From the NCBI GenBank assembly GCA_031426915.1, contig JASJPB010000007.1, positions 2,996-66,995 on the forward strand: DNA of 64,000 nt, given 5' to 3'. The DNA is from Sulfuricellaceae bacterium (GTDB lineage: Bacteria > Pseudomonadota > Gammaproteobacteria > Burkholderiales > Sulfuricellaceae). Positions within the stretch are counted from its first letter, which is position 1, and the number at the start of each line of letters is the position of its first letter. The notes beneath the pieces are model-generated. The model was not told the origin of the DNA. It made no database searches and saw nothing but the letters and a program-made list of their open reading frames with translations. The translations under genes and the position numbers were made by a program. This document shows, in pieces, positions 1 to 64,000 of the stretch.

Positions 1-872
1 ATGGCGCTGGCGAGGGCGTGCTGGCTGCGCAGTTTCAGCGCGGCGCGCATGGTGTAGCTCTGCACCGCCTGCCGCAGTTCCGCCAGGCTCAGCACGGGTG
101 TACCGAAGGAACGCGAGGACATGATCTGCTGGTTCGGCGCCGCAATCTCTTCCAGGCTGAGGCAGGGGATGCCGTTGAGTTCCTTCACCGTGCGTTCCAG
201 CACCACCGAAAAGCGCTGGCGAATGCGCGCGGGCGGTGCGCGCTTGAGGTCGAGCACGGTGTTGATGCCCATGGCACCGAGCCTGGGGGCAAGGCGCCGG
301 CCCACGCCCCAGACCTCGCCGACCTCGATCCCGCCCAGCAGGCGATCCAGTTCGCCGGGTTCGAACGCGCCGAAGTCGCACACGCTGTCGAAGCCGGCGC
401 GCTTCTTGGCGACATGGTTGGCGAGCTTGGCCAGGGTTTTCGAGGTGGCGATGCCGACGCAGACCGGCAGCCCTAGCAGGCGGCGTATCCTGTGCCGCAT
501 GGTCTGGGCGTAGCGCGTCAGCCCGGCGCGCTCGAAACCGCTCAGGTCGAGGAAACACTCGTCGATGGAGTAGACCTCCTGATTGGGCGAGAAGGTCGAG
601 AGGATGGACATCACGCGCGCGCTCATGTCGGCGTAGAGCGCGTAGTTGCTGGAGAGCGCGACGATGCCGTGGCGCTCCGCCAGTTCCCGGACCTGGAACC
701 ACGGCACGGCCATGCCGACGCCCAGCGCTTTGACCTCGTTGCTGCGCGCCACCACGCAGCCGTCGTTGTTGGACAGCACGACGACCGGCCTGCCTTCGAG
801 CTTGGGGTTGAACACCCGTTCGCAGGAAACGTAGAAATTGTTGCAGTCGATCAGCGCGATGTTGGCGGGCAT
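1..872 (-). CDS. umuC: Y-family DNA polymerase V subunit UmuC (5' part; runs off window)
   Basis: Manual translation from ATG at 872: [51 protein letters not shown]..., later [10 protein letters not shown]; classic UmuC/DinB N-terminus. Confidence 0.95.
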
Positions 873-885
873 GATCCTGAAAGCC

Positions 886-1368
886 TCAATTGGATGCCCC
901 CACCTCGTGGATCGACCAGCGCACCACGCCCCAGATCGTGAGGGCTTGGTCCGACCCGACACGGATGTCGGGATAGTCGCTATTGCCGGCGCGCAGCACA
1001 CAGCCTTGCGGCGCATGGCATAGCTGTTTCACTGTGAAGTCGCCTTCCAGCACGGCGATGACGATGCTGCGGTCGCTCGCCTCGACGGAACGGTCCACCA
1101 CCAGCAGGTCGCCGTCGTGGATGCCGAACCCGGTCATCGAATCGCCTGCGACGCGAACGAAGAACGTCGCTTCCTTGTGGGCGATGAGGTGCCGGTTCAG
1201 GTCGATGCGGCCCTCGACGTAGTCGTCGGCGGGCGAGGGGAAGCCGGCAGGAACCGGCGTGGCCAGCAGCGGGCCCTTTGCCAAGGACACGGCTGGCGGC
1301 TCGGCGAGCAGCGACAGCATGCCCCCCGGCAAGGCCGCCGGGCCTTCCATGCAGAGACTGGATGACAT
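886..1368 (-). CDS. umuD: UmuD-like S24 peptidase (Pol V accessory subunit)
   Basis: C-terminal 160 aa of ORF 886..1785: [27 protein letters not shown] (Ser), FTVK (Lys); directly upstream of umuC. Start uncertain. Confidence 0.9.
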
Positions 1369-1379
1369 GGCAGTCCCGG

Positions 1380-1982
1380 CTAGTTTCTGTAGCGTCGGAC
1401 CAGGCCGACCATGACGCCGTAGATTTCCAGCGATCCCTGCGGACGGATGACAGGAAACGCCTTGTTGTGCGGGCGCAGGATGAACTTGCCGCGTTCGATG
1501 GCCAGCTCCTTGAGGGTGAACTCGTTGTCCACGATGGCCACCACGAAATCCCCGGCGCTGGCGGCGGTGCCGCGCTCGACCACGGCGATGTCGCCGTCGT
1601 TGATCCCGGCGTCGATCATCGATTCGCCCCGGATGGGGATCATGGCGGTGCGGGAAGGGGTGCGCACCAGGTAGTCGTCGACGAAGAAGGGATCGCCGCC
1701 GACATCGTTGGCCAGCACCGGCATTCCCGCCGGCACCGCGGCATCCGCCAGCGGGCGCTCGAAGAAGCGCCTGGCCGGCACCCATGCATCGTCGTCCGGG
1801 GTGCGTTCGAGGAAACCCTGCGTTTCCAGGCGTTCGAGGAATTTGCGCGCTGCCGCCTTGGAAAAACCGATCAGCGTCGCGATGCGTTGCTGCGAGGGAA
1901 TGCGCCGGGCATCGGCGTAGTAATCGCGAAGCCTGGCGAGGTGTTCGTGGTCCCGATTCGGAGTGGGCATGGCAGAGTCCAT
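1380..1982 (-). CDS. LexA-family repressor (N-terminal HTH + S24 peptidase)
   Basis: N-terminal HTH-like PSQQRIATLIGFSKAAARKFLERLETQGFL; VPAG cleavage site, RGESM, FTLK. Confidence 0.85.
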   Translation of the reverse strand: MDSAMPTPNRDHEHLARLRDYYADARRIPSQQRIATLIGFSKAAARKFLERLETQGFLERTPDDDAWVPARRFFERPLADAAVPAGMPVLANDVGGDPFFVDDYLVRTPSRTAMIPIRGESMIDAGINDGDIAVVERGTAASAGDFVVAIVDNEFTLKELAIERGKFILRPHNKAFPVIRPQGSLEIYGVMVGLVRRYRN

Positions 1983-2230
1983 GGGTTATCGTATGGAAAC
2001 CATGATAGTTGCCAAATGAAAACCTGTCAAATGGCTCGCGGTTTCTACGGAGGCTTGTCTCCGTTTCACATTTTCCGAAGTACTCAATTGTAAAAAAACG
2101 GTTTTTACTGGTTGGAACCGCAAGATGTACAGTCAGCGCCCTATCGCCATGCTACCCCATTCCCTCTATCCTTTAGCTACATGGCGAGGATAGAACTGTT
2201 ACGGATTTCAAGGAGATAAGGGGGAATATC

Positions 2231-2419
2231 ATGGGAAAAGAAAACATGATCCGGCAACTCCTCAGGGGCTTCGAGTCTGATTTATATAACATGAGCCCTG
2301 CGGAATTGGAGCGGGAATTGAAAAGTGAGTGCATGCGCCTCAGTGAAAAAACCTATAGCGAGGTTGTCGAGCTGTACTACATGGATAACCCCGGTACTTC
2401 GTTGTTGCAGCTGCGCTGA
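2231..2419 (+). CDS. Small hypothetical protein (62 aa)
   Basis: ORF in an AT-richer intergenic stretch with purine-rich RBS (AAGGGGG) before ATG; no recognisable motif. Confidence 0.4.
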   Translation: MGKENMIRQLLRGFESDLYNMSPAELERELKSECMRLSEKTYSEVVELYYMDNPGTSLLQLR

Positions 2420-2697
2420 ACCCGGAGGATTCATCAGGCAGGGCGCCAGCACGCGCGCAGGCCCGGAGAACTGTCCGGGTCGAAGGTGCCGGGAGCTTGC
2501 CGAACCATCAAGCCGATGGGGATCAATCCCCTCTGCCAATATCATGGGCACGCAATGTCAGCAGCGCCTGGTCGTACTCGAAGCGTTCGATTTCCCGTCG
2601 CAGCTGGGCGGCAGTGGGTATGCGCTACTTGCAGCAGGTTTTTGTCGTCACGGCATGGCTGAGGGTCGGGAAAACGGCAGGTGGCGGAGAAGCCGCG

Positions 2698-2892
2698 TTA
2701 TTCCCTGGAAAGTGCGAAACAGTCGTCGCGCCACTTGCAGTCAAGCTGGTCGCATTCCTGGTTGCGGGCGCTGGCGAAACAGTCGAAATTGCCCTCCTGT
2801 TGCTGGATTTCCCGTATCAGATCGGCTTTGGACAGGCTTCCTGGCTCGATGTCATGCTGTTGCGCGAGTGTGTGTATTTCCTGCAGTTTCAT
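2698..2892 (-). CDS. SAP/Rho-N-like small protein with four C-terminal Cys
   Basis: MKLQEIHTLAQQHDIEPGSLSKADLIREIQQQEGNFDCFASARNQECDQLDCKWRDDCF: helix-extension-helix pattern plus 4 Cys. Confidence 0.7.
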   Translation of the reverse strand: MKLQEIHTLAQQHDIEPGSLSKADLIREIQQQEGNFDCFASARNQECDQLDCKWRDDCFALSRE

Positions 2893-3158
2893 AACTATTT
2901 CCCTGGTCTGGTCATGATGAGGTCGATGAATCGATGGCGGCACCAGCGGTTTACTTTAGCGCATAGGTCATGACATTGATATAGGCGGAATGAGGGGGCG
3001 CCCATTCCTTGTCGTGGTTTTCCGTTTTCCTCATTTTCCCGCAGCGTCGCCATGCAGAATGCCCGATTGTGCGTAATGGTTCACACTAAGTGCAGATTAA
3101 GTGCAGACAGGGTTTACCCCTGATGCCAATTCCGGCAAGGCTTTCTAAATCGCCAAGT

Positions 3159-3233
3159 ATGCAAGCTCCCATAAGCTGCCAGGTTTTGCTGGCGGAAGAC
3201 GATCCGGGCGACGCCAATCTGGCGCGCCATTCT
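3159..3233 (+). pseudogene. Receiver-domain N-terminal remnant
   Basis: MQAPISCQVLLAEDDPGDANLARH resembles receiver beta1-alpha1, then similarity is lost. Confidence 0.35.
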
Positions 3234-3312
3234 CCTCCCCGGGGCCGCCCTGGAAGCGGCGCGAAGCTGCGCCAGAATCTTGAGGAAACGCCGCTCATGC
3301 TGCCGGAAGCGG

Positions 3313-4617
3313 TCAGGCCTTGCCCGCCCCGGCGCAGCTATCGGGGGCCAGCAGCAAAAGGTCGCTGGTTCTCTGCAGCAACTGGCTCTGGCCTTCAATT
3401 TCCGCCAGCGAGGCTTGATATTCCTGAGAAATCTTCTGCATCAGTTCATGAAAAACAGGGTAGGGCACCCGGTCGAACTGCATTTTTGCTTCGCGCAGGG
3501 ATTCCCGGGCCGTTTGGGCCTCGATTTTCGTCGCCTCCAGCTTGTTCCGGGCGAGTTTGATATTTTCGAATGCTTGCTCCGTACCTAGCTGGATATCCAG
3601 ACGTGCCTGCTCGTCCAGGGTGCGGTTCACCACTACGGCCGCACTGAGTCGGTCCCAGTTGGCGCGCTCGGCTTCCTGAAAGTTGGCCGGCATGTTGATG
3701 CTCACGCCGGCGGTGGCAGCATAACCCCGCCTGTCGTTCGCATACTCGTCAATGTAGCTCACGCCCAGATGGAGGTCTGCATTTACGCTGCTGCCGGCGC
3801 CGATTTCGCGGTTATACAGCAGGGCTTCGCGCTGGGAGCCGAGCTTCCTGACGTCTACCGAGTGACGTTGCGCCGATTGGGTGAGTTCCGCGCTGGACAG
3901 GCAAAGTTGCGGAAAATCCGGCTGTGTCGGCTCAAAGGCGATAATGCTCTGGCCCAGGATCGAGTGCAGGGTATTCAGGGCCACGCGCTGCAGGGCGCGG
4001 AAACGTTGCAGCTCATCCCGTGCTGCAGCCAGGCCATTGTTGTAACGCTGATTTTCGCTGTCGGTCCACATGCCCTTCTCATGCAGTTTCCGGGCTGCGG
4101 GGGCATTGGCGGACAGTGAGTTGAGATACTGTCCGGTCAATCGTTCCGCCTGAATGTATTGCCAATACAAGGTGTACTGGTTGCGTAGCTGGTGCTGCAA
4201 ATGACGTCGCGCGTCATCCAGCTCGATCGAATTCAGCTGGATTTGCGTTTGCGCTGCCTTTATCGCCTCGAGTTGCTGTGCGCGGCCGCCCAGCAGTGGG
4301 TAGCTCAGCCCGACATGAGGCTGTAGCGCATTGTAGTTTCGGGTCAGATTGTCGGTGACGATCTGCCTGTGGTGCCCGACATCCAGCCTGCCGGAGATTT
4401 GCATTCCTTCCCTGGATTGTTCCAGGCGCAACAGTTGCTGCGCATAGTTGATTTGCGATTCCAGCGCCTTGAGACGTAGCGAGGAAGAAAGCCTGTCTTC
4501 AAGTTTGGACAGCGGCAATATTTCGGCGCGGGCCGCGAGCGGGACCAGCAACAGGCCCAGCATTGCGTAGCGCAAGGCGCGATTTTTTCTTGTGGTGATC
4601 TTTGATACGTGTGGCAT
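3313..4617 (-). CDS. TolC-family outer membrane channel
   Basis: Signal peptide (LLLVPLAARA), coiled-coil Gln/Ala-rich repeats, two beta-hairpin segments (VGLSYPL; GVSINMP). Confidence 0.85.
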   Translation of the reverse strand: MPHVSKITTRKNRALRYAMLGLLLVPLAARAEILPLSKLEDRLSSSLRLKALESQINYAQQLLRLEQSREGMQISGRLDVGHHRQIVTDNLTRNYNALQPHVGLSYPLLGGRAQQLEAIKAAQTQIQLNSIELDDARRHLQHQLRNQYTLYWQYIQAERLTGQYLNSLSANAPAARKLHEKGMWTDSENQRYNNGLAAARDELQRFRALQRVALNTLHSILGQSIIAFEPTQPDFPQLCLSSAELTQSAQRHSVDVRKLGSQREALLYNREIGAGSSVNADLHLGVSYIDEYANDRRGYAATAGVSINMPANFQEAERANWDRLSAAVVVNRTLDEQARLDIQLGTEQAFENIKLARNKLEATKIEAQTARESLREAKMQFDRVPYPVFHELMQKISQEYQASLAEIEGQSQLLQRTSDLLLLAPDSCAGAGKA

Positions 4618-4634
4618 GCAGGCCCCCTTTGTCT

Positions 4635-5942
4635 CTACCAGTGCGGAATCCTAGCCCATATTTTCTCCGGCACATAGGGGTGCCAGAGACGAATGCGCAG
4701 AAATTCCCGCAGCATGGAAAGCAGCTCCACCATATGAATCGGCAAGCGGTAAAAAGGGTAGAGCGGCACCAGCCACAGCATCTTCAAGCGGGGCGTGGAG
4801 GCGATGTCGTTGGCAATCAGCATCTTGATGAAAAGGAAGAAGGCGGTCAGCCAGTACATGACGGTCAGTAGCGCCGGCGCGGAGAAGGGGTCGCTCAAAG
4901 CGAAATAAATCACGCTCCACAGCGCGAGAAAGGGAAAAACGACCCGGAACAGCAGGATGTCGACGAAAACAAGCGCATTGACGATGCCAAAGTGCCAGAA
5001 GTGATAGAGATCTCCCTGCTTGTGCAGGCGGATCTTGACCATGTTCCGGGTCCAGCGGCTGCGTTGGCGCAACAGCCAGCCATAGTGGTCTGGCACATCG
5101 GTCCAGACGATGGCATCCAGCGCAAAGCGCAGTTTCCAGCCCTGCTTGCGCAAGCGTACCGTGAGGTCGGTGTCATCCCCCAGTCCCGAGTCGTAGCCGC
5201 CCAGTTGACGCATGGCGACGGCACGGAACATGCTGCCCGCACCGGGCAGAATCGACAGCAGATTCAAGGGTGCGCGCCACAGTCTGGAAATGCTCACGTT
5301 GAGCGCATATTCGCACTCCTGGAAGCGCGTGACCAGGTTGCGGGTCGCATTCTTCACGCGCAAATTCGCGGACACTGCGCCTACCCTGGGGTCGGCAAAA
5401 GGGGCGAGCAAATGCTGAATGATGCCGGGCTGCAGCTCGCAGTCCGCATCCGGCACGAAAATGAAATCTCCGCGCGCCAGAACCAGGCCGATATTCAGGC
5501 TGCTGGGCTTGCCGTTGTGGTTTTTTGCCTCGAATACGCGCACTCGCCCGGTTTTTTCCCATGCCCGTGCGCGCGCCACGCTCTCGTCGGTGGAGTAGTC
5601 GTCGACGAAAACGACCTCAAGATTTTGATAGCCGCATTGCAGTGCGGATTGAATCATTTTCGCAATGCTGTGCTCGACATTGCGCCCCGCGATGACGATG
5701 GAAACCAACGGGTTCGCGGGCAGGCCGGAACCTTGCGCGGCGGCCAGCGCGCGGGGGTAAAACAGGCAGGTCAGCCACAGCAGGATGTCGGGCAGCACAA
5801 AACGCATCAGGACCAGCACCACAAACCAGAAAAACAGATTGGCGGAAGTCAGCAGTTCGCCCAGTACGCGCGTCATCCCGCCCATGCTCACCAGGCTCAG
5901 CGGCGAGAGAAAGTACCCCAGGAAGCCATTCAGGTGTTCCAT
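4635..5942 (-). CDS. Processive GT2 polysaccharide synthase (PgaC/IcaA/HAS-like)
   Basis: VSIVIAGRN, DDYSTD, GKPSSLN, DADC (DxD), GDDTD, QRSRW (QxxRW); N- and C-terminal TM helices. Start chosen at MEHLNG. Confidence 0.9.
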   Translation of the reverse strand: MEHLNGFLGYFLSPLSLVSMGGMTRVLGELLTSANLFFWFVVLVLMRFVLPDILLWLTCLFYPRALAAAQGSGLPANPLVSIVIAGRNVEHSIAKMIQSALQCGYQNLEVVFVDDYSTDESVARARAWEKTGRVRVFEAKNHNGKPSSLNIGLVLARGDFIFVPDADCELQPGIIQHLLAPFADPRVGAVSANLRVKNATRNLVTRFQECEYALNVSISRLWRAPLNLLSILPGAGSMFRAVAMRQLGGYDSGLGDDTDLTVRLRKQGWKLRFALDAIVWTDVPDHYGWLLRQRSRWTRNMVKIRLHKQGDLYHFWHFGIVNALVFVDILLFRVVFPFLALWSVIYFALSDPFSAPALLTVMYWLTAFFLFIKMLIANDIASTPRLKMLWLVPLYPFYRLPIHMVELLSMLREFLRIRLWHPYVPEKIWARIPHW

Positions 5943-5945
5943 GAT

Positions 5946-6181
5946 CCTAGAAACCTCAGTTGGACGTGGTGGAGTGCGCGGTTTTTGGGACGCAGGGCAA
6001 GGCGCAATGACGCGGAATGGTCGTTCCATTCCAAGGAATTGCAACGCAGCCATGCGTCCCAAAAACCGTGTAATCCACCACGTAGCGGCCTCACCAAATG
6101 GGTGAACCCATGATTAACGAAGAAATTTATTATATTCATTGCATTACACACTCAATGGAGCGGTCAACTGAGGTTTCTAGG
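5946..6181. mobile_element. MITE-like element, 236 bp, with terminal inverted repeats
   Basis: CCTAGAAACCTCAGTTG (5946-5962) is the exact reverse complement of CAACTGAGGTTTCTAGG (6165-6181); ATGAT direct repeats at 5941-5945 and 6182-6186; internal imperfect inverted repeat. Confidence 0.8.
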
Positions 6182-7171
6182 ATGATGCTCCGCGCTGGTT
6201 GCCAGTTGAGTTGCCAGGTCGCTTTCCTGGTTGAGGTCGACAACTTGTGCCTGCAGCGCATTTCCCGCGCCGGCAAGAAAGCGCTTGAGCCATATATCCG
6301 CCCCGGCCCTGTCCGTTGCCGGTAGCAGGATCATCAGGCGCTCCTCTCCATAGCGCCCGATCTTGTCGGAATTCCTCAGACTCGCCGCCATGTGAAACAC
6401 CCGCTTTTCCGTTTGGGCCTCATCGCCCGCACCGAGCCGCACCATGATCAGGCTGAAGGCCGTGCCATAACGCTTGGCGCGGCGCATCTCGTCCTCGAGC
6501 AGGAACATGAAAACATGCCGGCGATAGATAGGGCGACCCTCTCCTTCCAGCAGCAGTTCTTCCTCCTGGTCGAACAGGCGTCCATTGTTCAGGGCCGCCA
6601 TGCCGAGAGAGCTCAGGCGGTAGCTGTGGACATCCTTGTGCAGCAGCTGGTCGCCCGGGGTGCGTGTCTGGCAGACCATGCACAGGCCTTCCACTTCCGG
6701 TACCTGGAACGAGGCGTGACAGCTGTGACAAGTGAAGTTTTCGCCCGGCACATCGTGGTCCGTGCCCAGGTCTTCCAGGCGGCCATGGCATTTCGGGCAG
6801 ATTCGCCCCTTGCCGTCATGGGCAAAGGCCTCGGCTGGCCCCACGTAGCCGCAGCGGAAATGGTGCAGCAGCGAAACCGGCGAGATGTGTGAGGATTTGC
6901 ACGCGGAGCATGCTTCGCGCACGTTGACGTGATGGCTCCCGCAGGAAGGGCAAACGCTCAGGCGATCGAAAAACTGTTTGTCCAGGTAGTCGGCCGTGGC
7001 GAGATATTCGAGGTCCTGCATCATCTGCTCGGCAACGCCCGTTTCAAACTGCGGAAAGTGGGTATATCCATGGGCGTGCCCGGCCTGCCACTGGGGCAGC
7101 AAATGGCCACCGCATTGCTGAACCTGCTGCAATACCACCATGGGTTCGGCGTACTTGTTATCCATAGCCAT
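6164..7171 (-). CDS. Multi-CxxC Zn-binding (TackOD1-like) domain fused to a degenerate GGDEF domain
   Basis: CPSC, CSAC, HFRC, CPKC, CHSC, CMVC; C-terminal EMRRAKRYGTAFSLIMV...LRNSDKIGRYGEERLMILLP. RBS GAGGAG before ATG 7171. Family name recognised from memory. Confidence 0.75.
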   Translation of the reverse strand: MAMDNKYAEPMVVLQQVQQCGGHLLPQWQAGHAHGYTHFPQFETGVAEQMMQDLEYLATADYLDKQFFDRLSVCPSCGSHHVNVREACSACKSSHISPVSLLHHFRCGYVGPAEAFAHDGKGRICPKCHGRLEDLGTDHDVPGENFTCHSCHASFQVPEVEGLCMVCQTRTPGDQLLHKDVHSYRLSSLGMAALNNGRLFDQEEELLLEGEGRPIYRRHVFMFLLEDEMRRAKRYGTAFSLIMVRLGAGDEAQTEKRVFHMAASLRNSDKIGRYGEERLMILLPATDRAGADIWLKRFLAGAGNALQAQVVDLNQESDLATQLATSAEHHPRNLS

Positions 7172-7194
7172 TTGGTGTTCCTCCTCTCTTGTCA

Positions 7195-8301
7195 CTAACT
7201 CTTGCCCCACAGCCATTCGCCCCACGATGAAACGGGGATCCTGACCTGTACCCTGGAATCGAAAATCAGCTGCTCCCGCAGCGCCGGGTCAAGCTTTTCC
7301 AGGTTGTCCAACGCGATTTTCACCGGACGGTACTGGGACCACTGGTTGTGCTGCCAGAAATAGCGGGTCAGCGTTTCGGGCAGTTTGGCGGCTTCAGGCG
7401 TAAGCGCTACGATATGCCCCGGCAAACTTTCTGAAATGCCCGGGATGCTGATGTAGGCGGGCATGCCGACACTGAGCCTGGAAATTTCCGCGGGGTCGGT
7501 GAAGACCATCACATAGGCCCGGTCGACATCGAAAATGCGGTAGATCGGCGTTCCCGCCTCGACCACGGCATTGGGATGCGCCGCGCAATCGAGCACTTGG
7601 CCCGAAGCGGGGGCCAGTAGCGGTTGCGTGCTGACGCGCTTGCGGGCCGTCTCTATCAGGCTTAACTGCTGTTCCAGGGAAGCGACTTTTTCCACGCTGC
7701 CTTTTTTGATCTGCGCCAGGTTCAGCTGCGACTTTTGCCAGGCTTCCCTCAGCGCAGCCGATTCCGCAGCCGCGCGCTGCCCGTCCGAACGGGCGGCGTC
7801 GCGCGCCATGCGTCCGATGGCGCGGGCATCGTACAGCTCGTCATAGGCCAGGGAGAGCGTCCTGGTCTTTTCTGCCGAGGAAGCTGCGGCCTGATAGTTT
7901 TGCCGCGCCATCTGAACTTCCATGGCGGCCGCGGCAGCGCCCTCGTTCTGGTTGATCCGTTCCAGATGCAATGAGGTCTGCCTGGTCTGGTAATCCGAGG
8001 CATATTGCTCATCGAGAATGAAGTTGCTCACGATGACCAGCGGCTCACCCGCTTTCACCTTGCTGTAGCAACTGGTGATCTGCTGGGTGATCTGGGCCCG
8101 GTAGAGCGGGGCGACCGGTATCAGATCGCCATGCAGCAAGCCTTCCACACGTACATTGGCGGGCGGCACGGCGACCGCATACGCGAAAGTGCCGCCAAGC
8201 AGCGGGACCAGGGCGATTCTGGCCCAGCGCCGTTTCTTGCCTGCCGCCACCGCGCCGGGGGTTGATTTTGACTGGGGTTTGCCGCGGAAATGCATGATCA
8301 T
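7195..8301 (-). CDS. HlyD-family periplasmic adaptor (membrane fusion protein)
   Basis: Single N-terminal TM after basic stretch, biotinyl-lipoyl half motifs (VKAGEPL; LLAPASGQV), long coiled coil. Confidence 0.88.
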   Translation of the reverse strand: MIMHFRGKPQSKSTPGAVAAGKKRRWARIALVPLLGGTFAYAVAVPPANVRVEGLLHGDLIPVAPLYRAQITQQITSCYSKVKAGEPLVIVSNFILDEQYASDYQTRQTSLHLERINQNEGAAAAAMEVQMARQNYQAAASSAEKTRTLSLAYDELYDARAIGRMARDAARSDGQRAAAESAALREAWQKSQLNLAQIKKGSVEKVASLEQQLSLIETARKRVSTQPLLAPASGQVLDCAAHPNAVVEAGTPIYRIFDVDRAYVMVFTDPAEISRLSVGMPAYISIPGISESLPGHIVALTPEAAKLPETLTRYFWQHNQWSQYRPVKIALDNLEKLDPALREQLIFDSRVQVRIPVSSWGEWLWGKS

Positions 8302-8305
8302 CTCC

Positions 8306-9202
8306 TTAATGTGAAGCTTGCGTCAGGATGGCGCTCAGGGACGGATAGTCGTTGATCGCTATGCCGCGATAGAACGGCGCATGAGTCTCCAGGCGCGCAT
8401 CGATCTCAAGCAGGGCTGCGCTGAACTGGTCAAAGGTGGCGCCGGCATAGCTGATATCCCTGCTGGCGCCCTGGTTTGTGGTGACACCGAACCACCACGG
8501 TTTTTTCATCGCATCCAGCTGCCCCAGCGCTTTTGCGGCGATGCGCAGGCCTTCGCCGGGAGCGCTACGGTAGGCCATCATGACCGTGGCATCGAGCTTG
8601 TCGGCCGCGCTCTCCAGTATGGATTTTCCTGCCCCGTCGGGAGCTGCGATGGCGGCGAAGAACGGAACCACCGCGGCCGTCAGCGGGAGCTTCATGCTTT
8701 GGCTGGCCTGGCGTATGTTGCCCAGCAGCTCCAGATACCCCTGGACGACCTGTTCGCGTGCGCCTGTTTTCCATTCCGGCAGCGCATGGGGCTCGATGTC
8801 GAGGCACAGCCCATCCATGAGCTTGCTGCGCTGCTGGAAATCGAGCAGTTCGTCCACCGCCCTGGGGATTTGCCGGCCGCGCCTGCTCCAGGCAGGGTCG
8901 CCGGCCACGGCGTAAAAAGCGATGCTTTCCTCGCGGCAGGCATGGAGGACAGCGTTTTGTTTTTGCCCGCCCGCGAACAGTTGTGCCCGCTCGCTGGGCG
9001 GGATCGAGTAAAACACGCTGCGGAAATTGAATTGACGTAGCGTAGCCATGACCTGATCCGATTCCGACAGCGGGGTGCGCCATACCCAAAGACTTTTGGG
9101 TATGGCGGCAAATGTGCTGCTGGCCCAGACCTGGCCAGACCGGCCCGCGATAGCAAGGCCAAACCCTGCGGCCAGGTACTTGAGGCATTGGCGACGCTGC
9201 AT
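8306..9202 (-). CDS. TAT-exported TIM-barrel protein, putative glycoside hydrolase (GH18-like)
   Basis: Twin-arginine-like signal MQRRQCLKYLAAGFGLAIAG; DGLCLDIEPH resembles the GH18 DxxDxDxE motif. Confidence 0.6.
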   Translation of the reverse strand: MQRRQCLKYLAAGFGLAIAGRSGQVWASSTFAAIPKSLWVWRTPLSESDQVMATLRQFNFRSVFYSIPPSERAQLFAGGQKQNAVLHACREESIAFYAVAGDPAWSRRGRQIPRAVDELLDFQQRSKLMDGLCLDIEPHALPEWKTGAREQVVQGYLELLGNIRQASQSMKLPLTAAVVPFFAAIAAPDGAGKSILESAADKLDATVMMAYRSAPGEGLRIAAKALGQLDAMKKPWWFGVTTNQGASRDISYAGATFDQFSAALLEIDARLETHAPFYRGIAINDYPSLSAILTQASH

Positions 9203-9237
9203 TGTCTTTCCCCTTTGACGTGAAACAAGCCCATGCT

Positions 9238-9297
9238 GTAGGAGCGAGCTTGCTCGCGATAGCAACCCGTGATGATCGCGAGCAAGCTCGCTCCTAC
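9238..9297. repeat. GTAG-type REP doublet (hairpin)
   Basis: GTAGGAGCGAGCTTGCTCGCGAT...ATCGCGAGCAAGCTCGCTCCTAC, 23-bp perfect arms; identical arms at 63371-63427. Confidence 0.9.
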
Positions 9298-9302
9298 GGT
9301 AC

Positions 9303-10550
9303 CTAGGCGGATGCGACCGCTCCGTCGAGGTTCAGACCGATGGGAGCTTCATTGAGCCTGTCGGCTTGCTCTTTTCCCTGAACTGCTTGTTGCAATCCGT
9401 GCTTCCAGTCCACTTTGGGCAGAATGGATGCTTCATTTACCCGGGAAGCCGCATTCGTCGCTTTTTGCAGCATCTGTCCGATCACCTCGCGGTTCAGCAG
9501 GTGCGGTTCGAGGCCCAGACCCTGCAAGCCGGAATGGACTGCGTGGTAATAGTGGTTTTCATTTTCCACGCGCGGGTTGCGAAGATGCTGGATGTCCACT
9601 TTCACGCCGTGAGCGGCGGCACTTTCCTGGACCAGCCAGGCCAGTTCCATGACGGTGAATTGCTCGGTGAACTGGTTGAAAACCCGGAATTCGCCGCTGT
9701 TGGCAGGATTTGTCACCGCCAGCTCGATGCATCGCAGCGTGTCGCGGATATTCAGATAACCCCTGACCTGGCTGCCGCTGCCATACACGGTGAGCGGCAT
9801 GCCGATCGCGGCCTGCACCACGAAGCGGTTGAGTACCGTGCCGAAGATGTGGTCGTAGTGGAAACTGGTGCACAGCTCCGGATCATCGCCGATCTCGTCG
9901 GTGGCTATGCCGTAGACCACGCCCTGATTCAGGTCGGTGACGCGAAGGTCCCACATCCGGCTGGCAAATTCCAGATTGTGGGAATCATGGACCTTGGACA
10001 GATGGTAGAGGGAATGGGGTTTCTTGGGATAGAGCACCCGGTCCTTGCGGCCGTTGTGCGTGACGTCCAGCCACCCCTCCTCGATATCGATGTTGGGCGT
10101 GCCGTATTCTCCCATGGTGCCCAGTTTCACCAGGTGGGCCTGCGGGCAATGTTCGCGCATGGCAAACATGACGTTGAGCGTGCCGATCACATTGTTGCAT
10201 TGCGTATAAACGGCATTGTCCTGACTCAGCATGGAGTAGGGCGCCGATGGCTGTTCGCCGTAATGGATGATGGCGTCCGGCCGGAAGTCATGGCAGAGTT
10301 CGTGCATGAGCTGACCGTCATCGGCGATGTTCCCGACCACCGCCTCGATGTGGCGAAATTTTTTCTGACGCCAGTGCCGCACGCGCTCCTGGAGCGTCGG
10401 CACGGGCTCAAGAGGCGTTGCCCCGACCTCTGCTTCCCAGCCGCGTTTGGCCATGTTGTCCACCACCACGACATCGTTGCCGCGCGCGGAAAAATGCATG
10501 GCCGTAGGCCAGCCCAGATAACCATCTCCACCCAGAATGCAAATTTTCAT
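9303..10550 (-). CDS. sqdB: UDP-sulfoquinovose synthase
   Basis: GGDGYLGWPTA, HYGEQPSAPYSM, LVKLGTMGEYGTPNIDIEEG, SLYHLSKVHDSHN, TDLNQGVVYG, GTVLNRF: SqdB/SQD1 signature motifs. Confidence 0.95.
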   Translation of the reverse strand: MKICILGGDGYLGWPTAMHFSARGNDVVVVDNMAKRGWEAEVGATPLEPVPTLQERVRHWRQKKFRHIEAVVGNIADDGQLMHELCHDFRPDAIIHYGEQPSAPYSMLSQDNAVYTQCNNVIGTLNVMFAMREHCPQAHLVKLGTMGEYGTPNIDIEEGWLDVTHNGRKDRVLYPKKPHSLYHLSKVHDSHNLEFASRMWDLRVTDLNQGVVYGIATDEIGDDPELCTSFHYDHIFGTVLNRFVVQAAIGMPLTVYGSGSQVRGYLNIRDTLRCIELAVTNPANSGEFRVFNQFTEQFTVMELAWLVQESAAAHGVKVDIQHLRNPRVENENHYYHAVHSGLQGLGLEPHLLNREVIGQMLQKATNAASRVNEASILPKVDWKHGLQQAVQGKEQADRLNEAPIGLNLDGAVASA

Positions 10551-10861
10551 GATCCTTCTCCCTGTCCTGAAACGATGGGGGTGCTACACGCTTACATTTA
10601 TAGTCCAGGGGAGTGGGTCAACAGTATGGGGTGAACACCCTAATCTGTAGTAGGTTCCTTTACTGAATACACGGTAGAAGTCTTCCTACACGAAGCGTGG
10701 TGCAGCGGTAACGAAGCGCTTGAGCCAATCTGCGTTACAGCCGCGGTTCGATGCGGAATATACGCGCTGAACTTACAGCATCCTGCGTATTGCCTGCCAT
10801 GGAGCGATTGCCTAACGTGGAAAGCACAGCGGGATGCTGAATTTCCACTAGCAGGTGAACC

Positions 10862-11482
10862 ATGAAATTGCCGGGCTATGTTCTTGCATCATTGTGTCTG
10901 CTTGGCTTCGGACTCTGTTCGGGCGCGCGGGCAAACATCTATGCCTATACTGCGGCTGACGGTAGTGTGAGCCTGAGTAACGTGCCGGCGGACAATCGCT
11001 ACAAAATACTGGTTCCCGATCACAAGGCAGCGGCTGTCGTCTTGCCGCTGCCCGAGACGGGCAGGCTGCCGCTTGCCCGCGCCGGCAAGTCCCGCTACGA
11101 CCAGATCGTCGAGGAAGTCGCGCGCGCCCATGGTCTCGATGGTGCGCTGCTGCATGCCGTCATCTCGGTGGAGTCGCACTACAACCCCAGGGCCGTTTCG
11201 AAGAAAGGCGCTGCCGGGCTGATGCAGCTCATGCCGGCGACCGCGAAGCGCTATGGTGTTTCGGACTCGTTCGACCCGGCTCAGAACCTGCATGGCGGCG
11301 CGCGATACCTGCGCGATCTGCTGACCCTGTTCAACAGCGACATGAGCCTGGCGCTGGCCGCTTACAACGCGGGGGAGAACGCGGTCATCAGGCACGGCAA
11401 CCGCATTCCACCCATCCGCGAAACCAGGGATTACGTGCCCAAAGTGCTCGGCTTTTACCGCAAATACCTGGCCAGTTCGTAA
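10862..11482 (+). CDS. Lytic transglycosylase (SLT family)
   Basis: AVISVES, GAAGLMQLMP, ALAAYNAG, ETRDYV; signal peptide. Confidence 0.95.
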   Translation: MKLPGYVLASLCLLGFGLCSGARANIYAYTAADGSVSLSNVPADNRYKILVPDHKAAAVVLPLPETGRLPLARAGKSRYDQIVEEVARAHGLDGALLHAVISVESHYNPRAVSKKGAAGLMQLMPATAKRYGVSDSFDPAQNLHGGARYLRDLLTLFNSDMSLALAAYNAGENAVIRHGNRIPPIRETRDYVPKVLGFYRKYLASS

Positions 11483-11513
11483 AATGGCGGCCACCCTGGA
11501 AAGGAGAGAGAAA

Positions 11514-11894
11514 ATGTTCAGCACGCTGATCGTCGACGATAACGACGCCTTCCGCCAGTCTCTGCACCAGGTCCTGTCGCGGCGTTTCCCATCCATGCGC
11601 ATCGTCGAGGCCGCGGATGGCGAGGGTGCCCTGTATCAGGCCGCATACCATCATCCCGATCTGATTTTCATGGACATCAGAATGCCGGGGAACAATGGTC
11701 TCGTCATCACCCAGGCCATCAAATCCTCGGATTTACACCCCATCATCTGCATCATCACCAGCCACGATTTGCCGGAATACCGCGATGCGGCATTACGTTG
11801 CGGCGCGGATCACTTCATGGTGAAAGGCGAGTCGAGCGAAGCGCAGATTGCCGCCCTCGTGGACGGCGTCCTGACCGTTAGGCGTCCGTCCTGA
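11514..11894 (+). CDS. Single-domain response regulator (NarL-like receiver)
   Basis: TLIVDD, DLIFMDIRMPG, IITSHD, FMVK; RBS AAGGAG. Confidence 0.9.
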   Translation: MFSTLIVDDNDAFRQSLHQVLSRRFPSMRIVEAADGEGALYQAAYHHPDLIFMDIRMPGNNGLVITQAIKSSDLHPIICIITSHDLPEYRDAALRCGADHFMVKGESSEAQIAALVDGVLTVRRPS

Positions 11895-12157
11895 ATCTCC
11901 TGCAAGCGACGTCACGCATTTCTCTCTGCCCTGGAACCGCCCTGTAGCTCCGTTTCGCACTTCTGCTTTTCCCTACAGTCAATCCCCCCCCCGCAAGTTA
12001 AGTCCGGCGCGTAGCGAAATGCGGGGTTCGCCTCGGTGTCAATTTGTCGCACTTCATTAACAATCTGTCACAAGGATTTCAGTGGCGTGGGTGTCATGTC
12101 CAGTCGGCAAATCCGGGTCTAGCAAGTTTTGGATTAATGCGAGTGAGGGAGGCAGTT

Positions 12158-15100
12158 ATGGAACCCGAAGCCATCAACAACTTTAGCGGGGTGCTACGAA
12201 AAGTATGGCGCCTGATTTTTCTGTCTATCCTGATAGGAGTGTTAAGTCCCCAGTATGCGGCGGCGCTGACCATCAACGTGGTCGACCAGAACGGTGCTGC
12301 GATAACCGGAGGTTTCCGCTGGCTGATTGAAGAGGATGCCACCAAGGCATCCGTTCCAGGCCAGCTTGCCGGCGGTACCAATCTGGCCCTCAGCTTCCAC
12401 ACCAGCTACATGCCGGTAGTGGATGCAGGCAGGACCGCGAGTTCCTCTGCTGCCGTCACGCTTCCTGTGCCGGCCCAGCCGAAGCGCTACTTTGTCTCGG
12501 TCCTGCCGGATGGCAGTTACCAGATGGGGGGCGCAGCCGTCGTCGAGGGTGGTGAGAACGGCACGGTGAAAATCGTGGTGAACAAGACCCCGATCCCCAC
12601 CGCGCAAATATCCCTGTTCGTGTTCGAGGACAACCAGCCCATCAATGGTGCTCCCGATCTGCCTCAGGAATTGGGCCTGGCGAATTTCTCGGTCACCCTG
12701 AAGGAAGCCGGTGGCACGTATGGCGCCTCTGGTGGCCAGGTCATCCAGGATGCCTTCGGCAACCCGATCGGAACCAGCTACCAGCAATTGCCCAACGGTG
12801 ATTTCGTCTACAACACGCCGGGCGATCCGACGAGTGGTCCGGTGGTGCAAGCCCTGGGCAACGGATTCATCAAGACCGGGGCCGACGGCACGGTATTGAT
12901 CAAGTACCTGGCTCCTGCCAAGTACACCCTGGAGGTGATTCCTCCGGCGGGTTCCGGATTCATCCAGACCTCCACCATCGAGGGCACCAAGGGTATCGAC
13001 GCCTGGGTGAAGGCCAACGAGCCGAGCTTCTTCCAGGAATTCGGGCCGCCCGGACATCACGTGTTCGTCGGCTTCGTCAAGACCAACTTCAAGGATGCAT
13101 CCGTGCTTAACGGATCCACCACCATCAGCGGCAAGGTGGTGAACATGCATAGCAGCCGGCCGCCGAATTTCTCGTTTTTTAACGGCGACCCCTTTCCGCA
13201 GTGCTGGATCGGCCTGAACGAACTTGCCGTGACGACCGGGCGGGCGGTTTATACCACCCCCTGCAAGCCGGACAGCAGCTTCACGATTCCCAGCGTACCG
13301 CCCGGTTCCTACCAACTGGTGATCTGGGATGAAAACCTGGATGTCGTGATTGCCTCCAACAACGTCACGGTGAACCCGGATGGCTCGTGCCGAACAGCGA
13401 ATGGCAGCTGTGACCTGGCGGAAGTGCCGGTCTTCAACTGGTTCGGCAAACTGGAAAGCCGGGTGTTTTTCGATGGCAACGAAAACGGCTTCAGGGATGA
13501 CGGTGAAGTCGGCATTCCGGGCCAGGCGGTGAACATCCGCTTCCGCGACGGCAGCATTTACCAGTCGCAGGTCACCGATGCGAACGGTGAAGTCAAATTC
13601 AACGAAGTGTTCCCCTTCTTCAACTGGCTCATCGCCGAAGTGGATTTCGCGCGCTTCAAAGCCACGGGCGCCACCGTCGTGGTGGACGCAGGTGGTCCGG
13701 TTCCGCCCCACAACGGCTGGGCCGTGCCCTCCTGGAACAAGCTCAACCCGCAACCTCAGTCCGAGAACGCCGGCCTGCCTTACCGCACTGAAACCGGCCC
13801 GGTCCTGCTGGAAGGCATCCAGACTTTCCTCGGCCAGACCAACGTGATCGAGTGGGGCAAGAACAACTATGGCCCCGGCGACAACGGCGGGATTGCGGGC
13901 ATTGTCCATTACGGCATTACCCGTGCCGAGGCGGACCCACGCTACGCTGCGGCGGAAAACTGGGAGCCGGGCATTCCCCGCGTTCAGGTGAACCTGTACC
14001 GGGATTGCAACGGCGACGGCATCATCGACAAGCCCGACTGCACCCTGACCACCGGTCTCAACAGTGTAACCAGCTTCATTCTGGCCGATGTGGACAACTG
14101 GCCTTTCGGCAACTTCCCGGGCGCCGAGGATGTCGATCGTGATGGCAACAATCTATTCGACCAGGGCGATGCCTACAAGATCGGCACCACCGACAGCTGG
14201 GACGACAAGCTTCCCACCGGCTGCCAACTGGATGCAAGCGGCGTGCCTTTCACTTCCAACGGCTTTACCACCGACTGCTATGACGGCCTGCGCAACTTCA
14301 ACCAGGTGCGCCCGGCAGTGTTTGACGGCGGCTATGCCTTTGGTCCGCCAGCCGGGGACGTGGCTCTGCCACCCGGCAAGTACGTTGTCGAGGCAGTTGC
14401 TCCGCGCGGCTATGTGACACTCAAGGAAGAAGACAAGAACGTGGATTACGGCGACGCCTACAAGCCGAGCCCCCTGTTCCTGCCGCCGGTTTGCGTGGGC
14501 GATCCCCATCTTGTGCCCGCCGAGCTCTCCCTGTTCCCCGGTGTTCCCGTGGATCCGTCCATGGCTGGACAGACCCGGCCCCTGTGTGATCGCAAGAGTG
14601 TCGAAGTTGTCCAGGGCAAGAACGCGGCCGCTGACTTCTTCATGTTCACCGAAGTGCCGGTTGCCAGCCACATTGTCGGCATGATCCTCAACGACCTGGC
14701 CAATGAGTTCGACCCCAACGCGCCTACATTCGGCGAGAAACTGGCGCCATCCTGGGTGCCGGTGTCGATCCGTGACTGGACCGGCAAGGAAATCTCCCGC
14801 GTGTACTCTGACCAGTGGGGCACCTTCAATGCACTGGTGCCGTCCAGCTACTCGGTGAACATCCCCATGCCCTCCGGCGTGGCTCCCAACATGCTCACTA
14901 CCTGCATGAACGACCCCGGCCCGATCCCGGACGCGGGCGGCAATCTGGTCATCGACCCCTACTTCGACCGCCAGTACAGCCAGTTCTGCTACACCTTCCA
15001 GTACCTGCCGGGCAAGACCACCTACCTCGACACCCCGGTGCTGCCGGTGGCTGCTTTCGCCGGTCCAGGGCAATTCCCGGTGGACTGCGAATTCACCGAC

Positions 15101-17275
15101 GGTACGCCGGTTGTCTACACGGTGGAAGGAACGACCTCGGGTGGTGCCAGCCATCACGGCCCGTATGTGCCGACGCCGAGTCTCAATATCGCCACCCAGC
15201 CCAGGCTGCGCATCGTTTCGGCTGGCAGCGTGCAGGTGGCCAATCCCGCCTATGACGGTACCGCCGCAACGCCCAGGTTCATTGCTCGCGACTTCGGCTT
15301 CGGCGCACAGGGAGCCAACAGCAAGGTGACAATCAACAACGTCAGCCTGCCGATCATCTCCTGGGATAACGGCGTCATCGTGGCGCGCGTTCCGAGCGGG
15401 GTGGCCACCGGCCAGCTGGTCGTGACACGCGACAACACCACCAGCACCAGGACTTCCCTGCTGGGTGCCACGGTTACGGTAGGCGGTGCATTGCCGACCG
15501 TCGTTGCTCCTGGCGGCAGCATCCAGACCGCCATCGACGGCACTTTGCAGGGCCGCCTGATCCTGGTTCCGCCCGGTCGCTATGACGAGTTGGTGATCAT
15601 GGACAAGAAGGTGAAACTCCAGGGTTGGGGCGCGCTTGCGACCAACATCAACGCCGCCAAGGTGCCTGCTGAAAAGCTCGCGAAATGGCGTGCAGATGTG
15701 ACCCGGAAGTACGCCAACGGAGGCGCTGCACGCACCTTCGACCTGGTGCCTGGCCAGACGGTTGGCTTCAACGCTCCCAACAACGAACCCAACCTGTTCA
15801 ATACCGAAGAAGGTCCCGGCATCCTGGTGGTGTCCCGCTCCAGCGGCGGCCAGGCGTTCAACAATACCAACCCGGCCCGCATCGACGGCTTCAGCATCTC
15901 AGGCGGTGACTCCGGCGGCGGTATCTTCGTCAACGGCTTCGCCAAATACCTGGAGATCAGCAACAACAAGATCTTCAGCAATGCGGGCACCTACGGTGGC
16001 GGCATCCGTATCGGCCACTTCAATGTGGAAACCAACGATGCCGACAACGACTTCATCAATATCCACAACAACCATATCGCGCAAAATGGCGGTCAGGGCG
16101 GTGCGGGTGGCGGTGTGTCGATCTACGCCGGCACGCAGGTGTACAACCTTGCCAACAACTATATCTGCGGCAACTTCACTGCCGGCCACGGCGGCGGCAT
16201 CGGCCACCTGGGCAGCAGCAACCGCGGTGTGATCGCCAACAACACGGTGATCTTCAACCAGTCCTTCGACCAGGGGACCAACGTCTCCGGCGGCGGTATC
16301 TACATCGGCGGACAAGCACCGCTGGTGGCCGGTACCCTCTCCCCCGGCACTGGCAACGTGACCGTGAGCGGCAACCTGATCCAGGGCAACCTGGCCGGGG
16401 CCGGCGACGGTGGCGGCATCGCGGCACAGTTCGTCAACGGGGCAGACATCGTCCCGGCGCCCAACAACGTGACCAACTGGAACCGCCTGACCCTGGTGAA
16501 CAACATGGTGGTGGACAACATCGCCGGCATGGCGGGTGGCGGTATCTCCCTCCAGGACGTGGCCTTGTCGACGGTCGCCAACAACACGGTTGCCGACAAC
16601 CACAGTACGGCCACTGCGGGCGCCGCCTTTGCGCCTAACAGCCCGAACCAGTCCACGGCCCAGCCGGCGGGGATCGTTTCCCGTGCCCACAGCACACTCC
16701 TCGCCAATACCATCGGTAACGGTCCAGCGGTAAGCACCTACAAACGCTATGCCAACCCGACGCTGGTGAACAACATCGTGTGGCACAACCGCTCGTTCTT
16801 CTGGACCATCGACAACACCACTGCGCCGCCCACCTTCGGGTTGCAGCCTTATGCCGCGAACCCGTACTGGGATCTGGCGGTAGTGGGCACCGCGTTGCCG
16901 ACCCTGTTGAACCCCAGGTTCAGCGACCTGACCGATGCCACGGGCTATCACGTGAGCAACATCGCGGTTAACCCGATGTTCATGGGCGAGGCGATGATCG
17001 GACCGCGCGGGGAGATTATCCAGCAACCGGAGTTCACCACCGGTATCGATACTGCTCCGGCTTTCGACGAGGGCGGCAACTGGATCGACGTGCGTTTCGG
17101 CATCGGCGTTCTGGCTGCACCCAGCCTGCTCAGCCCGGCTGGCGATTTCCACCTGCAACCTGGCTCCCCGGTCATCAATCTGGGAACCCAGAGCGCTGGC
17201 GTGACGCCGACCACCGACATCGATGGACAAGCCCGCTCCAACCCGCCCGACATTGGTGCGGACGAGCAGCAGTAG
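12158..17275 (+). CDS. Giant secreted protein (~1705 aa): SdrD-B-like, IPT/TIG, right-handed beta-helix, choice-of-anchor-Q-like C-terminus
   Basis: Signal peptide ending PQYAAA; RVFFDGNENGFRDDGEVGIPG; FGAQGANSKVTINN...SWDNGVIVARVP; SIQTAID plus NNxIxGN/GGGI repeats; FHLQPGSPVINLG...DIDGQARSNPPDIGADE. Confidence 0.85.
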   Translation: MEPEAINNFSGVLRKVWRLIFLSILIGVLSPQYAAALTINVVDQNGAAITGGFRWLIEEDATKASVPGQLAGGTNLALSFHTSYMPVVDAGRTASSSAAVTLPVPAQPKRYFVSVLPDGSYQMGGAAVVEGGENGTVKIVVNKTPIPTAQISLFVFEDNQPINGAPDLPQELGLANFSVTLKEAGGTYGASGGQVIQDAFGNPIGTSYQQLPNGDFVYNTPGDPTSGPVVQALGNGFIKTGADGTVLIKYLAPAKYTLEVIPPAGSGFIQTSTIEGTKGIDAWVKANEPSFFQEFGPPGHHVFVGFVKTNFKDASVLNGSTTISGKVVNMHSSRPPNFSFFNGDPFPQCWIGLNELAVTTGRAVYTTPCKPDSSFTIPSVPPGSYQLVIWDENLDVVIASNNVTVNPDGSCRTANGSCDLAEVPVFNWFGKLESRVFFDGNENGFRDDGEVGIPGQAVNIRFRDGSIYQSQVTDANGEVKFNEVFPFFNWLIAEVDFARFKATGATVVVDAGGPVPPHNGWAVPSWNKLNPQPQSENAGLPYRTETGPVLLEGIQTFLGQTNVIEWGKNNYGPGDNGGIAGIVHYGITRAEADPRYAAAENWEPGIPRVQVNLYRDCNGDGIIDKPDCTLTTGLNSVTSFILADVDNWPFGNFPGAEDVDRDGNNLFDQGDAYKIGTTDSWDDKLPTGCQLDASGVPFTSNGFTTDCYDGLRNFNQVRPAVFDGGYAFGPPAGDVALPPGKYVVEAVAPRGYVTLKEEDKNVDYGDAYKPSPLFLPPVCVGDPHLVPAELSLFPGVPVDPSMAGQTRPLCDRKSVEVVQGKNAAADFFMFTEVPVASHIVGMILNDLANEFDPNAPTFGEKLAPSWVPVSIRDWTGKEISRVYSDQWGTFNALVPSSYSVNIPMPSGVAPNMLTTCMNDPGPIPDAGGNLVIDPYFDRQYSQFCYTFQYLPGKTTYLDTPVLPVAAFAGPGQFPVDCEFTDGTPVVYTVEGTTSGGASHHGPYVPTPSLNIATQPRLRIVSAGSVQVANPAYDGTAATPRFIARDFGFGAQGANSKVTINNVSLPIISWDNGVIVARVPSGVATGQLVVTRDNTTSTRTSLLGATVTVGGALPTVVAPGGSIQTAIDGTLQGRLILVPPGRYDELVIMDKKVKLQGWGALATNINAAKVPAEKLAKWRADVTRKYANGGAARTFDLVPGQTVGFNAPNNEPNLFNTEEGPGILVVSRSSGGQAFNNTNPARIDGFSISGGDSGGGIFVNGFAKYLEISNNKIFSNAGTYGGGIRIGHFNVETNDADNDFINIHNNHIAQNGGQGGAGGGVSIYAGTQVYNLANNYICGNFTAGHGGGIGHLGSSNRGVIANNTVIFNQSFDQGTNVSGGGIYIGGQAPLVAGTLSPGTGNVTVSGNLIQGNLAGAGDGGGIAAQFVNGADIVPAPNNVTNWNRLTLVNNMVVDNIAGMAGGGISLQDVALSTVANNTVADNHSTATAGAAFAPNSPNQSTAQPAGIVSRAHSTLLANTIGNGPAVSTYKRYANPTLVNNIVWHNRSFFWTIDNTTAPPTFGLQPYAANPYWDLAVVGTALPTLLNPRFSDLTDATGYHVSNIAVNPMFMGEAMIGPRGEIIQQPEFTTGIDTAPAFDEGGNWIDVRFGIGVLAAPSLLSPAGDFHLQPGSPVINLGTQSAGVTPTTDIDGQARSNPPDIGADEQQ

Positions 17276-17287
17276 CCGCGGCACTGA

Positions 17288-17310
17288 CCCGCCGGGTTGG
17301 TCCCGGCGGG
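17288..17310. other. GC-rich intergenic hairpin
   Basis: CCCGCCGGG-TTGGT-CCCGGCGGG between the giant gene and the first cupredoxin gene; no U-tract on the + strand. Confidence 0.5.
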
Positions 17311-17329
17311 CCGAAAAAAGGAGAAGATC

Positions 17330-18532
17330 ATGCGTATCCCAAATTTTCGTAAAATGCTGATTCCCCTGGCGATCGCCGCCCTGGGCGCGGCATCCCTTCC
17401 TGCCGGCGCCGCGGCGTTCGTGCAGTGCCCCAGCGACAGCAACGGGGACGCCATCCCCGACCTGGCGGGAGCCGACCCGAGCGTGGTCTGCAAATCCCTG
17501 ACCGCCAGCGACGGGTTTGCCACCATGGCCGATGGCACGGTGCTTTACACCTTCGGCTTCCACGATGCGACCGGCGTGCCGCAGGACCAGGTGATCGCGC
17601 AGACAATGATGGCCGCCGAGATTTCCGCGCCGACCATCGAACTTCAGGAAGGCAACAAGTTCTACCTGTCCCTGACCAACGTCGGCATGAGCATGCGGCC
17701 CGACCTGTTCGACCCCCACACCGTGCACTTCCACGGCTTTCCCCAGGCCGCGCCCGTGTTCGACGGCATGCCGGAGGGGTCGTTCGGCGTGAACATGGGG
17801 TCGAGCATCACTTACTTCTACAACATCGTCGAACCCGGTACTTTCCTCTATCACTGCCACATGGAAGCCACCGAGCACATGCAGATGGGCATGCTGGGGA
17901 ACCTTTATGTGCGCCCCCTCCAGGACGGAACGCCCAAGGTGTACAACAGCAAGACCTACACCAAATTCGCCTACAACGACGGTGATGGCTCGACCGGCTA
18001 CAACAAGAGCTATCCGCTCCAGTTGAGCGGGTTCGACCGCACCTTCCACGAGGACCACCTCGCAATTCAGCCTTTGCCCTTCTCGTTCATGCGCGACACC
18101 TACACCATGATCAACGGACGCGGCTATCCCGATACGATCGACCCGAACCCGTTGCCGGCCCCGGCTGAAAACGGCGGGCTGGTGTCGCAGAAAGTCAGTT
18201 CCCTGGTGACGCTCAACCGGGCGAGCGAAGGGGAGAAACTGCTGCTGCGCTTTTCCAACCTGAGCGTAACCAGTTACTACACCGTCACCATTCTCGGCTT
18301 GCCGATGCGGGTGGTCGGCAGCGGCGCCCATATCGCACGCGGACCGGGCGGACAGAACCTCGCCTACGACACCAGTTCCATCACCATCGGTGGCGGCGAA
18401 GCGGCGGACGTACTGGTCGATACCTCGGGTGTCCCGGCAGGAACCTACTTCCTTTACACCACCAATCTCAATTACCTGAGCAACGACGCGCAGGATTTCG
18501 GCGGAATCATGACCGAAATCCGCGTCAACTGA
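17330..18532 (+). CDS. Two-domain multicopper-oxidase-family subunit A (type 1 site in domain 1)
   Basis: Signal peptide; PHTVHFHG and YHCHMEATEHMQMGM in domain 1; no His motifs in domain 2. Confidence 0.88.
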   Translation: MRIPNFRKMLIPLAIAALGAASLPAGAAAFVQCPSDSNGDAIPDLAGADPSVVCKSLTASDGFATMADGTVLYTFGFHDATGVPQDQVIAQTMMAAEISAPTIELQEGNKFYLSLTNVGMSMRPDLFDPHTVHFHGFPQAAPVFDGMPEGSFGVNMGSSITYFYNIVEPGTFLYHCHMEATEHMQMGMLGNLYVRPLQDGTPKVYNSKTYTKFAYNDGDGSTGYNKSYPLQLSGFDRTFHEDHLAIQPLPFSFMRDTYTMINGRGYPDTIDPNPLPAPAENGGLVSQKVSSLVTLNRASEGEKLLLRFSNLSVTSYYTVTILGLPMRVVGSGAHIARGPGGQNLAYDTSSITIGGGEAADVLVDTSGVPAGTYFLYTTNLNYLSNDAQDFGGIMTEIRVN

Positions 18533-18554
18533 TCCGCGAAACGAGGAGGACGAC

Positions 18555-19850
18555 ATGAACCAGCTGACCTGCAAATACCCGCGATTGCTCAACGTCGCCA
18601 TGACGCTGCTGCTGTTTGCGGCCACCAACATGGCATGGGCCGTCGTTGACGGCGTCACCGCCACCACCTTCAACCTGACGGCCAGGGCGGACTACATCTC
18701 CAGCGCGGACGGCAACGTCCACTATGCCTGGGGTTACGCCAACGGTGCCGGCCGGATGCAGTATCCGGGCGTCACCATGATCGTCAACCAGGGCGACACG
18801 GTCACCGTCAACCTGAGCAACGCGTTGCCGGTACCCGTTCCGGTGTCTGCCGTTTTCCCCGGTCAGGCCAATGTCGTCGCCAGCGGCGGGTCGTCCGGCC
18901 TCATGACCAACGAGGTATTGCCCGGTGGCACGGTGACCTACACCTTTACCGCCACCAACCCCGGAACCTATCAATACCACAGCGGAACCAACCCGGCGCT
19001 ACAGGTGGAAATGGGACTGGTGGGCGCACTGATCGTGCGGCCAAACACCGCCGATCCGTTGCACCAGGCCTATGCCCACCTCAATACCGGCTTCGACCAC
19101 GAATACCTGTTCCTGATCACCGAGATGGACCCGCTGATCCACGCCCAGGTGGATGCGCAGGTCGCAGCCAATCCGGCTGCCGCCCCCATCGTGGACACCT
19201 CGGGCTTCAGCCCGACGCTGTGGTTCATCAACGGACGCAATGCACCGGATACCCTGCTTCCCGCGGGCGCCGGGGCGCCATTGCTGCCGACGCAGCCGTA
19301 CAACATCGTGCCGCGCATGCATGCCGGAGAAAAAATCCTGCTGCGCGTGGTCAATGCCGGGCGCGACCTGCATCCCTTCCATACTCACGGCAACAATTTC
19401 TGGGTCATGGCCAGGAACGGGCGGCTACTGGAAAGCGCACCGGGAGTCGGTCCGGATCTGGCCTACTCGGATTTCACCATGCGTATCGTCCCGGGCGAGA
19501 CCTACGATGCGACCTTCGAATGGACTGGCAAGAACCTGGGCTGGGACGTCTATGGCCATGCACCGGGCGACGCCCTGGCGCCGAACGAATATGCGCCTGA
19601 CCATGGCAAGCCGATCCCGGTGATCCTGCCCAGCGTCCAGGATCTGTCCTATGGTCCGCATTACAGCGGCAGCCCCTACCTGGGACAGTTCGGCGCGCTG
19701 CCACCGGGGCAGACCCCGCAAGGCGAGAACGGCGGTTACTTCCACATGTGGCATTCCCACAATGAGAAGGAAATCACCAACGACGACATATTCCCCGGCG
19801 GAATGATGACCATGCTGATCATCGAACCTGCTGGCGTGACCATACCGTAA
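18555..19850 (+). CDS. Two-domain multicopper-oxidase-family subunit B (T2/T3 His in domain 2, no type 1 Cys)
   Basis: Signal peptide; domain 1 has AVFPGQ and YHSG only; domain 2 has HPFHTHG and WHSHNEKE. Confidence 0.88.
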   Translation: MNQLTCKYPRLLNVAMTLLLFAATNMAWAVVDGVTATTFNLTARADYISSADGNVHYAWGYANGAGRMQYPGVTMIVNQGDTVTVNLSNALPVPVPVSAVFPGQANVVASGGSSGLMTNEVLPGGTVTYTFTATNPGTYQYHSGTNPALQVEMGLVGALIVRPNTADPLHQAYAHLNTGFDHEYLFLITEMDPLIHAQVDAQVAANPAAAPIVDTSGFSPTLWFINGRNAPDTLLPAGAGAPLLPTQPYNIVPRMHAGEKILLRVVNAGRDLHPFHTHGNNFWVMARNGRLLESAPGVGPDLAYSDFTMRIVPGETYDATFEWTGKNLGWDVYGHAPGDALAPNEYAPDHGKPIPVILPSVQDLSYGPHYSGSPYLGQFGALPPGQTPQGENGGYFHMWHSHNEKEITNDDIFPGGMMTMLIIEPAGVTIP

Positions 19851-19867
19851 ACCAGGGAGCAGCAATC

Positions 19868-21817
19868 ATGAAAACGACCATGCCACATACCAAGAGACTC
19901 GTCCAGGCGCTAGCGCTGGCGGGGCTGGTTACGCTTGCCGCACCCGCCTTCTCCGCCACTTACAACCTGCGTGCCGAGGCCTTTCCATTGACCATGCCGG
20001 ACGGAGCCATCATCCAGATGTGGGGCTATGCGCTCGACGGCGCGTCCTGCGCGGCACCGCCCTGCGCGGCGACAGTTCCGGGTCCGGCCCTGACCGTGCC
20101 GCCGGGGGATACATCGCTGACCATCAACCTCAAGAACAATCTGACCGAAGCGACCTCGATCGTCATTCCCGGCCAGATGGCCACCATGACGCCGGTGTAC
20201 ACCACCAACTCCGGCGGCAAACAGGTGGTGCAGTCCTTTACCCACGAAACGACGGCTAACGGCGGCACCAATATCTATACCTGGAACAACCTGAAAACGG
20301 GCACCTACCTGTATCAGAGCGGCACCCATCCCCAGGTGCAGGTGCAGATGGGCCTCTACGGCGGCATGATGCATGACGCAGCGGCTGGCCAGGCCTATGC
20401 CGGCCTCAGCTATGACAACCAGCACCTGCTGGTGTTCAGCGAGATCGACCCGGCGCAGCACGCCGCCATCGCGGCCGGCACCTTCGGCACCCCGGGCGCT
20501 CCGCTCACCTCGTGCATGGGCACCGGTCATGCGCCCATGCCCATGACCAGCGCCCTGTGCTACCAGCCCAAGTACTTCCTCATCAACGGCAAGCCTTTTG
20601 TCGCCTCGGATTCGCCCCTGCCGCTTCCGGCCGGGCAGCGCACCCTGTTGCGCTTCGTCAACGCCGGATTGCAGACCCACGTCCCGCTCATCAACGGCAT
20701 GGACATGCAACTGGTGGCGGAGGACGGCAACCCCTATACCTGGCCGAAGCAGCAGTACTCGGCCCTGCTGCCGGCGGCAAAAACCGTGGATGCGGTGGTG
20801 GTCCCGCAGTTGGCGGTCGGCGCGACAACCGCCACCTACCCGCTCTATGACCGCCGCCTGAAACTGACTACTGGCGCGGCCACCGATGGCGGCATGTTTG
20901 CCCGGTTGCTGGTGGGCAATGATCTCCATGCGCCCACCATGACTTCCACCCCGGTCACGACCGCCACCACCAACAGCCTTTATAACTACCAGCTGACGGC
21001 GAGCGACCCGGATGCCGGTCAGTTGCTGACTTTTTCGCTGGTCAATCCACCGGCAGGCATGACGCTTAACGCCACCGGGCTGATCGCCTGGACGCCGACC
21101 GGCGTTGGCAACGTGTCGGTGACGGCGCGGGTGACCGATCCCACCAGCCTGCATTACGACCAGGTCTTCAATATCACCGTGAGCTCGGCCAACCGTCCTC
21201 CGGCCACCCTGGATGACACGGCGGCCGCACCGGTCAGAACGGCCGCTCCCTACCCGGCAGTGGTCATCAACGTGCTGGCCAACGACACGGATCCGGATGC
21301 TCCCACCAATACCATCGATCCGACGACGGTATTCCTGAGCACCACTCCCGACAAGGGTGGAACGGCCACCCCCAACCCGGACGGCACCATTTCCTACCGT
21401 CCGGCGGTGGGCTACACCGGCATCGAGACCTTCCGCTACAAGGTGAAAGACACCCTGGGTCTGGCCTCGAACCCCGGTGCCTACGTGCGGGTCAGCGTCA
21501 ACCCCGCCAACCAGCCTCCGGTCGTGGTGGACGATACCGCAACGGCGCCGTTGCGGACCGCCGCTCCTTACCCCGCGGTGATCATCAACGTGCTGGCCAA
21601 TGATTCAGACCCTGACGGTACGCTCAACGCCGGGTCGGTCTGGATTACGGTCACGCCCAACAAGGGCGGAACGGCCACCGTCAATGCCAACGGTACCATT
21701 TCCTACCGGCCCAAGGCCGGGTTCACGGGAACCGAGACCTTGCGCTACAAGGTCCTGGACAACCTGGGATTGGCGGCAACCACCGCAGCCTACGTGCGGG
21801 TGAACGTCGGGCCATGA
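19868..21817 (+). CDS. Cupredoxin-fold subunit C lacking Cu motifs, plus Ig-like domains
   Basis: Same fold motifs (SIVIPGQ, GTYLYQSGTHPQVQVQMGLYG, LINGK, LLRFVNAG) without HxH/HCH; one putative-Ig domain and two cadherin-like repeats. Confidence 0.8.
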   Translation: MKTTMPHTKRLVQALALAGLVTLAAPAFSATYNLRAEAFPLTMPDGAIIQMWGYALDGASCAAPPCAATVPGPALTVPPGDTSLTINLKNNLTEATSIVIPGQMATMTPVYTTNSGGKQVVQSFTHETTANGGTNIYTWNNLKTGTYLYQSGTHPQVQVQMGLYGGMMHDAAAGQAYAGLSYDNQHLLVFSEIDPAQHAAIAAGTFGTPGAPLTSCMGTGHAPMPMTSALCYQPKYFLINGKPFVASDSPLPLPAGQRTLLRFVNAGLQTHVPLINGMDMQLVAEDGNPYTWPKQQYSALLPAAKTVDAVVVPQLAVGATTATYPLYDRRLKLTTGAATDGGMFARLLVGNDLHAPTMTSTPVTTATTNSLYNYQLTASDPDAGQLLTFSLVNPPAGMTLNATGLIAWTPTGVGNVSVTARVTDPTSLHYDQVFNITVSSANRPPATLDDTAAAPVRTAAPYPAVVINVLANDTDPDAPTNTIDPTTVFLSTTPDKGGTATPNPDGTISYRPAVGYTGIETFRYKVKDTLGLASNPGAYVRVSVNPANQPPVVVDDTATAPLRTAAPYPAVIINVLANDSDPDGTLNAGSVWITVTPNKGGTATVNANGTISYRPKAGFTGTETLRYKVLDNLGLAATTAAYVRVNVGP

Positions 21818-21860
21818 CGGCGGAGGCCGGCTCCCGTGATCCGGGGGCCGGCCAGCCTGA

Positions 21861-22415
21861 ATGATCCAGTCGGGATGCAAGGGAGAAAACATCATGGACA
21901 ATTTTCATGTTTCAAGCACTTGCAGTTGCAGGCAGGCGGAGCCGGCATTCGGGATGCTGGCGCTGATGCTTTACCTGTTCATGGTGGTGCTGCTGATGTC
22001 CGGTTGTGCGGCCACCAAGGGTCCGGTGTCCGGGAAGGACGGCCCGGATGCCATCACCCGCCCCACCAATTGCAAGTCGGAAGAACGGCTGGGTATCCGC
22101 ATCGAGGGGCTGCGTCTCTCGGCGGCCGGCAACATGCTCGATCTGCGCTATCGCGTGAATGACTCCGAAAAGGCCGCTCCCTTGTTCGAGCGCAAGACCC
22201 GGCCCTACCTGCTCGACGAGGCAAGCGGGGCGGCCTTTGGCGTGCCGGACTCGCCCAAGGTCGGACAACTGCGGACCACCCGGCGCAACAGCGACCCCCT
22301 GTCCGAGCGCGACTACCACATCCTGTTCGCCAATCCAGGGCACCTGTTGCAGGCCGGACAGAAGGTTTCGCTGGTGATCGGCGAGGTGAAGTTGGAGAAC
22401 ATCGTTGTCCAGTAG
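21861..22415 (+). CDS. Conserved hypothetical lipoprotein
   Basis: Hydrophobic stretch ending LMSGC; RBS GGAG; co-oriented in the operon. True start may be downstream. Confidence 0.7.
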   Translation: MIQSGCKGENIMDNFHVSSTCSCRQAEPAFGMLALMLYLFMVVLLMSGCAATKGPVSGKDGPDAITRPTNCKSEERLGIRIEGLRLSAAGNMLDLRYRVNDSEKAAPLFERKTRPYLLDEASGAAFGVPDSPKVGQLRTTRRNSDPLSERDYHILFANPGHLLQAGQKVSLVIGEVKLENIVVQ

Positions 22416-22432
22416 CCAAGGGGAGGCGAGCC

Positions 22433-24760
22433 ATGAAAACCGCGAACAAGTATGCCTTGCGTCACTGCATGGCGACACTGCTGCCGCTATTGCTGGCCGT
22501 TTCCGGCGTTCAGGCGGCGGTGCTGGACACCGAACTGGAAACCGAACTGGAGGCACGTGCCCCCAACGAGGAAGTGACGGTCATCATCAAACTGTCCGAC
22601 AAGCTTGATCCCAGGCAGTTCAGGGTCAGGGACCGCCACCAGCGCAATCCGGAACACGTCAAGGCCCTGAAGCGCAAGGCCGCGCTGACCCAGGCACCTT
22701 TCAGGCGTTTCCTGGAAGGGCGGGGCGGCATGCGGGTGCGCGAGCTGTGGGCGATCAACGGCATCGCGGTAAAAGTTCGCGCCGATGCCATCAGGGAACT
22801 GGCGGCCAAGCCGGGGATCGAAAAAATCAGCCTCGACACCATCCTGCAGGCGCCCGTGGTAAGCCTGGGCACGGCGGCGCTTCCGGAATGGAATCTGGGC
22901 GCGGTGCAGGCTCCCGATCTATGGGCGCTGGGCTATACCGGGACCGGCGTCGTGGTCGCCAGCATGGACACCGGCGTGGATTCCAGCCATCCCGACCTGA
23001 TCAACAAATGGCGCGGCGGCAACAACAGCTGGTTCGACCCCCACGGCGAGCACGCCACACCCTACGACATGAACGGCCATGGCACCCAGACCATGGGCAT
23101 CATGGTGGGCGGGTCGATAGGCGGCACGGCCATCGGTGTGGCACCGGACGCGCAGTGGGCGGCGGTGAAGCTGTTCAGCGACGCCGGCCAGGCGACCTAC
23201 AGCGACATCCACCTCGCCTTCCAGTGGCTGCTCGATCCCGACGGCGATCCGAACACGCCGGATGCGCCGGATGTGGTCAATGCCTCCTGGGGCTTCGCCA
23301 CCAGCGCCGGGCAGTGCATCACCGAATTCAACCTCGACATCGAACACCTCAAGGCTGCCGCCATCGCCGTGGTCTTCGCCGGCGGCAACGACGGCCCGGC
23401 ACCGCTCACCAGCGTCAGCCCCGGCAACAACGTGGCCGGCTTCAGCGCGGGGGCGGTGGATTCCACCAACACCATCGCCGGGTTCAGCAGCCGCGGACAA
23501 TCCGCCTGCGACGGCGGCGTTTACCCGAAAACGGTGGCGCCCGGCGTCAACGTCAACACTTCCGATCTCTCCTTTGGCGGATTGCCGCTGTATGCGGTGG
23601 TGTCCGGCACCTCCTACGCCGCTCCGCATACGGCTGGCGCCATGGCCCTGCTGAGCAACGCCTTTCCCAATGCCAGCGTGGCCGAACTTGAAGCGGCCCT
23701 GATCCAGGGCGCTCTGGACCTGGGCGTGGCCGGGCCGGACAACAGCTATGGCAACGGCCTGGTCCATGCCAGGGTGGCCTATGACCTGCTGCTGGCGGCA
23801 GGAAATCAAACCCCGCTGGCCGCCAACGACAGCTATGCCATGATCAGCGGAGGTGTGTTGAGCGTGGCGGCATCCGGGGTACTCGCCAACGATTCCGATC
23901 CCGACGCCAACCCGCTGACGGCGGTCCTGGTCAGCCCGCCAGGCAGCGGCAGCGTGACCCTGAATGCCGACGGCAGCTTCGTCTATACGCCGCCCGCCGC
24001 CTTTGCCGGGCTGGCAACGTTTACCTACCAGGCGCAGGACAGCAAGGGCGCGCGCAGCAATATCGCCACGGTGTCGGTCAGCGTCAGCGCCAACCAGGCA
24101 CCCATCGCTGCGGACGATGCGCCTTCAGCGCCACATCGGACGGCTGCCGGCACTTACCCGGCCGTGATCATTAACGTGCTGGCCAACGATACGGACCCCG
24201 ACACCGCCATCGACCCCAACAATCGGATCAACCCGGCATCGGTCTTTCTGACCACCACGCCCGACAAGGGCGGGTGGACGGCGGTCAATGCCGACGGCAC
24301 GATTTCCTACCGTCCCAAGGCCGGCTTCGCCGGGACCGAAACTTTCCGCTACAAGGTGAGGGATACGCTCGGGCTGGCATCGAGTCCCGCTGCTTACGTG
24401 CGGGTCAGCGTCGCCTCGGCGCCCGTTTCCGCCAACCAGGCGCCGCTGCTGCTGGACGATGCGGCTTCCGCGCCGCTGCGCACAGCCGGCATCGCCTACC
24501 CGGCAGTGGTCATCAACGTGCTGGCCAACGATTCCGACCCCGATACGGCCACGGACCCCAACAATCGCATCAACCCGGCAACGCTGTCCCTGACCACGGC
24601 CCCGGACAAGGGAGGATGGGCCGTCGCCAACCTTGATGGCACGGTTTCCTATCGTCCCAAGGCCGGGTTCAGCGGAACCGAGACCTTCCGCTACAAGGTG
24701 AAGGATACGCTCGGGCTGGCGCCGGCCAGCGGCGCCTATGTGCGGGTGACGGTGCAGTAG
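22433..24760 (+). CDS. S8 subtilase with prodomain and Ig-like repeats
   Basis: Catalytic triad MDTG / HGTQT / GTSYAAPH; signal peptide; C-terminal repeats shared with 19868..21817. Confidence 0.93.
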   Translation: MKTANKYALRHCMATLLPLLLAVSGVQAAVLDTELETELEARAPNEEVTVIIKLSDKLDPRQFRVRDRHQRNPEHVKALKRKAALTQAPFRRFLEGRGGMRVRELWAINGIAVKVRADAIRELAAKPGIEKISLDTILQAPVVSLGTAALPEWNLGAVQAPDLWALGYTGTGVVVASMDTGVDSSHPDLINKWRGGNNSWFDPHGEHATPYDMNGHGTQTMGIMVGGSIGGTAIGVAPDAQWAAVKLFSDAGQATYSDIHLAFQWLLDPDGDPNTPDAPDVVNASWGFATSAGQCITEFNLDIEHLKAAAIAVVFAGGNDGPAPLTSVSPGNNVAGFSAGAVDSTNTIAGFSSRGQSACDGGVYPKTVAPGVNVNTSDLSFGGLPLYAVVSGTSYAAPHTAGAMALLSNAFPNASVAELEAALIQGALDLGVAGPDNSYGNGLVHARVAYDLLLAAGNQTPLAANDSYAMISGGVLSVAASGVLANDSDPDANPLTAVLVSPPGSGSVTLNADGSFVYTPPAAFAGLATFTYQAQDSKGARSNIATVSVSVSANQAPIAADDAPSAPHRTAAGTYPAVIINVLANDTDPDTAIDPNNRINPASVFLTTTPDKGGWTAVNADGTISYRPKAGFAGTETFRYKVRDTLGLASSPAAYVRVSVASAPVSANQAPLLLDDAASAPLRTAGIAYPAVVINVLANDSDPDTATDPNNRINPATLSLTTAPDKGGWAVANLDGTVSYRPKAGFSGTETFRYKVKDTLGLAPASGAYVRVTVQ

Positions 24761-24791
24761 GTTCGAAAGCCACCATGAAGGGAGAAACCGA

Positions 24792-25469
24792 ATGAATACG
24801 GAAAAAACCATGCAGATTCGTGCCCTGGATGCGGGATTGCCGCTGCGCCGGCTATCCGGGGTGATAGCCGTCACCGCGCTGTTTTTGGGCCTGGCGCTGG
24901 TTGCCGGCGTGGCCACCTCCGGCGAGCACGATCACCATGCCCACCATGGACAGGGAATGGATGCCCTGCGCGGCGTTTACACGCGCTCGGTCAGCTCTTA
25001 CAAGATCCCCGACCTCAAGCTGGTGGACATGAACGGCGCGGCGGTTTCCCTGCGCGAGGGGCTGGGCGGTAACGACCCCGTGATGCTGAATTTCATCTTC
25101 ACCACCTGTACCGCGGTCTGCCCGGTGATGAGCGCCACCTTTCACCATGTGCAGGATCAGCTCGGCACCGACAGCAGCAAGGTGCGCATGATCTCGATTT
25201 CCATCGATCCGGAAAACGATACCCCGGCAAAACTCAGGGAATATGCCGGCAAATATCACGCCGGGCCGCAATGGAAAATGCTCACCGGCAGCGCGGAAAA
25301 CAGCATCGCCGTGCAGCGGGCTTTCGACACCTTCCGCGGCGACAAGATGAATCACGCGCCGGCCACCTTCATCCGGGCGGGCGGCGCAGACAAGCCCTGG
25401 GTAAGGCTGGACGGGTTCGCCAGCGCGCCGGATATCGTCAAGGAATACCGTCAGCTTGCGTCCAGGTGA
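24792..25469 (+). CDS. SCO1/SenC family protein
   Basis: NFIFTTCTAVCP (CxxxC), conserved His (MNHAP), His-rich linker EHDHHAHHG. Confidence 0.92.
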   Translation: MNTEKTMQIRALDAGLPLRRLSGVIAVTALFLGLALVAGVATSGEHDHHAHHGQGMDALRGVYTRSVSSYKIPDLKLVDMNGAAVSLREGLGGNDPVMLNFIFTTCTAVCPVMSATFHHVQDQLGTDSSKVRMISISIDPENDTPAKLREYAGKYHAGPQWKMLTGSAENSIAVQRAFDTFRGDKMNHAPATFIRAGGADKPWVRLDGFASAPDIVKEYRQLASR

Positions 25470-25479
25470 GACGCGCGCC

Positions 25480-27126
25480 ATGGCCCATGCGAGCAAGATA
25501 ATCGCGCTGCTGCTGGCACTGGCGGCAAGCGCTGCTTGCGCTTCCGAAGCGCCGTCCGGGCAAGACCCAGGCATGCGCATTTACCGCTCGGGTCTGCTCC
25601 CATCAGGCGCGGTCTTGCGTGGCGTGCTGCGCAACGGGACCGAGTTGAGCGGCGCCGATGCGGCTTGCGCCAAGTGCCATCGGCGCAGCGGCCTGGGCGG
25701 CGGGGAAGGGCAGAAAGCCATTCGTCCCATCGCCGGCAGGCTGCTCTTCGCCCGGGCAGAGGCGCCCGCCGCGGAACGTGCCCGAGGTTTGCCGGAGGGC
25801 GCGCAATCACTGCGTCCTCCCTATACCGTGGAGACGCTCGCCCGGGCGTTGCGCGAGGGCGTCGATCCCTCCGGGCGCTCCCTGGATGCGTTGATGCCGC
25901 GCTTCGACATGAAGGATGAAGACGTGGCGCAGCTCGCGGCATACTTGCAACGCTTGTCGCAAACCTGGGCGCCGGGCGTGAGCGAGAGCGAAATTCATTT
26001 CGCCACCATCGTCACGCCAGGGGTCGATCCGGTCCGGAGCAAAGCCATGCTGGATGTGCTGGAGACCTTCTTCGCCGACAAGAACGCCGGCACGCGCAAG
26101 GAAGGCAGGCGCAAGGCCATCGGCCGCGAACAGATGTACCGTTCCTACCGGACCTGGGTGCTGCACGTGTGGAAACTGGAAGGCCTGCCCGAAACCTGGT
26201 CCGCCCAGCTTGAGGCTTATTACCGCAAGCAACCGGTGTTCGCGGCCTTGAGCGGAATGGGCGCGGGCGACTGGCGTCCGGTACATGAATTCTGCGAGCA
26301 GACAGGGCTTCCCTGCCTGTTCCCCAACGTCGATTACCCGGTGATTTCGGAAACGGATTACGCCTCGATTTACTTTTCGCGCGGGATCGTACTCGAAGCC
26401 GAAGTGCTGGCCAGGCACCTGGCCGATGCCGGCCGGGACGGGCAGGGCGGTCCGGTGGTGCAGGTGTTCCATGACGATGCCGTCGGCCGGGTGCCGGCTC
26501 AGGCCTTGCGCACAGCGCTGCGGAGTCATGGCATCAGCAATCTCGTCGATCGGCCGGTGAGCGGGAAAGAACCGGTCTCGGCGGGGTTCTGGCGCGGCCT
26601 GCTTGAAGCCGAGCGGCCGGGAATACTGGTCCTGTGGTTGAACGATGGCGATTTCGTCAACCTGCATGCCCTGGGAAATCCTCCGCCTGGCCTGGAAAGT
26701 TTCTTTCTTTCGGCCAGCCTGGTCACCTCGCCCTGCCGGGTACTGCTGTTCGACACCTGGCTGGACAAGGTTCGTCTCACCTATCCTTTCGAACTGGCCT
26801 CGCGGCGCACGCAACGCGCGTCGCGCATGGAACTCTGGCTCCGCTCCAGGAATATCCCGCTGACGGACGAACGCATCCAGGCCAATACCTATTTTGCCGT
26901 CACCGTTGCCGGCGATGCGCTGGCGCACATGAACGAAAACTTTTCCCGCGACTATTTCATCGAGCGGGTGGAACAGATGACCGAACAATCCCTGTCCTCG
27001 GAACTTTATCCCCGCCTCAGCCTCGGCCCGGGCCAGCGTTATGCCTCCAGGGGCAGCTACGTGGTCAGGTTCTCGGGCAGCGGCGAAAACACGCTGGTCC
27101 CGGTGAGCGACTGGATTGTTCCATAA
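25480..27126 (+). CDS. Cytochrome c domain fused to a type I periplasmic-binding-protein-like domain
   Basis: Signal/lipobox-like N-terminus, single CAKCH, LMPRF axial-Met-like motif; C-terminal PBP-like alpha/beta domain. Confidence 0.75.
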   Translation: MAHASKIIALLLALAASAACASEAPSGQDPGMRIYRSGLLPSGAVLRGVLRNGTELSGADAACAKCHRRSGLGGGEGQKAIRPIAGRLLFARAEAPAAERARGLPEGAQSLRPPYTVETLARALREGVDPSGRSLDALMPRFDMKDEDVAQLAAYLQRLSQTWAPGVSESEIHFATIVTPGVDPVRSKAMLDVLETFFADKNAGTRKEGRRKAIGREQMYRSYRTWVLHVWKLEGLPETWSAQLEAYYRKQPVFAALSGMGAGDWRPVHEFCEQTGLPCLFPNVDYPVISETDYASIYFSRGIVLEAEVLARHLADAGRDGQGGPVVQVFHDDAVGRVPAQALRTALRSHGISNLVDRPVSGKEPVSAGFWRGLLEAERPGILVLWLNDGDFVNLHALGNPPPGLESFFLSASLVTSPCRVLLFDTWLDKVRLTYPFELASRRTQRASRMELWLRSRNIPLTDERIQANTYFAVTVAGDALAHMNENFSRDYFIERVEQMTEQSLSSELYPRLSLGPGQRYASRGSYVVRFSGSGENTLVPVSDWIVP

Positions 27127-27265
27127 GGCCCATGCCGGGCTTGCCGTTGCATCCAGGACACGCACTCACGCCTTGTTCCGCGAACAAGGTCGGGTAAGGC
27201 CCATGTGATGGGCCATTCTTAGCTCCCGCCGGAGGCGGGGTTTTCACTGCAAAAGGAGAATAAGC

Positions 27266-27577
27266 ATGAGGAAATTTCCGTTAATCCTGGCCTGTGGCCT
27301 GCTCGCGGCCAATCTCGCCGTATCCGCACAGGCGGCGGACTACTATGGCAAGCCCGAGATGGGGATGGACAAGATGAAGGGCGAGCAAATGATGGGCAAA
27401 CACAAGATGACCGGCACGGTCGACAAGATCGACCATGCCAAGGGCACGCTCATGCTCAAAACCGGGGTGGCAGACATGGCGCTGCATTTCCCGCCGCCAT
27501 CCGTCAAGGATCTCAAGAACGGCGACACCATCACGGTCGAAATGGGTTTCATGAAAGGCGAAATGCCCATGAAGTGA
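27266..27577 (+). CDS. Small Met-rich periplasmic OB-fold protein (CusF-like)
   Basis: Signal peptide (AQA); many Met; TGTVDKID...LKNGDTITV pattern; RBS AAGGAG. Confidence 0.6.
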   Translation: MRKFPLILACGLLAANLAVSAQAADYYGKPEMGMDKMKGEQMMGKHKMTGTVDKIDHAKGTLMLKTGVADMALHFPPPSVKDLKNGDTITVEMGFMKGEMPMK

Positions 27578-27702
27578 CGGTAAATGGGGTGGTGATGAGT
27601 CCCTCTCACCCCCCATCAGCTCCAAAAATATCGAGGGTTCCATGGGCCGGCTTCCGTGATCAGGAACTCCGTTCTCGGCTTACGCCTACAGCATCCGGAA
27701 TG

Positions 27703-28959
27703 TCAACGTCCGTACCGCCGACGCCCCGCCCGAGGGCCGCTAGCATCCTTGAATTCATGGGAAAGTGCTGCGGCAGAAACCTGGAACGCAGTTCGTAGCC
27801 GATCAATCTCAGCGCTATCCACGCCGACCGCGCCCAGCCTTCGTTCCCATTCGTCCTGGACGATAGCGGCAATTGCCTGAAGCTGGGTTACCGCATCTGT
27901 ATGGCTTACGCCGAAGTTGGCAGCAGTGGCTGCCAGCCTATCCAGGTCAACCACGGCGCCTTGTTGATGGTACGCCATGGCCAGGGCGAATACGGTGGGC
28001 TTGGGTGCGGCAACAACGTCGAACATGCTGGATAAACGCCACGCTCCATATTCCGCCGAGTACACGAGACCATGATTCCTGGTGTGATCGTCGGCGTTGC
28101 CCACCAACGTGTTATATACAATACGGCGCCATAGTTCCTGGGCGTTGATCTCCGCCGCGTCCTTGCACCATCGGCGAAACTCATCCGCGAACCTGACATA
28201 GCTTTTCCGGGCTAAAGTGTCTTGCCGTGGGTCTCCAAGGCCCAGCACAGTGTGCGCGCTCGCGTAGTGGATACGACTGTGGTTCTGGCGATCGAATCTT
28301 TTGACAAGGAATGCCGTTCTGCCATCCGGAAGCTGATGTATGCGAGACTCGCATGCATCCATGCCACACTTGATGGCCATCTCCAGCATCACATGTTCGT
28401 TGTGCGCAATAAAAGCAGAGTCACCCTTTTCGGGGAGCTTTAGAATCCATTGCGCGCCATCCAGCATCACCGTGAACTTCGGTTTGGCGCCGCCGAGACT
28501 GGTGGTCGGCATGATCGCTTCCGCGTAGTCGCGGCGTACCCTGCCGAGATCCTGAGCCGAGATGGCGGCGTCAATCTCAGCTAATTCCGGGATCGGTTCC
28601 GCAAGTTTGCGTTCCGCATCTCCGAACAGGATTGCGCCACAACTGTCTTGAGGCGCCAACCCCAGCACCTCGATGTCATCTATCTCGCCATGCTCGTGAA
28701 ACAGCACGTCGCGACCCCAGGCATCCGGGCCAGCGTCCTTCATGACGCCGAAGATACCGCCTTGCAGCAAGGTTTTCATCACGGAACGACGAAGCGGCAG
28801 ATTGATTGGGTCCAGCGCGACCTTGCCTTCAGAACCCAGATATGCGGTCTCATACCGAAACGCGCCGACACGGTTCACCGTATCAAGCGTAAAGTCTCCG
28901 CACAGAGTTGGCTCCTTGGCTCCCGGGATCCACGTCCAAACTGCAATTGATTTTTTCAC
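27703..28959 (-). CDS. hipA: HipA-family kinase toxin
   Basis: DAGPDAWGR, SLGGAKPK, WILK, RFDR, GNADDHTRNHG. Confidence 0.9.
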   Translation of the reverse strand: MKKSIAVWTWIPGAKEPTLCGDFTLDTVNRVGAFRYETAYLGSEGKVALDPINLPLRRSVMKTLLQGGIFGVMKDAGPDAWGRDVLFHEHGEIDDIEVLGLAPQDSCGAILFGDAERKLAEPIPELAEIDAAISAQDLGRVRRDYAEAIMPTTSLGGAKPKFTVMLDGAQWILKLPEKGDSAFIAHNEHVMLEMAIKCGMDACESRIHQLPDGRTAFLVKRFDRQNHSRIHYASAHTVLGLGDPRQDTLARKSYVRFADEFRRWCKDAAEINAQELWRRIVYNTLVGNADDHTRNHGLVYSAEYGAWRLSSMFDVVAAPKPTVFALAMAYHQQGAVVDLDRLAATAANFGVSHTDAVTQLQAIAAIVQDEWERRLGAVGVDSAEIDRLRTAFQVSAAALSHEFKDASGPRAGRRRYGR

Positions 28960-29264
28960 GTCCGAATCCGTTTCGGCAAGCTGGAGGCCATTAACGCAAC
29001 GGCATCCGAGTCATCCTCCGGTTTCGCAACCTCATCCATCTGGCCGAGCAGGTTCATGGCCCACAGCACGCGCAGGTACATCCCCATCGCGACGCGAGAG
29101 GATCCTTTCTCGATTTCGATCAGCGTACTTCGGCTAACTCCCGCCATGGACGCGAGGTCGTCTTGCCGCAGGGCGCGCGCTTTACGAGCAATGGAGATCC
29201 GATCGCCAAGGCTATGCGCAGCCTCGCGCACGTCGAATGGTATTTCTTTTAATAAGTCTGCCAT
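28956..29264 (-). CDS. XRE-family HTH antitoxin (HipB-like)
   Basis: ISIARKARALRQDDLASMAGVSRSTLIEIEKG; 4-bp overlap with hipA. Confidence 0.88.
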   Translation of the reverse strand: MADLLKEIPFDVREAAHSLGDRISIARKARALRQDDLASMAGVSRSTLIEIEKGSSRVAMGMYLRVLWAMNLLGQMDEVAKPEDDSDAVALMASSLPKRIRT

Positions 29265-29369
29265 GGCACACACTATATGTACACAAGGTGTGCCATGCAA
29301 CACTTTACTGAGAAATTGGCCAATTCCCGGTGAGCGCGCCGGGGTATTTTCAGGCGGGCGCGTTCCGCC

Positions 29370-29580
29370 TGCCTGTTGGAAATTTGAGTCAGCCGGTTGA
29401 GTGCGTCATGGGCATAGCTCAGCGTGGTGCCGCCGGCATTGCCGAGGCCGTCCACCCAGTAGGCGGTGGTGACGCCAATGGGATCGGTGACGGAAACGAC
29501 CTGATCGAGACTATCGTACTGAGTCCGGGTGACGCCGCCCAGCGGGTCGAGGGTCTGGAAGACGGTTGAGCGCGTCGTAA
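29370..29580 (-). pseudogene. RHS/YD-repeat fragment
   Basis: DPLGGVTRTQYDSLDQVVSVTDPIGVTTAY...SYAHDALNRLTQIS; no start context or core domain. Confidence 0.7.
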
Positions 29581-29818
29581 CCGTTATTCGTCGTCGCGCC
29601 GTTGGCATCGGAGCGGAATCCGGGGTAGGAGGGGGATGGGTCAGGGCGGGTGGCCATCAGGCAATGGGAGTTCCGGATTTCATTGCATTCGGCTTATGCT
29701 TGCTGTCTTCCGTCAACAGTTTTCCTTTATAGATCAATCGTGTCTGACCCAATTGGTCGTGCTGCAAAAGGAGAGCGAGCATGAGAAAGACCTCGCCGGG
29801 GATCATCCCTTGGTTTTC

Positions 29819-29857
29819 CCTTGCGAACCTTCGCGTCCCTTGCGGTGAAATGCGGTT
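29819..29857. repeat. Half copy of the ~145-bp palindromic element
   Basis: CCTTGCGAACCTTCGCGTCCCTTGCGGTGAAATGCGGTT closely matches 47374-47412. Confidence 0.75.
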
Positions 29858-29875
29858 ATTTTATAGGCAGCATAT

Positions 29876-30175
29876 TCACCTCGCATCTGTAGTCATCCTG
29901 GCGCGCCGGGTCAATTCTTTCGCGCTTGGCTCGGCCTGGCCAAGCGAGCCAAGCAGAATATCTCCAGCCGGCACATAGGTGCTCATCACAACGCCAGTTG
30001 TTGAAATCTTCGAAGCCACGAGCCGCAGTGCACATGGCCTTGCACCATTTTCAAACAATCGCTTTCCACGGCCAAGAACTACCGGGTACGTCCATATGTT
30101 GTATTCATCAATGAGCGATGCGGCGTGTAGCGTCTGGATCAAATTGCCGCTGCCAATGATTTGAAGGTTGCACAT
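29876..30175 (-). pseudogene. 5'-truncated dihydrofolate reductase/RibD-C family gene
   Basis: LQIIGSGNLIQTLHAASLIDEYNIWTYPVVLGRGKRLF is the C-terminal half only; abuts the transposase inverted repeat. Confidence 0.8.
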
Positions 30176-30195
30176 AGCTAAAGCACATAGCTAAA

Positions 30196-31116
30196 GGGTC
30201 AGGTCTTGACATCACGCTTTTCACCGTTCGTCCTTGATTACCTTACTCACAGTTGAATAATGTACCCCTGCTTCGCGCGCGATGGCCGCCATTGTGTAGC
30301 CGAACTCCTGGTAGGCGCGACGCATTGCCTCATCACGCGCCACCTTGTCCGCGCAGACATGCTTCGGAAACAGTTGCTCAAGGTTCGGCCGATGCAACTG
30401 CCGCTGGGCGCGTGGCACCTCGGTCAGTTCGGCCTTGTCTTCCAGCAAAGGCCGCATCTGCTCCGCAAACGCGTCCGACCCGAGCAGTATCTGTCCTTTC
30501 AGATCGGCCCACGGAGAAGGATGGCTTTTCCCTTCCGCCACGAAAGCGGCATAGCATCGTTGTGCCTCCGCCCGCGTCGGGGAAAATTGAGCGAGGAGCC
30601 AATCGGTGGACAGCCAGACAGGACGATCCAACTGTCCAACCGTCGCCGGATAGCTGCTCCAGGGGTAACTTGAAATCGACTTGACCATCTTGGCGCGGAC
30701 GGGGTTCAGGACGATATAACGGGCAAGCTCAAGGAGGTAACTGTCGCGATCCACCAGAATTGCCTTGAATCGACCCTGGAACACATGGCCCACGCGTCCG
30801 TGGCGACGGTTGAAACGCTGGGTATAGACCCCGTTCAACTGGCGCATGCCGAGCGACAGATTAGCGTCGGGGGTTTCGATCAGTAGGTGGTAATGGTTGC
30901 CCATCAGGCAGTAGGCATGGCAAACCCAGCCGTATCGCCCGATCACTTGCGCCAACACGTCCAGAAAAAGGTGGCGGTCCTCGTCATCAAGACAGATGTC
31001 CTGCCGTGCGTTGCCGCGTGCGGTGACATGGTAGAGCGCACCGGGAAATTCAAGTCGGAGGGGGCGGGCCATCGAGGTAGTCTAGTCGGTTTGAGTGGCA
31101 TGTCAAGACCTGACCC
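30196..31116. mobile_element. Y1 (HUH) transposase unit bounded by 17-bp inverted repeats
   Basis: GGGTCAGGTCTTGACAT at 30196-30212 and ATGTCAAGACCTGACCC at 31100-31116. Confidence 0.8.
30221..31072 (-). CDS. RAYT-like Y1 transposase with C-terminal HTH
   Basis: MARPLRLEFPGALYHVTARGN, AYCLMGNHYHLL (HUH), GHVFQGRF, RYIVLNPVRA. Confidence 0.92.
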   Translation of the reverse strand: MARPLRLEFPGALYHVTARGNARQDICLDDEDRHLFLDVLAQVIGRYGWVCHAYCLMGNHYHLLIETPDANLSLGMRQLNGVYTQRFNRRHGRVGHVFQGRFKAILVDRDSYLLELARYIVLNPVRAKMVKSISSYPWSSYPATVGQLDRPVWLSTDWLLAQFSPTRAEAQRCYAAFVAEGKSHPSPWADLKGQILLGSDAFAEQMRPLLEDKAELTEVPRAQRQLHRPNLEQLFPKHVCADKVARDEAMRRAYQEFGYTMAAIAREAGVHYSTVSKVIKDER

Positions 31117-31610
31117 CTTGGCTCCTGAAGGGTGAGGCTGTCGCCGGGCTTGATTCCCAGCCATTGGGCCGCGGCGGCGCTGAGGAAAATGGCTTGCGGG
31201 TCGAGCATCGCCGCGCCGGCTGCGTTCCCCTGCCCGTTTCCGATGCTCAGCGGCAGCAGGCGGGAAGCGTGGAACACGTCAACGCCCAGCAGCCTGAGCG
31301 TTTCGCTGCGGTCCGGCAGCCTCGCCTCGATCTCCAGCGCGGGGCTGGCAAGCGCCACTTCGGGCAGACGCGCCAGACGCGGATAGATGCTTTCGTCCAT
31401 GCCCGTGGCCGGACCCTGGACCGTCAGGTCGGCCTGCCCCGAGACGTTGCGCACTGCCTGGGAAAACTCGCTCACGGCGGCGCGGTTGATGAGATGGATG
31501 GAAACGCCCAGAGCCACCCCCAGTGCAATTCCCAGCACGCTCAGGAATATTCGCCCGGGGTGATCGCCGAAAGGCCCCAGCACGGCGCGGATGATGGCGG
31601 CGCGGTTCAT
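31117..31610 (-). pseudogene. 3'-truncated FtsX/MacB-type ABC permease
   Basis: RIFLSVLGIALGVALGVSIHLIN plus the start of the periplasmic domain; the frame runs into the inverted repeat after ~165 aa. Confidence 0.85.
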
Positions 31611-32281
31611 GTTGCGGCCTTGGGGAAAAGGCCATCCGGGTCCAGCACATAGATGCGGTCGGTGGTGGCGGCGGCGGCCGGGGAGTGGCTCACCAGGATG
31701 CCCGCCGCGTTGCCTTGCTTGACCTGGTCGCGCAGCAGCTCAAGGACCTGGGCGGCGCTGGCCGGGTCGAGGTTGCCGGTGGGTTCGTCCGCCAGGATCA
31801 GTTGCGGGCGGTGCGCCAGCGCACGGGCGATGGCCACGCGCTGCATCTCGCCCCCGGACAGTTCGCGCGCATAGCTTTTGCCCCGCTTCGCGAGTCCGAT
31901 CGACTCCAGCAGCGAGGAAACGCGGAGGCTCGCCTCGCCGGCCGGTATATTGTTGAGGGCCAGCGGCAGGGCAATATTCTGGGCGACGGTGAGGTAGGGC
32001 AGGAGGTGAAAGGCCTGGAACACGAAGCCCATTTTTTGCCTGCGCAGCTGGGTGAGGCGCTTGTCGTCCAATCCGACAAGCTCGCAGCCGTCGAGCTGGA
32101 TCGAACCCCTGTCGGGCGGCTCCAGGCCGGCAATGAGATTGAGCAGGGTGGACTTGCCGATGCCGGATTCGCCCATGATGGCGATATATTCGCCGCGCGC
32201 CACATCCAGCGAAACGTCGCGCAACACTTGCCGCACACCGGGGCCGAGGTAGGATTTGCCGAGATTGCGGATGTTGAGCAT
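31607..32281 (-). CDS. LolD/MacB-type ABC ATP-binding protein
   Basis: [44 protein letters not shown]. Confidence 0.95.
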
Positions 32282-32342
32282 GGCGATGGTTTTCAGCCGC
32301 GGTGCGAAGCGGCGTCGGCTGCAGCGAATCGTTTATGCTGGG

Positions 32343-32729
32343 TTAGCCAGCCATCTTGCGCAGCATGTGGTCTATGACCTTGCTGTGCTCGTCCTGCGGA
32401 CTGAACAGGATGACCTCGGCGTCTTTACCGACTCTCACCGTGTGTCCGGGCGGCCAGTAGAACAGGTCCCCGCTGTTGATCACTTCCGCTGTGTCGTCTG
32501 CGTAGGTGACGGTAAGTTCTCCCTGCAACAGGTAGCCCCAGTGCGGAGATTGGCATAGGTCTCCCTCCAGTCCCTTGAGCAGCGGCGAGATATCCGCACC
32601 GGCGCCTGGCGAGAAATACTCGCCGCTGATCTTGCCGTATCCGGATGCATCGCCAAAATTCATCTTTTGTCGCGCGACTGCACCCGGCGCATCGATTCTG
32701 ACAGGGATGTCGTTCTTGGCTATTCGCAT
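32343..32729 (-). CDS. Cupin-domain protein (paralog 1)
   Basis: CQSPHWGYLLQG...GDLFYWPPGH; RBS CAGGAGG; close paralog at 39126..39512. Confidence 0.85.
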   Translation of the reverse strand: MRIAKNDIPVRIDAPGAVARQKMNFGDASGYGKISGEYFSPGAGADISPLLKGLEGDLCQSPHWGYLLQGELTVTYADDTAEVINSGDLFYWPPGHTVRVGKDAEVILFSPQDEHSKVIDHMLRKMAG

Positions 32730-32744
32730 TTCGTGCGCCTCCTG

Positions 32745-32766
32745 GCGGTCAACTGAGGTTTCTAGG
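32745..32766. repeat. Solo end of the 5946-6181 MITE
   Basis: GCGGTCAACTGAGGTTTCTAGG is identical over 22 bp to 6160-6181. Confidence 0.85.
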
Positions 32767-32767
32767 G

Positions 32768-33067
32768 TTACATATAAGCTTTCGCCTCTTCCCCCGGATT
32801 GGGCAAACCGGCGATGCGCCAGGCGGTTCTGACGCTCTGGAACAGGCCGGGAATGCACAGGCGTTCGAATTTGTTGGCATGGCAGACATGGCTGACGGCC
32901 GGTAGCCCGCCCTCGACATAGTGGTCCCGCAGGAAATGGATGATCGCCCAGTGTTCCTCGCGCAGTTCGCTTACGCCTTCGTCAGTGGCGATGTTGCGCG
33001 CCATGTCTTCGTCCCAGTTCAATGGATCGGCGAGAAATCCATCCTGATCGTATAGCGGTTTCTTCAT
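32768..33067 (-). CDS. TusE/DsrC-family protein lacking C-terminal Cys
   Basis: DQDGFL...WDEDMA...EEHWAIIHFLRDHY...AWRIAGLPNPGEEAKAYM. Confidence 0.88.
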   Translation of the reverse strand: MKKPLYDQDGFLADPLNWDEDMARNIATDEGVSELREEHWAIIHFLRDHYVEGGLPAVSHVCHANKFERLCIPGLFQSVRTAWRIAGLPNPGEEAKAYM

Positions 33068-33426
33068 GCTTCCTCTCCCTTTTCTACACGCCTGTCCGGT
33101 CGCCGCGATACCGGCTTCCGGACTCGGCTTCTACCTGGATGTAGTAGGGATCATAGGGTCTCCCCCCGCTTTTTCCACTGCGGCATTCACCCCATTTTCC
33201 CCGCCGATACGATTGATTTGGCAGCCGGATAGTGGGTAGGAACGGCTGAACGGTGAGCGAGTGCTTGCTGCTGCGGGAACATTACGAATCAAATGATGCC
33301 CAATGGACATTAGACCCTGGCATTTCCTGGGGCCTGGATTCGAGGGTTCAGGCCGTGAATGCAGGGTAGACCATGTGGCGGCCAGAGCAGAAATCGGCAG
33401 CCACATCCTGATAGAAGGAGAAAATC

Positions 33427-33654
33427 ATGAGCATCGTGGATTTTATGATTCATCTGAAACCCGAACTCCCGCTGAATGAGCGTACTCAGCTGGAAGCCGA
33501 AATTGCCGAAATGGATGGCGTGATGTCCGCCTGTTTCAGCCGAACCCATTCCCATATGATGGAAGTCACCTACAACCCCGATGTCGTAAGCTCGAGCGTG
33601 GTGCTGGAGTGTGTCAGCAAGCGCGGCATCGCGGCGGAAAAAGTGGGTTTGTGA
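33427..33654 (+). CDS. Small HMA/ferredoxin-like-fold protein without CxxC (paralog 1)
   Basis: DFMIHL...MDGVMSACF...HMMEVTYNP...AEKVGL; RBS AAGGAG; paralog at 39683..39913. Confidence 0.7.
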   Translation: MSIVDFMIHLKPELPLNERTQLEAEIAEMDGVMSACFSRTHSHMMEVTYNPDVVSSSVVLECVSKRGIAAEKVGL

Positions 33655-33666
33655 GTCAGTGGTTCC

Positions 33667-34587
33667 TTAGGGCGCCACCATCACCAGCCTGTGTTCTGCC
33701 CGCCGGTTTTCCTGCGGCGGGTAGGGGATGCACCCCACTTCATTTCCCTTGTCATTGCGGTAGATCAGTTCCTTGTTTTGCAGGTCATATTCAGGGTGGC
33801 GCGGGTCATTCCACTGGTTGAGGAAATGCACGTAGAAAGCCGGGAACAGACCTTGTGCAGGCTTGTCCTTGCGTAGCGCGAAGACGTATTCCGGCTGGTC
33901 TTTCAATTCGTGGCCGTCGTGGCAATACTGCACCCAGACATATTCTCCCGTGACGATCAGGTTCCAGAAAGGCTGCTCCTCATAAAACTTGAGCGTGACT
34001 TTCTTGCCTGCGGCGGCCAGGCTGGCCAGGCGCTCGATGGTGGCTTCCGTTTCCTGCCTGTAGGATGCAAGAGATGCCTGGTCGCCCATGGACTGTATCC
34101 TTCGCTTGGCGCCGGCACCGTAGGGGTTCATCAGCATCACCCGCAGCTCGTAGCTGTCGTCGATGAAACGGTGCAGGTTGCGCTTTTCCGAGACGAAGGT
34201 GTCGTAACCGGTGATGGACATCACCGACACATCCCGTGTGCCGCTGATCCTGTTGCGCAGGTCGCGGCCTCTCCAGCGCGAGAACCAGTTGTCTGCTTCG
34301 TGCACATGCACCAGCGAGGCGATATGGTTCATGCGCAGGCTGCGCCGTCCTTCCATGGCGATCAGGACCAGATTGAAAAGCATCACCAGAACGGCGGCAA
34401 AACTGATTTCGGTAATCAGCAGCAACTGCGAATCTCCCTCCACCCTGGGCCACCAGGAATACAGAATGAACTTAGCTGCCATCGGCAGGGAAAATGCAAC
34501 TCCCACCGCCAGCAGCGAGACGGCGGCATGGCTGAAGATATGTCGCAGGGTGTGAGAAAAACTGAGGAAATGCGTGTTGCGATCCAT
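33667..34587 (-). CDS. Hypothetical membrane protein (2 TM + DUF5919/PLD-like domain)
   Basis: Two N-terminal TM segments; DVSVMSITG, LRVMLMNP, LKFYEEQPFWNLIVTGEYVWVQY pattern. Confidence 0.65.
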   Translation of the reverse strand: MDRNTHFLSFSHTLRHIFSHAAVSLLAVGVAFSLPMAAKFILYSWWPRVEGDSQLLLITEISFAAVLVMLFNLVLIAMEGRRSLRMNHIASLVHVHEADNWFSRWRGRDLRNRISGTRDVSVMSITGYDTFVSEKRNLHRFIDDSYELRVMLMNPYGAGAKRRIQSMGDQASLASYRQETEATIERLASLAAAGKKVTLKFYEEQPFWNLIVTGEYVWVQYCHDGHELKDQPEYVFALRKDKPAQGLFPAFYVHFLNQWNDPRHPEYDLQNKELIYRNDKGNEVGCIPYPPQENRRAEHRLVMVAP

Positions 34588-34878
34588 GATCGTATCTCCT
34601 TTCGGCAATATCCGGGGGTTGAAGCATTGCGCGCGCTGGCTTATGAGGCTGCTGCGCATGAGGTGAAATTGAAATTCGGGGGGAGGTAGGTCGAAGCTGA
34701 TTGCGAATCATTGGAGCATATTTTTTGGCGTGCTTTCATTACAAACCATACATGAAGGCTTCACTACCTAGTTTTTCCGCTGATATACAGTCGAAAACTG
34801 TATGTCGCTTCACACCAAAATAAGCAAATATCTTCATGTCCCCCCACGTTGTTTCGTTAACCCGGAAACTCATCCATC

Positions 34879-36342
34879 ATGAACCACGCCAGAGCGGAAT
34901 TCGATATTTGCGTCGTCGGCGGCGGCGCTGCCGGGCTGGTGGTTGCCGCCGGCGGGGCAAGCATGGGAGCGAAAGTCATCCTGGTCGAAAAGAACGGGCT
35001 CGGCGGGGATTGCCTGCGCTATGGCTGCGTCCCCAGCAAGGCCCTGTTGCACTGCGCCAAGGTGGCGCAAACCATGCGCCGGGCAGAGCGCTTCGGGATC
35101 ACGCCCTGTACACCGGAAGTCGATCTGGCCGCCGTGATGGAGCGGATACAGCACGTAATCCGCACCATTGAAGTACATGACAGCCCCGAGCGTTACCGCG
35201 CCCTCGGGGTGGAGCTGGTTTCAGGGCACGGCCGGTTTTGCAACCCCTCCACGCTGGTGGTCAACGGCAGGGAAATCACGGCCCGGAATTTCGTGCTGGC
35301 GACCGGATCGCGGGCGGCAATACCGGACATCCCGGGTCTGGATAAGGTGCCTTATCTGACCAACGAGAGCGTGTTCGCCCTGCGCGAACAGGTGCCCAGC
35401 CTGATCGTGCTGGGCGGCGGTCCGATCGGGGTGGAAATGGCCCAGGCTTTTTCGCGCCTGGGCAGCCGCGTATTCCTGGTCAACCGTAGCCCGCAGCTAT
35501 TGCCTCATGAAGACAGTGATCTCGCCACCGTGGTCACCGACCGCATCAGCGCGGAAGGCGTCAAACTCTACCAGGGATATTCGAGCGTGCGGGTGGAGAA
35601 ACAGAACGGGGGCATACGGCTCTGGCTGGCGGCGCCGGACGGCTCCGAACACACGCTTGTGGCCAGTCATCTGCTGTTGGCTACCGGCCGCCAGCCCAAC
35701 ATCGGCGATCTGGGGCTGGAGCAGGCCGGCATCGAGCTGCTCCACGGGCGCATCGTGGCCGGTCCGAATTTGCGCACCACCAACAAGCATGTGTATGTCT
35801 GCGGTGACGCCGCCGGAGGCCACCAGTTCACCCATGTGGCGGAACACCATGCCCGGGTGGTGCTGAAGAATATGCTGTTTCATCTTCCCGCACGAGTGGA
35901 GGAGCGTGTCATTCCCTGGTGCACCTTCACCGATCCGGAGCTGGCGCGGGTCGGGCTGTCTGAACGCGAGGCCAAATTGTCGGATATCGCCTACCGTGTT
36001 TATACCTTCCCGTTCACGGATATCGATCGGGCGCAAACTGACGGCGATACGGAAGGCTTCGTCAAGATCCTCACCACTCCCCGCGGACGCCTGCTGGGCG
36101 CGGCCATCGTCGGCCCTCATGCGGGTGAACTGATCCACGAATACTCGCTGGCGATGGCCGCCAGAATCAGGCTTTCCAGCCTGTCCAGCATGCTTCACGT
36201 CTATCCCACCATGGCCCAGATCAACCGGCGGGTTGCAGACGCCTACCGCAAGGAGGCACTTACGCCGGGCGTGAAGAAATGGGTGAAACGGCTGTTCTCC
36301 CTGCGTGGCAGGCTGGACGAAGCGGCGGTGGGTGAAACATGA
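34879..36342 (+). CDS. Class I pyridine nucleotide-disulfide oxidoreductase (LPD/MerA-like)
   Basis: GGGAAG, GGDCLRYGCVPSK, GGGPIG, HVYPT; no MerA C-terminal Cys-Cys. Confidence 0.93.
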   Translation: MNHARAEFDICVVGGGAAGLVVAAGGASMGAKVILVEKNGLGGDCLRYGCVPSKALLHCAKVAQTMRRAERFGITPCTPEVDLAAVMERIQHVIRTIEVHDSPERYRALGVELVSGHGRFCNPSTLVVNGREITARNFVLATGSRAAIPDIPGLDKVPYLTNESVFALREQVPSLIVLGGGPIGVEMAQAFSRLGSRVFLVNRSPQLLPHEDSDLATVVTDRISAEGVKLYQGYSSVRVEKQNGGIRLWLAAPDGSEHTLVASHLLLATGRQPNIGDLGLEQAGIELLHGRIVAGPNLRTTNKHVYVCGDAAGGHQFTHVAEHHARVVLKNMLFHLPARVEERVIPWCTFTDPELARVGLSEREAKLSDIAYRVYTFPFTDIDRAQTDGDTEGFVKILTTPRGRLLGAAIVGPHAGELIHEYSLAMAARIRLSSLSSMLHVYPTMAQINRRVADAYRKEALTPGVKKWVKRLFSLRGRLDEAAVGET

Positions 36343-37535
36343 ACCCATTCGATTATGTCATCGTGGGTGGCGGGCTGGCCGGCGCTTCGGCGATCCAGGG
36401 CATTCGCGAGCACGACAGCCGGGGAAGCATCCTGCTGATCGGCGAGGAAACGCACCCACCTTATGACCGTCCACCGCTTTCCAAGCAGCTGTGGTTCGGC
36501 AAAAACAAAGTGGACGACATCTTCCTTCACCCGCAGCGCTTTTACGATGATCATGGCGTCACGCTGGCGCTCGGTGCCAGGGTGGAAAAAATCGACCCGA
36601 GCGGGAAGTCAGTCACTGTCGCGAATGGCAGCGGCTACCTTTTCGGCAAGCTGCTCCTGGCAACCGGTACCCGTCCGAGGCACATCGCCATCCCCGGTGC
36701 CGGACTAGAAGGCATTTACCATTACCGCACGCTGGACGATTACCTGCGCATGCAAGGCGAGGCCCAGGTCAACAAATCGGCGCTGATCATCGGCGGCGGA
36801 TTTATCGGCTCGGAGCTCGCTGCCGCGCTGAATATCAATCTCGAAGTCACCATGATCTATCCCTCCGCCACGCTCTGCCGCCGGGTATTCCCGGAGCAGC
36901 TGGGCCAGGCGCTGCAACACCATTTCCAGGAACGCGGGATCCGGGTCATTCCTTCCGACATGCCGGCCACGATCAGCAAGAACGGGAGCAAATTCCGCAC
37001 GGAAACCGTCAGCGGGAAAAGCCTGGAATCGGACCTGGTGATCGTTGGCGTCGGCGTGGATCCCTGCATCGAACTCGCCCGGGAAGCCGGCCTGGAAGTG
37101 GGCAACGGGATCGTGGTCAATGAATTTCTCGAATCATCCCATCCCGATATCTACGCGGCCGGCGACAACGCCTTCTTCCCCTATAGGGTGCTGGGAAAAA
37201 GCATGCGCATCGAGCATTGGGACAATGCCCAGGTCCAGGGACGCTGGGCCGGCTGGAACATGGCGGGCGCACACGAAGCCTATACCTATCAGCCGTATTT
37301 CTTCTCCGACCTGTTCGAATTCGGCTACGAGGCCACCGGCGAAGTGGATACCAGCCTCGAAACCTTCGCCGACTGGCAGAAGGAAAACCAGACCGGGGTC
37401 ATCTACTACCTGCGCGAGGGCCGCGTCAGGGGCGTCATGATGTGCAACCTGTGGGGGCGGATCGATGCGGCGCGGGAGCTGATCCGCAAGGGCGAGCTGG
37501 TGTCGCCGGAAAGCCTGCGCGGGGCGATCCGCTGA
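36339..37535 (+). CDS. FAD/NAD(P)H oxidoreductase (ferredoxin-reductase/AIF-like)
   Basis: GGGLAG, PYDRPPLSK, GGGFIGSE, IYAAGD, RIEHWDNA, PYFFSDLF. Confidence 0.92.
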   Translation: MNPFDYVIVGGGLAGASAIQGIREHDSRGSILLIGEETHPPYDRPPLSKQLWFGKNKVDDIFLHPQRFYDDHGVTLALGARVEKIDPSGKSVTVANGSGYLFGKLLLATGTRPRHIAIPGAGLEGIYHYRTLDDYLRMQGEAQVNKSALIIGGGFIGSELAAALNINLEVTMIYPSATLCRRVFPEQLGQALQHHFQERGIRVIPSDMPATISKNGSKFRTETVSGKSLESDLVIVGVGVDPCIELAREAGLEVGNGIVVNEFLESSHPDIYAAGDNAFFPYRVLGKSMRIEHWDNAQVQGRWAGWNMAGAHEAYTYQPYFFSDLFEFGYEATGEVDTSLETFADWQKENQTGVIYYLREGRVRGVMMCNLWGRIDAARELIRKGELVSPESLRGAIR

Positions 37536-37578
37536 TTCTACTCGGACGCATGACGTTGGGTTTCCAGGATAAACCTAT

Positions 37579-37724
37579 AAACCGCATTTCACCGCAAAGG
37601 ACGCGAAGGTTCGCAAGGTAAAACAAAGGGTTGATTAATGGCAACGCGCCACACATCGGGTTAGCCAATAAAGTTGTTCAAGCCTTTGAATTCCTTCGCG
37701 AACCTTTGCGTCCTTTGCGGTTAA
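37579..37724. repeat. ~145-bp palindromic intergenic element
   Basis: Arms ACCGCAAAGGACGCGAAGGTTCGC / GCGAACCTTTGCGTCCTTTGCGGT; approximate reverse complement of 47270-47413. Confidence 0.85.
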
Positions 37725-37751
37725 GATGCCTTTTTTAAGCAAAATCCAGGA

Positions 37752-38375
37752 TCAGGATATCCGTCCCCTCGCCAGCGCAGCAGTGATCTGCGCCACGTGG
37801 TGGCCCTGGAAGCGGGCCATGGCCAGTTCGTTTTCGCTCGGCTTGCGGCTGCCGTCGGGGCCGGCAATGGTACTGGCGCCATAGGGGGAGCCGCCGCTGA
37901 TCTCGCTCATGGTCATTTGCCGCTGCTCGCTATAGGGCAGTCCGACGATAATCATGCCGTGGTGCAGCAGCGTGGTGTGGAAGCTGAGAATGGTGCTCTC
38001 CTGGCCGCCATGCTGGGTTGCCGTGCTGGTGAAGACGCTGCCCACCTTGCCGATCAGGCTTCCGTCCAGCCACAGCTTGCCGGTCTGGTCGAGGAAATTG
38101 CGCATCTGGGCCGCCATGTTGCCGAAGCGGGTCGGCGTGCCGAAGATGACGGCATCCGCTTCCGCCAGTTGCGCTGGCGCGATGAACGGCAAGCGGGAAA
38201 AGGCGGACTGCGCCGCCCCGGCACCGCTGGCCTGGAGCTTGTCCTCGGGCACCAGTTCCGGCACGCGCCACAGGCTGACCTCGGCGCCATCCACAGTGCT
38301 TGCGCCTTCCGCAATGGCTTCTGCCATGAGGTGAATGTGTCCGTACATGCTGTAAAAAACCACTTGTATTTTCAT
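37752..38375 (-). CDS. wrbA: NAD(P)H:quinone oxidoreductase WrbA
   Basis: [33 protein letters not shown]. Confidence 0.96.
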
Positions 38376-38411
38376 GATGCGGGCTCCTTGATGATTATTT
38401 CCCCTTGCCGG

Positions 38412-38666
38412 TTAATCTTGATGGCGCTGCGCTTGCCGCTGCTTCAAGTCATCGCGCTTCTGCAAAAACTCATCGCGGCCGATTTCTCCTCGGGCATAGG
38501 CTTCTTCCAGGATTTCAAGCGGGGTTTTGCCGCTCCCGCCTGATTTTGAGCCGCTTGCCAGATATTTGATGGCGGCCAGGATCAGGATAATCGGCACTAG
38601 CCACATCAGCAGCATGCCGAGCCAGCCTCCGAACATCCAGGCGCCATGGTCATAGCCATACATCAT
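38412..38666 (-). CDS. SHOCT-domain membrane protein
   Basis: TM helix followed by PLEILEEAYARGEIGRDEF. Confidence 0.85.
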   Translation of the reverse strand: MMYGYDHGAWMFGGWLGMLLMWLVPIILILAAIKYLASGSKSGGSGKTPLEILEEAYARGEIGRDEFLQKRDDLKQRQAQRHQD

Positions 38667-38672
38667 GGTTGC

Positions 38673-39044
38673 CTATGCCTCGACCATGTCTTTTTTCGTG
38701 CTTTGTATCAATGCGGCGACCTCGTCACGTTCAGCACGAGGGACTTGAAAGGCCTCCAGCGTGGCATGGAGGTGCCCCAGAAATACCGACCAATCGTTTT
38801 CACTGATTCCCATCCCTTTATGGGAGGTTTTCATGTCCCGCCCGGTGTAGTACACGGGGCCGCCTGCACCCGAACACAGAAAGTCAATCAGGAGCTGCTT
38901 CGAGCGGTTCAAGCTATCCTCCGCTCGATGCTGCCAGTAGCGAGCCAGTTGCGGATCCGCTCGCAAGCGTGGCAAAAGGTCGCTGACAACAGCAGCAATG
39001 GCGTCATAGCCGCCAAGACGTTCATAGAGTGTTTTCTGGTTCAT
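38673..39044 (-). CDS. Group I truncated hemoglobin
   Basis: TLYERLGGYDAIAAVV, FLCSGAGGPVYYTGRDMKTSHKGMGI. Confidence 0.92.
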   Translation of the reverse strand: MNQKTLYERLGGYDAIAAVVSDLLPRLRADPQLARYWQHRAEDSLNRSKQLLIDFLCSGAGGPVYYTGRDMKTSHKGMGISENDWSVFLGHLHATLEAFQVPRAERDEVAALIQSTKKDMVEA

Positions 39045-39125
39045 GGCTTTATCTCCTTCTGGTTGGAAATGAGCATAAAGCTCATGCTATCCGGGGCCGC
39101 GTTGGCGGTGTTGCTCGCGCCGTGT

Positions 39126-39512
39126 TTAACTTTTCACCTTCTCGATCATGTGGTTGATGACATGGCTGTGCTCGCGCTGCGGGCTGAACATGATGATCTC
39201 CGCGTCCGCATTGACCTTGACGTTGTGCCCGGGCGGCCAGTAAAACAGATCGTTCGCGTTGACCGTTTCCTGCGCGCCGTCCATGCCGGTCGTGGTGAGT
39301 TGGCCGCGCAAGACAAAGCCCCAGTGGGGGCACTGGCACGAATCGCCTTCCAGTCCCTTGAACAGCGTGGTGGTGTCAACACCCGCCGAGAGGCTGAAGT
39401 ATTCGCCGCTGATCTTGCCTAATCCCGTTGCGTCGCCGAAATCCATTTGTTGGCGGATCACGGCGCCAGGGATCTCCATCTTGACGTCCACATCCTGTAT
39501 GGCTATCCGCAT
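39126..39512 (-). CDS. Cupin-domain protein (paralog 2)
   Basis: CQCPHWGFVLRG...DLFYWPPGH; aligns end to end with 32343..32729. Confidence 0.88.
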   Translation of the reverse strand: MRIAIQDVDVKMEIPGAVIRQQMDFGDATGLGKISGEYFSLSAGVDTTTLFKGLEGDSCQCPHWGFVLRGQLTTTGMDGAQETVNANDLFYWPPGHNVKVNADAEIIMFSPQREHSHVINHMIEKVKS

Positions 39513-39682
39513 GTTCGTTTCTCCTATGTGTCAATGGATGCTTAATGTGAATAGGGTGCGATTCATAAGGAGACGCACCGATGGTTGATGGTATGGCAAT
39601 GAAGAAGCAGTTCGAACCTTTGCTCACCACATGCCCGCACTCATATAGCCACGAGCGCGGGCAGTTGCCGAAGTCGTCTCGT

Positions 39683-39913
39683 TTACATGCCTACCAGCTG
39701 GGCGGTATAGCCTGCTGCCCGGGCCTTCGCCAACAAGACCGCTGTGGTGGTTTTTTCCGTGTCATAGGTGATCATGAGGAGGTGCTCCTTGCCTGCATTA
39801 AACCCTGGCGAAACGACTCCCTCGACCTGTCGCAGTGTATTTTCGAGAGAGGTGCGCGCTTCTTCACTCAGAGACTCATTGATGTGAATCATGACATCGC
39901 TAATATTCATCAT
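39683..39913 (-). CDS. Small HMA/ferredoxin-like-fold protein without CxxC (paralog 2)
   Basis: DVMIHI...VEGVVSPGF...HLLMITYD...AQLVGM; RBS AAGGAG. Confidence 0.72.
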   Translation of the reverse strand: MMNISDVMIHINESLSEEARTSLENTLRQVEGVVSPGFNAGKEHLLMITYDTEKTTTAVLLAKARAAGYTAQLVGM

Positions 39914-40081
39914 GTTGCTCCTTATATAGCGGGTTTATCGTAGCGTCAGAAACGCCTTGGTGTGGACCAGTTCCCGCCGCTCGGTATCGCGATCAGCGGT
40001 TAAGAACCGTATGCGTCAATGGATACTTTATGTTTGGTGGACTGTCTATCGCCGCATCCGTTTCAGGCAATAGGCAACGCC

Positions 40082-40489
40082 TCATGAAAACCAGCGCAAA
40101 AAGGCCGCCGCCGTCAATGCCGTGGCGCCCAGGGCCGTCAGTATCCGCCACACGCCACGACGCCAGGCTGCGGGCCGGTTTGCGGCATGGAGCAGATAGA
40201 AGGCCGCCAGCGAAAAGGCGGAAACTGCGCATGCCACCTTGATCGCCAGCGCGACCAGCGCGACCGCGCTGAGGTCGGGAAACTGCCCGTAATAGTAGAA
40301 GCTAATGGCGCCGAAGGCAGCGCCGCTCGCCACCTGGGCCACCCATCCCGATATCACCAGCCATGCGAGGGAACGCTCCAGTTCCGGGCGCATCAGCCAC
40401 AGCGAGGCCACCGCCCCGCCTATGACGGCGCTGGCACCGAAGTTATGCACCACCTGGGTCAGGGCATATCCCAGATTCTGGAGGTCCAT
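40082..40489 (-). CDS. Hypothetical 4-TM membrane protein
   Basis: Four hydrophobic helices; His in VVHNFG. Confidence 0.75.
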   Translation of the reverse strand: MDLQNLGYALTQVVHNFGASAVIGGAVASLWLMRPELERSLAWLVISGWVAQVASGAAFGAISFYYYGQFPDLSAVALVALAIKVACAVSAFSLAAFYLLHAANRPAAWRRGVWRILTALGATALTAAAFLRWFS

Positions 40490-40493
40490 GGGT

Positions 40494-40844
40494 TCATTCC
40501 ACATTCACCTTGACGCATTGCTCGACGCCGATCGGCACATGCGCCTTGTTCACCACCTTGATGCACAGCGTGTGTGCGCCTGCGGCCAGGGATTCAAGCG
40601 CTTGGCTTCCGGAAAGTTTGCGCAGGATGGCGGCTTCCTTGTTGTCCACGTAAAGATGAATGTGATCGCCGCGCGGACCGGGCACAACCTCGTAATCAAT
40701 CCGGTTCTGGGACATGGCGTCCAGCTTCGCGCCATCGGCCGGGAAGGATATTTTTGCATAAGGTTCGGCTGCCGCAACACAGGTCGAAAACAGTGCGACA
40801 GACAGCGCCAATATGATGCGACTGGGGAGGAGATGAGAATGCAT
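40494..40844 (-). CDS. Periplasmic beta-sandwich protein (DUF4399-like)
   Basis: Signal peptide; ISFPADGA, DHIHLYVD, GAHTLCIKVVNKAH. Confidence 0.7.
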   Translation of the reverse strand: MHSHLLPSRIILALSVALFSTCVAAAEPYAKISFPADGAKLDAMSQNRIDYEVVPGPRGDHIHLYVDNKEAAILRKLSGSQALESLAAGAHTLCIKVVNKAHVPIGVEQCVKVNVE

Positions 40845-41067
40845 GGCTTTACTCCATAAAGACTGAACACCCTGAAAGTGTAGGAAAAGCAGTGCAGGAA
40901 CACAGTACGGCAAACTGTGTATTTCTCATGGTTCAAGTCTTTAGCCGGCAGGATTCTTGGCCGGATTCGTCTCCATCAGTTGACGACCGAAGGCATTGGG
41001 GGAATTTCATGGAGTATTTTGGATGAAACCGGAACCAGAAGGGCAGCTATAGCGGCACGGAGGACCG

Positions 41068-43356
41068 TTAGTTAATCGGTGAGGCCTCGTAAACGGTTAC
41101 CCGATTGCGCCCCTCACTCTTCGAGCGGTAGAGCATTTCATCTGCGTGGGCAAGCAGAGTGTCCATATCGTTGCCGTGCGCGGGAAATCCAGCGACACCC
41201 GCCGACAGCGTTACCCGAATATCCCATTCGCCGTGCCTCACCAGCGTTCCGGCCAGATCGGCTCGCCACAATTCAATCCGTTGCAACGCATGTTCGGCGG
41301 ACATTCTAGGCATGACTACCACGAACTCCTCGCCACCATAGCGGCAGATCACGTCGCTTTCGCGTGCACTTCGCTTCAAGAGTGCCGCCAGGGACCTGAG
41401 GACTTCATCGCCTGCAGCGTGACTGTAGGTGTCATTGATTTTCTTGAAGTGATCGAGGTCGATCATGATCACCGCCACCGGATAATTCTCGCGGCGGGCA
41501 CGCGCCAATTCACGTGGCAGGGCTTCATCGAGGTAGCCCCGGTTATAGATACCCGTCAGCGGATCGCGGATCGCCTTTTCCTGCAAGTCGATCTTCTCAT
41601 CGCTTAGTTCCTTGAGCTGGAATTCGAGATGGCGTTGTGACTGCTCCAGTTCGACGTCCTGCCGCCGGCGCTCGGTGATGTCACGACCGATCCCCTGGTA
41701 GCCGGCAATCTGACCGTTTGCGTCATAAATCGGAATGGTCAGAACGTCGATCCAGATGACGCGACCATCCTTGCAGCGTTGCGGAATCTCGAAGCGCAAG
41801 GCCTCATTCTTGCGACCCTCGGCTTCAAGCTGCTCGCGTTTTTCGAGCAACCTGGACAGCATCAGCTGGCCTTCCGGTGTCAGCGTGTCCGCAATCGATT
41901 GTCCAATCACTTCATCACGCGCAAAACCGCGCAGGCGGCGATCCGCGTCGTTGATATAGGTAAAGCGGTTCTCGCGGTCAGCCTTCCAGACGACATCGGC
42001 CATATTTTCCGCCAGCATGCGGAATTGCTCCTCGCTTGCGCGCAGTGCTATTTCGGCCAATTGGCGTGCGGTGATATCGCGAAAAGCCATTACCACGCCG
42101 TGCTTACCATCGAGATCGTCAGCCCTTGACGCGGCATACTCGACGGCAAATCCCTGCCCATCCTTTCTCCAGAAGTGGTCGGTACCAAGCTTTTCCGTTC
42201 CCTCGTTCAACAGCCTGCCAATGGGGCACTCACCATCAGGGTAAGGTGTGCCATCAGGCAGGGAATGATGAATGGTGTCGTGCAGACTTTTACCTACCAG
42301 TTCGCTCGCTGTGTAACCAAATAGTCGCGCACCAGTCGGATTGATGAACGCGACCCGACCCTGTGCATCGATTCCGCAGATGCCGTCTTCAACCGTGTCC
42401 AGCACCGTCTGCATGCGCCTGACCACGCTCTGTTCGCGTGCTCTCGCTTTTCTCGTAATATTGGCCATCCAGCCGGCGACAAGAAACAGAAGCGCGAGGG
42501 TGCTAACCAGCACCATGGCCCGCTGCCGCCAGGGCGACAGAATTTCGTCGCGGCTGAGGCTGACGACGATGGCAATGGGGAGGCCGGCATGCTTGCGATA
42601 GGCTATCCGCCGCGTAATGCCGTCGATCGCCGATACCGCGGTGAAGGTGCCTACCGACTGCTTCTTCATCTCGTCGAGCAACTTCAAGCTAAACCGCTTG
42701 CCCGCTGCACCGGCGTCGGGGTGGCGCATGATGACAGCACCGTCGCTGCGTGCCAGAGTATAAGCGGCGGTTTCGCCCAGCTTGAGTTCGCTGACCACCT
42801 GAATGAAGACGTCGATATCGATGGCCGCCATCGCCACCCCAGCGAAGGAGCCATCGGGCGCGTCGATGCGGCGGCTGAGGTTAAACACTTTCTTGCCCGT
42901 CGTCTTGCCGACGATGGTTTCGCCAATGAACAGGCCGACACCCTGCTGTTGCTGTGCAGTGAAGTATTCACGGTCGGTCGCGTTGTTGGTCGAATGACGC
43001 ATATGGGACGCCATCACCGCCGAGCCATCTGCACGGTAAAGCCACAGCCGTCCGCTGACCGGAAGCTTCTTGGCCATTTCAACGAAGTGTGGCCAGCGCC
43101 GATCTCCCCCACTTCCCATGATGTCGTGGTCGCGGACCTCGTCGAGCGCGCGATCGAGAATGTTGTTGGCGTTGGCAATCACATGGGAAGTATGGGTTTC
43201 GAGCAGCCGGGCGACACTCGCCAGCTGATTGTCGGCTGCCGCCAGCGTGGCCTGATAGTCATGCCACAACCAGGCGCCGGTTCCGGATACGACGGCTGCG
43301 CTGAGCAGTATCCATCTGAGAACGGAATAGGGCAATGGTTTAAACGGCAGAGGCAT
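41068..43356 (-). CDS. Diguanylate cyclase (TM-dCache-TM-PAS-PAS-GGDEF)
   Basis: DPLTGIYNR, IDLDHFKKINDTYSH, RYGGEEF, ADEMLYRSK; two PAS domains; Cache motif DREYF. Confidence 0.95.
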   Translation of the reverse strand: MPLPFKPLPYSVLRWILLSAAVVSGTGAWLWHDYQATLAAADNQLASVARLLETHTSHVIANANNILDRALDEVRDHDIMGSGGDRRWPHFVEMAKKLPVSGRLWLYRADGSAVMASHMRHSTNNATDREYFTAQQQQGVGLFIGETIVGKTTGKKVFNLSRRIDAPDGSFAGVAMAAIDIDVFIQVVSELKLGETAAYTLARSDGAVIMRHPDAGAAGKRFSLKLLDEMKKQSVGTFTAVSAIDGITRRIAYRKHAGLPIAIVVSLSRDEILSPWRQRAMVLVSTLALLFLVAGWMANITRKARAREQSVVRRMQTVLDTVEDGICGIDAQGRVAFINPTGARLFGYTASELVGKSLHDTIHHSLPDGTPYPDGECPIGRLLNEGTEKLGTDHFWRKDGQGFAVEYAASRADDLDGKHGVVMAFRDITARQLAEIALRASEEQFRMLAENMADVVWKADRENRFTYINDADRRLRGFARDEVIGQSIADTLTPEGQLMLSRLLEKREQLEAEGRKNEALRFEIPQRCKDGRVIWIDVLTIPIYDANGQIAGYQGIGRDITERRRQDVELEQSQRHLEFQLKELSDEKIDLQEKAIRDPLTGIYNRGYLDEALPRELARARRENYPVAVIMIDLDHFKKINDTYSHAAGDEVLRSLAALLKRSARESDVICRYGGEEFVVVMPRMSAEHALQRIELWRADLAGTLVRHGEWDIRVTLSAGVAGFPAHGNDMDTLLAHADEMLYRSKSEGRNRVTVYEASPIN

Positions 43357-43487
43357 GGTCAGTTGGAATCAGGCGAAGAATGTAGATCTTAAATCTAAAT
43401 TCTGGTAACTACCATTGTTCAGTGGAAAATCATGGCCCCGATTACGCCCACCGGCCTTGGTGCCCCGATAATTCCTTCACGGGGCGC

Positions 43488-43568
43488 GGGGTCAAGTCTT
43501 GATATCACGTTTTCGCTACTCTCTTTTATCGCTGTAGAACGGCAACCGCGATGTCAAGACTTGACCCC
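43488..43568. mobile_element. 81-bp non-autonomous element with the same ends as the 30196-31116 unit
   Basis: GGGGTCAAGTCTTGATATC...GATGTCAAGACTTGACCCC. Confidence 0.8.
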
Positions 43569-43706
43569 GACGTTTTTTCAACCAGGGTAGCGTCACGACA
43601 AAACAGGTAATGAGGATGGTGTTATTATTGCGAACATCATCGCATCATCAGGTTTTTACAACGCATGCCAAAGAAATTGCACCAACTATAATAAAATTAT
43701 TATAAT

Positions 43707-44099
43707 ATGCCCCCTATCCTTTACGACTATGTCAATATCCACGGTGAAAATGAGTTTAAGTCCTGGACAAAGGGGCTTCAGACCCAGCAAAAGGCAAAGC
43801 TTAATCAGAAGCTCGATCTGCTAAAGGCGCACGGTGAAGGCCTCTTTCCAGAGATACTGACTGGGACAGACACAGCCGGAATATTGAAACTTCGAGTAAA
43901 AGGAAACGTCCAACTTCGGCCCATGCTATGCAGAGGGCCGATTGACGTTGGTGGTGAATACACGCTATTGCTTGGTGCAAAAGAGGTTGGTGGCAAGTTG
44001 AAGCCACCCGGAGCTGACGCGACCGCCGAGTCATTAAAGTCTTGCGTTGCGAACGACCCGGCAAATAGGAGAACGGAACATGAAAAAGTTAGCAAATGA
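43707..44099 (+). CDS. RelE/HigB-superfamily toxin of a putative TAC system
   Basis: YDYVNIHGENEFKSW...KAKLNQKLDLL...ILKLRVKGNVQLRPML; first gene of a 3-gene operon. Confidence 0.7.
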   Translation: MPPILYDYVNIHGENEFKSWTKGLQTQQKAKLNQKLDLLKAHGEGLFPEILTGTDTAGILKLRVKGNVQLRPMLCRGPIDVGGEYTLLLGAKEVGGKLKPPGADATAESLKSCVANDPANRRTEHEKVSK

Positions 44100-44571
44100 A
44101 CTTATCGACGATTTCTCCGATAAAGAATATGCGCACAGTTACATGGAAAGTTATGTGAACGCTGAAATAGCGGCGCAAATAAAGGTGTTGCGAGAAGACC
44201 GGGGGTTTACCCAAGAACAACTCGCCGAGTTGGCTGGAATGAAACAGGAGCGCGTCAGCGCGTTGGAAGACGTGGATTATGACGCTTGGACAGTAAAGAC
44301 ATTGCGCAAGCTTGCACGGGCGTATGACGTTCATCTACAGGTGCGTTTCGTTCCATTCAGCCAAGGAATTCTCGATGTCACAAATCTTAGCCGTGGTCGT
44401 CTTCAAGTTGTGTCCAGAAAAGATGATCTACGCGAGTTTGTTCGTCACGAACTCGTAAATCCGGACGGGCAATGGAAACCGATTGACACGAAGGGGCTGC
44501 CAAAGTTGGTGGTTAAGTCCATTCGTGGTCCGATTGAGCCAAGCAATAACTGGCAACGACTTGCTGCATAA
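44080..44571 (+). CDS. XRE HTH antitoxin (HigA-like) with C-terminal extension
   Basis: IKVLREDRGFTQEQLAELAGMKQERVSALE; ~70-aa tail ending EPSNNWQRLAA. Confidence 0.85.
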   Translation: MKKLANELIDDFSDKEYAHSYMESYVNAEIAAQIKVLREDRGFTQEQLAELAGMKQERVSALEDVDYDAWTVKTLRKLARAYDVHLQVRFVPFSQGILDVTNLSRGRLQVVSRKDDLREFVRHELVNPDGQWKPIDTKGLPKLVVKSIRGPIEPSNNWQRLAA

Positions 44572-44581
44572 TGGGTTAAAC

Positions 44582-45088
44582 ATGGCTGAAGAGAATACTG
44601 AGACAAAGGGGGCCGCAGAGACTTTTACGTTGCGTGGCATTTATTTCCGCACCGTAGAAACAAAACTATTGAATGATTTCGACCCGCTTGCTCCAGGTCA
44701 ACAGCTTTCCGCGTTCTTTAGAAATACTGACGGCACCGTCGATTGCAGAGAAACTACAGTTTCAGATGGTACGAATAGCAGCCTTATTCATTCTTGTGCA
44801 TTCAACACGGGATTTGAGTTTGCCTACGTATTGATGACAGATGGGGAAGCCCCGTCAGATGAAGATAGAGAGAAGGCAACCGTAGCACTTATTAGCGCAT
44901 ATATTACCGCCGATTACTTGGTGCCAGGCCCCAGCTTTCCGGAACAAAATGTCTTAACTGGTTGGGCGACAACCAATGCGCTCTTGCACTGCTGGCCTTA
45001 TTGGCGAGAATTTTGCCAAAGCACCATGTTGCGCATGAATCTACCGGTTACTACAATCCCTCTCTTGCGTCTTCAACACAAAGTCTAG
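44582..45088 (+). CDS. SecB-like chaperone
   Basis: Acidic protein with C-terminal NALLHCWPYWREFCQSTMLRMNLPVTTIP, the SecB-like helix motif. Confidence 0.78.
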   Translation: MAEENTETKGAAETFTLRGIYFRTVETKLLNDFDPLAPGQQLSAFFRNTDGTVDCRETTVSDGTNSSLIHSCAFNTGFEFAYVLMTDGEAPSDEDREKATVALISAYITADYLVPGPSFPEQNVLTGWATTNALLHCWPYWREFCQSTMLRMNLPVTTIPLLRLQHKV

Positions 45089-45097
45089 TCGCAACAA

Positions 45098-45122
45098 GAA
45101 ACCCGCTTCGGCGGGTTTTCAT
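45098..45122 (+). terminator. Intrinsic terminator (probably bidirectional)
   Basis: GAAACCCGC-TTCG-GCGGGTTTTC between convergent genes. Confidence 0.85.
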
Positions 45123-45436
45123 TTCACTGTTCCGTCCGTGTTTCCATCGAGGTCCAGGCCTTGCATTTTATATATTCTCCCCGACCTTCCGCCCGTTTCA
45201 CTGCCCGGCTCACGGTAGAGCAACTTACGCGAATATTTCACCCACTTGGGCCGGTTGCGGATGGTGTCCATGCCGTTCACGCGTTCCCAGATCAAGCGTG
45301 TTTGTTCCTCATCGAGTAACAGCCACTTGTCCACCTCCTCGGCGGTACGTCCGCAACCTTTGCAAACAACATCTCCCAGGCTGGTGGAGCAGTAGCCGAT
45401 GCAGGGGGAACTCGGGGTTTTATGGCTTAACGTCAT
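45119..45436 (-). CDS. DUF1289-family protein
   Basis: SPCIGYCSTSLGDVVCKGCGRTAEEVDKW. Confidence 0.85.
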   Translation of the reverse strand: MTLSHKTPSSPCIGYCSTSLGDVVCKGCGRTAEEVDKWLLLDEEQTRLIWERVNGMDTIRNRPKWVKYSRKLLYREPGSETGGRSGRIYKMQGLDLDGNTDGTVK

Positions 45437-45484
45437 GGGTGCGGATTATACGCGCGACAGGTGACGGTGCATCGAAGCGCCGGA

Positions 45485-46882
45485 TCAGGATTCATCCGGG
45501 CGCACCATCGCAGCCGCCTGCACCCAGCGCTCGAATTCGGTCTCCGTCACATAGCCTGACGCCAGCGCCGCCAGCTTCAGGCTGGTGCCGTCGCGATATG
45601 CCCGTTTGGCGATTTCCGCCGCCCTGTCGTAGCCGATGTGCGGCGTCAGCGCAGTCGCCAGCATCAGGGATTGCTGCAACAGGGTTTCGATCCTGTCCCG
45701 GTTGGCCTCGATGCCGCGCGCGCAATATTTCTCGAAACTGTTCATGCCGTCGGCGAGCAGGCGCAGACTTTGCAGGAAATTGTGGGCGATGAGGGGCTTG
45801 AAGGTGTTCAGCTCGAAGCTGCCCGAGGCGCCGCCGATGTTGATCGCGACGTCGTTGCCGAAGACTTGGCAGCACAGCATGGCGAGCGCCTCGCACTGGG
45901 TCGGGTTGACCTTGCCCGGCATGATGGAACTGCCCGGCTCGTTCTCGGGAAGGGAGATTTCCCCCAGCCCCGATCTCGGCCCGGATGCCAGCCAGCGGAT
46001 GTCGTTGGCGATTTTCATCAGCGCGGCGGCGAGGGTTTTGAAGGCGCCGTGGGCGGCCACCAGCGCGTCGTGGGCCGCCAGCGCCGCGAACTTGTTGGCC
46101 GCGCTGCGGAAGGGCAGGGCATAGCTGCGTGCCAGTTCCGCCGCGACCAGCGGGCCGAAGGCGGCGGGGGTGTTGAGCCCGGTGCCCACCGCCGTGCCGC
46201 CGGCCGCGAGTTCCAGCAAGGCCGGTTGCGCGGCGACGAGCAGGGACTCCGCGTAATCCAGTTGCGCCACATAGCCCGAAAACTCCTGCCCCAGGGTCAG
46301 CGGAACCGCGTCCTGGAGATGGGTGCGGCCGATCTTGACGATGTCGGCGAATGCCGCGGAGCGGTTTGCCAGTGTCGCGCGCAGGTTGCGCAGCGCCGGC
46401 AGCAGTTGCCGCGCAATGCCCAGGCTCGCGGCCACATGTATGGCGCTGGGGAAAATGTCATTGGACGACTGGCCGAGATTGACCTCGTCGTTGGCATGCA
46501 CCAGCCGGGTTTCGCCCCTGTCGCCGCCGAGCAGTTCCGAGGCGCGATTGGCGAGCACTTCGTTGAGATTCATGTTGCTCTGGGTGCCTGAACCCGTCTG
46601 CCAAACCGAGAGCGGGAACTCCTGCTCGTGGCGGCCGGCCAGCACTTCGTCAGCGGCCCGGATGATGGCGTCCGCTTTTTTCCCGTCCAGCTGGGCCAGA
46701 TCGCGGTTGACGACGGCGCAGGCGCGCTTGAGCGCGGCCAGTGACAGGATCAACTCGGGCGCCATGCGCTCGGATGAAATCCTGAAATGCTCGATCGCGC
46801 GCTCGGTCTGCGCGCCCCACAGCCGGTCTTCGGCAACCGGGATGGTGCCGAAAGAGTCGCGTTCGATTCTGCTGACGCTCAT
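45485..46882 (-). CDS. fumC: Class II fumarate hydratase
   Basis: [51 protein letters not shown]. Confidence 0.97.
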
Positions 46883-47223
46883 AGCTTGAGCAGGTTGTCG
46901 ATTTTCGCGGCGCAAATGAAATCGTTTTCCGACAATCCGCCGATGGCGTGGGTGGAATAGCGCACCCGGCACTGGTTGTAGCCGACTTCCAGGTCCGGAT
47001 GGTGATCCTCGCGATGCGATATCCAGGCCGTGGCATTCACGAACGCCATGGTTTCGTGGTAGTTCTTGAAATGAAAGGTCTTGGCGATTTCCTTGCCCGC
47101 CTGTTCCCATTCGTTCAAGGCCTCCAGCATGCGCTCGATTTCCGGCTGTTCCATGGGCGGAACGCCGCCTTCGCAAGGCTTGCAGGTTTTCGTGGTCAGA
47201 TCGCATGCGAGTTCCGTGTTCAT
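46879..47223 (-). CDS. phhB: Pterin-4-alpha-carbinolamine dehydratase
   Basis: [40 protein letters not shown]. Confidence 0.95.
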
Positions 47224-47269
47224 GATTGCCTCCTGATATGCGGTTTTTGATTAAGCTTAAAAAATATTC

Positions 47270-47413
47270 TAACCGCAAAGGGCGCGAAGGTTCGCAAAGG
47301 AATTCAAAGGCTTGAACAGATTTGTCGGCTAACCGATGGGCGGCGCGTTGCCATTGATTAACCCTTCGTTTTACCTTGCGAACCTTCGCGTCCTTGGCGG
47401 TGAAATGCGGTTT
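47270..47413. repeat. ~145-bp palindromic intergenic element (second copy, inverted)
   Basis: Approximate reverse complement of 37579-37724 including the central spacer. Confidence 0.85.
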
Positions 47414-47565
47414 TAGATTAATTTATTTTTGACCATTTGACACTAATACCCGAGTATAGTTGTCAAGTAAAGTGATTCCTGCCTCGGCAGGCGCGGATAA
47501 GCCATATTCATGAACTTATCGTGGGGCAGGCTTATCAAAACTGAAACAGTTTCGGGACTGAGTCC

Positions 47566-49596
47566 ATGCCGCGCGATCTTCCCATCGGGAACGGTACCTT
47601 GCTCGCCGCTCATGATTTCGATTACCGGATACGCGATTTTTATTATCCGCGTGTCGGTAAGGAAAACCATGCGCTCGGTCACCCGTGGCGTTTCGGCGTG
47701 TGGCTGGAGGGCGAGTTTTCCTGGCTCGGGCGTGAAAACTGGAGAATTCAGCGCGATTACGTTTCCGGTGCGCTGGTCACCTCGGTAACGGCGTCCCATG
47801 CGCGCTTGCCGCTACGCCTGCATTTCAACGACGCCATCGACTATGAAAAAAACATCCTGGTGCGCAGGGTGCGGGTGCAAAACCTTTCCCGCCGCGCGCT
47901 GGAGCCGCGCCTGTTCTTCCACACCGACATCAACGCGCTGGAAAACGAGACCGGGGACACGGTTTTTTTCGACCCCAAGAATGCCTGTCTGATCCACTAC
48001 AAGGGTCCGCGCTATTTCCTCATGTGTTGCGCCACCGAAACCACGCTCGGCGTCACGCATTTTGCCACCGGCACCAAGCGCCATCGCGGCCTGGAAGGAA
48101 CCTGGCGCGATGCGGAAGACGGCGAGCTGAGCGGCAACCCGATTGCCCAGGGGGCGGTGGACTCGGTGATCGGCATGCATCTTCAACTTGAACCCGGCGC
48201 GGAAGCGGCGTGCCATTACTGGATGGCGGTGGGCGAGAGCTATCACGAGGTCGAGCAACTGCATCGGCTGGTCACCCAGATCGGCGCGGAGCGTCTGATC
48301 GAGCGCAATATCGATTATTGGCGCCACTGGGTTTCCGCCGGGGAACGCGACTTCGGCGCATTGCCTGCGCTGCTGGTGGAGTGTTACCGGCGCAGTCTGC
48401 TCATTCTGCGCACCCAGATCGATCATGGCGGGGCGGTGATCGCCGCCAACGATACCGACATCCGCCAGTTCAACCAGGATACCTACAGCTATATGTGGCC
48501 GCGCGACGGCGCCATCGTCGCCCAGGCGCTGGACCGCGCCGGCTTCGGCAGCCTGAGCCGGCGCTTCCTCGAATTCTGTACCCAGAAGGCGGTCAACTAC
48601 AATTATTCCGCCAGTATTCTGGCCGAGACCGGCTTCCTGATGCACAAGTACAATCCGGACGGTTCCGTGGGCAGTTCCTGGCAACCCTGGCTGGAAAACG
48701 AGGAAATGGTGTTGCCGATCCAGGAAGACGAAACCGCGCTGGTGATCTGGGCGATCTGGAACCATTACCTGATCCACCGCGACATCGAGGCCATCCGGCC
48801 CTTCTACAGTCCGTTCGTGGAACGGGCCGCCGACTTCCTGCTGGAGTTCCGCGACGAGAAAACCGGGCTGCCGCTGCCTTCCTTCGACCTGTGGGAGGAG
48901 CGGCGCGGCGTGTTCACCTATACCACCGCAACCGTGATCGGCGGGCTGAAGGCGGCCGCCAGCCTGGCTGCCCTGTTCCAGGAGGAGGAGCGCGCCAGCG
49001 CTTGGCTGAGCGGCGCGCTGGCGGTCCGGGCAGCGCTCGACCAGCATCTCTACTGTCCGCGCGAAGGGCGTTTCGCGCGCGGCATCCTGTTCGAGGATGG
49101 CCTCCAGACCAGGGACGCTACCGTCGACGCCAGCCTGCTGGGGCTGGTGATTTTCGGCGGCTACGACCCCCGCGACGAGCGGGTGGCGAGCACCATCCGC
49201 GCGGTCGAGCAGCGCTTGTGGCTGAAAACGGGCAGCGGTGGACTGGCGCGTTATGAAGGCGACGATTACCAGCGCATGGTGCAGCGCAAGGATGTGCCAG
49301 GCAATCCCTGGGTGGTGTCCACGCTGTGGCTGGCGCAGTGCCGCATCGCGGCGGCGCGCGACCGGCGCGAGCTGGATCTGGCCTTGCCGCTGCTGATGTG
49401 GGCGGCGGAGCGGGCGCTTGCGTCCGGGGTGCTGCCGGAACAGGTGCATCCGGAAAGCGGCGAGTTTCTGTCGGTCTCTCCGCTGACCTGGAGCCATGGC
49501 ACGCTGGTGGCGGCGGTGCTGGATTACATCGCGAAAGCGCAAATGCTGGGCAGCCCGCAGCCGCAGCTTGCCGTGGCCGAAATGGACAGGAGGTGA
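47566..49596 (+). CDS. Glycoside hydrolase family 15
   Basis: GAVIAAND, YSYMWPRDG, QEDET, DLWEERRG, GLARYEGDDY, LPEQV, SPLTWSH. Confidence 0.92.
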   Translation: MPRDLPIGNGTLLAAHDFDYRIRDFYYPRVGKENHALGHPWRFGVWLEGEFSWLGRENWRIQRDYVSGALVTSVTASHARLPLRLHFNDAIDYEKNILVRRVRVQNLSRRALEPRLFFHTDINALENETGDTVFFDPKNACLIHYKGPRYFLMCCATETTLGVTHFATGTKRHRGLEGTWRDAEDGELSGNPIAQGAVDSVIGMHLQLEPGAEAACHYWMAVGESYHEVEQLHRLVTQIGAERLIERNIDYWRHWVSAGERDFGALPALLVECYRRSLLILRTQIDHGGAVIAANDTDIRQFNQDTYSYMWPRDGAIVAQALDRAGFGSLSRRFLEFCTQKAVNYNYSASILAETGFLMHKYNPDGSVGSSWQPWLENEEMVLPIQEDETALVIWAIWNHYLIHRDIEAIRPFYSPFVERAADFLLEFRDEKTGLPLPSFDLWEERRGVFTYTTATVIGGLKAAASLAALFQEEERASAWLSGALAVRAALDQHLYCPREGRFARGILFEDGLQTRDATVDASLLGLVIFGGYDPRDERVASTIRAVEQRLWLKTGSGGLARYEGDDYQRMVQRKDVPGNPWVVSTLWLAQCRIAAARDRRELDLALPLLMWAAERALASGVLPEQVHPESGEFLSVSPLTWSHGTLVAAVLDYIAKAQMLGSPQPQLAVAEMDRR

Positions 49597-49600
49597 CGAC

Positions 49601-50887
49601 ATGGCGGACCCGAATTACGGAGCAGTGATTCCGCCCGAATTCGATGACGCGTCGCGCAACCTGCGCCTGGCGTTCCTCAAGTTCGACTCGCGCGACGTGG
49701 AATTACTGCACGATCTGGCCGGTTTGTTCCGGGAACGCAAGATGGAGATCGCCGAGCGTTTCTACGAGCACATGCTTGCCTTCGAGGATACCCGCAAGGT
49801 TTTCAGGGACGAGGCGATGATCCAGCGCCTCAAGCAGGCCCAGGCCAATTATCTGATGGAGGCGGTGGAGGGGCCTTACGATGCGGCCTATTTCGAGCGC
49901 CGCTGGCGCATCGGCTACATCCACAATGCCATCCTGGTGGAACCCCACTGGTTCATCGGCGCGTTCCAGCTCTATCACCGCATCCTTTACCCGATCATCC
50001 TGGAGCGTTACCGGGACGATGCGCAAGCGGTGGTGGACCACATCCTGGCGCTGGACAAGATCATGAACCTGGACCTGCAACTCGGCATCCAGAGCTATTA
50101 CGTTCATTACGAGGGCACCATGGACAAGCTGCGCGAGCTGAACCTGCGCATCGAGGCCGCGAGCACCGCCAAGAGCCAGTTCCTGGCCAACATGTCGCAC
50201 GAGTTCCGCACCCCGCTCAACGCCATCATCGGCTTCACCGAGGTGTTGCAGGACCGCATCCCCGGCGACCTCAATGCCGACCAGGAGGAATACCTGGGCG
50301 ACATACACGATGCCGGTCAGTTGCTGTTGCGCCTGATCAACGACGTGCTCGATCTGTCCAAGGTGGAAGCGGGCCGCCTGGAGCTGTTCTACGAAACTTT
50401 CCCCATCGCCCAGACCGCGCGCGAGACCATCACCACGCTGCGCGGCGCGGCGGAGAAAAAGGGCTTGTCTATCCAGGGAATCCTGCCGCCCGACCTCGGG
50501 CTGATCACGGCGGACCAGATCCGTTTCAAGCAGATCCTGTTCAACCTGTTGTCGAATGCGGTGAAGTTCACCGACAGCGGCGCCATCACGCTTTCCGCCG
50601 CGCTGGAAAACGATGGCCTGCACCTGTCGGTGGCCGATACCGGGATCGGTATCCGCGAGCAGGACATGAACCGCATCTTCGTCGAATTCAGCCAGGTGGA
50701 TGATTCACACGCGCGCCGCCATGAAGGGACCGGGCTCGGGCTGGCGCTATCCAAGCGCCTGGCGGAGGCGCACGGCGGGCGTATCTGGGTGGAGAGCACA
50801 TTCGGCGTGGGCAGCGTGTTTCACGTTCTGTTGCCGCTGCGTCCCGCCGAATCCAGGGCCAAGGCCGTCCAGGAGGAAATGAAATGA
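49601..50887 (+). CDS. Globin-coupled sensor histidine kinase
   Basis: N-terminal sensor globin (RWRIGYIHNAI); FLANMSHEFRTPLNAI; NLLSNAVKF, DTGIGI, GTGLGL. Confidence 0.92.
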   Translation: MADPNYGAVIPPEFDDASRNLRLAFLKFDSRDVELLHDLAGLFRERKMEIAERFYEHMLAFEDTRKVFRDEAMIQRLKQAQANYLMEAVEGPYDAAYFERRWRIGYIHNAILVEPHWFIGAFQLYHRILYPIILERYRDDAQAVVDHILALDKIMNLDLQLGIQSYYVHYEGTMDKLRELNLRIEAASTAKSQFLANMSHEFRTPLNAIIGFTEVLQDRIPGDLNADQEEYLGDIHDAGQLLLRLINDVLDLSKVEAGRLELFYETFPIAQTARETITTLRGAAEKKGLSIQGILPPDLGLITADQIRFKQILFNLLSNAVKFTDSGAITLSAALENDGLHLSVADTGIGIREQDMNRIFVEFSQVDDSHARRHEGTGLGLALSKRLAEAHGGRIWVESTFGVGSVFHVLLPLRPAESRAKAVQEEMK

Positions 50888-51705
50888 GGCACGAGGGCTT
50901 GGACAGCAGCTTGTGCGGTCCGGTCGCAGGGCGCTGCCCGGACCCGCTCAAAACCATCCTGGTGGTGGAAGACAACCCCCAGGCGGCCAAGCTGCTGTCC
51001 CTTTACCTGATCCAGGCGGGCTACCTGGTCATGGTCGCATCCAACGGCTGCCAGGCGGTGCAACTGGCTACGCAATGCCACCCGCTGGCGATCACGCTGG
51101 ACATATTGCTGCCCGACCAGGACGGCTGGCAGGTGCTGTCCGAACTCAAGGCCTCGCCCCTTACCCGCGACATCCCGGTGGTGATCGTGTCGGTGCTGGA
51201 TCGCCAGGCGCTCGGTTTCAGGCTGGGCGCCTCGGACTATCTGGTCAAGCCGGTGGAACGCGCCGACTTGCTGCATGCGCTGCGGCGCTGCATTCCGCGC
51301 GAGGGCGAGAACGGCGTGTGCCACAAGGTGATGGTGGTGCATACCAACCCGGAGGAATTGAACCTGCTGGCCATGATCCTGGCGCAGGAAAACTACCAGG
51401 TGATCCAGGCCCTGGGTTCGGAGGAGGCGGCCAGCCTGGCCAAATATGCCCATCCCGATCTGGTGGTGACCAATCTGGTGGCCGGCGGAATGGATTTTTT
51501 CGCCCTGCTGGAAGGCCTCAGGGCGGCACCGGAGACCGCGACCATCCCGGTCCTGGCCCTGACGCCGTGGGTTTTCGGCGCCAGGCAGGGCGCGCCGGTG
51601 GAGGAGGGGATCGAGTTTGTGCTGATGCGGGAAAACGAACTGGTCGAGGAACGCCTGCTGTCTGCCGTTACCCTGCTGTTCAAGCGGGAAAAGCAGGCCG
51701 GCTGA
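50884..51705 (+). CDS. Tandem receiver protein (REC + pseudo-REC)
   Basis: Domain 1 has VEDN and ITLDILLP; domain 2 has Asn at the phospho-Asp position (LVVTNLV). Confidence 0.88.
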   Translation: MRHEGLDSSLCGPVAGRCPDPLKTILVVEDNPQAAKLLSLYLIQAGYLVMVASNGCQAVQLATQCHPLAITLDILLPDQDGWQVLSELKASPLTRDIPVVIVSVLDRQALGFRLGASDYLVKPVERADLLHALRRCIPREGENGVCHKVMVVHTNPEELNLLAMILAQENYQVIQALGSEEAASLAKYAHPDLVVTNLVAGGMDFFALLEGLRAAPETATIPVLALTPWVFGARQGAPVEEGIEFVLMRENELVEERLLSAVTLLFKREKQAG

Positions 51706-51723
51706 GGAGGGCGGGGAAATATT

Positions 51724-52122
51724 ATGGAACAGCAAGCGAAGACCATCCTGCTGGTCGAGGATGATGAGACCAACCGCAAGCTGGTGCGCGTCGTACTCGC
51801 CGGCAGGCACTACCTGATCCGCGAGGCGGGAAGCGTGGAGGAGGCCCTGGCGTTGCTCAAGGACGGCAAGCCGGACCTGATGCTGTTCGACATCCGTCTC
51901 GGCGACGGCAGCGGCCTGGACCTGATCCGCAGCGTGCGAGCCGACCCGTCCTTCGACGCGGTGCCGGCGGTGGCCATCACGGCCCAGGCCATGAAGGACG
52001 ATGAAGGGCGCTTCCTTGCCGCCGGTTTCGACGCTTATATCAGCAAGCCGGTCGATACCCGGCGTCTGCCGGAGGTGGTGGAGCGTTTTATCCGCGAAGG
52101 CAGGAGGGCCGGTCATGCTTGA
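51724..52122 (+). CDS. Single-domain response regulator (DivK-like)
   Basis: LLVEDDETN, LMLFDIRL, AITAQAM, YISKP. Confidence 0.93.
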   Translation: MEQQAKTILLVEDDETNRKLVRVVLAGRHYLIREAGSVEEALALLKDGKPDLMLFDIRLGDGSGLDLIRSVRADPSFDAVPAVAITAQAMKDDEGRFLAAGFDAYISKPVDTRRLPEVVERFIREGRRAGHA

Positions 52123-52834
52123 CGGGATTTCATCGGCCGGGGCGACGGTGCTGGTGGTCGACGACGCGCCGCCCAACGTGAAACTGCTGCGCCTGATCCT
52201 GAAGGATGCCGGCTACCGCGTGCTGGAAGCCGCCAGCGGTCCCGAAGCGCTGGCAACGCTGCGCAGCGAAAAACCCGACGTCATGGTGCTGGACGTGCGC
52301 ATGCCCGGCATGACGGGCTACGACGTTTGCCGCGAAATCCGTCACGATGCCGAGTTCGCCACGCTGCCGGTAATCATGGTGACCGCCCTGTCGCTGCCGG
52401 AAGAGCGCATCAAGGGCATCGAGGCCGGCGCCACCGATTTCATCACCAAGCCTTTCAACAAGAAGGAGTTGCTGGCGCGTATCCAGCTCAGTCTGGCCCT
52501 GGCGAAAAGCGGCAGGAACGCTATCGTTCCCCAACTCCCCGGTGCGGTGGTGATTGCCGACGCGGACTGGACAGTGCTTTGCATGTCGCCCCTGGCCGCG
52601 ATTGTGCTGGGCATTTCCGCGAACGGCATCAGCGGGCTGGATTTCACCCAGCTTGTCGACCAGGCGGAAAAAGACCGCCTCTTCTCCGGCGAACATCCCG
52701 AGTTGTTTCACGTTTTCAATGCCGCCACGGGAAATGTCCTCGATGCCCGGCTAACGCTGGTTATCGGTCCCGGCGGGAATTTGCTGTTGCGCGCGATCGC
52801 TTTGAGCGAGCCGCTTCGCCCCGCTTCGGGATGA
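52115..52834 (+). CDS. Response regulator (REC + short PAS-like domain)
   Basis: LVVDDAPPN, MVLDVRMPG, FITKPF; C-terminal GAVVIADADWTVLCMSP. Confidence 0.85.
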   Translation: MLDGISSAGATVLVVDDAPPNVKLLRLILKDAGYRVLEAASGPEALATLRSEKPDVMVLDVRMPGMTGYDVCREIRHDAEFATLPVIMVTALSLPEERIKGIEAGATDFITKPFNKKELLARIQLSLALAKSGRNAIVPQLPGAVVIADADWTVLCMSPLAAIVLGISANGISGLDFTQLVDQAEKDRLFSGEHPELFHVFNAATGNVLDARLTLVIGPGGNLLLRAIALSEPLRPASG

Positions 52835-52952
52835 CCCGGCCGGCGGATTTGTTGTCACTGTCGGGATGAAATGGAACCGATGTTGATATTTATCATCGAA
52901 TGTATTGTGTAATATAAAGTCTTGTGGGTATTAACTTCAGGGTCATGATCAA

Positions 52953-53771
52953 GTGGCAAAATTGAGTCCCTTGCTGGTTGTAGTGCTTGCGGCAAGCATC
53001 CTGCTTCCCGGTTGCGCCGGCGTCGGGCCGGCGCGTGTCGCCAAGGCGCACGCGCGTCCCGATTTTTCGGGCCACAAGGCGTTCAGCCAGCTTGATTTAT
53101 TTGCGGCGGAAGATGCGCTTGTGGCCATCGCTCCGAATATCTACGTCGACCGGGATATTTCCTCCGCGAATGCCGCGCACCTGCTGAATCTGGTGGACAA
53201 GGCCAGAATCAGGGCGGGCTACTATTACGGCGAGCTGGTGTCGAAGCCGGAGATCCTGTTCTGCTCCAGCATGGAGAGCTACCGGAAGTTCGGCGGAGTC
53301 GGTCTCGGCTACACGCTTGGCAATACCATCCTGATTTCCCCATATGGCTGGCGGGCGGCGATTTTGAGCCATGAGTTGTCCCATGTGGAACTGGCGGCGC
53401 GCCTGGGCGGCCTGCCCGAGGTTCTGGACAAGGTGCCGCAATGGTTTGACGAGGGTGCCGCGGTGATGGTCAGCATGGCCCACGAGTTTTCCGATGAGGC
53501 ATGGCGCGAGGCCAGCCATAACGGGGAAGATTCTCCCCGCTTGAGCGAACTTGAAAGCGTGGCAAGCTGGAACAGCGTCACCGGCGCGAATGGTGTCAAC
53601 ATGCAACGATCCTACGGAACCGCCCGGCAGGAGGTCATCAGATGGTACGCCGTGGTCGGGCGCAGGGGTATGGAGCAGTTGATCCAGGCGCTGAAGGCGA
53701 ATCAGGATTTTCACCTGGCCTACCGGGGTATTGAGGATTCCTCGGTCATGCATTTGGCCGTGAGAGAGTAA
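52953..53771 (+). CDS. Lipoprotein with HExxH metallopeptidase motif
   Basis: Lipobox LPGC; HELSH and WFDEG. Confidence 0.7.
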   Translation: MAKLSPLLVVVLAASILLPGCAGVGPARVAKAHARPDFSGHKAFSQLDLFAAEDALVAIAPNIYVDRDISSANAAHLLNLVDKARIRAGYYYGELVSKPEILFCSSMESYRKFGGVGLGYTLGNTILISPYGWRAAILSHELSHVELAARLGGLPEVLDKVPQWFDEGAAVMVSMAHEFSDEAWREASHNGEDSPRLSELESVASWNSVTGANGVNMQRSYGTARQEVIRWYAVVGRRGMEQLIQALKANQDFHLAYRGIEDSSVMHLAVRE

Positions 53772-54012
53772 CACTTAACCCGGGTTGTCCATTAGCCAGT
53801 ATCCGTCCAAAACGGCATGCTGTAGGGGCGAATTTATTCGCCAATGGCGGTTAAAACCGCACCTGCTAATAAGCAAAAACGGACCTGGCGGTCCCGGAAC
53901 TTTCACCCGTTTGCAGAATCTTAAATATACCCGACAAAATCAGTCGGATATGTTGTAGCTGTCCTATAACGGAAAATCATCTTCCGTTTCAAGCTGTTGA
54001 AAGGAGATCATC

Positions 54013-54321
54013 ATGAAAAGCAAATTACTTTTGGCTTTGGCTTCATTGATTATCGGAATGGCAAGTTTCGGCGCGAATAGCGTTTATGCCGATATGACTA
54101 CGGGCATGCCAACCCAGACACAATCCAGGTTCTGCTCACACGAGGCCTGGAATGTATTCGAGCCGAATTGTGCCGGCAACATTACCGGGCGCGAAGGCAA
54201 GGCGGCATACGGTGAGCCTCGCGAGGTAAAAATGGAGACTACCGGATCGCGTGCTCTATTTTGTTCCACGGAAGGTTTGAACCTTCTCGAACCGAACTGC
54301 GTTGGCGATATACGCAAATAG
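54013..54321 (+). CDS. Small secreted protein with two Cys-pair repeats
   Basis: RBS AAGGAG; signal peptide; FCSHEAWNVFEPNCAG and FCSTEGLNLLEPNCVG. Confidence 0.7.
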   Translation: MKSKLLLALASLIIGMASFGANSVYADMTTGMPTQTQSRFCSHEAWNVFEPNCAGNITGREGKAAYGEPREVKMETTGSRALFCSTEGLNLLEPNCVGDIRK

Positions 54322-54438
54322 CCAGGCAGCTTCACATCCCCCCAAGACGCGATTCGCGCCGATCATTCACGGCATCACAACTCCCACAGGTGTTCGGCAG
54401 TCCAGCGAGTCGCATCGTCGCGGGGTTTAATCATCCAT

Positions 54439-54469
54439 GAACCAGAACGCAGGAAATGCGTTCTGGTTC
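54439..54469. other. Perfect 13-bp hairpin upstream of the cox operon
   Basis: GAACCAGAACGCA-GGAAA-TGCGTTCTGGTTC. Confidence 0.55.
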
Positions 54470-54660
54470 GTGCGCGTCAAGTTTCCACGTCTACATGGAA
54501 TTACCCATTCCTTATGGGTGATTCACCCGATGTATTTCTCATGTCGTCTACCTAATACTGCGGTCGTGGACAAAATAATCAGCGCTCTCAAGAACTAGCA
54601 ATACCGTCCGCCGAGCTGTTGCCCGCGTAATCCGAGACACACATCCGAGGGGGAGCACGC

Positions 54661-55827
54661 ATGCCGGTACTATCGCCGATCACAATGCTGCCGGGTGTGC
54701 TGGCTGTGCTCTTTTCCATGCCGGCGCGGGCGGACCTGGCCTGGAATTTCCCCACGCCGGTCACGCCGCTGGCCCTCGACACGCTCCAGGTCCACAACAA
54801 ATTCATGGTGATCACGCTGGTCATCTTCGTGGTGGTGTTCGCCATCATGATCTATTCCATTTTCCGCCATCGCAAGAGCCAGGGCTATGAGGCGGCCAAG
54901 TTCACCGGACCCGGCACGGCGGCGCAGGTTTTCTGGACCACGGTGCCGTTCCTGATCCTGGTGTTCATCGATTTCGTCCTGATGGGCATTCCCGCCTATC
55001 ACAGCGTGCTGATGATGGAGGACACGCGCACCGACGCCGACATGGTGGTCAAAGTCACCGGCAGCCAGTGGAAGTGGCAGTACGAGTACCCCGGCGAGGG
55101 CATCAAGTTCGTCAGCGCGCTGGCCACCTCCCAGCAGCAGATCGACAATCAGGCCGCGAAAGGCGAGCACTACCTGCTGGAGGTGGATAACCCCCTGGTG
55201 CTGCCGGTGGGCAAGAAAGTGCGCTTCCTGCTGACGTCCACCGATGTGATTCACACCTGGTGGGTGCCCCAGTTCGGCGTCAAGCGCGATGCCATTCCCG
55301 GCTTCATCCGCGAGACCTGGGCGCGCATCGAGCAGCCCGGCGTGTATCGCGGCCAATGCGCCGAACTGTGCGGCAAGGGCCACGGTTTCATGCCGGTGGT
55401 GGTGCAGGCACTGCCCGAGGCGGAGTACCGCCACTGGCTGGCGCAAAAGAAATCCGGCCAGGCCGCTCTGGCGGCCAGCGCGGAGCGGGTATGGACGCGC
55501 GAGGAACTGGTCAGGCACGGCCAGGAGGTGTACGAAAAAGTCTGCGCCGCCTGTCACCAGCCCGCCGGCCAGGGGCTGCCCGGCACGTTCCCGGCGCTGG
55601 CCGGCAGCAAGATCGTCAACGGGCCGATGCTGGACAAGGACGGCCGTCTGGTGAAGGACGGCCACCTCGACCGGGTGATGAACGGCAAGCCAGGCACCGC
55701 CATGCAGGCGTTCAAGGCCACCCTGAGCGACGTCGACATCGCCGCGGTGACGACCTACGAGCGCAATGCATTCGGCAACAAGATGGGCGACCTGGTGCAG
55801 CCTGCCCAGGTGAAGACCTTGCGGTGA
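54661..55827 (+). CDS. coxB: Cytochrome c oxidase subunit II with C-terminal cytochrome c
   Basis: VIHTWW, CAELCGKGHGFM (CuA); CAACH. Confidence 0.97.
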   Translation: MPVLSPITMLPGVLAVLFSMPARADLAWNFPTPVTPLALDTLQVHNKFMVITLVIFVVVFAIMIYSIFRHRKSQGYEAAKFTGPGTAAQVFWTTVPFLILVFIDFVLMGIPAYHSVLMMEDTRTDADMVVKVTGSQWKWQYEYPGEGIKFVSALATSQQQIDNQAAKGEHYLLEVDNPLVLPVGKKVRFLLTSTDVIHTWWVPQFGVKRDAIPGFIRETWARIEQPGVYRGQCAELCGKGHGFMPVVVQALPEAEYRHWLAQKKSGQAALAASAERVWTREELVRHGQEVYEKVCAACHQPAGQGLPGTFPALAGSKIVNGPMLDKDGRLVKDGHLDRVMNGKPGTAMQAFKATLSDVDIAAVTTYERNAFGNKMGDLVQPAQVKTLR

Positions 55828-55839
55828 GGAGATGGCACG

Positions 55840-57432
55840 ATGACAAGCGCTGAAATGGCACTGACGCACGGCGAAGCCGGCCATCACAAGGGTCTGGCGC
55901 GCTGGCTGTTCACCACCAACCACAAGGACATCGGCACCATGTATCTGGTGTTTTCCCTGCTGATGTTCTTCGTCGGCGGGGGAATGATCATGCTGGTGCG
56001 GGTGGAACTGTTCCAGCCCGGCTTGCAGATCATGCAGCCGGAGCTGTTCAACCAGCTCATCGGCGTGCACGCGCTGGTGATGATCTTCATGGCGCTGATG
56101 CCGGCCGCGACCGGCTTCGCCAACTGGATGATCCCGCTCATGATCGGCGCGCCGGACATGGCTCTGCCGCGCCTCAACAACTGGAGCTTCTGGCTGCTGC
56201 CGCCGGCCGCCACCCTGTTGCTGATGCCGTTCGCGCTGGCGCTGTTCGGCGTGGGCAACGGCGCGGTCGCCACCGGCTGGACCTTCTACGCGCCGCTTTC
56301 GGTGCAGGAGGGGATGGGGACCGATTTCGCGATCTTCGCCATCCACCTGCTGGGCGTGTCCTCGGTGATGGGCTCGATCAACATCATCGTCACCATCTTC
56401 AACCTGCGTGCGCCCGGCATGACCATGATGAAACTGCCGCTGTTCGCCTGGGGCTGGCTGCTGACCGCCTTCATGCTGGTGGCGGCGATCCCGGTGCTGG
56501 CCGGCGCGGTCACCATGCTGCTCACCGACCGCCATTTCGGCACCCATTTCTTCAATGCCGCCGGCGGCGGCGATCCCATCCTGTTCCAGCACCTGTTCTG
56601 GTTCTTCGGCCATCCCGAGGTCTACATCGTGCTGTTCCCGGTGTGGGGCTTCACCCCCCATATCCTTTCCACCTTCGCGCGCAAGCCGATCTACGGCTAC
56701 CGCGCCCAGGTCTACGCATTCTGGGTCATCGGCGTGCTGTCGGTGGTGGTGTGGGGCCATCACATCATGACCACCGGGATGGCCACATCCACCTTGCTGT
56801 ATTTCATGTACAGCACCATGGCGATTTCGCTGCCGCTGTCGGTGCTGTTCTTCTGCTGGATCGCCACGGCCTGGCGCGGCGCCATGAGCTTCGAGGCGCC
56901 GATGCTGTTCGCGCTGGGCATGATCGTGCTGTTCGGCATCGGCGGTCTGACCGGCCTGGTGCTGGCCGACGCGGCGGCGGACGCGCAGTACCACCATTCC
57001 TACTTCGTGGTGGCGCACTTCCACTACACCCTGTTCGCCGGGGGCATCATGGGCATGATGGCGGGCACCTATTACTGGCTACCCAAGATGACCGGGCACA
57101 TGTACGACGAAACCCTGGCGCAATGGCATTTCTGGCTCACCGCCATCGCCTTCAACCTCACCTTCATCCCCCAGTTCTTCCTCGGACTGGCGGGCATGCC
57201 GCGCCGCATCCCGGACTACGCGCTGCAATTCTCCGAGTTCAATATGTTGTCCAGCATTGGCGCCTTCATCCTCGGCGCGGCCCAACTGCTGTTCCTCTAC
57301 GTGGTTGTAAAATGCATTCGCGGCGGACCCCCGGCACCGGCCCAGGTGTGGGAGGGCGCCGAGGGGCTGGAATGGACCTTGCCGTCCCCGCCGCCGCGTC
57401 ACACCTTCCATACCCAGCCGCATGTCGAGTGA
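55840..57432 (+). CDS. coxA: Heme-copper oxidase subunit I, A1-type motif, K-pathway residues substituted
   Basis: HKDIG, GHPEVY, WGHH, HFHY, GMPRR. Confidence 0.97.
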   Translation: MTSAEMALTHGEAGHHKGLARWLFTTNHKDIGTMYLVFSLLMFFVGGGMIMLVRVELFQPGLQIMQPELFNQLIGVHALVMIFMALMPAATGFANWMIPLMIGAPDMALPRLNNWSFWLLPPAATLLLMPFALALFGVGNGAVATGWTFYAPLSVQEGMGTDFAIFAIHLLGVSSVMGSINIIVTIFNLRAPGMTMMKLPLFAWGWLLTAFMLVAAIPVLAGAVTMLLTDRHFGTHFFNAAGGGDPILFQHLFWFFGHPEVYIVLFPVWGFTPHILSTFARKPIYGYRAQVYAFWVIGVLSVVVWGHHIMTTGMATSTLLYFMYSTMAISLPLSVLFFCWIATAWRGAMSFEAPMLFALGMIVLFGIGGLTGLVLADAAADAQYHHSYFVVAHFHYTLFAGGIMGMMAGTYYWLPKMTGHMYDETLAQWHFWLTAIAFNLTFIPQFFLGLAGMPRRIPDYALQFSEFNMLSSIGAFILGAAQLLFLYVVVKCIRGGPPAPAQVWEGAEGLEWTLPSPPPRHTFHTQPHVE

Positions 57433-57439
57433 GGCTGCC

Positions 57440-58009
57440 ATGGACACCCGCAACATGCCGTCCTCGCCCAGGGCCAACCGCCGCCTCGCCGTCAGGCTGG
57501 GGGTGGCGGCACTCGCCATGTTCGGCTTCGGCTTCGCGCTGGTGCCGCTGTACGACGTGTTTTGCCAGGTGACCGGATTCAACGGCAAGACCGGTGGGGC
57601 GGTGCAGACGGCCGGCAACAGCGTCGATGCTTCGCGCTGGGTGATGGTGGAATTCAACGGCGACGTCATGCCCGGCCTGCCGTGGCGCTTCGAGCCGCGC
57701 CAGCACAGGCTGCGGGTGCATCCCGGCGAGCGCGTGACGGCCTGGTTCACGGTAAAAAATGTGGCCGACCGGCCCCTCATCGGGCGGGCGGTGCCCAGCG
57801 TGACGCCCGCAATTGCCGCCAGCCATTTCAGGAAAATCGAGTGCTTCTGCTTCAGCCAGCAGCGCCTGGCGGCGGGGGAGCAAAAGGAAATGCCGGTGAC
57901 CTTCGTGGTGGCCCGTGAATTGCCCGCCGAGGTGGGCGTGCTGACGCTTTCCTACGCCTTCTTCCCCAACGAAAAAACAGTCCTGGCCCTGGGAGGTGAC
58001 AAGATATGA
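57440..58009 (+). CDS. ctaG: Cox11/CtaG copper chaperone
   Basis: PLYDVFCQVTG, KIECFCF. Confidence 0.95.
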   Translation: MDTRNMPSSPRANRRLAVRLGVAALAMFGFGFALVPLYDVFCQVTGFNGKTGGAVQTAGNSVDASRWVMVEFNGDVMPGLPWRFEPRQHRLRVHPGERVTAWFTVKNVADRPLIGRAVPSVTPAIAASHFRKIECFCFSQQRLAAGEQKEMPVTFVVARELPAEVGVLTLSYAFFPNEKTVLALGGDKI

Positions 58010-58845
58010 GCGAATTGCGCGAGGACTATTACGTGCCCCATTCCAGCCCCTATCCCGCGCTGCTTTCGGGGGGACTGTTCCTGCTGGCGCTCGGCTTCAT
58101 CCTGCAGATGAATGGCCAGTCCCCGGGCCGGTGGCTGATGCTGGCCGGGGCGGGGGTGGTGGTGTTCGTCCTGTTCGGCTGGTTCGGTACCGTGGTGACG
58201 GAGAACCAGGGCAGGAAATTCCACGACTGGGAAGACCGCTCTTTCCGCTGGGGCATGGTCTGGTTCATTGCCTCGGAAGTCATGTTCTTTGCCGCCTTTT
58301 TCGGCGCCCTGTATTACCTGCGCAACGTGTCCGTCCCGGAGCTGGGGCAGACCGAGCTGCTGTGGCCGGGCTACCAGGGAACCTGGCCCACCAGCGGCCC
58401 CGCCGGCAAGGCGTTCACCCCCATGGCGGCGTGGGGCATCCCGGCGCTGAACACCATGATCCTTCTCACCTCCGGCGCCACCGTCACCTGGGCGCACTGG
58501 GCGCTGCTCAAGAACCGTCGCGGCCAGCTCATCGCCGGGCTGGCCATGACCGTCGCGCTGGGCTGCCTGTTTCTCGGCTTCCAGGCCCATGAATACGCCG
58601 ACGCCTACGGCCAGCTCGGGCTGACCCTGGGCGCGGGCGTGTACGGCGCCACCTTCTTCATGCTCACCGGTTTTCACGGCCTCCACGTCACCATCGGCGC
58701 CATCGGCCTGACGGCGGTGCTGGCGCGATCGATCAAGGGGCACTTCACCCCGGAAGACCATTTCGGTTTCGAGGGCGTGGCCTGGTACTGGCACTTCGTG
58801 GACGTGGTGTGGCTGGTGCTGTTCGTGTTCGTGTATTGGTTCTAA
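58006..58845 (+). CDS. coxC: Cytochrome c oxidase subunit III
   Basis: ASEVMFFAAFF, TGFHGLHV, YWHFVDVVW. Confidence 0.97.
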   Translation: MSELREDYYVPHSSPYPALLSGGLFLLALGFILQMNGQSPGRWLMLAGAGVVVFVLFGWFGTVVTENQGRKFHDWEDRSFRWGMVWFIASEVMFFAAFFGALYYLRNVSVPELGQTELLWPGYQGTWPTSGPAGKAFTPMAAWGIPALNTMILLTSGATVTWAHWALLKNRRGQLIAGLAMTVALGCLFLGFQAHEYADAYGQLGLTLGAGVYGATFFMLTGFHGLHVTIGAIGLTAVLARSIKGHFTPEDHFGFEGVAWYWHFVDVVWLVLFVFVYWF

Positions 58846-58860
58846 CCCACCCTACATCAG

Positions 58861-59055
58861 TCAGAAGGGGCGGATCAGGCCGAAGTAATAGCCCGCCATG
58901 AGCACGGCGAACAGCAAGGCGGAAAGGGAAATGCGCAGAGTCAGCGCCCTGGCGGCGCGCTCGCTGCGGCCCTTGTCGCGAGCGATGAAGATGAGGGCGG
59001 AAAACAGGCTGGCGATGACGAGGGCAAGCAGGATGAGCACGACGATCTTGAACAT
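58861..59055 (-). CDS. Twin-TM small protein (DUF2909/HIG1-like)
   Basis: Two TM helices; RALTLRISLS; usual antisense position after coxC. Confidence 0.85.
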   Translation of the reverse strand: MFKIVVLILLALVIASLFSALIFIARDKGRSERAARALTLRISLSALLFAVLMAGYYFGLIRPF

Positions 59056-59110
59056 GGCGACTCCTTTTGCTGCGCTAGCTGAAACAGACTCTCAGGTGGA
59101 GTCACTATAA

Positions 59111-59830
59111 ATGAAATTTTCTGTCATGACGACGGCCTTGCGCTTCCGTCCCAAACTGGTGCCGACCCTGGCCACGCTGATGCTGTTGCCGCTGCTGGTG
59201 CAGTTCGGCTTGTGGCAGTGGCACAAGGCGGATGCCAGGCGGCAGTTGCAGCAGCAGATGGATACGCAGGCCAAGTCGCCGCCGCTGATGCTCGGTCCGC
59301 ACCTGGTTTCCGGCGCGGATTTGCGCCACAAGCGGGTGACGCTACGGGGCCGCTATGAGGCCGGGCATCAGATCCTGCTGGACAACCAGGCATACGGGGC
59401 ACAAGTCGGCTATCACGTGGTGACGCCGCTGCGCATCGCGGGCGGCGCGGTGAGGGTTCTTGTCAATCGCGGCTGGGTGCCGCTGGGCAGGAGCCGCGAC
59501 GTGTTGCCCGAGGTGGCTCCGCCCGAGGGCATGGTGGAAGTGAGCGGGACGGTGTGGGAGCCGGCGCGACGCGAGCTGTCCGCCGCGAATCAGGCCGGTC
59601 CGGTGTGGCAGGCGCTCGACCTGGCCGCTTATGGCGCGCAAGTCCCTTACCCGGTGCAGCCGTTCGCCATTCGCCTCGACCCGGCCTCGGCCGGCTGTTA
59701 CGTGTGCCAGTGGCCGCGCGTGGAGGACAAGGTGGCAATGCACCTGGGCTATGCCGCCCAGTGGTTCGGCATGGCCGGGGTGCTGGTGGGGTTTTACGTT
59801 TACGCCAGTTTGGCGAGGACTGATGGCTGA
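59111..59830 (+). CDS. SURF1-family protein
   Basis: FGLWQ, LDNQ, VLVNRGWVP, HLGYAAQWF. Confidence 0.93.
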   Translation: MKFSVMTTALRFRPKLVPTLATLMLLPLLVQFGLWQWHKADARRQLQQQMDTQAKSPPLMLGPHLVSGADLRHKRVTLRGRYEAGHQILLDNQAYGAQVGYHVVTPLRIAGGAVRVLVNRGWVPLGRSRDVLPEVAPPEGMVEVSGTVWEPARRELSAANQAGPVWQALDLAAYGAQVPYPVQPFAIRLDPASAGCYVCQWPRVEDKVAMHLGYAAQWFGMAGVLVGFYVYASLARTDG

Positions 59831-59840
59831 GTGAGGAGGG

Positions 59841-60416
59841 ATGGAGATGAAATCGAAAAGTACCTGGCCTGTTCTGATCCTGCTCGGGGCGCTGTTTGTC
59901 CTGCCGGCGGCGATTGCGGGGGGGATTCTGCTTTCCGGCTGGCGTCCGGCGCCGTCCGCAGCGCATGGCAGGCTGATCTCGCCGCCCTTGCCGCTTGCCG
60001 GGGCGGTGCTGGGGGAGTCCGGGGGCCGGGCGGTCAGGCTGGAAGATTTCCGCGAGCGCTGGACGCTGCTGTATTTCGGCCCGGCGGATTGCGGCGCCGA
60101 TTGCCGCAACCAGTTGTATGCCATGCGCCAGGTGCACCTCGCCCAGGGGCGCGGGCAGGGAAGGGTGCAACGGGTATTCGTGGCTAGGGGCGAGCTTTCG
60201 GCCGAGGCAAAAAGCCGCCTGTCCGACGCGTATCCGGGCATGAGCGTGGTGGCGCAGCGCGGCGATCTCTCCAGGCGGTGGCCGGAGCAGGGCAAGGGAA
60301 GGATTTTCCTGGTCGACCCCATCGGCAACCTGGTCATGCAATACGAGCCCAACGCTGACGCCAGCGGCATGCGTAGCGACCTGGCCCGCTTACTCGCGTA
60401 CTCGTGGGTGGGATGA
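59841..60416 (+). CDS. SCO-like thioredoxin-fold protein of cox clusters
   Basis: N-terminal TM; WTLLYFGPADCGADC; IFLVDPIGNLVMQY. Confidence 0.8.
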   Translation: MEMKSKSTWPVLILLGALFVLPAAIAGGILLSGWRPAPSAAHGRLISPPLPLAGAVLGESGGRAVRLEDFRERWTLLYFGPADCGADCRNQLYAMRQVHLAQGRGQGRVQRVFVARGELSAEAKSRLSDAYPGMSVVAQRGDLSRRWPEQGKGRIFLVDPIGNLVMQYEPNADASGMRSDLARLLAYSWVG

Positions 60417-61378
60417 TGCTATCCCTGACTCGCCTGATCATCGTGACGGCGGCGCTGGCCTGGCTGGTGGTGATGCTGGGGGCCTATGTGCGACTCTCCG
60501 ATGCGGGGCTCGGCTGCCCCGACTGGCCCGGTTGCTACGGCCAACTGGGCGCCCCTTCCAGCGCGCAGGCCGTGCGGGCGGCCGAGGCGGCTTTCCCCGC
60601 GCAGCCGGTGGAAGCGCACAAGGCCTGGAAGGAAATGGCTCATCGTTATGCCGCGGGCACGCTGGGGCTGCTGATCCTGTTCATCTTTCTCCGCGCCTGG
60701 CGCGAAAAAGCCGAGATAAGGTGGCCGGCCGCCGCGCTCCTGGCGCTGGTGCTGTTCCAGGCCCTGCTCGGGCGCTGGACCGTGACCGAACTGCTGCGGC
60801 CCGCCATCGTCAGCGCCCACCTGCTGGGCGGCATGGCCACCCTGGCGCTGCTGGCGTGGCTGGGGCTGGCGCGGCGCGGCGCACGGCCGCATGCGGAAGG
60901 CGTGGGCGGGTTGCGTCTCTGGGCTGGCGCCGCGCTGCTCGTGGTTGCCATGCAAATCGCGCTGGGCGGCTGGACCAGTTCGCACAATGCGGCCCTGATT
61001 TGCGGTGCGGGGCTGAGCTGCCGAGGCGAATGGGTGCCGGCCATGGACTTTGCCGCGGCATTCCTCCCTGATAGCACTGCGGTGTCCCTCGAAGCCCTCA
61101 CCGCCATCCACTGGAGCCACCGCCTCGGTGCACTGGCGGTGGCGTGCGTGGTGGCACCGCTTGCCCTGGTGCTGCTGCGGAGCAGGGGATTGCAAAGCCT
61201 CGGCTGGCTGCTGCTGGCGCTGCTGGCATTGCAGATTGGCCTCGGCCTGGCCAACGTCGCGTTCGGACTGCCGCTGGCCACGGCCGTGGCGCACAACGCG
61301 GTGGCGGCACTGCTGCTCGCCGCGCTGGTGATGGTGAATCATGATTTGTATGATTTGAGAGAAAGGAGCACGCCATGA
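60413..61378 (+). CDS. ctaA: Heme A synthase (COX15/CtaA)
   Basis: [33 protein letters not shown]. Confidence 0.94.
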
Positions 61379-62271
61379 GCACGCTAACTTTGCCGTCTTC
61401 CCGTCCGCTCGCGGACAAGTTGCGCGAGTTCTATGCGCTGTGCAAGCCGCGCGTCACCGGACTGATCGTGTTTACCGCGGTCATCGGCATGGCGCTTGCC
61501 GCGCCGGGCATGGTGCCGCTTCGGGCATTGCTGGCGGGAACGGCGGGCATCGCCATGGCGGCGGGCGCGGCGGCTGCCCTGAACTGCCTGATCGAGCGCA
61601 AGATCGACGCGCTCATGGCGCGTACCCACAACCGGCCCCTCGCCGCCGGGCGGCTGCTTCCCCATGAGGCGCTGGCCTTCGTCGTGCTGCTCGGCGGCAG
61701 CGGTTTGGCGCTGCTGTATTTCCTGGTCAACCCACTTACGATGTACCTCACGCTCGCCACCTTTGTCGGCTACGCCGTGGTTTACACCGTGTTCCTCAAG
61801 CCGGCCACGCCGCTCAACATCGTGATTGGCGGCGCGGCGGGCGCCATGCCGCCGGTGCTGGGCTGGGCGGCGGTAAGCGGAGGCGTGTCGGGAGAAGCGC
61901 TGATCCTGTTCCTCATCATCTTCGCCTGGACCCCACCCCATTTCTGGGCGCTGGCCCTGTATCGGACCACCGACTATGCCAAGGCCGGATTGCCCATGCT
62001 GCCGGTCACCCACGGCAGCGAATTCACCCGCCTGCACATCGTGCTCTATACCGTCCTGCTCGCCACCATCACCCTCATGCCCTACGGCCACGGCATGAGC
62101 GGCCCGCTCTACCTGGGTGCGGCGGTGCTGCTGGACATCGGGTTCCTGTGGCTGGCGGTACGGCTCTACCTGGCCTACAGCGATGCGCTCGCCCAGCGCA
62201 CCTTCCGCTACTCGATCACCTACCTGACCCTGCTGTTCGCCGCGCTGCTGGTCGATCATTACCTGGCCTGA
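61375..62271 (+). CDS. cyoE: Protoheme IX farnesyltransferase
   Basis: [32 protein letters not shown]. Confidence 0.96.
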
Positions 62272-62287
62272 CCAAGGGAGAGCAGAA

Positions 62288-62905
62288 ATGAAACGTGAAA
62301 CGGTTTTCTACTGGGTGCTGGGCCTGCTGATCGCGCTGGGGCTGGGCTGCACCGACAGGGGCGGCCCGTCCGGCCCGGCTTACCGGGCCAGCGACGTGAG
62401 CGGCGCCGCCTTCGGCCGGGATTTCCGCCTCGCCGACCACAACGGGCGCATCAGGACGCTGGGCGATTTTCGCGGCAAGGTGGTGTTGCTCAGCTTCGGC
62501 TACACCCGCTGCCCGGATGTCTGCCCCACCACCCTGGCCGAACTGGCGGGCCTGATGGGGCGTCTGGGAGGAGAGGCTGAGCGGGTGCAGGTGCTGTTCG
62601 TGACCCTGGACCCGGAGCGCGACACGCCCGCCCAACTGGCCAAATACATCCCATTTTTTCACCCAGGCTTCCTCGGCCTGCGCGGCGATGCGGCAGCCAC
62701 CGCCGCCACCGCCGGCGAGTTTCGCGTGGCCTATCAGAAGCAGGATACGGGCTCCGCCGCCGGCTACAGCCTGGACCACTCCACCGGGATCTATGCCTTC
62801 GACCCCGACGGCCGCTTGCGCCTGCGCATCGACTACAACTCGCCGCTGGACGACGTGGTTCACGATGTCAGGCTGCTGCTGGGGGGAAAGGCGAGGGCAT
62901 CATGA
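62288..62905 (+). CDS. SCO1/SenC family protein
   Basis: FGYTRCPDVCP, VTLDPERD, YSLDHS. Confidence 0.94.
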   Translation: MKRETVFYWVLGLLIALGLGCTDRGGPSGPAYRASDVSGAAFGRDFRLADHNGRIRTLGDFRGKVVLLSFGYTRCPDVCPTTLAELAGLMGRLGGEAERVQVLFVTLDPERDTPAQLAKYIPFFHPGFLGLRGDAAATAATAGEFRVAYQKQDTGSAAGYSLDHSTGIYAFDPDGRLRLRIDYNSPLDDVVHDVRLLLGGKARAS

Positions 62906-63291
62906 GTAAGGCTCTGGAATTGCACGACTCCCGCGTGAGTTTCATCGATGTCTCGGATGGCCTTGCCACGATTGGTTTTTCCCATGCCTACATCCACAAG
63001 TCGAAGGGGAAGCCGGGGCAAGATCCCGGCACCGGCTGGAGCCAGGAGGCGTGGCTGTACCTGCGCAACGCCTTCATGTCGGGAATTTCGCCGCCGCTGC
63101 CCAATACGATATCCGAGGGATACCTGGAAGTCGGAGGCATCAGGCTTGAACCGCTTCCACTGCCGTTCAAGCGCAAAGTTGGGGCAAGACTTCATCTGGT
63201 GTTCGCCGACGGAAAAACGATCGATATTGTCGGAGAAAAGCCGTTGATCGAGTTGTCGGGCTCGCCGATATTTCTGGAGGATTTTTCCTGA
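62902..63291 (+). CDS. Hypothetical protein (129 aa)
   Basis: Start overlaps the SCO stop (ATGA); no motif recognised. Confidence 0.65.
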   Translation: MSKALELHDSRVSFIDVSDGLATIGFSHAYIHKSKGKPGQDPGTGWSQEAWLYLRNAFMSGISPPLPNTISEGYLEVGGIRLEPLPLPFKRKVGARLHLVFADGKTIDIVGEKPLIELSGSPIFLEDFS

Positions 63292-63370
63292 AGCGGAGCA
63301 CTGCATCGTCAACCCAGGATAAGCTGAAAAAACGGTTAACCACGGGCTGGTTTTAATCTATTTAACGTGC

Positions 63371-63427
63371 GTAGGAGCGAGCTTGCTCGCGATTGCAGGG
63401 CCGTGATCGCGAGCAAGCTCGCTCCTA
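63371..63427. repeat. GTAG-type REP doublet (hairpin)
   Basis: Same 23-bp arms as 9238-9297 with a different spacer. Confidence 0.9.
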
Positions 63428-63466
63428 CAGCAGGTTTCATTGGCTTGGGGTGGCCCTCCGGCACCG

Positions 63467-63751
63467 TTAATTTAATGCTGCCTGCACAGCTTCCGGCGCA
63501 CGCTTGATTACATTGAGCAGAACCAGTGCTGCTCCTTGCGGTGTGCGATCTCCTCGCTCCCAGTGGCGCAAGGTTGCTACGGAAAACCCAAAGCGTGCGG
63601 CGAATTGCTCCTGTGTCATGCCCATGTGCTGGCGCAATTCAGAAACGTTTACCGTTTCCGGTTTGTATATTTTCACGGCAAGCTTCTTGCCCTTGGCGTG
63701 TGCCACGGCTTCGTTCAATCCGCGCGAAATGCTGTCAAAAGTCGTTCCCAT
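63467..63751 (-). CDS. XRE antitoxin (HigA/NadS-like)
   Basis: LRQHMGMTQEQFAARFGFSVATLRHWERG. Confidence 0.9.
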   Translation of the reverse strand: MGTTFDSISRGLNEAVAHAKGKKLAVKIYKPETVNVSELRQHMGMTQEQFAARFGFSVATLRHWERGDRTPQGAALVLLNVIKRAPEAVQAALN

Positions 63752-63754
63752 ATT

Positions 63755-64000
63755 TCACCTCTCTATCCATGTTCCAACCAGAATATTCACCAACTTGGCC
63801 AGCTCGTTGCGTTCTTCCTTGGTCAAGTTGTCCTGCGCATTCTTGGCAAACAGCGTCAACAAATAAAGCGGCATCAACTCGCTGTGGTAGTAATAAATCA
63901 CTCGCACCCCACTACTCTTGCCGCGCCCACCCCGGCCCCATCGCAGTTTACGAACACCGCCTGTTCCTTCAATCAGGTCACCCGATTTCGGATGCGCCGC
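63755..64000 (-). CDS. RelE/HigB toxin (3' part; starts outside window)
   Basis: Manual translation: AAHPKSGDLIEGTGGVRKLRWGRGGRGKSSGVRVIYYY...LLTLFAKN. Confidence 0.92.
   Translation of the reverse strand, partial: AAHPKSGDLIEGTGGVRKLRWGRGGRGKSSGVRVIYYYHSELMPLYLLTLFAKNAQDNLTKEERNELAKLVNILVGTWIER

Follow-up and report, generated by a model that had tools for sequence, protein, structure and literature searches.

Three short genes lie between positions 43707 and 45088 of the 64-kb stretch of DNA analysed here (hereafter the window), all of them on the plus strand, and an earlier note on this DNA read them as a toxin, an antitoxin and a SecB-like chaperone. The question raised by this locus is whether the three form a toxin-antitoxin-chaperone (TAC) module, in which the antitoxin depends on its chaperone through a ChAD, or whether a toxin-antitoxin pair merely adjoins a chaperone gene. 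TAC modules are the clearest case of a chaperone acting as the switch of a toxin-antitoxin system, and in Escherichia coli the chaperone is also a phage sensor. We consider it probable that the cassette is a horizontally acquired, self-contained HigBA-type TAC module that works by the mechanism proposed below. It is a divergent new member of the known HigBA-type TAC class, of a lineage that is unnamed in the family databases. Fold and sequence together establish that one conserved operon encodes a HigB-like RelE fold (g1), a HigA-like XRE repressor (g2) and a SecB fold (g3), and the dependence of g2 on the chaperone g3 is suggested by analogy with characterized systems.

Layout and putative control elements of the cassette

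The toxin gene g1 (43707-44099, 130 aa) overlaps the antitoxin gene g2 (44080-44571 from its ATG, 163 aa) by 20 nt, and a gap of 10 nt separates g2 from the chaperone gene g3 (44582-45088 from its ATG, 168 aa). The listed open reading frame of g2 opens at a TTG at 44047, and homologues as well as the database gene call P0159, whose protein is identical to g2, use the ATG; an AGGAG lies at 44067-44071, 8 nt 5′ of this ATG. The three genes are therefore co-oriented and closely linked in the order toxin, antitoxin and chaperone, with one promoter-like site and one terminator, which is the layout expected of a TAC operon. The GC content of the cassette is 0.474 versus 0.608 for the whole window, and among all 1.5-kb segments (median 0.61) the one holding the cassette has the lowest value. 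The surroundings are housekeeping in character, comprising a PAS-GGDEF protein, a DUF1289 protein, a fumarase-like reading frame and redox enzymes, and no RNA family was found by an Rfam scan of the whole window.

A consensus scan found a promoter-like site on the plus strand at 43665-43692, with ATGCCA (43665-43670) as the -35 element, a 16-nt spacer and TATAAT (43687-43692) as the -10 element; at 10 of 12 matching bases, this is a pattern match only. A transcript starting from this site would carry a leader of only a few nt before the ATG of g1. The -10 box is overlapped by the palindrome TATAATAAAATTATTATA (TATAAY-N6-RTTATA) at 43687-43704, which ends 2 nt 5′ of the g1 ATG. Of 42 distinct homologous loci, 35 have the palindrome, with at most one mismatch, in the 60 nt preceding g1, and in 27 of these 35 it lies exactly 2 nt from the ATG, the remaining upstream DNA not being conserved. 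Elsewhere in the loci there are 45 matches in 406 kb, a count that is inflated by duplicate loci and missed g1 starts and is unsuitable as a null, and the cleaner control is the window, where the palindrome is the single match in 64 kb. The palindrome is likely an operator, at which a dimer of the g2 helix-turn-helix (HTH) domain would bind for autorepression.

Downstream of g3, an intrinsic-terminator-like hairpin with a 9-bp GC-rich stem (-14.2 kcal/mol, z = -3.07) followed by a U-rich run is found at 45098-45119. It was missed by a simple terminator scan and confirmed by RNA folding. The hairpin lies between the convergent genes g3 and DUF1289; flanked by an A-run and, at its opposite end, a U-run, it could work in both directions. 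Contigs of about 95% identity from sediment metatranscriptomes cover g1, g2 and g3, although contaminating DNA in these contigs is possible. One of them, of 880 nt, spans g2-g3 and stops at the terminator, its coverage ending at 45082. The low-GC three-gene operon with a terminator that the earlier note described is thus present with all of its elements.

Chromosomal toxin-antitoxin modules often degenerate, and the gene caller applied to the public contig of the same sequence lists only g2, so that the cassette might be decaying or silent with its reading frames intact by chance. We regard this as very unlikely, since all three frames are full length compared with their homologues, every residue that is invariant in the g1, g2 and g3 family alignments is present in the window proteins, the operator and the terminator are intact, and transcript-derived contigs from close relatives cover the operon.

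All 9 genome loci, and most of the metagenome loci that are long enough, preserve the order g1-g2-g3, with genes that overlap or nearly abut. The flanking contexts are unrelated to one another, and no flanking gene is common to the window and the homologous loci except for a 30%-identical GGDEF-domain match in one of them (L026). Betaproteobacteria make up most of the named relatives, and a few belong to the Methylococcales.

The toxin and the antitoxin body

The 130-aa product of g1 is modelled by AF2 (pLDDT 91.3) as a RelE/ParE (BECR) fold of the HigB/Gp49-like type. Foldseek with this model gave HigB of Streptococcus pneumoniae (6af4) as the best match (E 3.5e-5, TM 0.71/0.77), followed by HigB2 of Vibrio cholerae, HigB of Proteus vulgaris, YoeB and RelE, which places g1 in the RelE/ParE superfamily at the level of fold. 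The fold search was used for this placement because PDB sequence searches with g1, as a single protein or as a profile, returned matches at chance level only. The window g1 itself has no match in Pfam, NCBIfam or PADLOC, and the HigB/Gp49 models PF05015, PF09907 and PF05973 were not passed. All of its 229 homologues are unnamed. When 38 relatives were compared with the Gp49 model PF05973, under which Pfam lists toxin names including HigB1 and HigB3, 11 matched weakly (best E 5.8e-4), none shown reaching Pfam's cut-off. A PHROGs search with g1 gave a marginal match annotated as toxin.

The family alignment has D7, N15, K61, R71, E93, R121 and R122 as invariant polar residues, and H125 and E126 are conserved in at least 90% of the relatives. 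The basic residues and the histidine among them (K61, R71, R121, R122 and H125) fit an RNase activity, and from them and the fold we infer that g1 is a ribosome-dependent mRNA endonuclease. A gyrase poison of the ParE type was considered and rejected, as the top structural neighbours are HigB, YoeB and RelE, all of the RNase type, and the conserved basic residues and histidine likewise speak for an RNase.

The product of g2 carries an HTH domain at residues 34-87 (44179-44340), which matches PF01381 at E 1.6e-9. A profile search of the PDB with g2 gave HigA2 of Mycobacterium tuberculosis (7ewc) as the best match at E 2e-8, and HigA3 was matched as well. The cores of TAC systems belong to type II families (HigBA, MqsRA, HicAB or CmdTA), and such a core is accordingly recognized in a RelE/ParE fold with HigB and HigB2 as its nearest neighbours, paired with a PF01381 protein whose best PDB match is HigA2. 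A toxin gene that precedes its XRE antitoxin gene is typical of hig loci. The earlier note regarded the toxin as unlike a typical HigB, which is true of its sequence only, where g1 lacks a Pfam match; its fold, which is nearest to HigBs, the weak Gp49 matches in its family and the hig gene order are all HigB-like. The systems that supply the best structural matches of g1, S. pneumoniae HigBA (6af4) and V. cholerae HigBA2, likewise have the toxin first and an HTH antitoxin. Unlike the window cassette, they are two-gene pairs without a third, chaperone gene, and V. cholerae HigBA2 served Bordes et al. as the classical two-component system.

The chaperone and the antitoxin tail

The AF2 model of the 168-aa g3 product (pLDDT 86.6) has four strands and a long helix. 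The earlier note had staked its proposal on a SecB fold for this gene, and the top 19 PDB matches of the model in Foldseek are all SecB. The best of them is 5mtw_C (E 1.7e-6, TMt 0.75), which is Rv1957 of M. tuberculosis with a bound ChAD peptide. Rv1957 is also the best PDB match of g3 by sequence, at E 0.0064 when the protein alone was the query and 7e-4 with the profile, although the identity in the Foldseek alignment is only about 17-19%. Four residues, E143, R151, L154 and P155, do not vary within the g3 family; they are shared with Rv1957 and align with the same-numbered residues there, where E143/R151 form the conserved charge pair of SecB and L154 and P155 touch the ChAD peptide. Furthermore, hhalign aligned g3 with the gene called SecB in a three-gene operon of the MqsA type on a Vibrio plasmid, with 98.3% probability and E 1e-14. 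The structural matches, the sequence matches to Rv1957 and the profile alignment together identify the third gene as a SecB homologue.

The closest annotated sequence relatives of g3 are the SecB-like genes of such MqsRA-type TACs on Vibrio and Acinetobacter plasmids (for example NZ_CP117056.1 and NZ_CP034095.1). Like g3, they are the third gene of an operon in the order toxin, antitoxin and chaperone; they align with g3 over the full length at about 25% identity, and the motifs FDP and WPYWRE...RM(N/R)LP are common to both. The antitoxin of these plasmid systems is the zinc-ribbon protein MqsA (PF15731), in contrast to the XRE HigA of the window. PHROGs with g3 matched phrog_16879, a family of unknown function, and some phage-metagenome proteins have a SecB fold.

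Because g3 has the SecB fold, and NCBI labels its plasmid relatives as preprotein translocase subunit SecB, it might be taken for the housekeeping export chaperone that happens to adjoin a HigBA pair. This reading appears extremely unlikely. Neither PF02556 nor the NCBIfam SecB model matched g3 at E up to 1 (PADLOC gave no match either), the gene sits inside a 0.47-GC cassette of a 0.61-GC window, and it always accompanies g1-g2 in unrelated contexts. Its family is small, with 2187 cluster representatives among 1.84 billion, and the annotated relatives are likewise located in toxin-antitoxin operons. In place of a housekeeping SecB, a chaperone of the SecB-TA or HigC type is the reading adopted here.

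The other half of the chaperone dependence is expected in the C-terminal part of the antitoxin. The earlier note described an extension of about 70 aa ending in PSNNWQRLAA. This end is present in g2, and about 75 aa follow the Pfam HTH; however, residues 88-120 belong to the conserved antitoxin body, and only the sequence-variable segment of about 43 aa at residues 121-163 (44440-44568) forms the ChAD-like tail. Within the tail there are two Trp motifs, GQW132KPID with its Trp codon at 44473-44475 and NNW158QRL with its Trp codon at 44551-44553, W132 and W158 being 26 residues apart. A variable C-terminal extension with aromatic motifs that bind SecB is what characterizes a ChAD. The first motif is followed by the hydrophobic patch LPKLVVKSI, and the protein ends in LAA-COOH; an Ala-Ala C-terminus is the type of ClpX degron described for ssrA and CmdA. 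Of the two Trp residues, W132 had been overlooked in the earlier note.

Conservation of the tail was assessed in 52 relatives linked to a SecB-like gene. At least one tail Trp is present in 48 of them and exactly two in 28, whereas 4 have none; in the 29 relatives with two or more, the first and the last are 23-32 residues apart (median 26). W132 is conserved in at least 90% of the g2 relatives, more so than the terminal Trp. C-terminal Ala occurs in 17 of the 52, and the LAA end is not conserved across relatives. The peptide that the earlier note gave as the M. tuberculosis ChAD, EVPTWHRLSSYRG, is correct and corresponds to residues 104-116 of HigA1 (PMC6377645). Its proposed match to the terminal W-x-R-L of g2 stands in part: the Trp and a hydrophobic residue three positions after it recur among relatives, but the Arg does not, and Y114 of the peptide has no equivalent because g2 ends 5 residues past the terminal Trp.

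A similar architecture is found in the M. tuberculosis operon HigB1-HigA1-SecB-TA (Rv1955-Rv1956-Rv1957), which likewise has the order toxin, antitoxin and chaperone and a toxin near the Gp49/HigB family. Its HigA1 is, like g2, an XRE antitoxin whose C-terminal tail, about 45 aa long, has two Trp motifs about 26-29 residues apart. The motifs are WHRL and WARH (W108 and W137) in HigA1 and WKPI and WQRL in g2, and the C-terminus is an aliphatic residue or Ala followed by Ala in both, VA in HigA1 and AA in g2. The window cassette differs in that the second motif is at the very C-terminus, in that g1 has no above-threshold Pfam match, and in its host, an environmental Gram-negative lineage. HigBAC of E. 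coli NT1F31 (Mets et al. 2024) also combines a HigB-type toxin, a HigA with regularly spaced ChAD aromatics and the SecB-like HigC. Its ChAD is longer, with four aromatic motifs spaced by 30 aa in a total of 96 aa compared with two motifs in about 43 aa, and the system is located in a prophage defence locus whereas the window cassette lies between housekeeping genes. With two Trp spaced by about 26 aa, the tail thus conforms to what has been published for ChADs, namely W108/W137 in M. tuberculosis and the 30-aa aromatic steps in E. coli HigA.

It could still be argued that this is an ordinary two-gene HigBA in which g2 suffices for neutralization, the tail serves toxin binding or oligomerization, and g3 is a co-transcribed accessory, for example a holdase of general function or just a sensor. 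In agreement with this, the tail is merely about 43 aa with two motifs, neither the Arg nor the C-terminal degron is conserved, and residues 88-120, a part of the extension first claimed, are not ChAD. Nevertheless, the linkage of g2 and g3 is strict and coupled over diverged loci in unrelated contexts, the spacing of the two Trp is constant, and the tail changes along with the third gene. Moreover, the protein that g3 most resembles in structure is a chaperone dedicated to a TAC, and its ChAD-contacting residues are invariant in the g3 family. These observations make the two-gene explanation improbable and favor a TAC, as the earlier note proposed for the triplet, with a SecB-fold g3, a RelE/ParE-fold g1 and a HigA-like g2 (HigA2, E 2e-8) whose tail bears ChAD-type Trp motifs. 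An apparent fusion of antitoxin and chaperone (P0281) was considered as a sign of interaction and rejected, as its tail looks frameshifted.

Proposed switch and exchange of the third gene

In the mechanism that we propose for the TAC, g1 would cut mRNA on the ribosome and so stop translation. Dimers of g2 would bind g1 and, in addition, repress the operon at TATAAT-N6-ATTATA over the -10 box. The 43-aa tail would destabilize g2, either because the LPKLVVKSI patch aggregates or because ClpXP recognizes the terminal LAA, and a tetramer of g3 would shield it by holding the W132 and W158 motifs in its peptide grooves. Loss of E. coli HigA needs no ClpXP, whereas the terminal LAA of g2 suggests that ClpXP might matter here. 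Titration of g3 would then lead to loss of g2 and release of g1, resulting in growth arrest or abortive infection. In the model for E. coli HigBAC, the ChAD and a phage protein are rivals for binding the chaperone (Mets et al. 2024); by analogy, a structural protein of a phage, or unfolded client proteins in excess, could compete for g3.

An antiphage role, which the earlier note proposed, is a possibility by analogy with E. coli HigBAC and CmdTAC, and the genomic context lends it no support. Neither g1 nor g3 matched a defence-system model of PADLOC, tblastn of g3 against phage genome records gave no match, and the surroundings contain housekeeping genes and no defence island or prophage.

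As far as the window is concerned, this amounts to an annotation and no new principle. The locus shows the TAC architecture in groundwater and sediment bacteria, and, as neither the g1 nor the g3 lineage passes a model of Pfam, NCBIfam or PADLOC, modules of this sort may escape annotation pipelines. The tail, which combines a pair of Trp motifs with a single hydrophobic patch and a terminal LAA, also offers a compact ChAD for dissecting minimal chaperone addiction.

In distant relatives of the g1-g2 pair, SecB is replaced by DUF3467 or by unknown genes, the latter including a family of about 220 aa without a Pfam or PDB sequence match and a 138-aa family with no match. When the g3 profile was compared by hhalign with the DUF3467 third gene and with the 148-aa third gene of one locus (L018), no homology was detected; PDB sequence searches with two alternative third genes returned nothing, and a literature search found no paper linking DUF3467 to toxin-antitoxin systems. 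The antitoxin tail differs in the relatives whose third gene is not SecB-like. It is conceivable, though rather doubtful, that the HigB-like/HigA-like core is a modular "warhead" whose tail co-evolves with an exchangeable third gene. The exchange hints that chaperone or sensor families distinct from SecB may exist, and if the alternative third genes also stabilize or sense via the antitoxin tail, they would represent new classes of addiction chaperone or phage sensor. Within the window, the partner of this core belongs to a SecB-like clade that is unrecognized by Pfam, and the accompanying tail is a minimal one, with two Trp and an LAA end.

Organization and expression of the cassette

The earlier note described a three-gene operon, and its boundaries and the antitoxin end, PSNNWQRLAA, were reproduced. 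The ORFs lie on the plus strand and encode the candidate toxin g1 (43707-44099, 130 aa), the antitoxin g2 (44080-44571, 163 aa) and the SecB-like chaperone g3 (44582-45088, 168 aa). The ATG of g2 was adopted because its homologues and the database entry P0159 start there, and the homologues of g3 start at the same ATG as g3 of the window. The reading frames of g1 and g2 share 20 nt, AGGAG precedes the g2 ATG by 8 nt, and g2 and g3 are separated by 10 nt. A hairpin (45098-45119) with a 9-bp GC-rich stem (-14.2 kcal/mol, z = -3.1), followed by a U-run, closes the operon, which is flanked on the minus strand by a divergent PAS-GGDEF gene (41068-43356) and a convergent DUF1289 gene (45119-45436). 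The GC content of the cassette is 47.4% compared with 60.8% for the window, and it is the lowest-GC 1.5-kb stretch of all 64 kb. In L010, a public contig identical to the window from about 41070 to 45900, the stored gene calls include g2 and neither g1 nor g3, and no 100%-identical database protein was returned for either; in this contig, automatic gene calling apparently overlooked both of these divergent, low-GC genes.

Inspection of the region directly upstream of g1 revealed the palindrome TATAATAAAATTATTATA (43687-43704), its sole match in the window. Of 42 distinct upstream regions, 35 contained the pattern TATAAY-N6-RTTATA, and in 27 of the 35 it ended exactly 2 nt before the g1 ATG, the surrounding DNA being unrelated. 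We read it as a putative HigA operator. The best promoter-like site has the left half of the palindrome as its -10, a geometry that would imply a very short leader. One sub-clade (L007, L030, L045, L053, L059 and L060) differs in that the palindrome lies farther from g1, with its end 30-33 nt ahead of the ATG rather than 2 nt, and an extended -10-like TGTGCTAGAGT or TGTGATAAAGT comes after it; these six loci appear to have retained the putative operator with altered promoter geometry.

Contigs about 95% identical to the cassette and spanning g1, g2 and g3 were present in two sediment metatranscriptomes, where DNA carry-over is possible. An 880-nt metatranscriptome contig covers g2 through g3 and ends at 45082, just short of the terminator, and the flanking genes were without metatranscriptome coverage. 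The exact sequence was present in groundwater metagenomes.

SecB-like chaperone and HigB-like toxin

g3 was not recognized by Pfam, NCBIfam or PADLOC. Its best PDB sequence match was chain C of 5mtw, that is Rv1957, the chaperone of the M. tuberculosis toxin-antitoxin-chaperone (TAC) system (E = 0.0064 for the protein alone and 7e-4 for a 39-sequence family profile). The AlphaFold model (pLDDT 86.6) shows a four-stranded sheet and a long helix, and its best 19 Foldseek matches in the PDB were all SecB structures, headed by Rv1957 bound to the peptide of ChAD, the C-terminal antitoxin element with chaperone dependence (E 1.7e-6, TM 0.75 on target), with E. coli and H. influenzae SecB ranking below it. 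tblastn located distant relatives on replicons of Vibrio, Acinetobacter, Shewanella and Ralstonia, for the most part annotated as SecB, and in the two replicons inspected the relative was the third gene of an operon with a hypothetical protein and an MqsA antitoxin. The g3 family and the Vibrio protein aligned over the full length by hhalign (98.3% probability, E 1e-14), sharing the motifs FDP and WPYWRE...RM(N/R)LP. Furthermore, the residues E143, R151, L154 and P155, invariant in the g3 family, align by HMMER with the same-numbered residues of Rv1957 in native numbering, from which the PDB chain is offset by 3 residues. In Rv1957, E143 and R151 are the conserved SecB charge pair, and L154 and P155 are among the ChAD-peptide contacts most sensitive to mutation (PMC6377645). 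On these independent lines of sequence, fold, annotated relatives and contact residues, g3 belongs with SecB as the earlier note had proposed, and the contrary case of a third gene without the SecB fold therefore does not hold. A profile scan of 1.84 billion cluster representatives yielded 2187 relatives at E <= 1e-3 and 72 at E <= 1e-30, indicating that the clade is real and modest in size.

The 229 homologues of g1 are all unnamed and without Pfam domains, and no PDB sequence match was obtained with the single protein or the profile. The best structural match of the g1 model (pLDDT 91.3) was S. pneumoniae HigB 6af4 (E 3.5e-5, TM 0.71/0.77, rmsd 3.0 Å over 124 columns), followed by V. cholerae HigB2, P. 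vulgaris HigB, also in its ribosome-bound form, YoeB and RelE. When 38 family members were scanned singly, 11 gave weak matches to PF05973 (Gp49), whose toxin names in a 2025 survey include HigB1 and HigB3 and which that survey classes as toxin-first, ribosome-dependent mRNA-degrading toxins. The conserved polar residues K61, R71, R121, R122 and H125 would be compatible with an RNase site. The model matches, the weak PF05973 signal and the gene order thus make g1 a HigB-like toxin with a RelE fold and a divergent sequence, so that the earlier description of a toxin unlike typical HigB was right about the sequence, but not about fold, gene order or partner.

The antitoxin and its ChAD-like tail

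The HTH of g2 (PF01381) occupies residues 34-87, and among solved structures the family profile matched M. tuberculosis HigA2 best (E 2e-8), HigA3 being matched as well. The family alignment is conserved to residue 120 and the tail beyond it is variable; therefore, the C-terminal extension reported earlier is present, but its variable part is about 43 aa and not about 70. The tail contains W132 (GQWKPID), kept in at least 90% of relatives, and a second Trp near the C-terminus (NNW158QRLAA). In a comparison of 52 distinct antitoxins accompanied by a g3-family gene, the tail contained exactly two Trp in 28, a single Trp in 19 and none in 4. Where there were at least two (29 antitoxins), the distance from the first to the last was 23-32 residues, with a median of 26. 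Between the two Trp the tail has a hydrophobic segment, LPKLVVKSI in g2 and HLAVV in relatives.

The ChAD of Mtb-HigA1 is 104-EVPTWHRLSSYRG-116 with the key residues W108, R110 and Y114 (PMC6377645), as given in the earlier note, and a second motif is 137-WARHISVR-144. In E. coli HigA, four aromatic residues in 30-residue steps are seated in equivalent chaperone pockets. The pattern of the g2 tail is a shorter version of this logic. The W-x-R-L likeness to the Mtb ChAD is present in g2, but its Arg is not conserved among relatives and an equivalent of Y114 is lacking; this four-letter match is by itself weak evidence, and the conserved Trp spacing argues more strongly for a ChAD-like tail. g2 ends in Leu-Ala-Ala. 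ClpX has been described to recognize a C-terminal Ala-Ala in the ssrA tag and in CmdA, and the last two residues of Mtb HigA1 are Val-Ala. A terminal Ala occurs in 17 of the 52 antitoxins, so it is frequent and not universal.

A representative search also returned P0281 (354 aa), in which a g2-like N-terminus and a scrambled tail precede a full g3-like domain (residues 174-330); rather than a true antitoxin-chaperone fusion, this is probably a frameshift in the tail reading into g3.

Conservation, mobility and possible role

The order and orientation g1-g2-g3 were kept in all nine reference-genome loci (Sterolibacterium, Sideroxydans, Gallionella, Nitrosomonadales, Sulfuricella, Hydrogenophilales, Rhodoferax, an unclassified betaproteobacterium and a gammaproteobacterium). 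A metagenome scan anchored on the toxin alone, and hence unbiased as to g3, returned 80 loci; most had a g3-family gene directly after g2, and most of those without one stop too soon past g2. In 15 loci where each flank extended for at least 1.5 kb, the flanking sequences were unrelated except in duplicate contigs. The cassette travels as one unit.

In g1-g2 pairs that are more distant, with 45-51% identity to g1, another third gene follows g2. It encodes a DUF3467 protein (E 1.8e-8) in L083 (5256-5681), L087 (1737-2072) and L089 (1531-1866), and a protein of about 220 aa, whose family matched neither Pfam nor any PDB sequence, in L070 (1352-2011), L081 (1469-2119), L085 (1674-2375), L086 and L090 (4876-5577) and L088 (4879-5586). 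A 138-aa family occupies this position in L075 (2120-2536), L076 (1736-2152) and L080 (916-1446), and in L018 (4881-5327) the third gene encodes 148 aa and matched SecB only weakly. The antitoxin tails of these loci are longer and without the two-Trp pattern, hhalign did not link the g3 family to the DUF3467 or L018 protein, and no connection of DUF3467 with toxin-antitoxin systems was found in the literature searched. These genes may be other addiction partners or sensors.

Descriptions of TACs with a HigBA, MqsRA or HicAB core date from 2011-2016 onward. By every feature of a TAC that sequence or structure can address, the cassette is one, as the earlier note had it. It is closest in logic to M. 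tuberculosis HigBA1-SecB and shares its chaperone clade with plasmid MqsRA-type TACs. It was not assigned to the Pfam SecB or HigB/Gp49 families, which indicates a divergent lineage and not a different kind of system. Folds, operon, tail pattern and operator motif are established; beyond them, we infer the following mechanism. g1 would be a ribosome-dependent mRNase, and g2 dimers would neutralize it and repress the promoter. The tail would destabilize g2 through an aggregation-prone patch, and perhaps also through the LAA degron, and g3 tetramers would grip both Trp motifs and keep g2 functional; any competitor for g3 would then free g1 and halt translation. That the cassette is a working chaperone-dependent TAC we consider quite probable. 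By analogy with E. coli HigBAC and CmdTAC, phage defence might be its main role, a reading that we regard as possible and somewhat doubtful. The genomic context of the cassette consists of housekeeping genes, g1 and g3 gave no PADLOC matches, and tblastn with g3 had no match in phage genome records; some phage-metagenome proteins have the same fold as g3.

Several further observations concern the surroundings of these loci. In L008, a betaproteobacterial contig, a 63-nt stretch is found on both sides of the TAC with 94% identity, and the two copies may be candidate insertion boundaries. In the window, an IS200-like Y1 transposase ORF (PF01797; 30221-31072, minus strand, within 30195-31117) is flanked by inverted copies of GGGGTCAGGTCTTGA. 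This 15-mer recurs at 43487-43569, about 140 nt upstream of the TAC, in a hairpin with 26-nt arms (88% complementary) and a 31-nt loop, and the arrangement suggests a REP-associated transposase together with REP/REPIN elements. Unrelated to the TAC, the region 49496-51705 encodes a histidine kinase with a protoglobin domain (PF11563 + HisKA + HATPase_c) and, after it, a response regulator; the pair resembles a globin-coupled two-component sensor.

Follow-up and report, generated by a model that had tools for sequence, protein, structure and literature searches.

Introduction

The K pathway is regarded as essential in A-type heme-copper oxidases. In the canonical enzymes, one or two protons per cycle enter through it during the re-reduction of heme a3 and CuB, and K362 mutants (R. 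sphaeroides numbering, used throughout) are dead in turnover. In the R. sphaeroides and E. coli oxidases, such mutants are nearly inactive and the D pathway gives no rescue, while K362M enzymes retain peroxidase-type partial reactions. The B-family (ba3) and C-family (cbb3) oxidases possess one proton-input channel, and this channel is Lys-free. The NO reductases of the heme-copper superfamily (cNOR, qNOR, eNOR and others) have lost the cross-link Tyr and/or carry an altered CuB/FeB sphere; they contain a conserved Glu and no D channel.

A-family oxidases lacking the K channel have been described in acidophilic Fe(II) oxidisers (Acidithiobacillus and relatives, Thioclava) (Degli Esposti 2020/2021; bioRxiv 10.1101/2020.03.01.968255, PMC8239418), and repeated independent K-channel losses have been inferred within family A (PMC8239418). 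In addition, a 2026 preprint devotes one paragraph to the loss of the K channel in an "unconventional aa3-type" oxidase encoded by coxBA11C of Ferrigenium straubiae; it contains no clade definition and no biochemistry, and leaves Mg-site changes unmentioned (bioRxiv 10.64898/2026.01.22.701106). Our literature search for a characterised K-less A1 enzyme yielded only this remark and the acidophile work.

Here we analyse an oxidase locus in a 64,000-nucleotide stretch of DNA from a Sulfuricellaceae bacterium (contig JASJPB010000007.1), hereafter the window. A preliminary description of this locus had allowed for its clade being already characterised. The group has indeed been noticed, in Ferrigenium and, as a different K-less lineage, in the work of Degli Esposti, but it has not been characterised. 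The window enzyme is a further member of this noticed but biochemically unstudied group, and K-channel loss itself is already documented.

Results

A complete A1-type oxidase operon

The genes and sequence features of the locus are compiled in Table 1. In phmmer searches of PDB chains, the coxA product matched subunit I of R. sphaeroides (1M56_A) with E = 1.7e-155; the coxB product matched 1AR1_B with E = 1.4e-54. The window proteins show the following hallmarks of the A family: the six His (H102, H284, H333, H334, H419, H421), the cross-link Tyr Y288 of the HPEVY motif (GHPEVY at aa 257-262, with E286 as Glu260), a D pathway (D132, N121, N139, N207, S200/S201) ending at the helix VI Glu typical of the A1 subtype (XGHPEV), the binuclear CuA motif CAELCGKGHGFM with its upstream His in CoxB, and subunit III (Pfam COX2, COX3). 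R481/R482 are likewise present in CoxA. The operon also contains the complete set for the assembly of heme A, CuA and CuB (ctaG, SURF1, ctaA, ctaB, SCO), and the occurrence of ctaA, ctaB and SURF1 indirectly predicts the use of heme A. Alignment and Pfam scans thereby bore out the preliminary description in its account of an intact D pathway, His ligands, cross-link Tyr, Arg pair, CuA site and assembly genes.

The gene order of the operon, including the five assembly genes, is kept in related loci, three of which (L081, L083, L084) carry DUF2909 at the operon position matching that of the small two-TM open reading frame of the window. No FNR/ANR box was detected upstream of coxB; at other places in the window, two sites with one mismatch each do not exceed chance expectation.

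Table 1. Genes and sequence features of the oxidase locus (nucleotide positions in the window; R. sphaeroides residue numbers precede the arrows).
Feature	Position	Strand	Details and evidence
coxB (subunit II)	54661-55827	+	388 aa; Pfam COX2_TM, COX2, Cytochrome_CBB3/Cytochrom_C
CoxB layout	CAACH at 55543-55557		Two N-terminal TM helices, CuA domain, C-terminal fused mono-heme cytochrome c domain
CoxB K-pathway entrance	54907-54927	+	FTGPGTAAQ for canonical FH-ExTxVE; E101->Q89; H96 equivalent gone, one-residue insertion
CoxB insertion near periplasmic end of TM2	54964-54975	+	FIDF with invariant Asp104 (54970-54972)
coxA (subunit I), A1-type (GHPEVY) heme-copper oxidase	55840-57432	+	530 aa; Pfam COX1, E = 3.4e-147
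CoxA helix VI	56656-56661	+	S299->P273, followed by H274 (= H300); alignment, conservation counts
CoxA helix VII, cytoplasmic start	56692-56709	+	F311->Y285, S/P315->A289, M316->Q290
CoxA helix VIII STMAISLPLSVLFFCW	56812-56859	+	A351->S325, A356->S330, T359->L333, G360->S334, K362->L336, I363->F337, S/N365->C339; T352 retained
CoxA Mg-site region	56968-56997	+	New D377 (= 403), H385 (= H411, kept), D412->H386
CoxA H472->F446	57175-57177	+	Co-varies with loss of D412; one exception among 118 main-clade sequences
ctaG/cox11 (CuB insertion)	57422-58009	+	Pfam CtaG_Cox11, E = 2.2e-50
coxC (subunit III)	58006-58845	+	Pfam COX3, E = 1.5e-60
64-aa two-TM ORF	58861-59055	-	ORF list; position is the DUF2909 slot of related operons
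SURF1 (heme a3 insertion)	59111-59830	+	Pfam scan
Membrane-anchored thioredoxin/SCO-like protein	59841-60416	+	Weak SCO1-SenC match; ortholog slot of relatives is PF26971
ctaA/cox15 (heme A synthase)	60404-61378	+	Pfam scan
ctaB (heme O synthase)	61375-62271	+	Pfam scan
SCO1/SenC (CuA chaperone)	62288-62905	+	Pfam scan

K-pathway residues are replaced in both subunits

CoxA and CoxB were aligned with HMMER/phmmer, ungapped, to the solved oxidases of R. sphaeroides and P. denitrificans. Against 1M56_A, CoxA aligned gap-free from the His pair of helix VII to that of helix X, and its helix VIII segment TMAISLPLSVLFFCW (aa 326-340, nt 56815-56859) fell on R. sphaeroides TMVIAVPTGIKIFSW, so that T359, K362 and S365 are replaced by L333, L336 and C339. 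In helix VI, GFTPHILSTFA aligned on R. sphaeroides GIVSHVIATFA, which puts P273 in the place of S299, and in CoxB, TAAQVFWT aligned on TPIEVIWT of P. denitrificans and SPLEIAWT of R. sphaeroides, with Q89 (nt 54925-54927) in the place of E101. Hence, the Thr and Lys of helix VIII, the Ser of helix VI and the Glu of subunit II that define the K pathway are represented in the window by L333, L336, P273 and Q89(II). A relocated Lys was not found: neither Lys nor Arg occurs as a clade-specific residue in the TM regions of CoxA.

The ligands are equally spaced in the window CoxA and in R. sphaeroides (11 residues from Y288 to position 299, 28 from H334 to 362 and 57 from 362 to H419); the alignment is therefore unambiguous, and misalignment can be rejected. 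The substitutions T359L, K362L, S299P and E101Q named in the preliminary description thus hold against the solved structures, and the Lys or Thr that a proper alignment might have restored to helix VIII does not appear at 359 or 362, where L333 and L336 stand.

The replacements are fixed in two K-less clades

We compared 203 related CoxA sequences, 127 of them K-less, with hydrophobic residues at both 359 and 362, and 76 canonical. A scan of genome collections, with patterns biased to the window's own peptides and at least 600 matches, under-samples the clade and does not inform on genomes devoid of a canonical paralogue. Thr and Lys occupy positions 359 and 362 in 76/76 canonical relatives and in all 119 relatives of the canonical CoxA of OM43. 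The K-less sequences form two clades, a main one of 118 and a minor one of nine members, each monophyletic at 100% bootstrap, also when the signature columns are removed. The window CoxA falls inside the main clade (100% bootstrap) and carries every one of its signature residues (L/V/I359, L/M362, S356, C365, Q316, F472, N/H412 and D403); the window CoxB likewise shows the whole main-clade signature of subunit II, namely Gln for E101, the entrance F(T/S)GP and the ID insertion. In a tree of K-less, K-containing beta/gamma and alphaproteobacterial sequences, the K-less clades group with the K-containing beta/gamma enzymes to the exclusion of the alphaproteobacterial ones, and the loss of the K pathway is therefore derived.

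Around 35 changes are co-fixed in the CoxA proteins of K-less enzymes, with further ones in subunit II. Among the CoxB partners, E101 is Gln in 12 of 14 from the main clade (two Methylophilaceae keep Glu) and lost in 7/7 from the minor clade, compared with Glu in 58/58 canonical proteins; H96 has been lost as well. Since the replacement residues are themselves conserved, they point to constraint, not drift. Collectively, the alignments support a loss of the K pathway that was coordinated across two subunits and under selection, as previously proposed for the window, with the same substitutions fixed in clades of 118 and nine sequences. Whether one clade shares all four changes had been posed as a check: the hydrophobic pair at 359/362 is common to all 127 sequences, but Pro299 is present in only 107, and Gln101(II) in 12 of the 14 main-clade partners.

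A decaying or inactive oxidase, or an artefact of alignment or assembly, would find its one argument in the inactivation of model enzymes by K362 mutations. This reading is contradicted by the conservation data: the K-less residues recur in 127 sequences with identities as low as about 57%, some of them from cultured strains with complete genomes, the reading frames are full-length with identical inter-ligand spacing, the window locus recurs in several independent DNA metagenomes (groundwater, sediment, soil), and a member of the clade is transcribed. We consider it practically negligible.

Polar residues gained at the cytoplasmic end

Several main-clade CoxA changes had gone unmentioned in the preliminary description, namely A356S, S365C, M316Q, F311Y, a gained S351, a fixed H300 and a remodelled Mg site, and so had the short insertion of CoxB with its invariant Asp. 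Some of the CoxA changes could belong to a rebuilt, Lys-free cytoplasmic analogue of the K pathway in a functional O2 reductase, in which H300, Y311, Q316 and C365 at the N-side ends of helices VI-VIII would be joined by S356/S351 and bound waters; it would compare to the single channels that B- and C-family oxidases build from Ser, Thr and Tyr. The conservation of these polar residues would favour such a route: H300 occurs in 105/127 K-less sequences, whereas this position varies among the canonical ones, Y311 in 103/127, S356 in 127/127, C365 in 118/118 main-clade members, and Gln316 in 117/118 of the latter as opposed to Met in 76/76 canonical enzymes. Moreover, H300 corresponds to bovine H256, one of the residues traditionally assigned to the K pathway. 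The middle of the path, however, has become bulkier and more hydrophobic, with L/V359, L/M362, F363 (116/118 in the main clade), Ala360 in most clade members (112/118 in the main clade; Ser334 in the window) and Pro299 where 76/76 canonical relatives have Ser. Polar side chains are missing over a stretch of about two helical turns, and the entrance residues of subunit II were removed with no other acids in their place. We consider a rebuilt channel of this type unlikely.

Remodelling of the Mg site and a CoxB insertion

Of the Mg/Mn ligands H411, D412 and E254(II), the window enzyme keeps the first and the last (H385, E235(II)), with His386 at D412. Over the 127 K-less sequences, position 412 is Asn in 74, His in 41 and Asp in nine, the latter being the entire minor clade. 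A functional O2 reductase might use this region to draw its K-type chemical protons from the periplasm, as in cNOR, at a lower charge/O2 stoichiometry. The proposed route would comprise D403, H262, H/N412 and D104 of CoxB, and then S351/T352/S356. Judged from their place in the sequence and from known oxidase structures, the gained acidic, His and hydroxyl residues lie toward the periplasmic half: D403 is found in 118/118 and H262 in 105/118 main-clade proteins, where the change of D412 to Asn or His goes along with H472 to Phe, and the insertion Asp of CoxB occurs in 14/14 main-clade and 7/7 minor-clade partners (21/21), with a gap in 58/58 canonical sequences. Yet the minor clade keeps D412 and H472 and has Val, not Asp, at 403, so the remodelling of the Mg site is not required for the loss of the K pathway. 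The proximity of these residues in space is itself deduced from sequence position and known structures, and protons taken from the P side would waste energy. We therefore deem periplasmic uptake improbable.

Hosts and expression

The K-less lineage spans beta- and gammaproteobacteria, including Accumulibacter and other wastewater Rhodocyclaceae as well as freshwater Methylophilaceae, and has cultured members such as Sulfuricella denitrificans, Methylotenera mobilis and Rhodoferax lithotrophicus. Numerous hosts have a microaerophilic or denitrifying lifestyle and encode cbb3 as well; ccoNOQP adjoins the K-less cox operon of Methylotenera mobilis JLW8 and that of locus L083. One Rhodocyclaceae MAG (L015) contains a canonical coxBA about 9 kb from the K-less genes. 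Given these additional oxidases, the K-less enzyme may be an auxiliary isoenzyme. In freshwater Methylophilaceae, the K-less clade appears to represent the native A-family oxidase; none of the best 120 relatives of the canonical OM43 enzyme was a canonical CoxA of Methylotenera, Methylophilus or Methylopumilus. Methylopumilus is reported to have no complete cbb3 oxidase (PMC11561045), and locus L004 and one sentence of that paper make it a candidate for a host with the K-less enzyme as its sole oxidase. The Methylophilaceae transcriptome and genomics literature examined contained no oxidase-specific detail on the K-less enzyme.

In activated-sludge metatranscriptome contigs, coxBA of an Accumulibacter member of the clade was covered at a word depth of about 20-48, compared with 0-10 in the flanks. 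Matches to the window's own locus came from DNA metagenomes only, with none among RNA datasets, and a look-up of the exact window CoxA protein returned no existing record.

Discussion

Substrate

The redox-centre and D-pathway residues have stayed in place in the K-less lineage: the six His, Y288, E286, D132, N121, N139, N207 and R481/R482 are kept in 126-127/127 sequences, as are all residues that distinguish O2 from NO reductases (the His-Tyr cross-link pair, the three CuB His, E286, W280, G283 and V287). Because the active site is unchanged, the operon has assembly genes for heme A and Cu, and a clade member is transcribed in situ, we read the enzyme as a working O2 reductase and not as an NO reductase or peroxidase; O2 is probably its substrate.

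The preliminary description had proposed altered chemistry; the enzyme would then act mainly as NO reductase, cytochrome c peroxidase or H2O2 scavenger and not in respiratory O2 reduction. The peroxidase-type partial reactions of K362M enzymes would be in keeping with this, as would the denitrifying metabolism of many hosts or their habitat at the boundary between oxic and anoxic zones (Sulfuricella, Ferrigenium, Azonexus, Denitratisoma, Methylotenera). So would the expression data for Ferrigenium straubiae, in which the K-less cox operon ranks last in expression among three heme-copper enzymes in both anoxic and microoxic growth; the same organism, however, uses a separate eNOR that is highly expressed under denitrification (bioRxiv 10.64898/2026.01.22.701106). 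Furthermore, NOR-type active-site changes are absent, the active site being that of O2 reductases and the D channel intact; the operon encodes ctaG for the insertion of Cu, along with heme A genes, instead of norQD-type factors; and the hosts of the clade include aerobic methylotrophs of pelagic habitats (L004). The proposal of altered chemistry is thus unsupported, and we judge it very improbable.

Proton supply

As the best explanation of the whole, we favour a functional, heme A-containing A1-type cytochrome c:O2 oxidoreductase in which the K path would be closed and protons supplied through D, a reading to which we give close to an even chance. The canonical K input would be closed, not merely damaged, throughout a conserved beta-/gammaproteobacterial lineage: Leu/Val/Met, Ala and Phe stand in for the Lys, the Thr and small neighbours on helix VIII, Pro for the Ser on helix VI, and Glu101 and His96 of the subunit II entrance have been removed. 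With catalytic centre and D pathway untouched, K-type protons must then arrive by another route. The likeliest would be the D pathway, which is intact, by way of Glu286. The enzyme would thus be an A-type oxidase with one input channel, in line with the D-pathway-only enzyme suggested in the preliminary description, and S351 and S356, beside T352 in upper helix VIII, may take over hydrogen bonding at the Tyr/farnesyl-OH end of the former K path.

Because the D pathway fails to rescue K362 mutants, supply through D alone would call for adaptations, none of which is identifiable near E286; we hold this part of the reading tentatively, at somewhat below even. The new polar residues at the cytoplasmic end (H300, Y311, Q316, C365) and the Mg site leave other routes open. 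The low expression of the Ferrigenium operon and the additional oxidases of many hosts also count against the favoured reading. That a widespread natural A1-type oxidase might sustain respiration without any K-type input, whether by taking eight protons per O2 through D or by periplasmic uptake in the reductive phase via the Mg-site region, is conceivable, with the balance tilting against it.

A large and strongly conserved lineage has dropped the supposedly essential K pathway in both subunits while keeping everything else. If K-free respiration were true, the view that A-family oxidases have two obligatory input channels would be overturned, and a K-free A1 oxidase would offer a natural scaffold on which to dissect the purpose of the K pathway. 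Should K-less enzymes turn over normally, nature would have provided an experiment in which channel usage and gating as well as H+/e- stoichiometry can be studied. The hosts are environmentally important (Accumulibacter/Rhodocyclaceae, Methylophilaceae, Sulfuricella, Rhodoferax and, according to the literature, Ferrigenium, a member of the Gallionellaceae), and genome-based calls of a "low-affinity, high-efficiency aa3 oxidase" in K-less hosts may need revisiting. The existence of cultured, sequenced strains makes the question directly testable.

Comparison with known oxidases

Canonical A1-type aa3/caa3 oxidases (1M56/2GSM, 1AR1/1QLE; CoxB-cytochrome c of the Pseudomonas/Shewanella type) share with the K-less enzyme the ligands, GHPEVY, D pathway, CuA and subunit III, as well as the operon, the assembly genes and the cytochrome c fused to subunit II. 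K-less CoxA is about 50% identical to subunit I of the solved structures and 60-67% identical to its canonical beta/gamma counterparts. By comparison with the canonical enzymes, T359, K362, S299, E101(II), H96(II), D412 and H472 are replaced, D403 is new, and A356S, S365C, M316Q, F311Y and the CoxB TM2 insertion are added. The K362M, T359A and E101(II) mutants of R. sphaeroides are altered at the same positions as the natural enzyme, but they are single changes in a canonical scaffold and are nearly inactive.

Ferrigenium straubiae has in common with the window its order Nitrosomonadales and the gene order coxB-coxA-cox11-coxC, and this host also possesses cbb3; we infer that its coxBA11C belongs to the clade of the window enzyme. 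The acidophile oxidases likewise have a hydrophobic residue for Lys and a substituted entrance Glu, and they keep the D channel (bioRxiv 10.1101/2020.03.01.968255). They have, however, been assigned to the A2 type and to the deepest A-family branch, whereas the window enzyme has the A1-type helix VI (GHPEVY, with Glu286), lies among beta/gamma enzymes in a tree computed without acidophile sequences and comes from neutrophile hosts. In the ba3 and cbb3 oxidases, finally, the single channel is the K-analogue and a D channel is lacking; the window enzyme presents the reverse, with D kept and K lost.

K-pathway residues are replaced in an otherwise intact oxidase

The coxB and coxA genes fill positions 54661-57432 of the plus strand with non-overlapping reading frames and head a complete cytochrome oxidase operon, whose coxB-to-ctaB synteny is kept in relatives. 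CoxB ends in a mono-heme cytochrome c domain (CAACH) and therefore has the 'caa3-like' build of beta- and gammaproteobacteria. Among the 120 best database homologues, the nearest relative of CoxA stems from a Sulfuricella sp. MAG (90% identity), while S. denitrificans skB26 CoxA falls in a cluster at ~80% identity; the window sequence itself was found in DNA metagenomes only, from groundwater, sediment and soil.

HMMER alignments to the solved structures of R. sphaeroides (1M56_A; E = 1.7e-155) and P. denitrificans (1AR1_A/B) run through helices VI-X without gaps. They place CoxA residues L333 on T359, L336 on K362, C339 on S365 and P273 on S299, and CoxB residue Q89 on E101 (R. sphaeroides numbering), and hence bear out the loss of T359, K362, S299 and E101 reported in the preliminary description. 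Misalignment hiding a Lys or Thr was ruled out: the spacing equals that of R. sphaeroides (11 residues from Y288 to 299, 28 from H334 to 362, 57 from 362 to H419), and identical inter-ligand spacing permits no other register. From the subunit II entrance to position 359, the canonical K route retains not a single protonatable or hydrogen-bonding side chain. The six His, Y288, E286, D132, N121, N139, N207, R481/R482 and the CuA motif are all present, as are the assembly genes ctaG, SURF1, ctaA, ctaB and SCO1/SenC, in keeping with the earlier account of these parts as intact. At the sequence level, active site and D pathway match an A1 oxidase that reduces O2 and pumps protons.

Features of the window
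Feature	Position	Strand	Remarks
Gene cluster	12044-27126	+	1743-aa surface-type protein; three tandem multicopper-oxidase-like proteins (17297-21817); subtilase with Big_9/cadherin repeats; SCO1/SenC-like protein; cytochrome c-domain protein
HipA-like kinase toxin gene	27703-28959	-	
IS200-like (Y1) transposase	30221-31072	-	
Protoglobin (globin-coupled sensor) histidine kinase, then three response-regulator receiver proteins	49496-52834	+	2-5 kb upstream of coxB
102-aa secreted protein	54013-54321	+	no Pfam match; the internal repeats FCSHEAWNVFEPNCAGNI and FCSTEGLNLLEPNCVGDI both contain Cys
Perfect 12-bp inverted repeat	54439-54469		GAACCAGAACGC...GCGTTCTGGTTC; between 102-aa protein gene and coxB
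coxB	54661-55827	+	388 aa
coxA	55840-57432	+	530 aa
ctaG/cox11	57422-58009		
coxC	58006-58845		
64-aa two-TM ORF	58861-59055	opposite to cox genes	position of DUF2909 in relatives
SURF1	59111-59830		
Membrane thioredoxin/SCO-like gene	59841-60416		
ctaA	60404-61378		
ctaB	61375-62271		
SCO1/SenC	62288-62905		
MqsA-like HTH antitoxin	63467-63751	-	

Elsewhere in the window, the cluster at 12044-27126 could form an extracellular module for copper or metal oxidation, and the HipA-, IS200- and MqsA-like genes are mobile or toxin-antitoxin elements bordering the respiratory region.

K loss is a clade-wide feature

In most of the 120 best homologues with at least ~64% identity, P[LV]A[VI]LFFCW replaces the canonical PTG[VI]K[VI]F[NS]W. 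We aligned 203 CoxA sequences (database proteins and genome loci), to which R. sphaeroides was joined for the numbering; 127 carry L/V/I at 359 together with L/M/I at 362 (hereafter K-less), and the other 76 carry T and K, as do 119/119 relatives of a canonical OM43 CoxA in a separate set. The K-less sequences form a main (n=118) and a minor (n=9) clade, each monophyletic in 100/100 replicates of a neighbor-joining bootstrap from which every signature column had been removed. The preliminary description had asked whether a clade shares the changes: K loss is clade-wide and no accident. K-less and beta/gamma K+ sequences together exclude the alphaproteobacterial ones (100/100), while a sister grouping of the two K-less clades appeared in 54/100 replicates. 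The Lys is present in mitochondrial enzymes and in the tree's alphaproteobacterial and R. sphaeroides sequences, so its loss is derived.

Cultured members are Sulfuricella denitrificans skB26, Sulfuricella sp. T08, Methylotenera mobilis JLW8, Methylophilus sp. QUAN and Rhodoferax lithotrophicus MIZ03; further records come from Ca. Methylopumilus universalis, Azonexus, Zoogloea, Sulfurisoma, Denitratisoma, Ideonella and Ca. Accumulibacter. The minor clade (loci L018, L037, L052, L061, L063, L065, L073, L017 and L043) belongs to sulfur-oxidising Gammaproteobacteria (a lucinid-clam symbiont, Thiothrix, Piscirickettsiaceae MAGs) and has V/I359, M362, a canonical Mg site and, in most members, an unusual CoxB CuA motif, CAE[LI]CGTWHS[RK]M.

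Remodelling of both subunits and candidate proton routes

With the K route gone, protons of the reductive phase would have to reach the K-less enzyme by another path. A column-by-column comparison of the main clade with canonical relatives revealed three differing regions. The K region is bulkier and more hydrophobic (T359L/V, G360A, K362L/M, I363F, S299P, and S/N365C in 118/118 main-clade sequences). Because it looks deliberately sealed, supply through the D pathway alone, via E286, is the simplest reading and the one that we tentatively rank first. Polar residues were gained as well: A351S, M316Q (117/118), F311Y, a fixed His at position 300 (variable among canonical relatives), and A356S in 127/127 K-less versus 5/76 canonical sequences. 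A rebuilt, Lys-free route from the N side via H300, Y311, Q316, C365 and S356 ranks second and is rather unlikely.

The Mg/Mn-site region above the hemes is altered too: ligand D412 has given way to Asn or His (the window has His) and H472 to Phe, while position 403 is an invariant Asp and position 262 His; the window residues are D377 and H386 (56968-56997) and F446 (57175-57177). Across the 127 K-less sequences D412 and H472 co-vary, both being kept in the minor and lost in the main clade, with one main-clade sequence retaining H472 as the lone exception. In CoxB, E101 is Gln in 12/14 main-clade partners (Glu in two Methylophilaceae) and N, Q, R, T or H in minor-clade partners, while 58/58 canonical partners have Glu. 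H96, which in R. sphaeroides is part of the entrance metal-binding site, is replaced by F(T/S)GP, with one residue inserted. A short insertion with an invariant Asp (D104 in the window) lies close to the periplasmic end of TM2 in both K-less groups and occurs in 21/21 K-less versus 0/58 canonical partners. Uptake from the P side through the remodelled Mg-site region and D104 ranks third and appears improbable.

Apart from S299P, the K-less signature is all-or-none, and no intermediates between the K-less and canonical signatures were found in the CoxA set. The high conservation of the replacement residues suggests that a new arrangement is under constraint, rather than decay.

Genomic context, expression and probable function

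In M. mobilis JLW8 (CP001672.1 574962-596554) and at locus L083, ccoNOQP (cbb3) lies directly downstream of the K-less cox operon, forming a single respiratory-oxidase island; the former also has ccoI (Cu ATPase) and ccoS upstream and ccoG downstream, the latter Rrf2-, SCO- and Crp/FNR-type genes in between. In Rhodocyclaceae MAG CTSoil_117, a 19-kb stretch contains both a K-less operon and canonical coxBA, encoded on one strand (coxA at ~7689-9281 and ~16500-18100, 64% identical), so both types can coexist as isoenzymes. The nearest non-OM43 relatives of canonical CoxA from marine OM43 Methylophilaceae are gammaproteobacterial (83-86%; LSUCC0665, L019; P0195-P0313), and no canonical CoxA of Methylotenera, Methylophilus or Methylopumilus occurs among the best 120 relatives of the OM43 enzyme. 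These findings suggest that the K-less type carried by freshwater Methylophilaceae is their native A-family oxidase, and that an oxidase was replaced or acquired by horizontal transfer at the freshwater-to-marine transition. Methylopumilus is reported to be without complete ccoNOP (2024; PMC11561045), and Ca. M. universalis has the K-less operon; this hints that an obligately aerobic plankter may rely on it. For one Accumulibacter member, coxB-coxA-ctaG-coxC reaches a word depth, a rough measure, of ~20-48 versus 0-10 in the flanks among activated-sludge metatranscriptome contigs, showing in-situ transcription of this operon. No FNR box was found upstream of the window's coxB; the protoglobin kinase and receiver genes might control the operon in response to O2 or NO.

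We consider it probable that the K-less enzyme reduces O2. K362 mutants of model oxidases are inactive; together with frequent cbb3 co-occurrence and low expression in Ferrigenium, this counts against a robust respiratory role. The Ferrigenium K-less cox is weakly expressed under anoxic and microoxic conditions (bioRxiv 10.64898/2026.01.22.701106). NO reductase or peroxidase chemistry is highly unlikely: active-site changes typical of NOR families are absent, the operon holds Cu and heme A assembly genes, and Ferrigenium expresses a separate eNOR at a high level (bioRxiv 10.64898/2026.01.22.701106). The initial interpretation is borne out in part: selection and the coordinated loss in two subunits stand, a D-pathway-only enzyme is plausible, and altered chemistry is unlikely.

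Relation to known K-channel-deficient oxidases

We found neither a biochemical characterisation of any clade member in the literature nor a description of the clade's extent or of the Mg-site remodelling. In the A-family COX1/COX2 that Degli Esposti and co-workers reported from acidophilic iron oxidisers and certain relatives, a hydrophobic residue replaces the Lys, the subunit II Glu is substituted and the D channel is kept; these authors classed the enzymes as A2-type at the base of family A (bioRxiv 10.1101/2020.03.01.968255), and their published article infers that the K-channel was lost repeatedly and independently within family A (PMC8239418). COX I and II of Ferrigenium coxBA11C lack the K-channel, with a consequence that 'remains unclear' (bioRxiv 10.64898/2026.01.22.701106); we liken this operon to the present clade by gene order and taxonomy, and by these two features only. 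Enzymes of this kind have been noticed and not studied, and the window contributes a new member; as cultured hosts exist, the K-less clade is a good experimental target.
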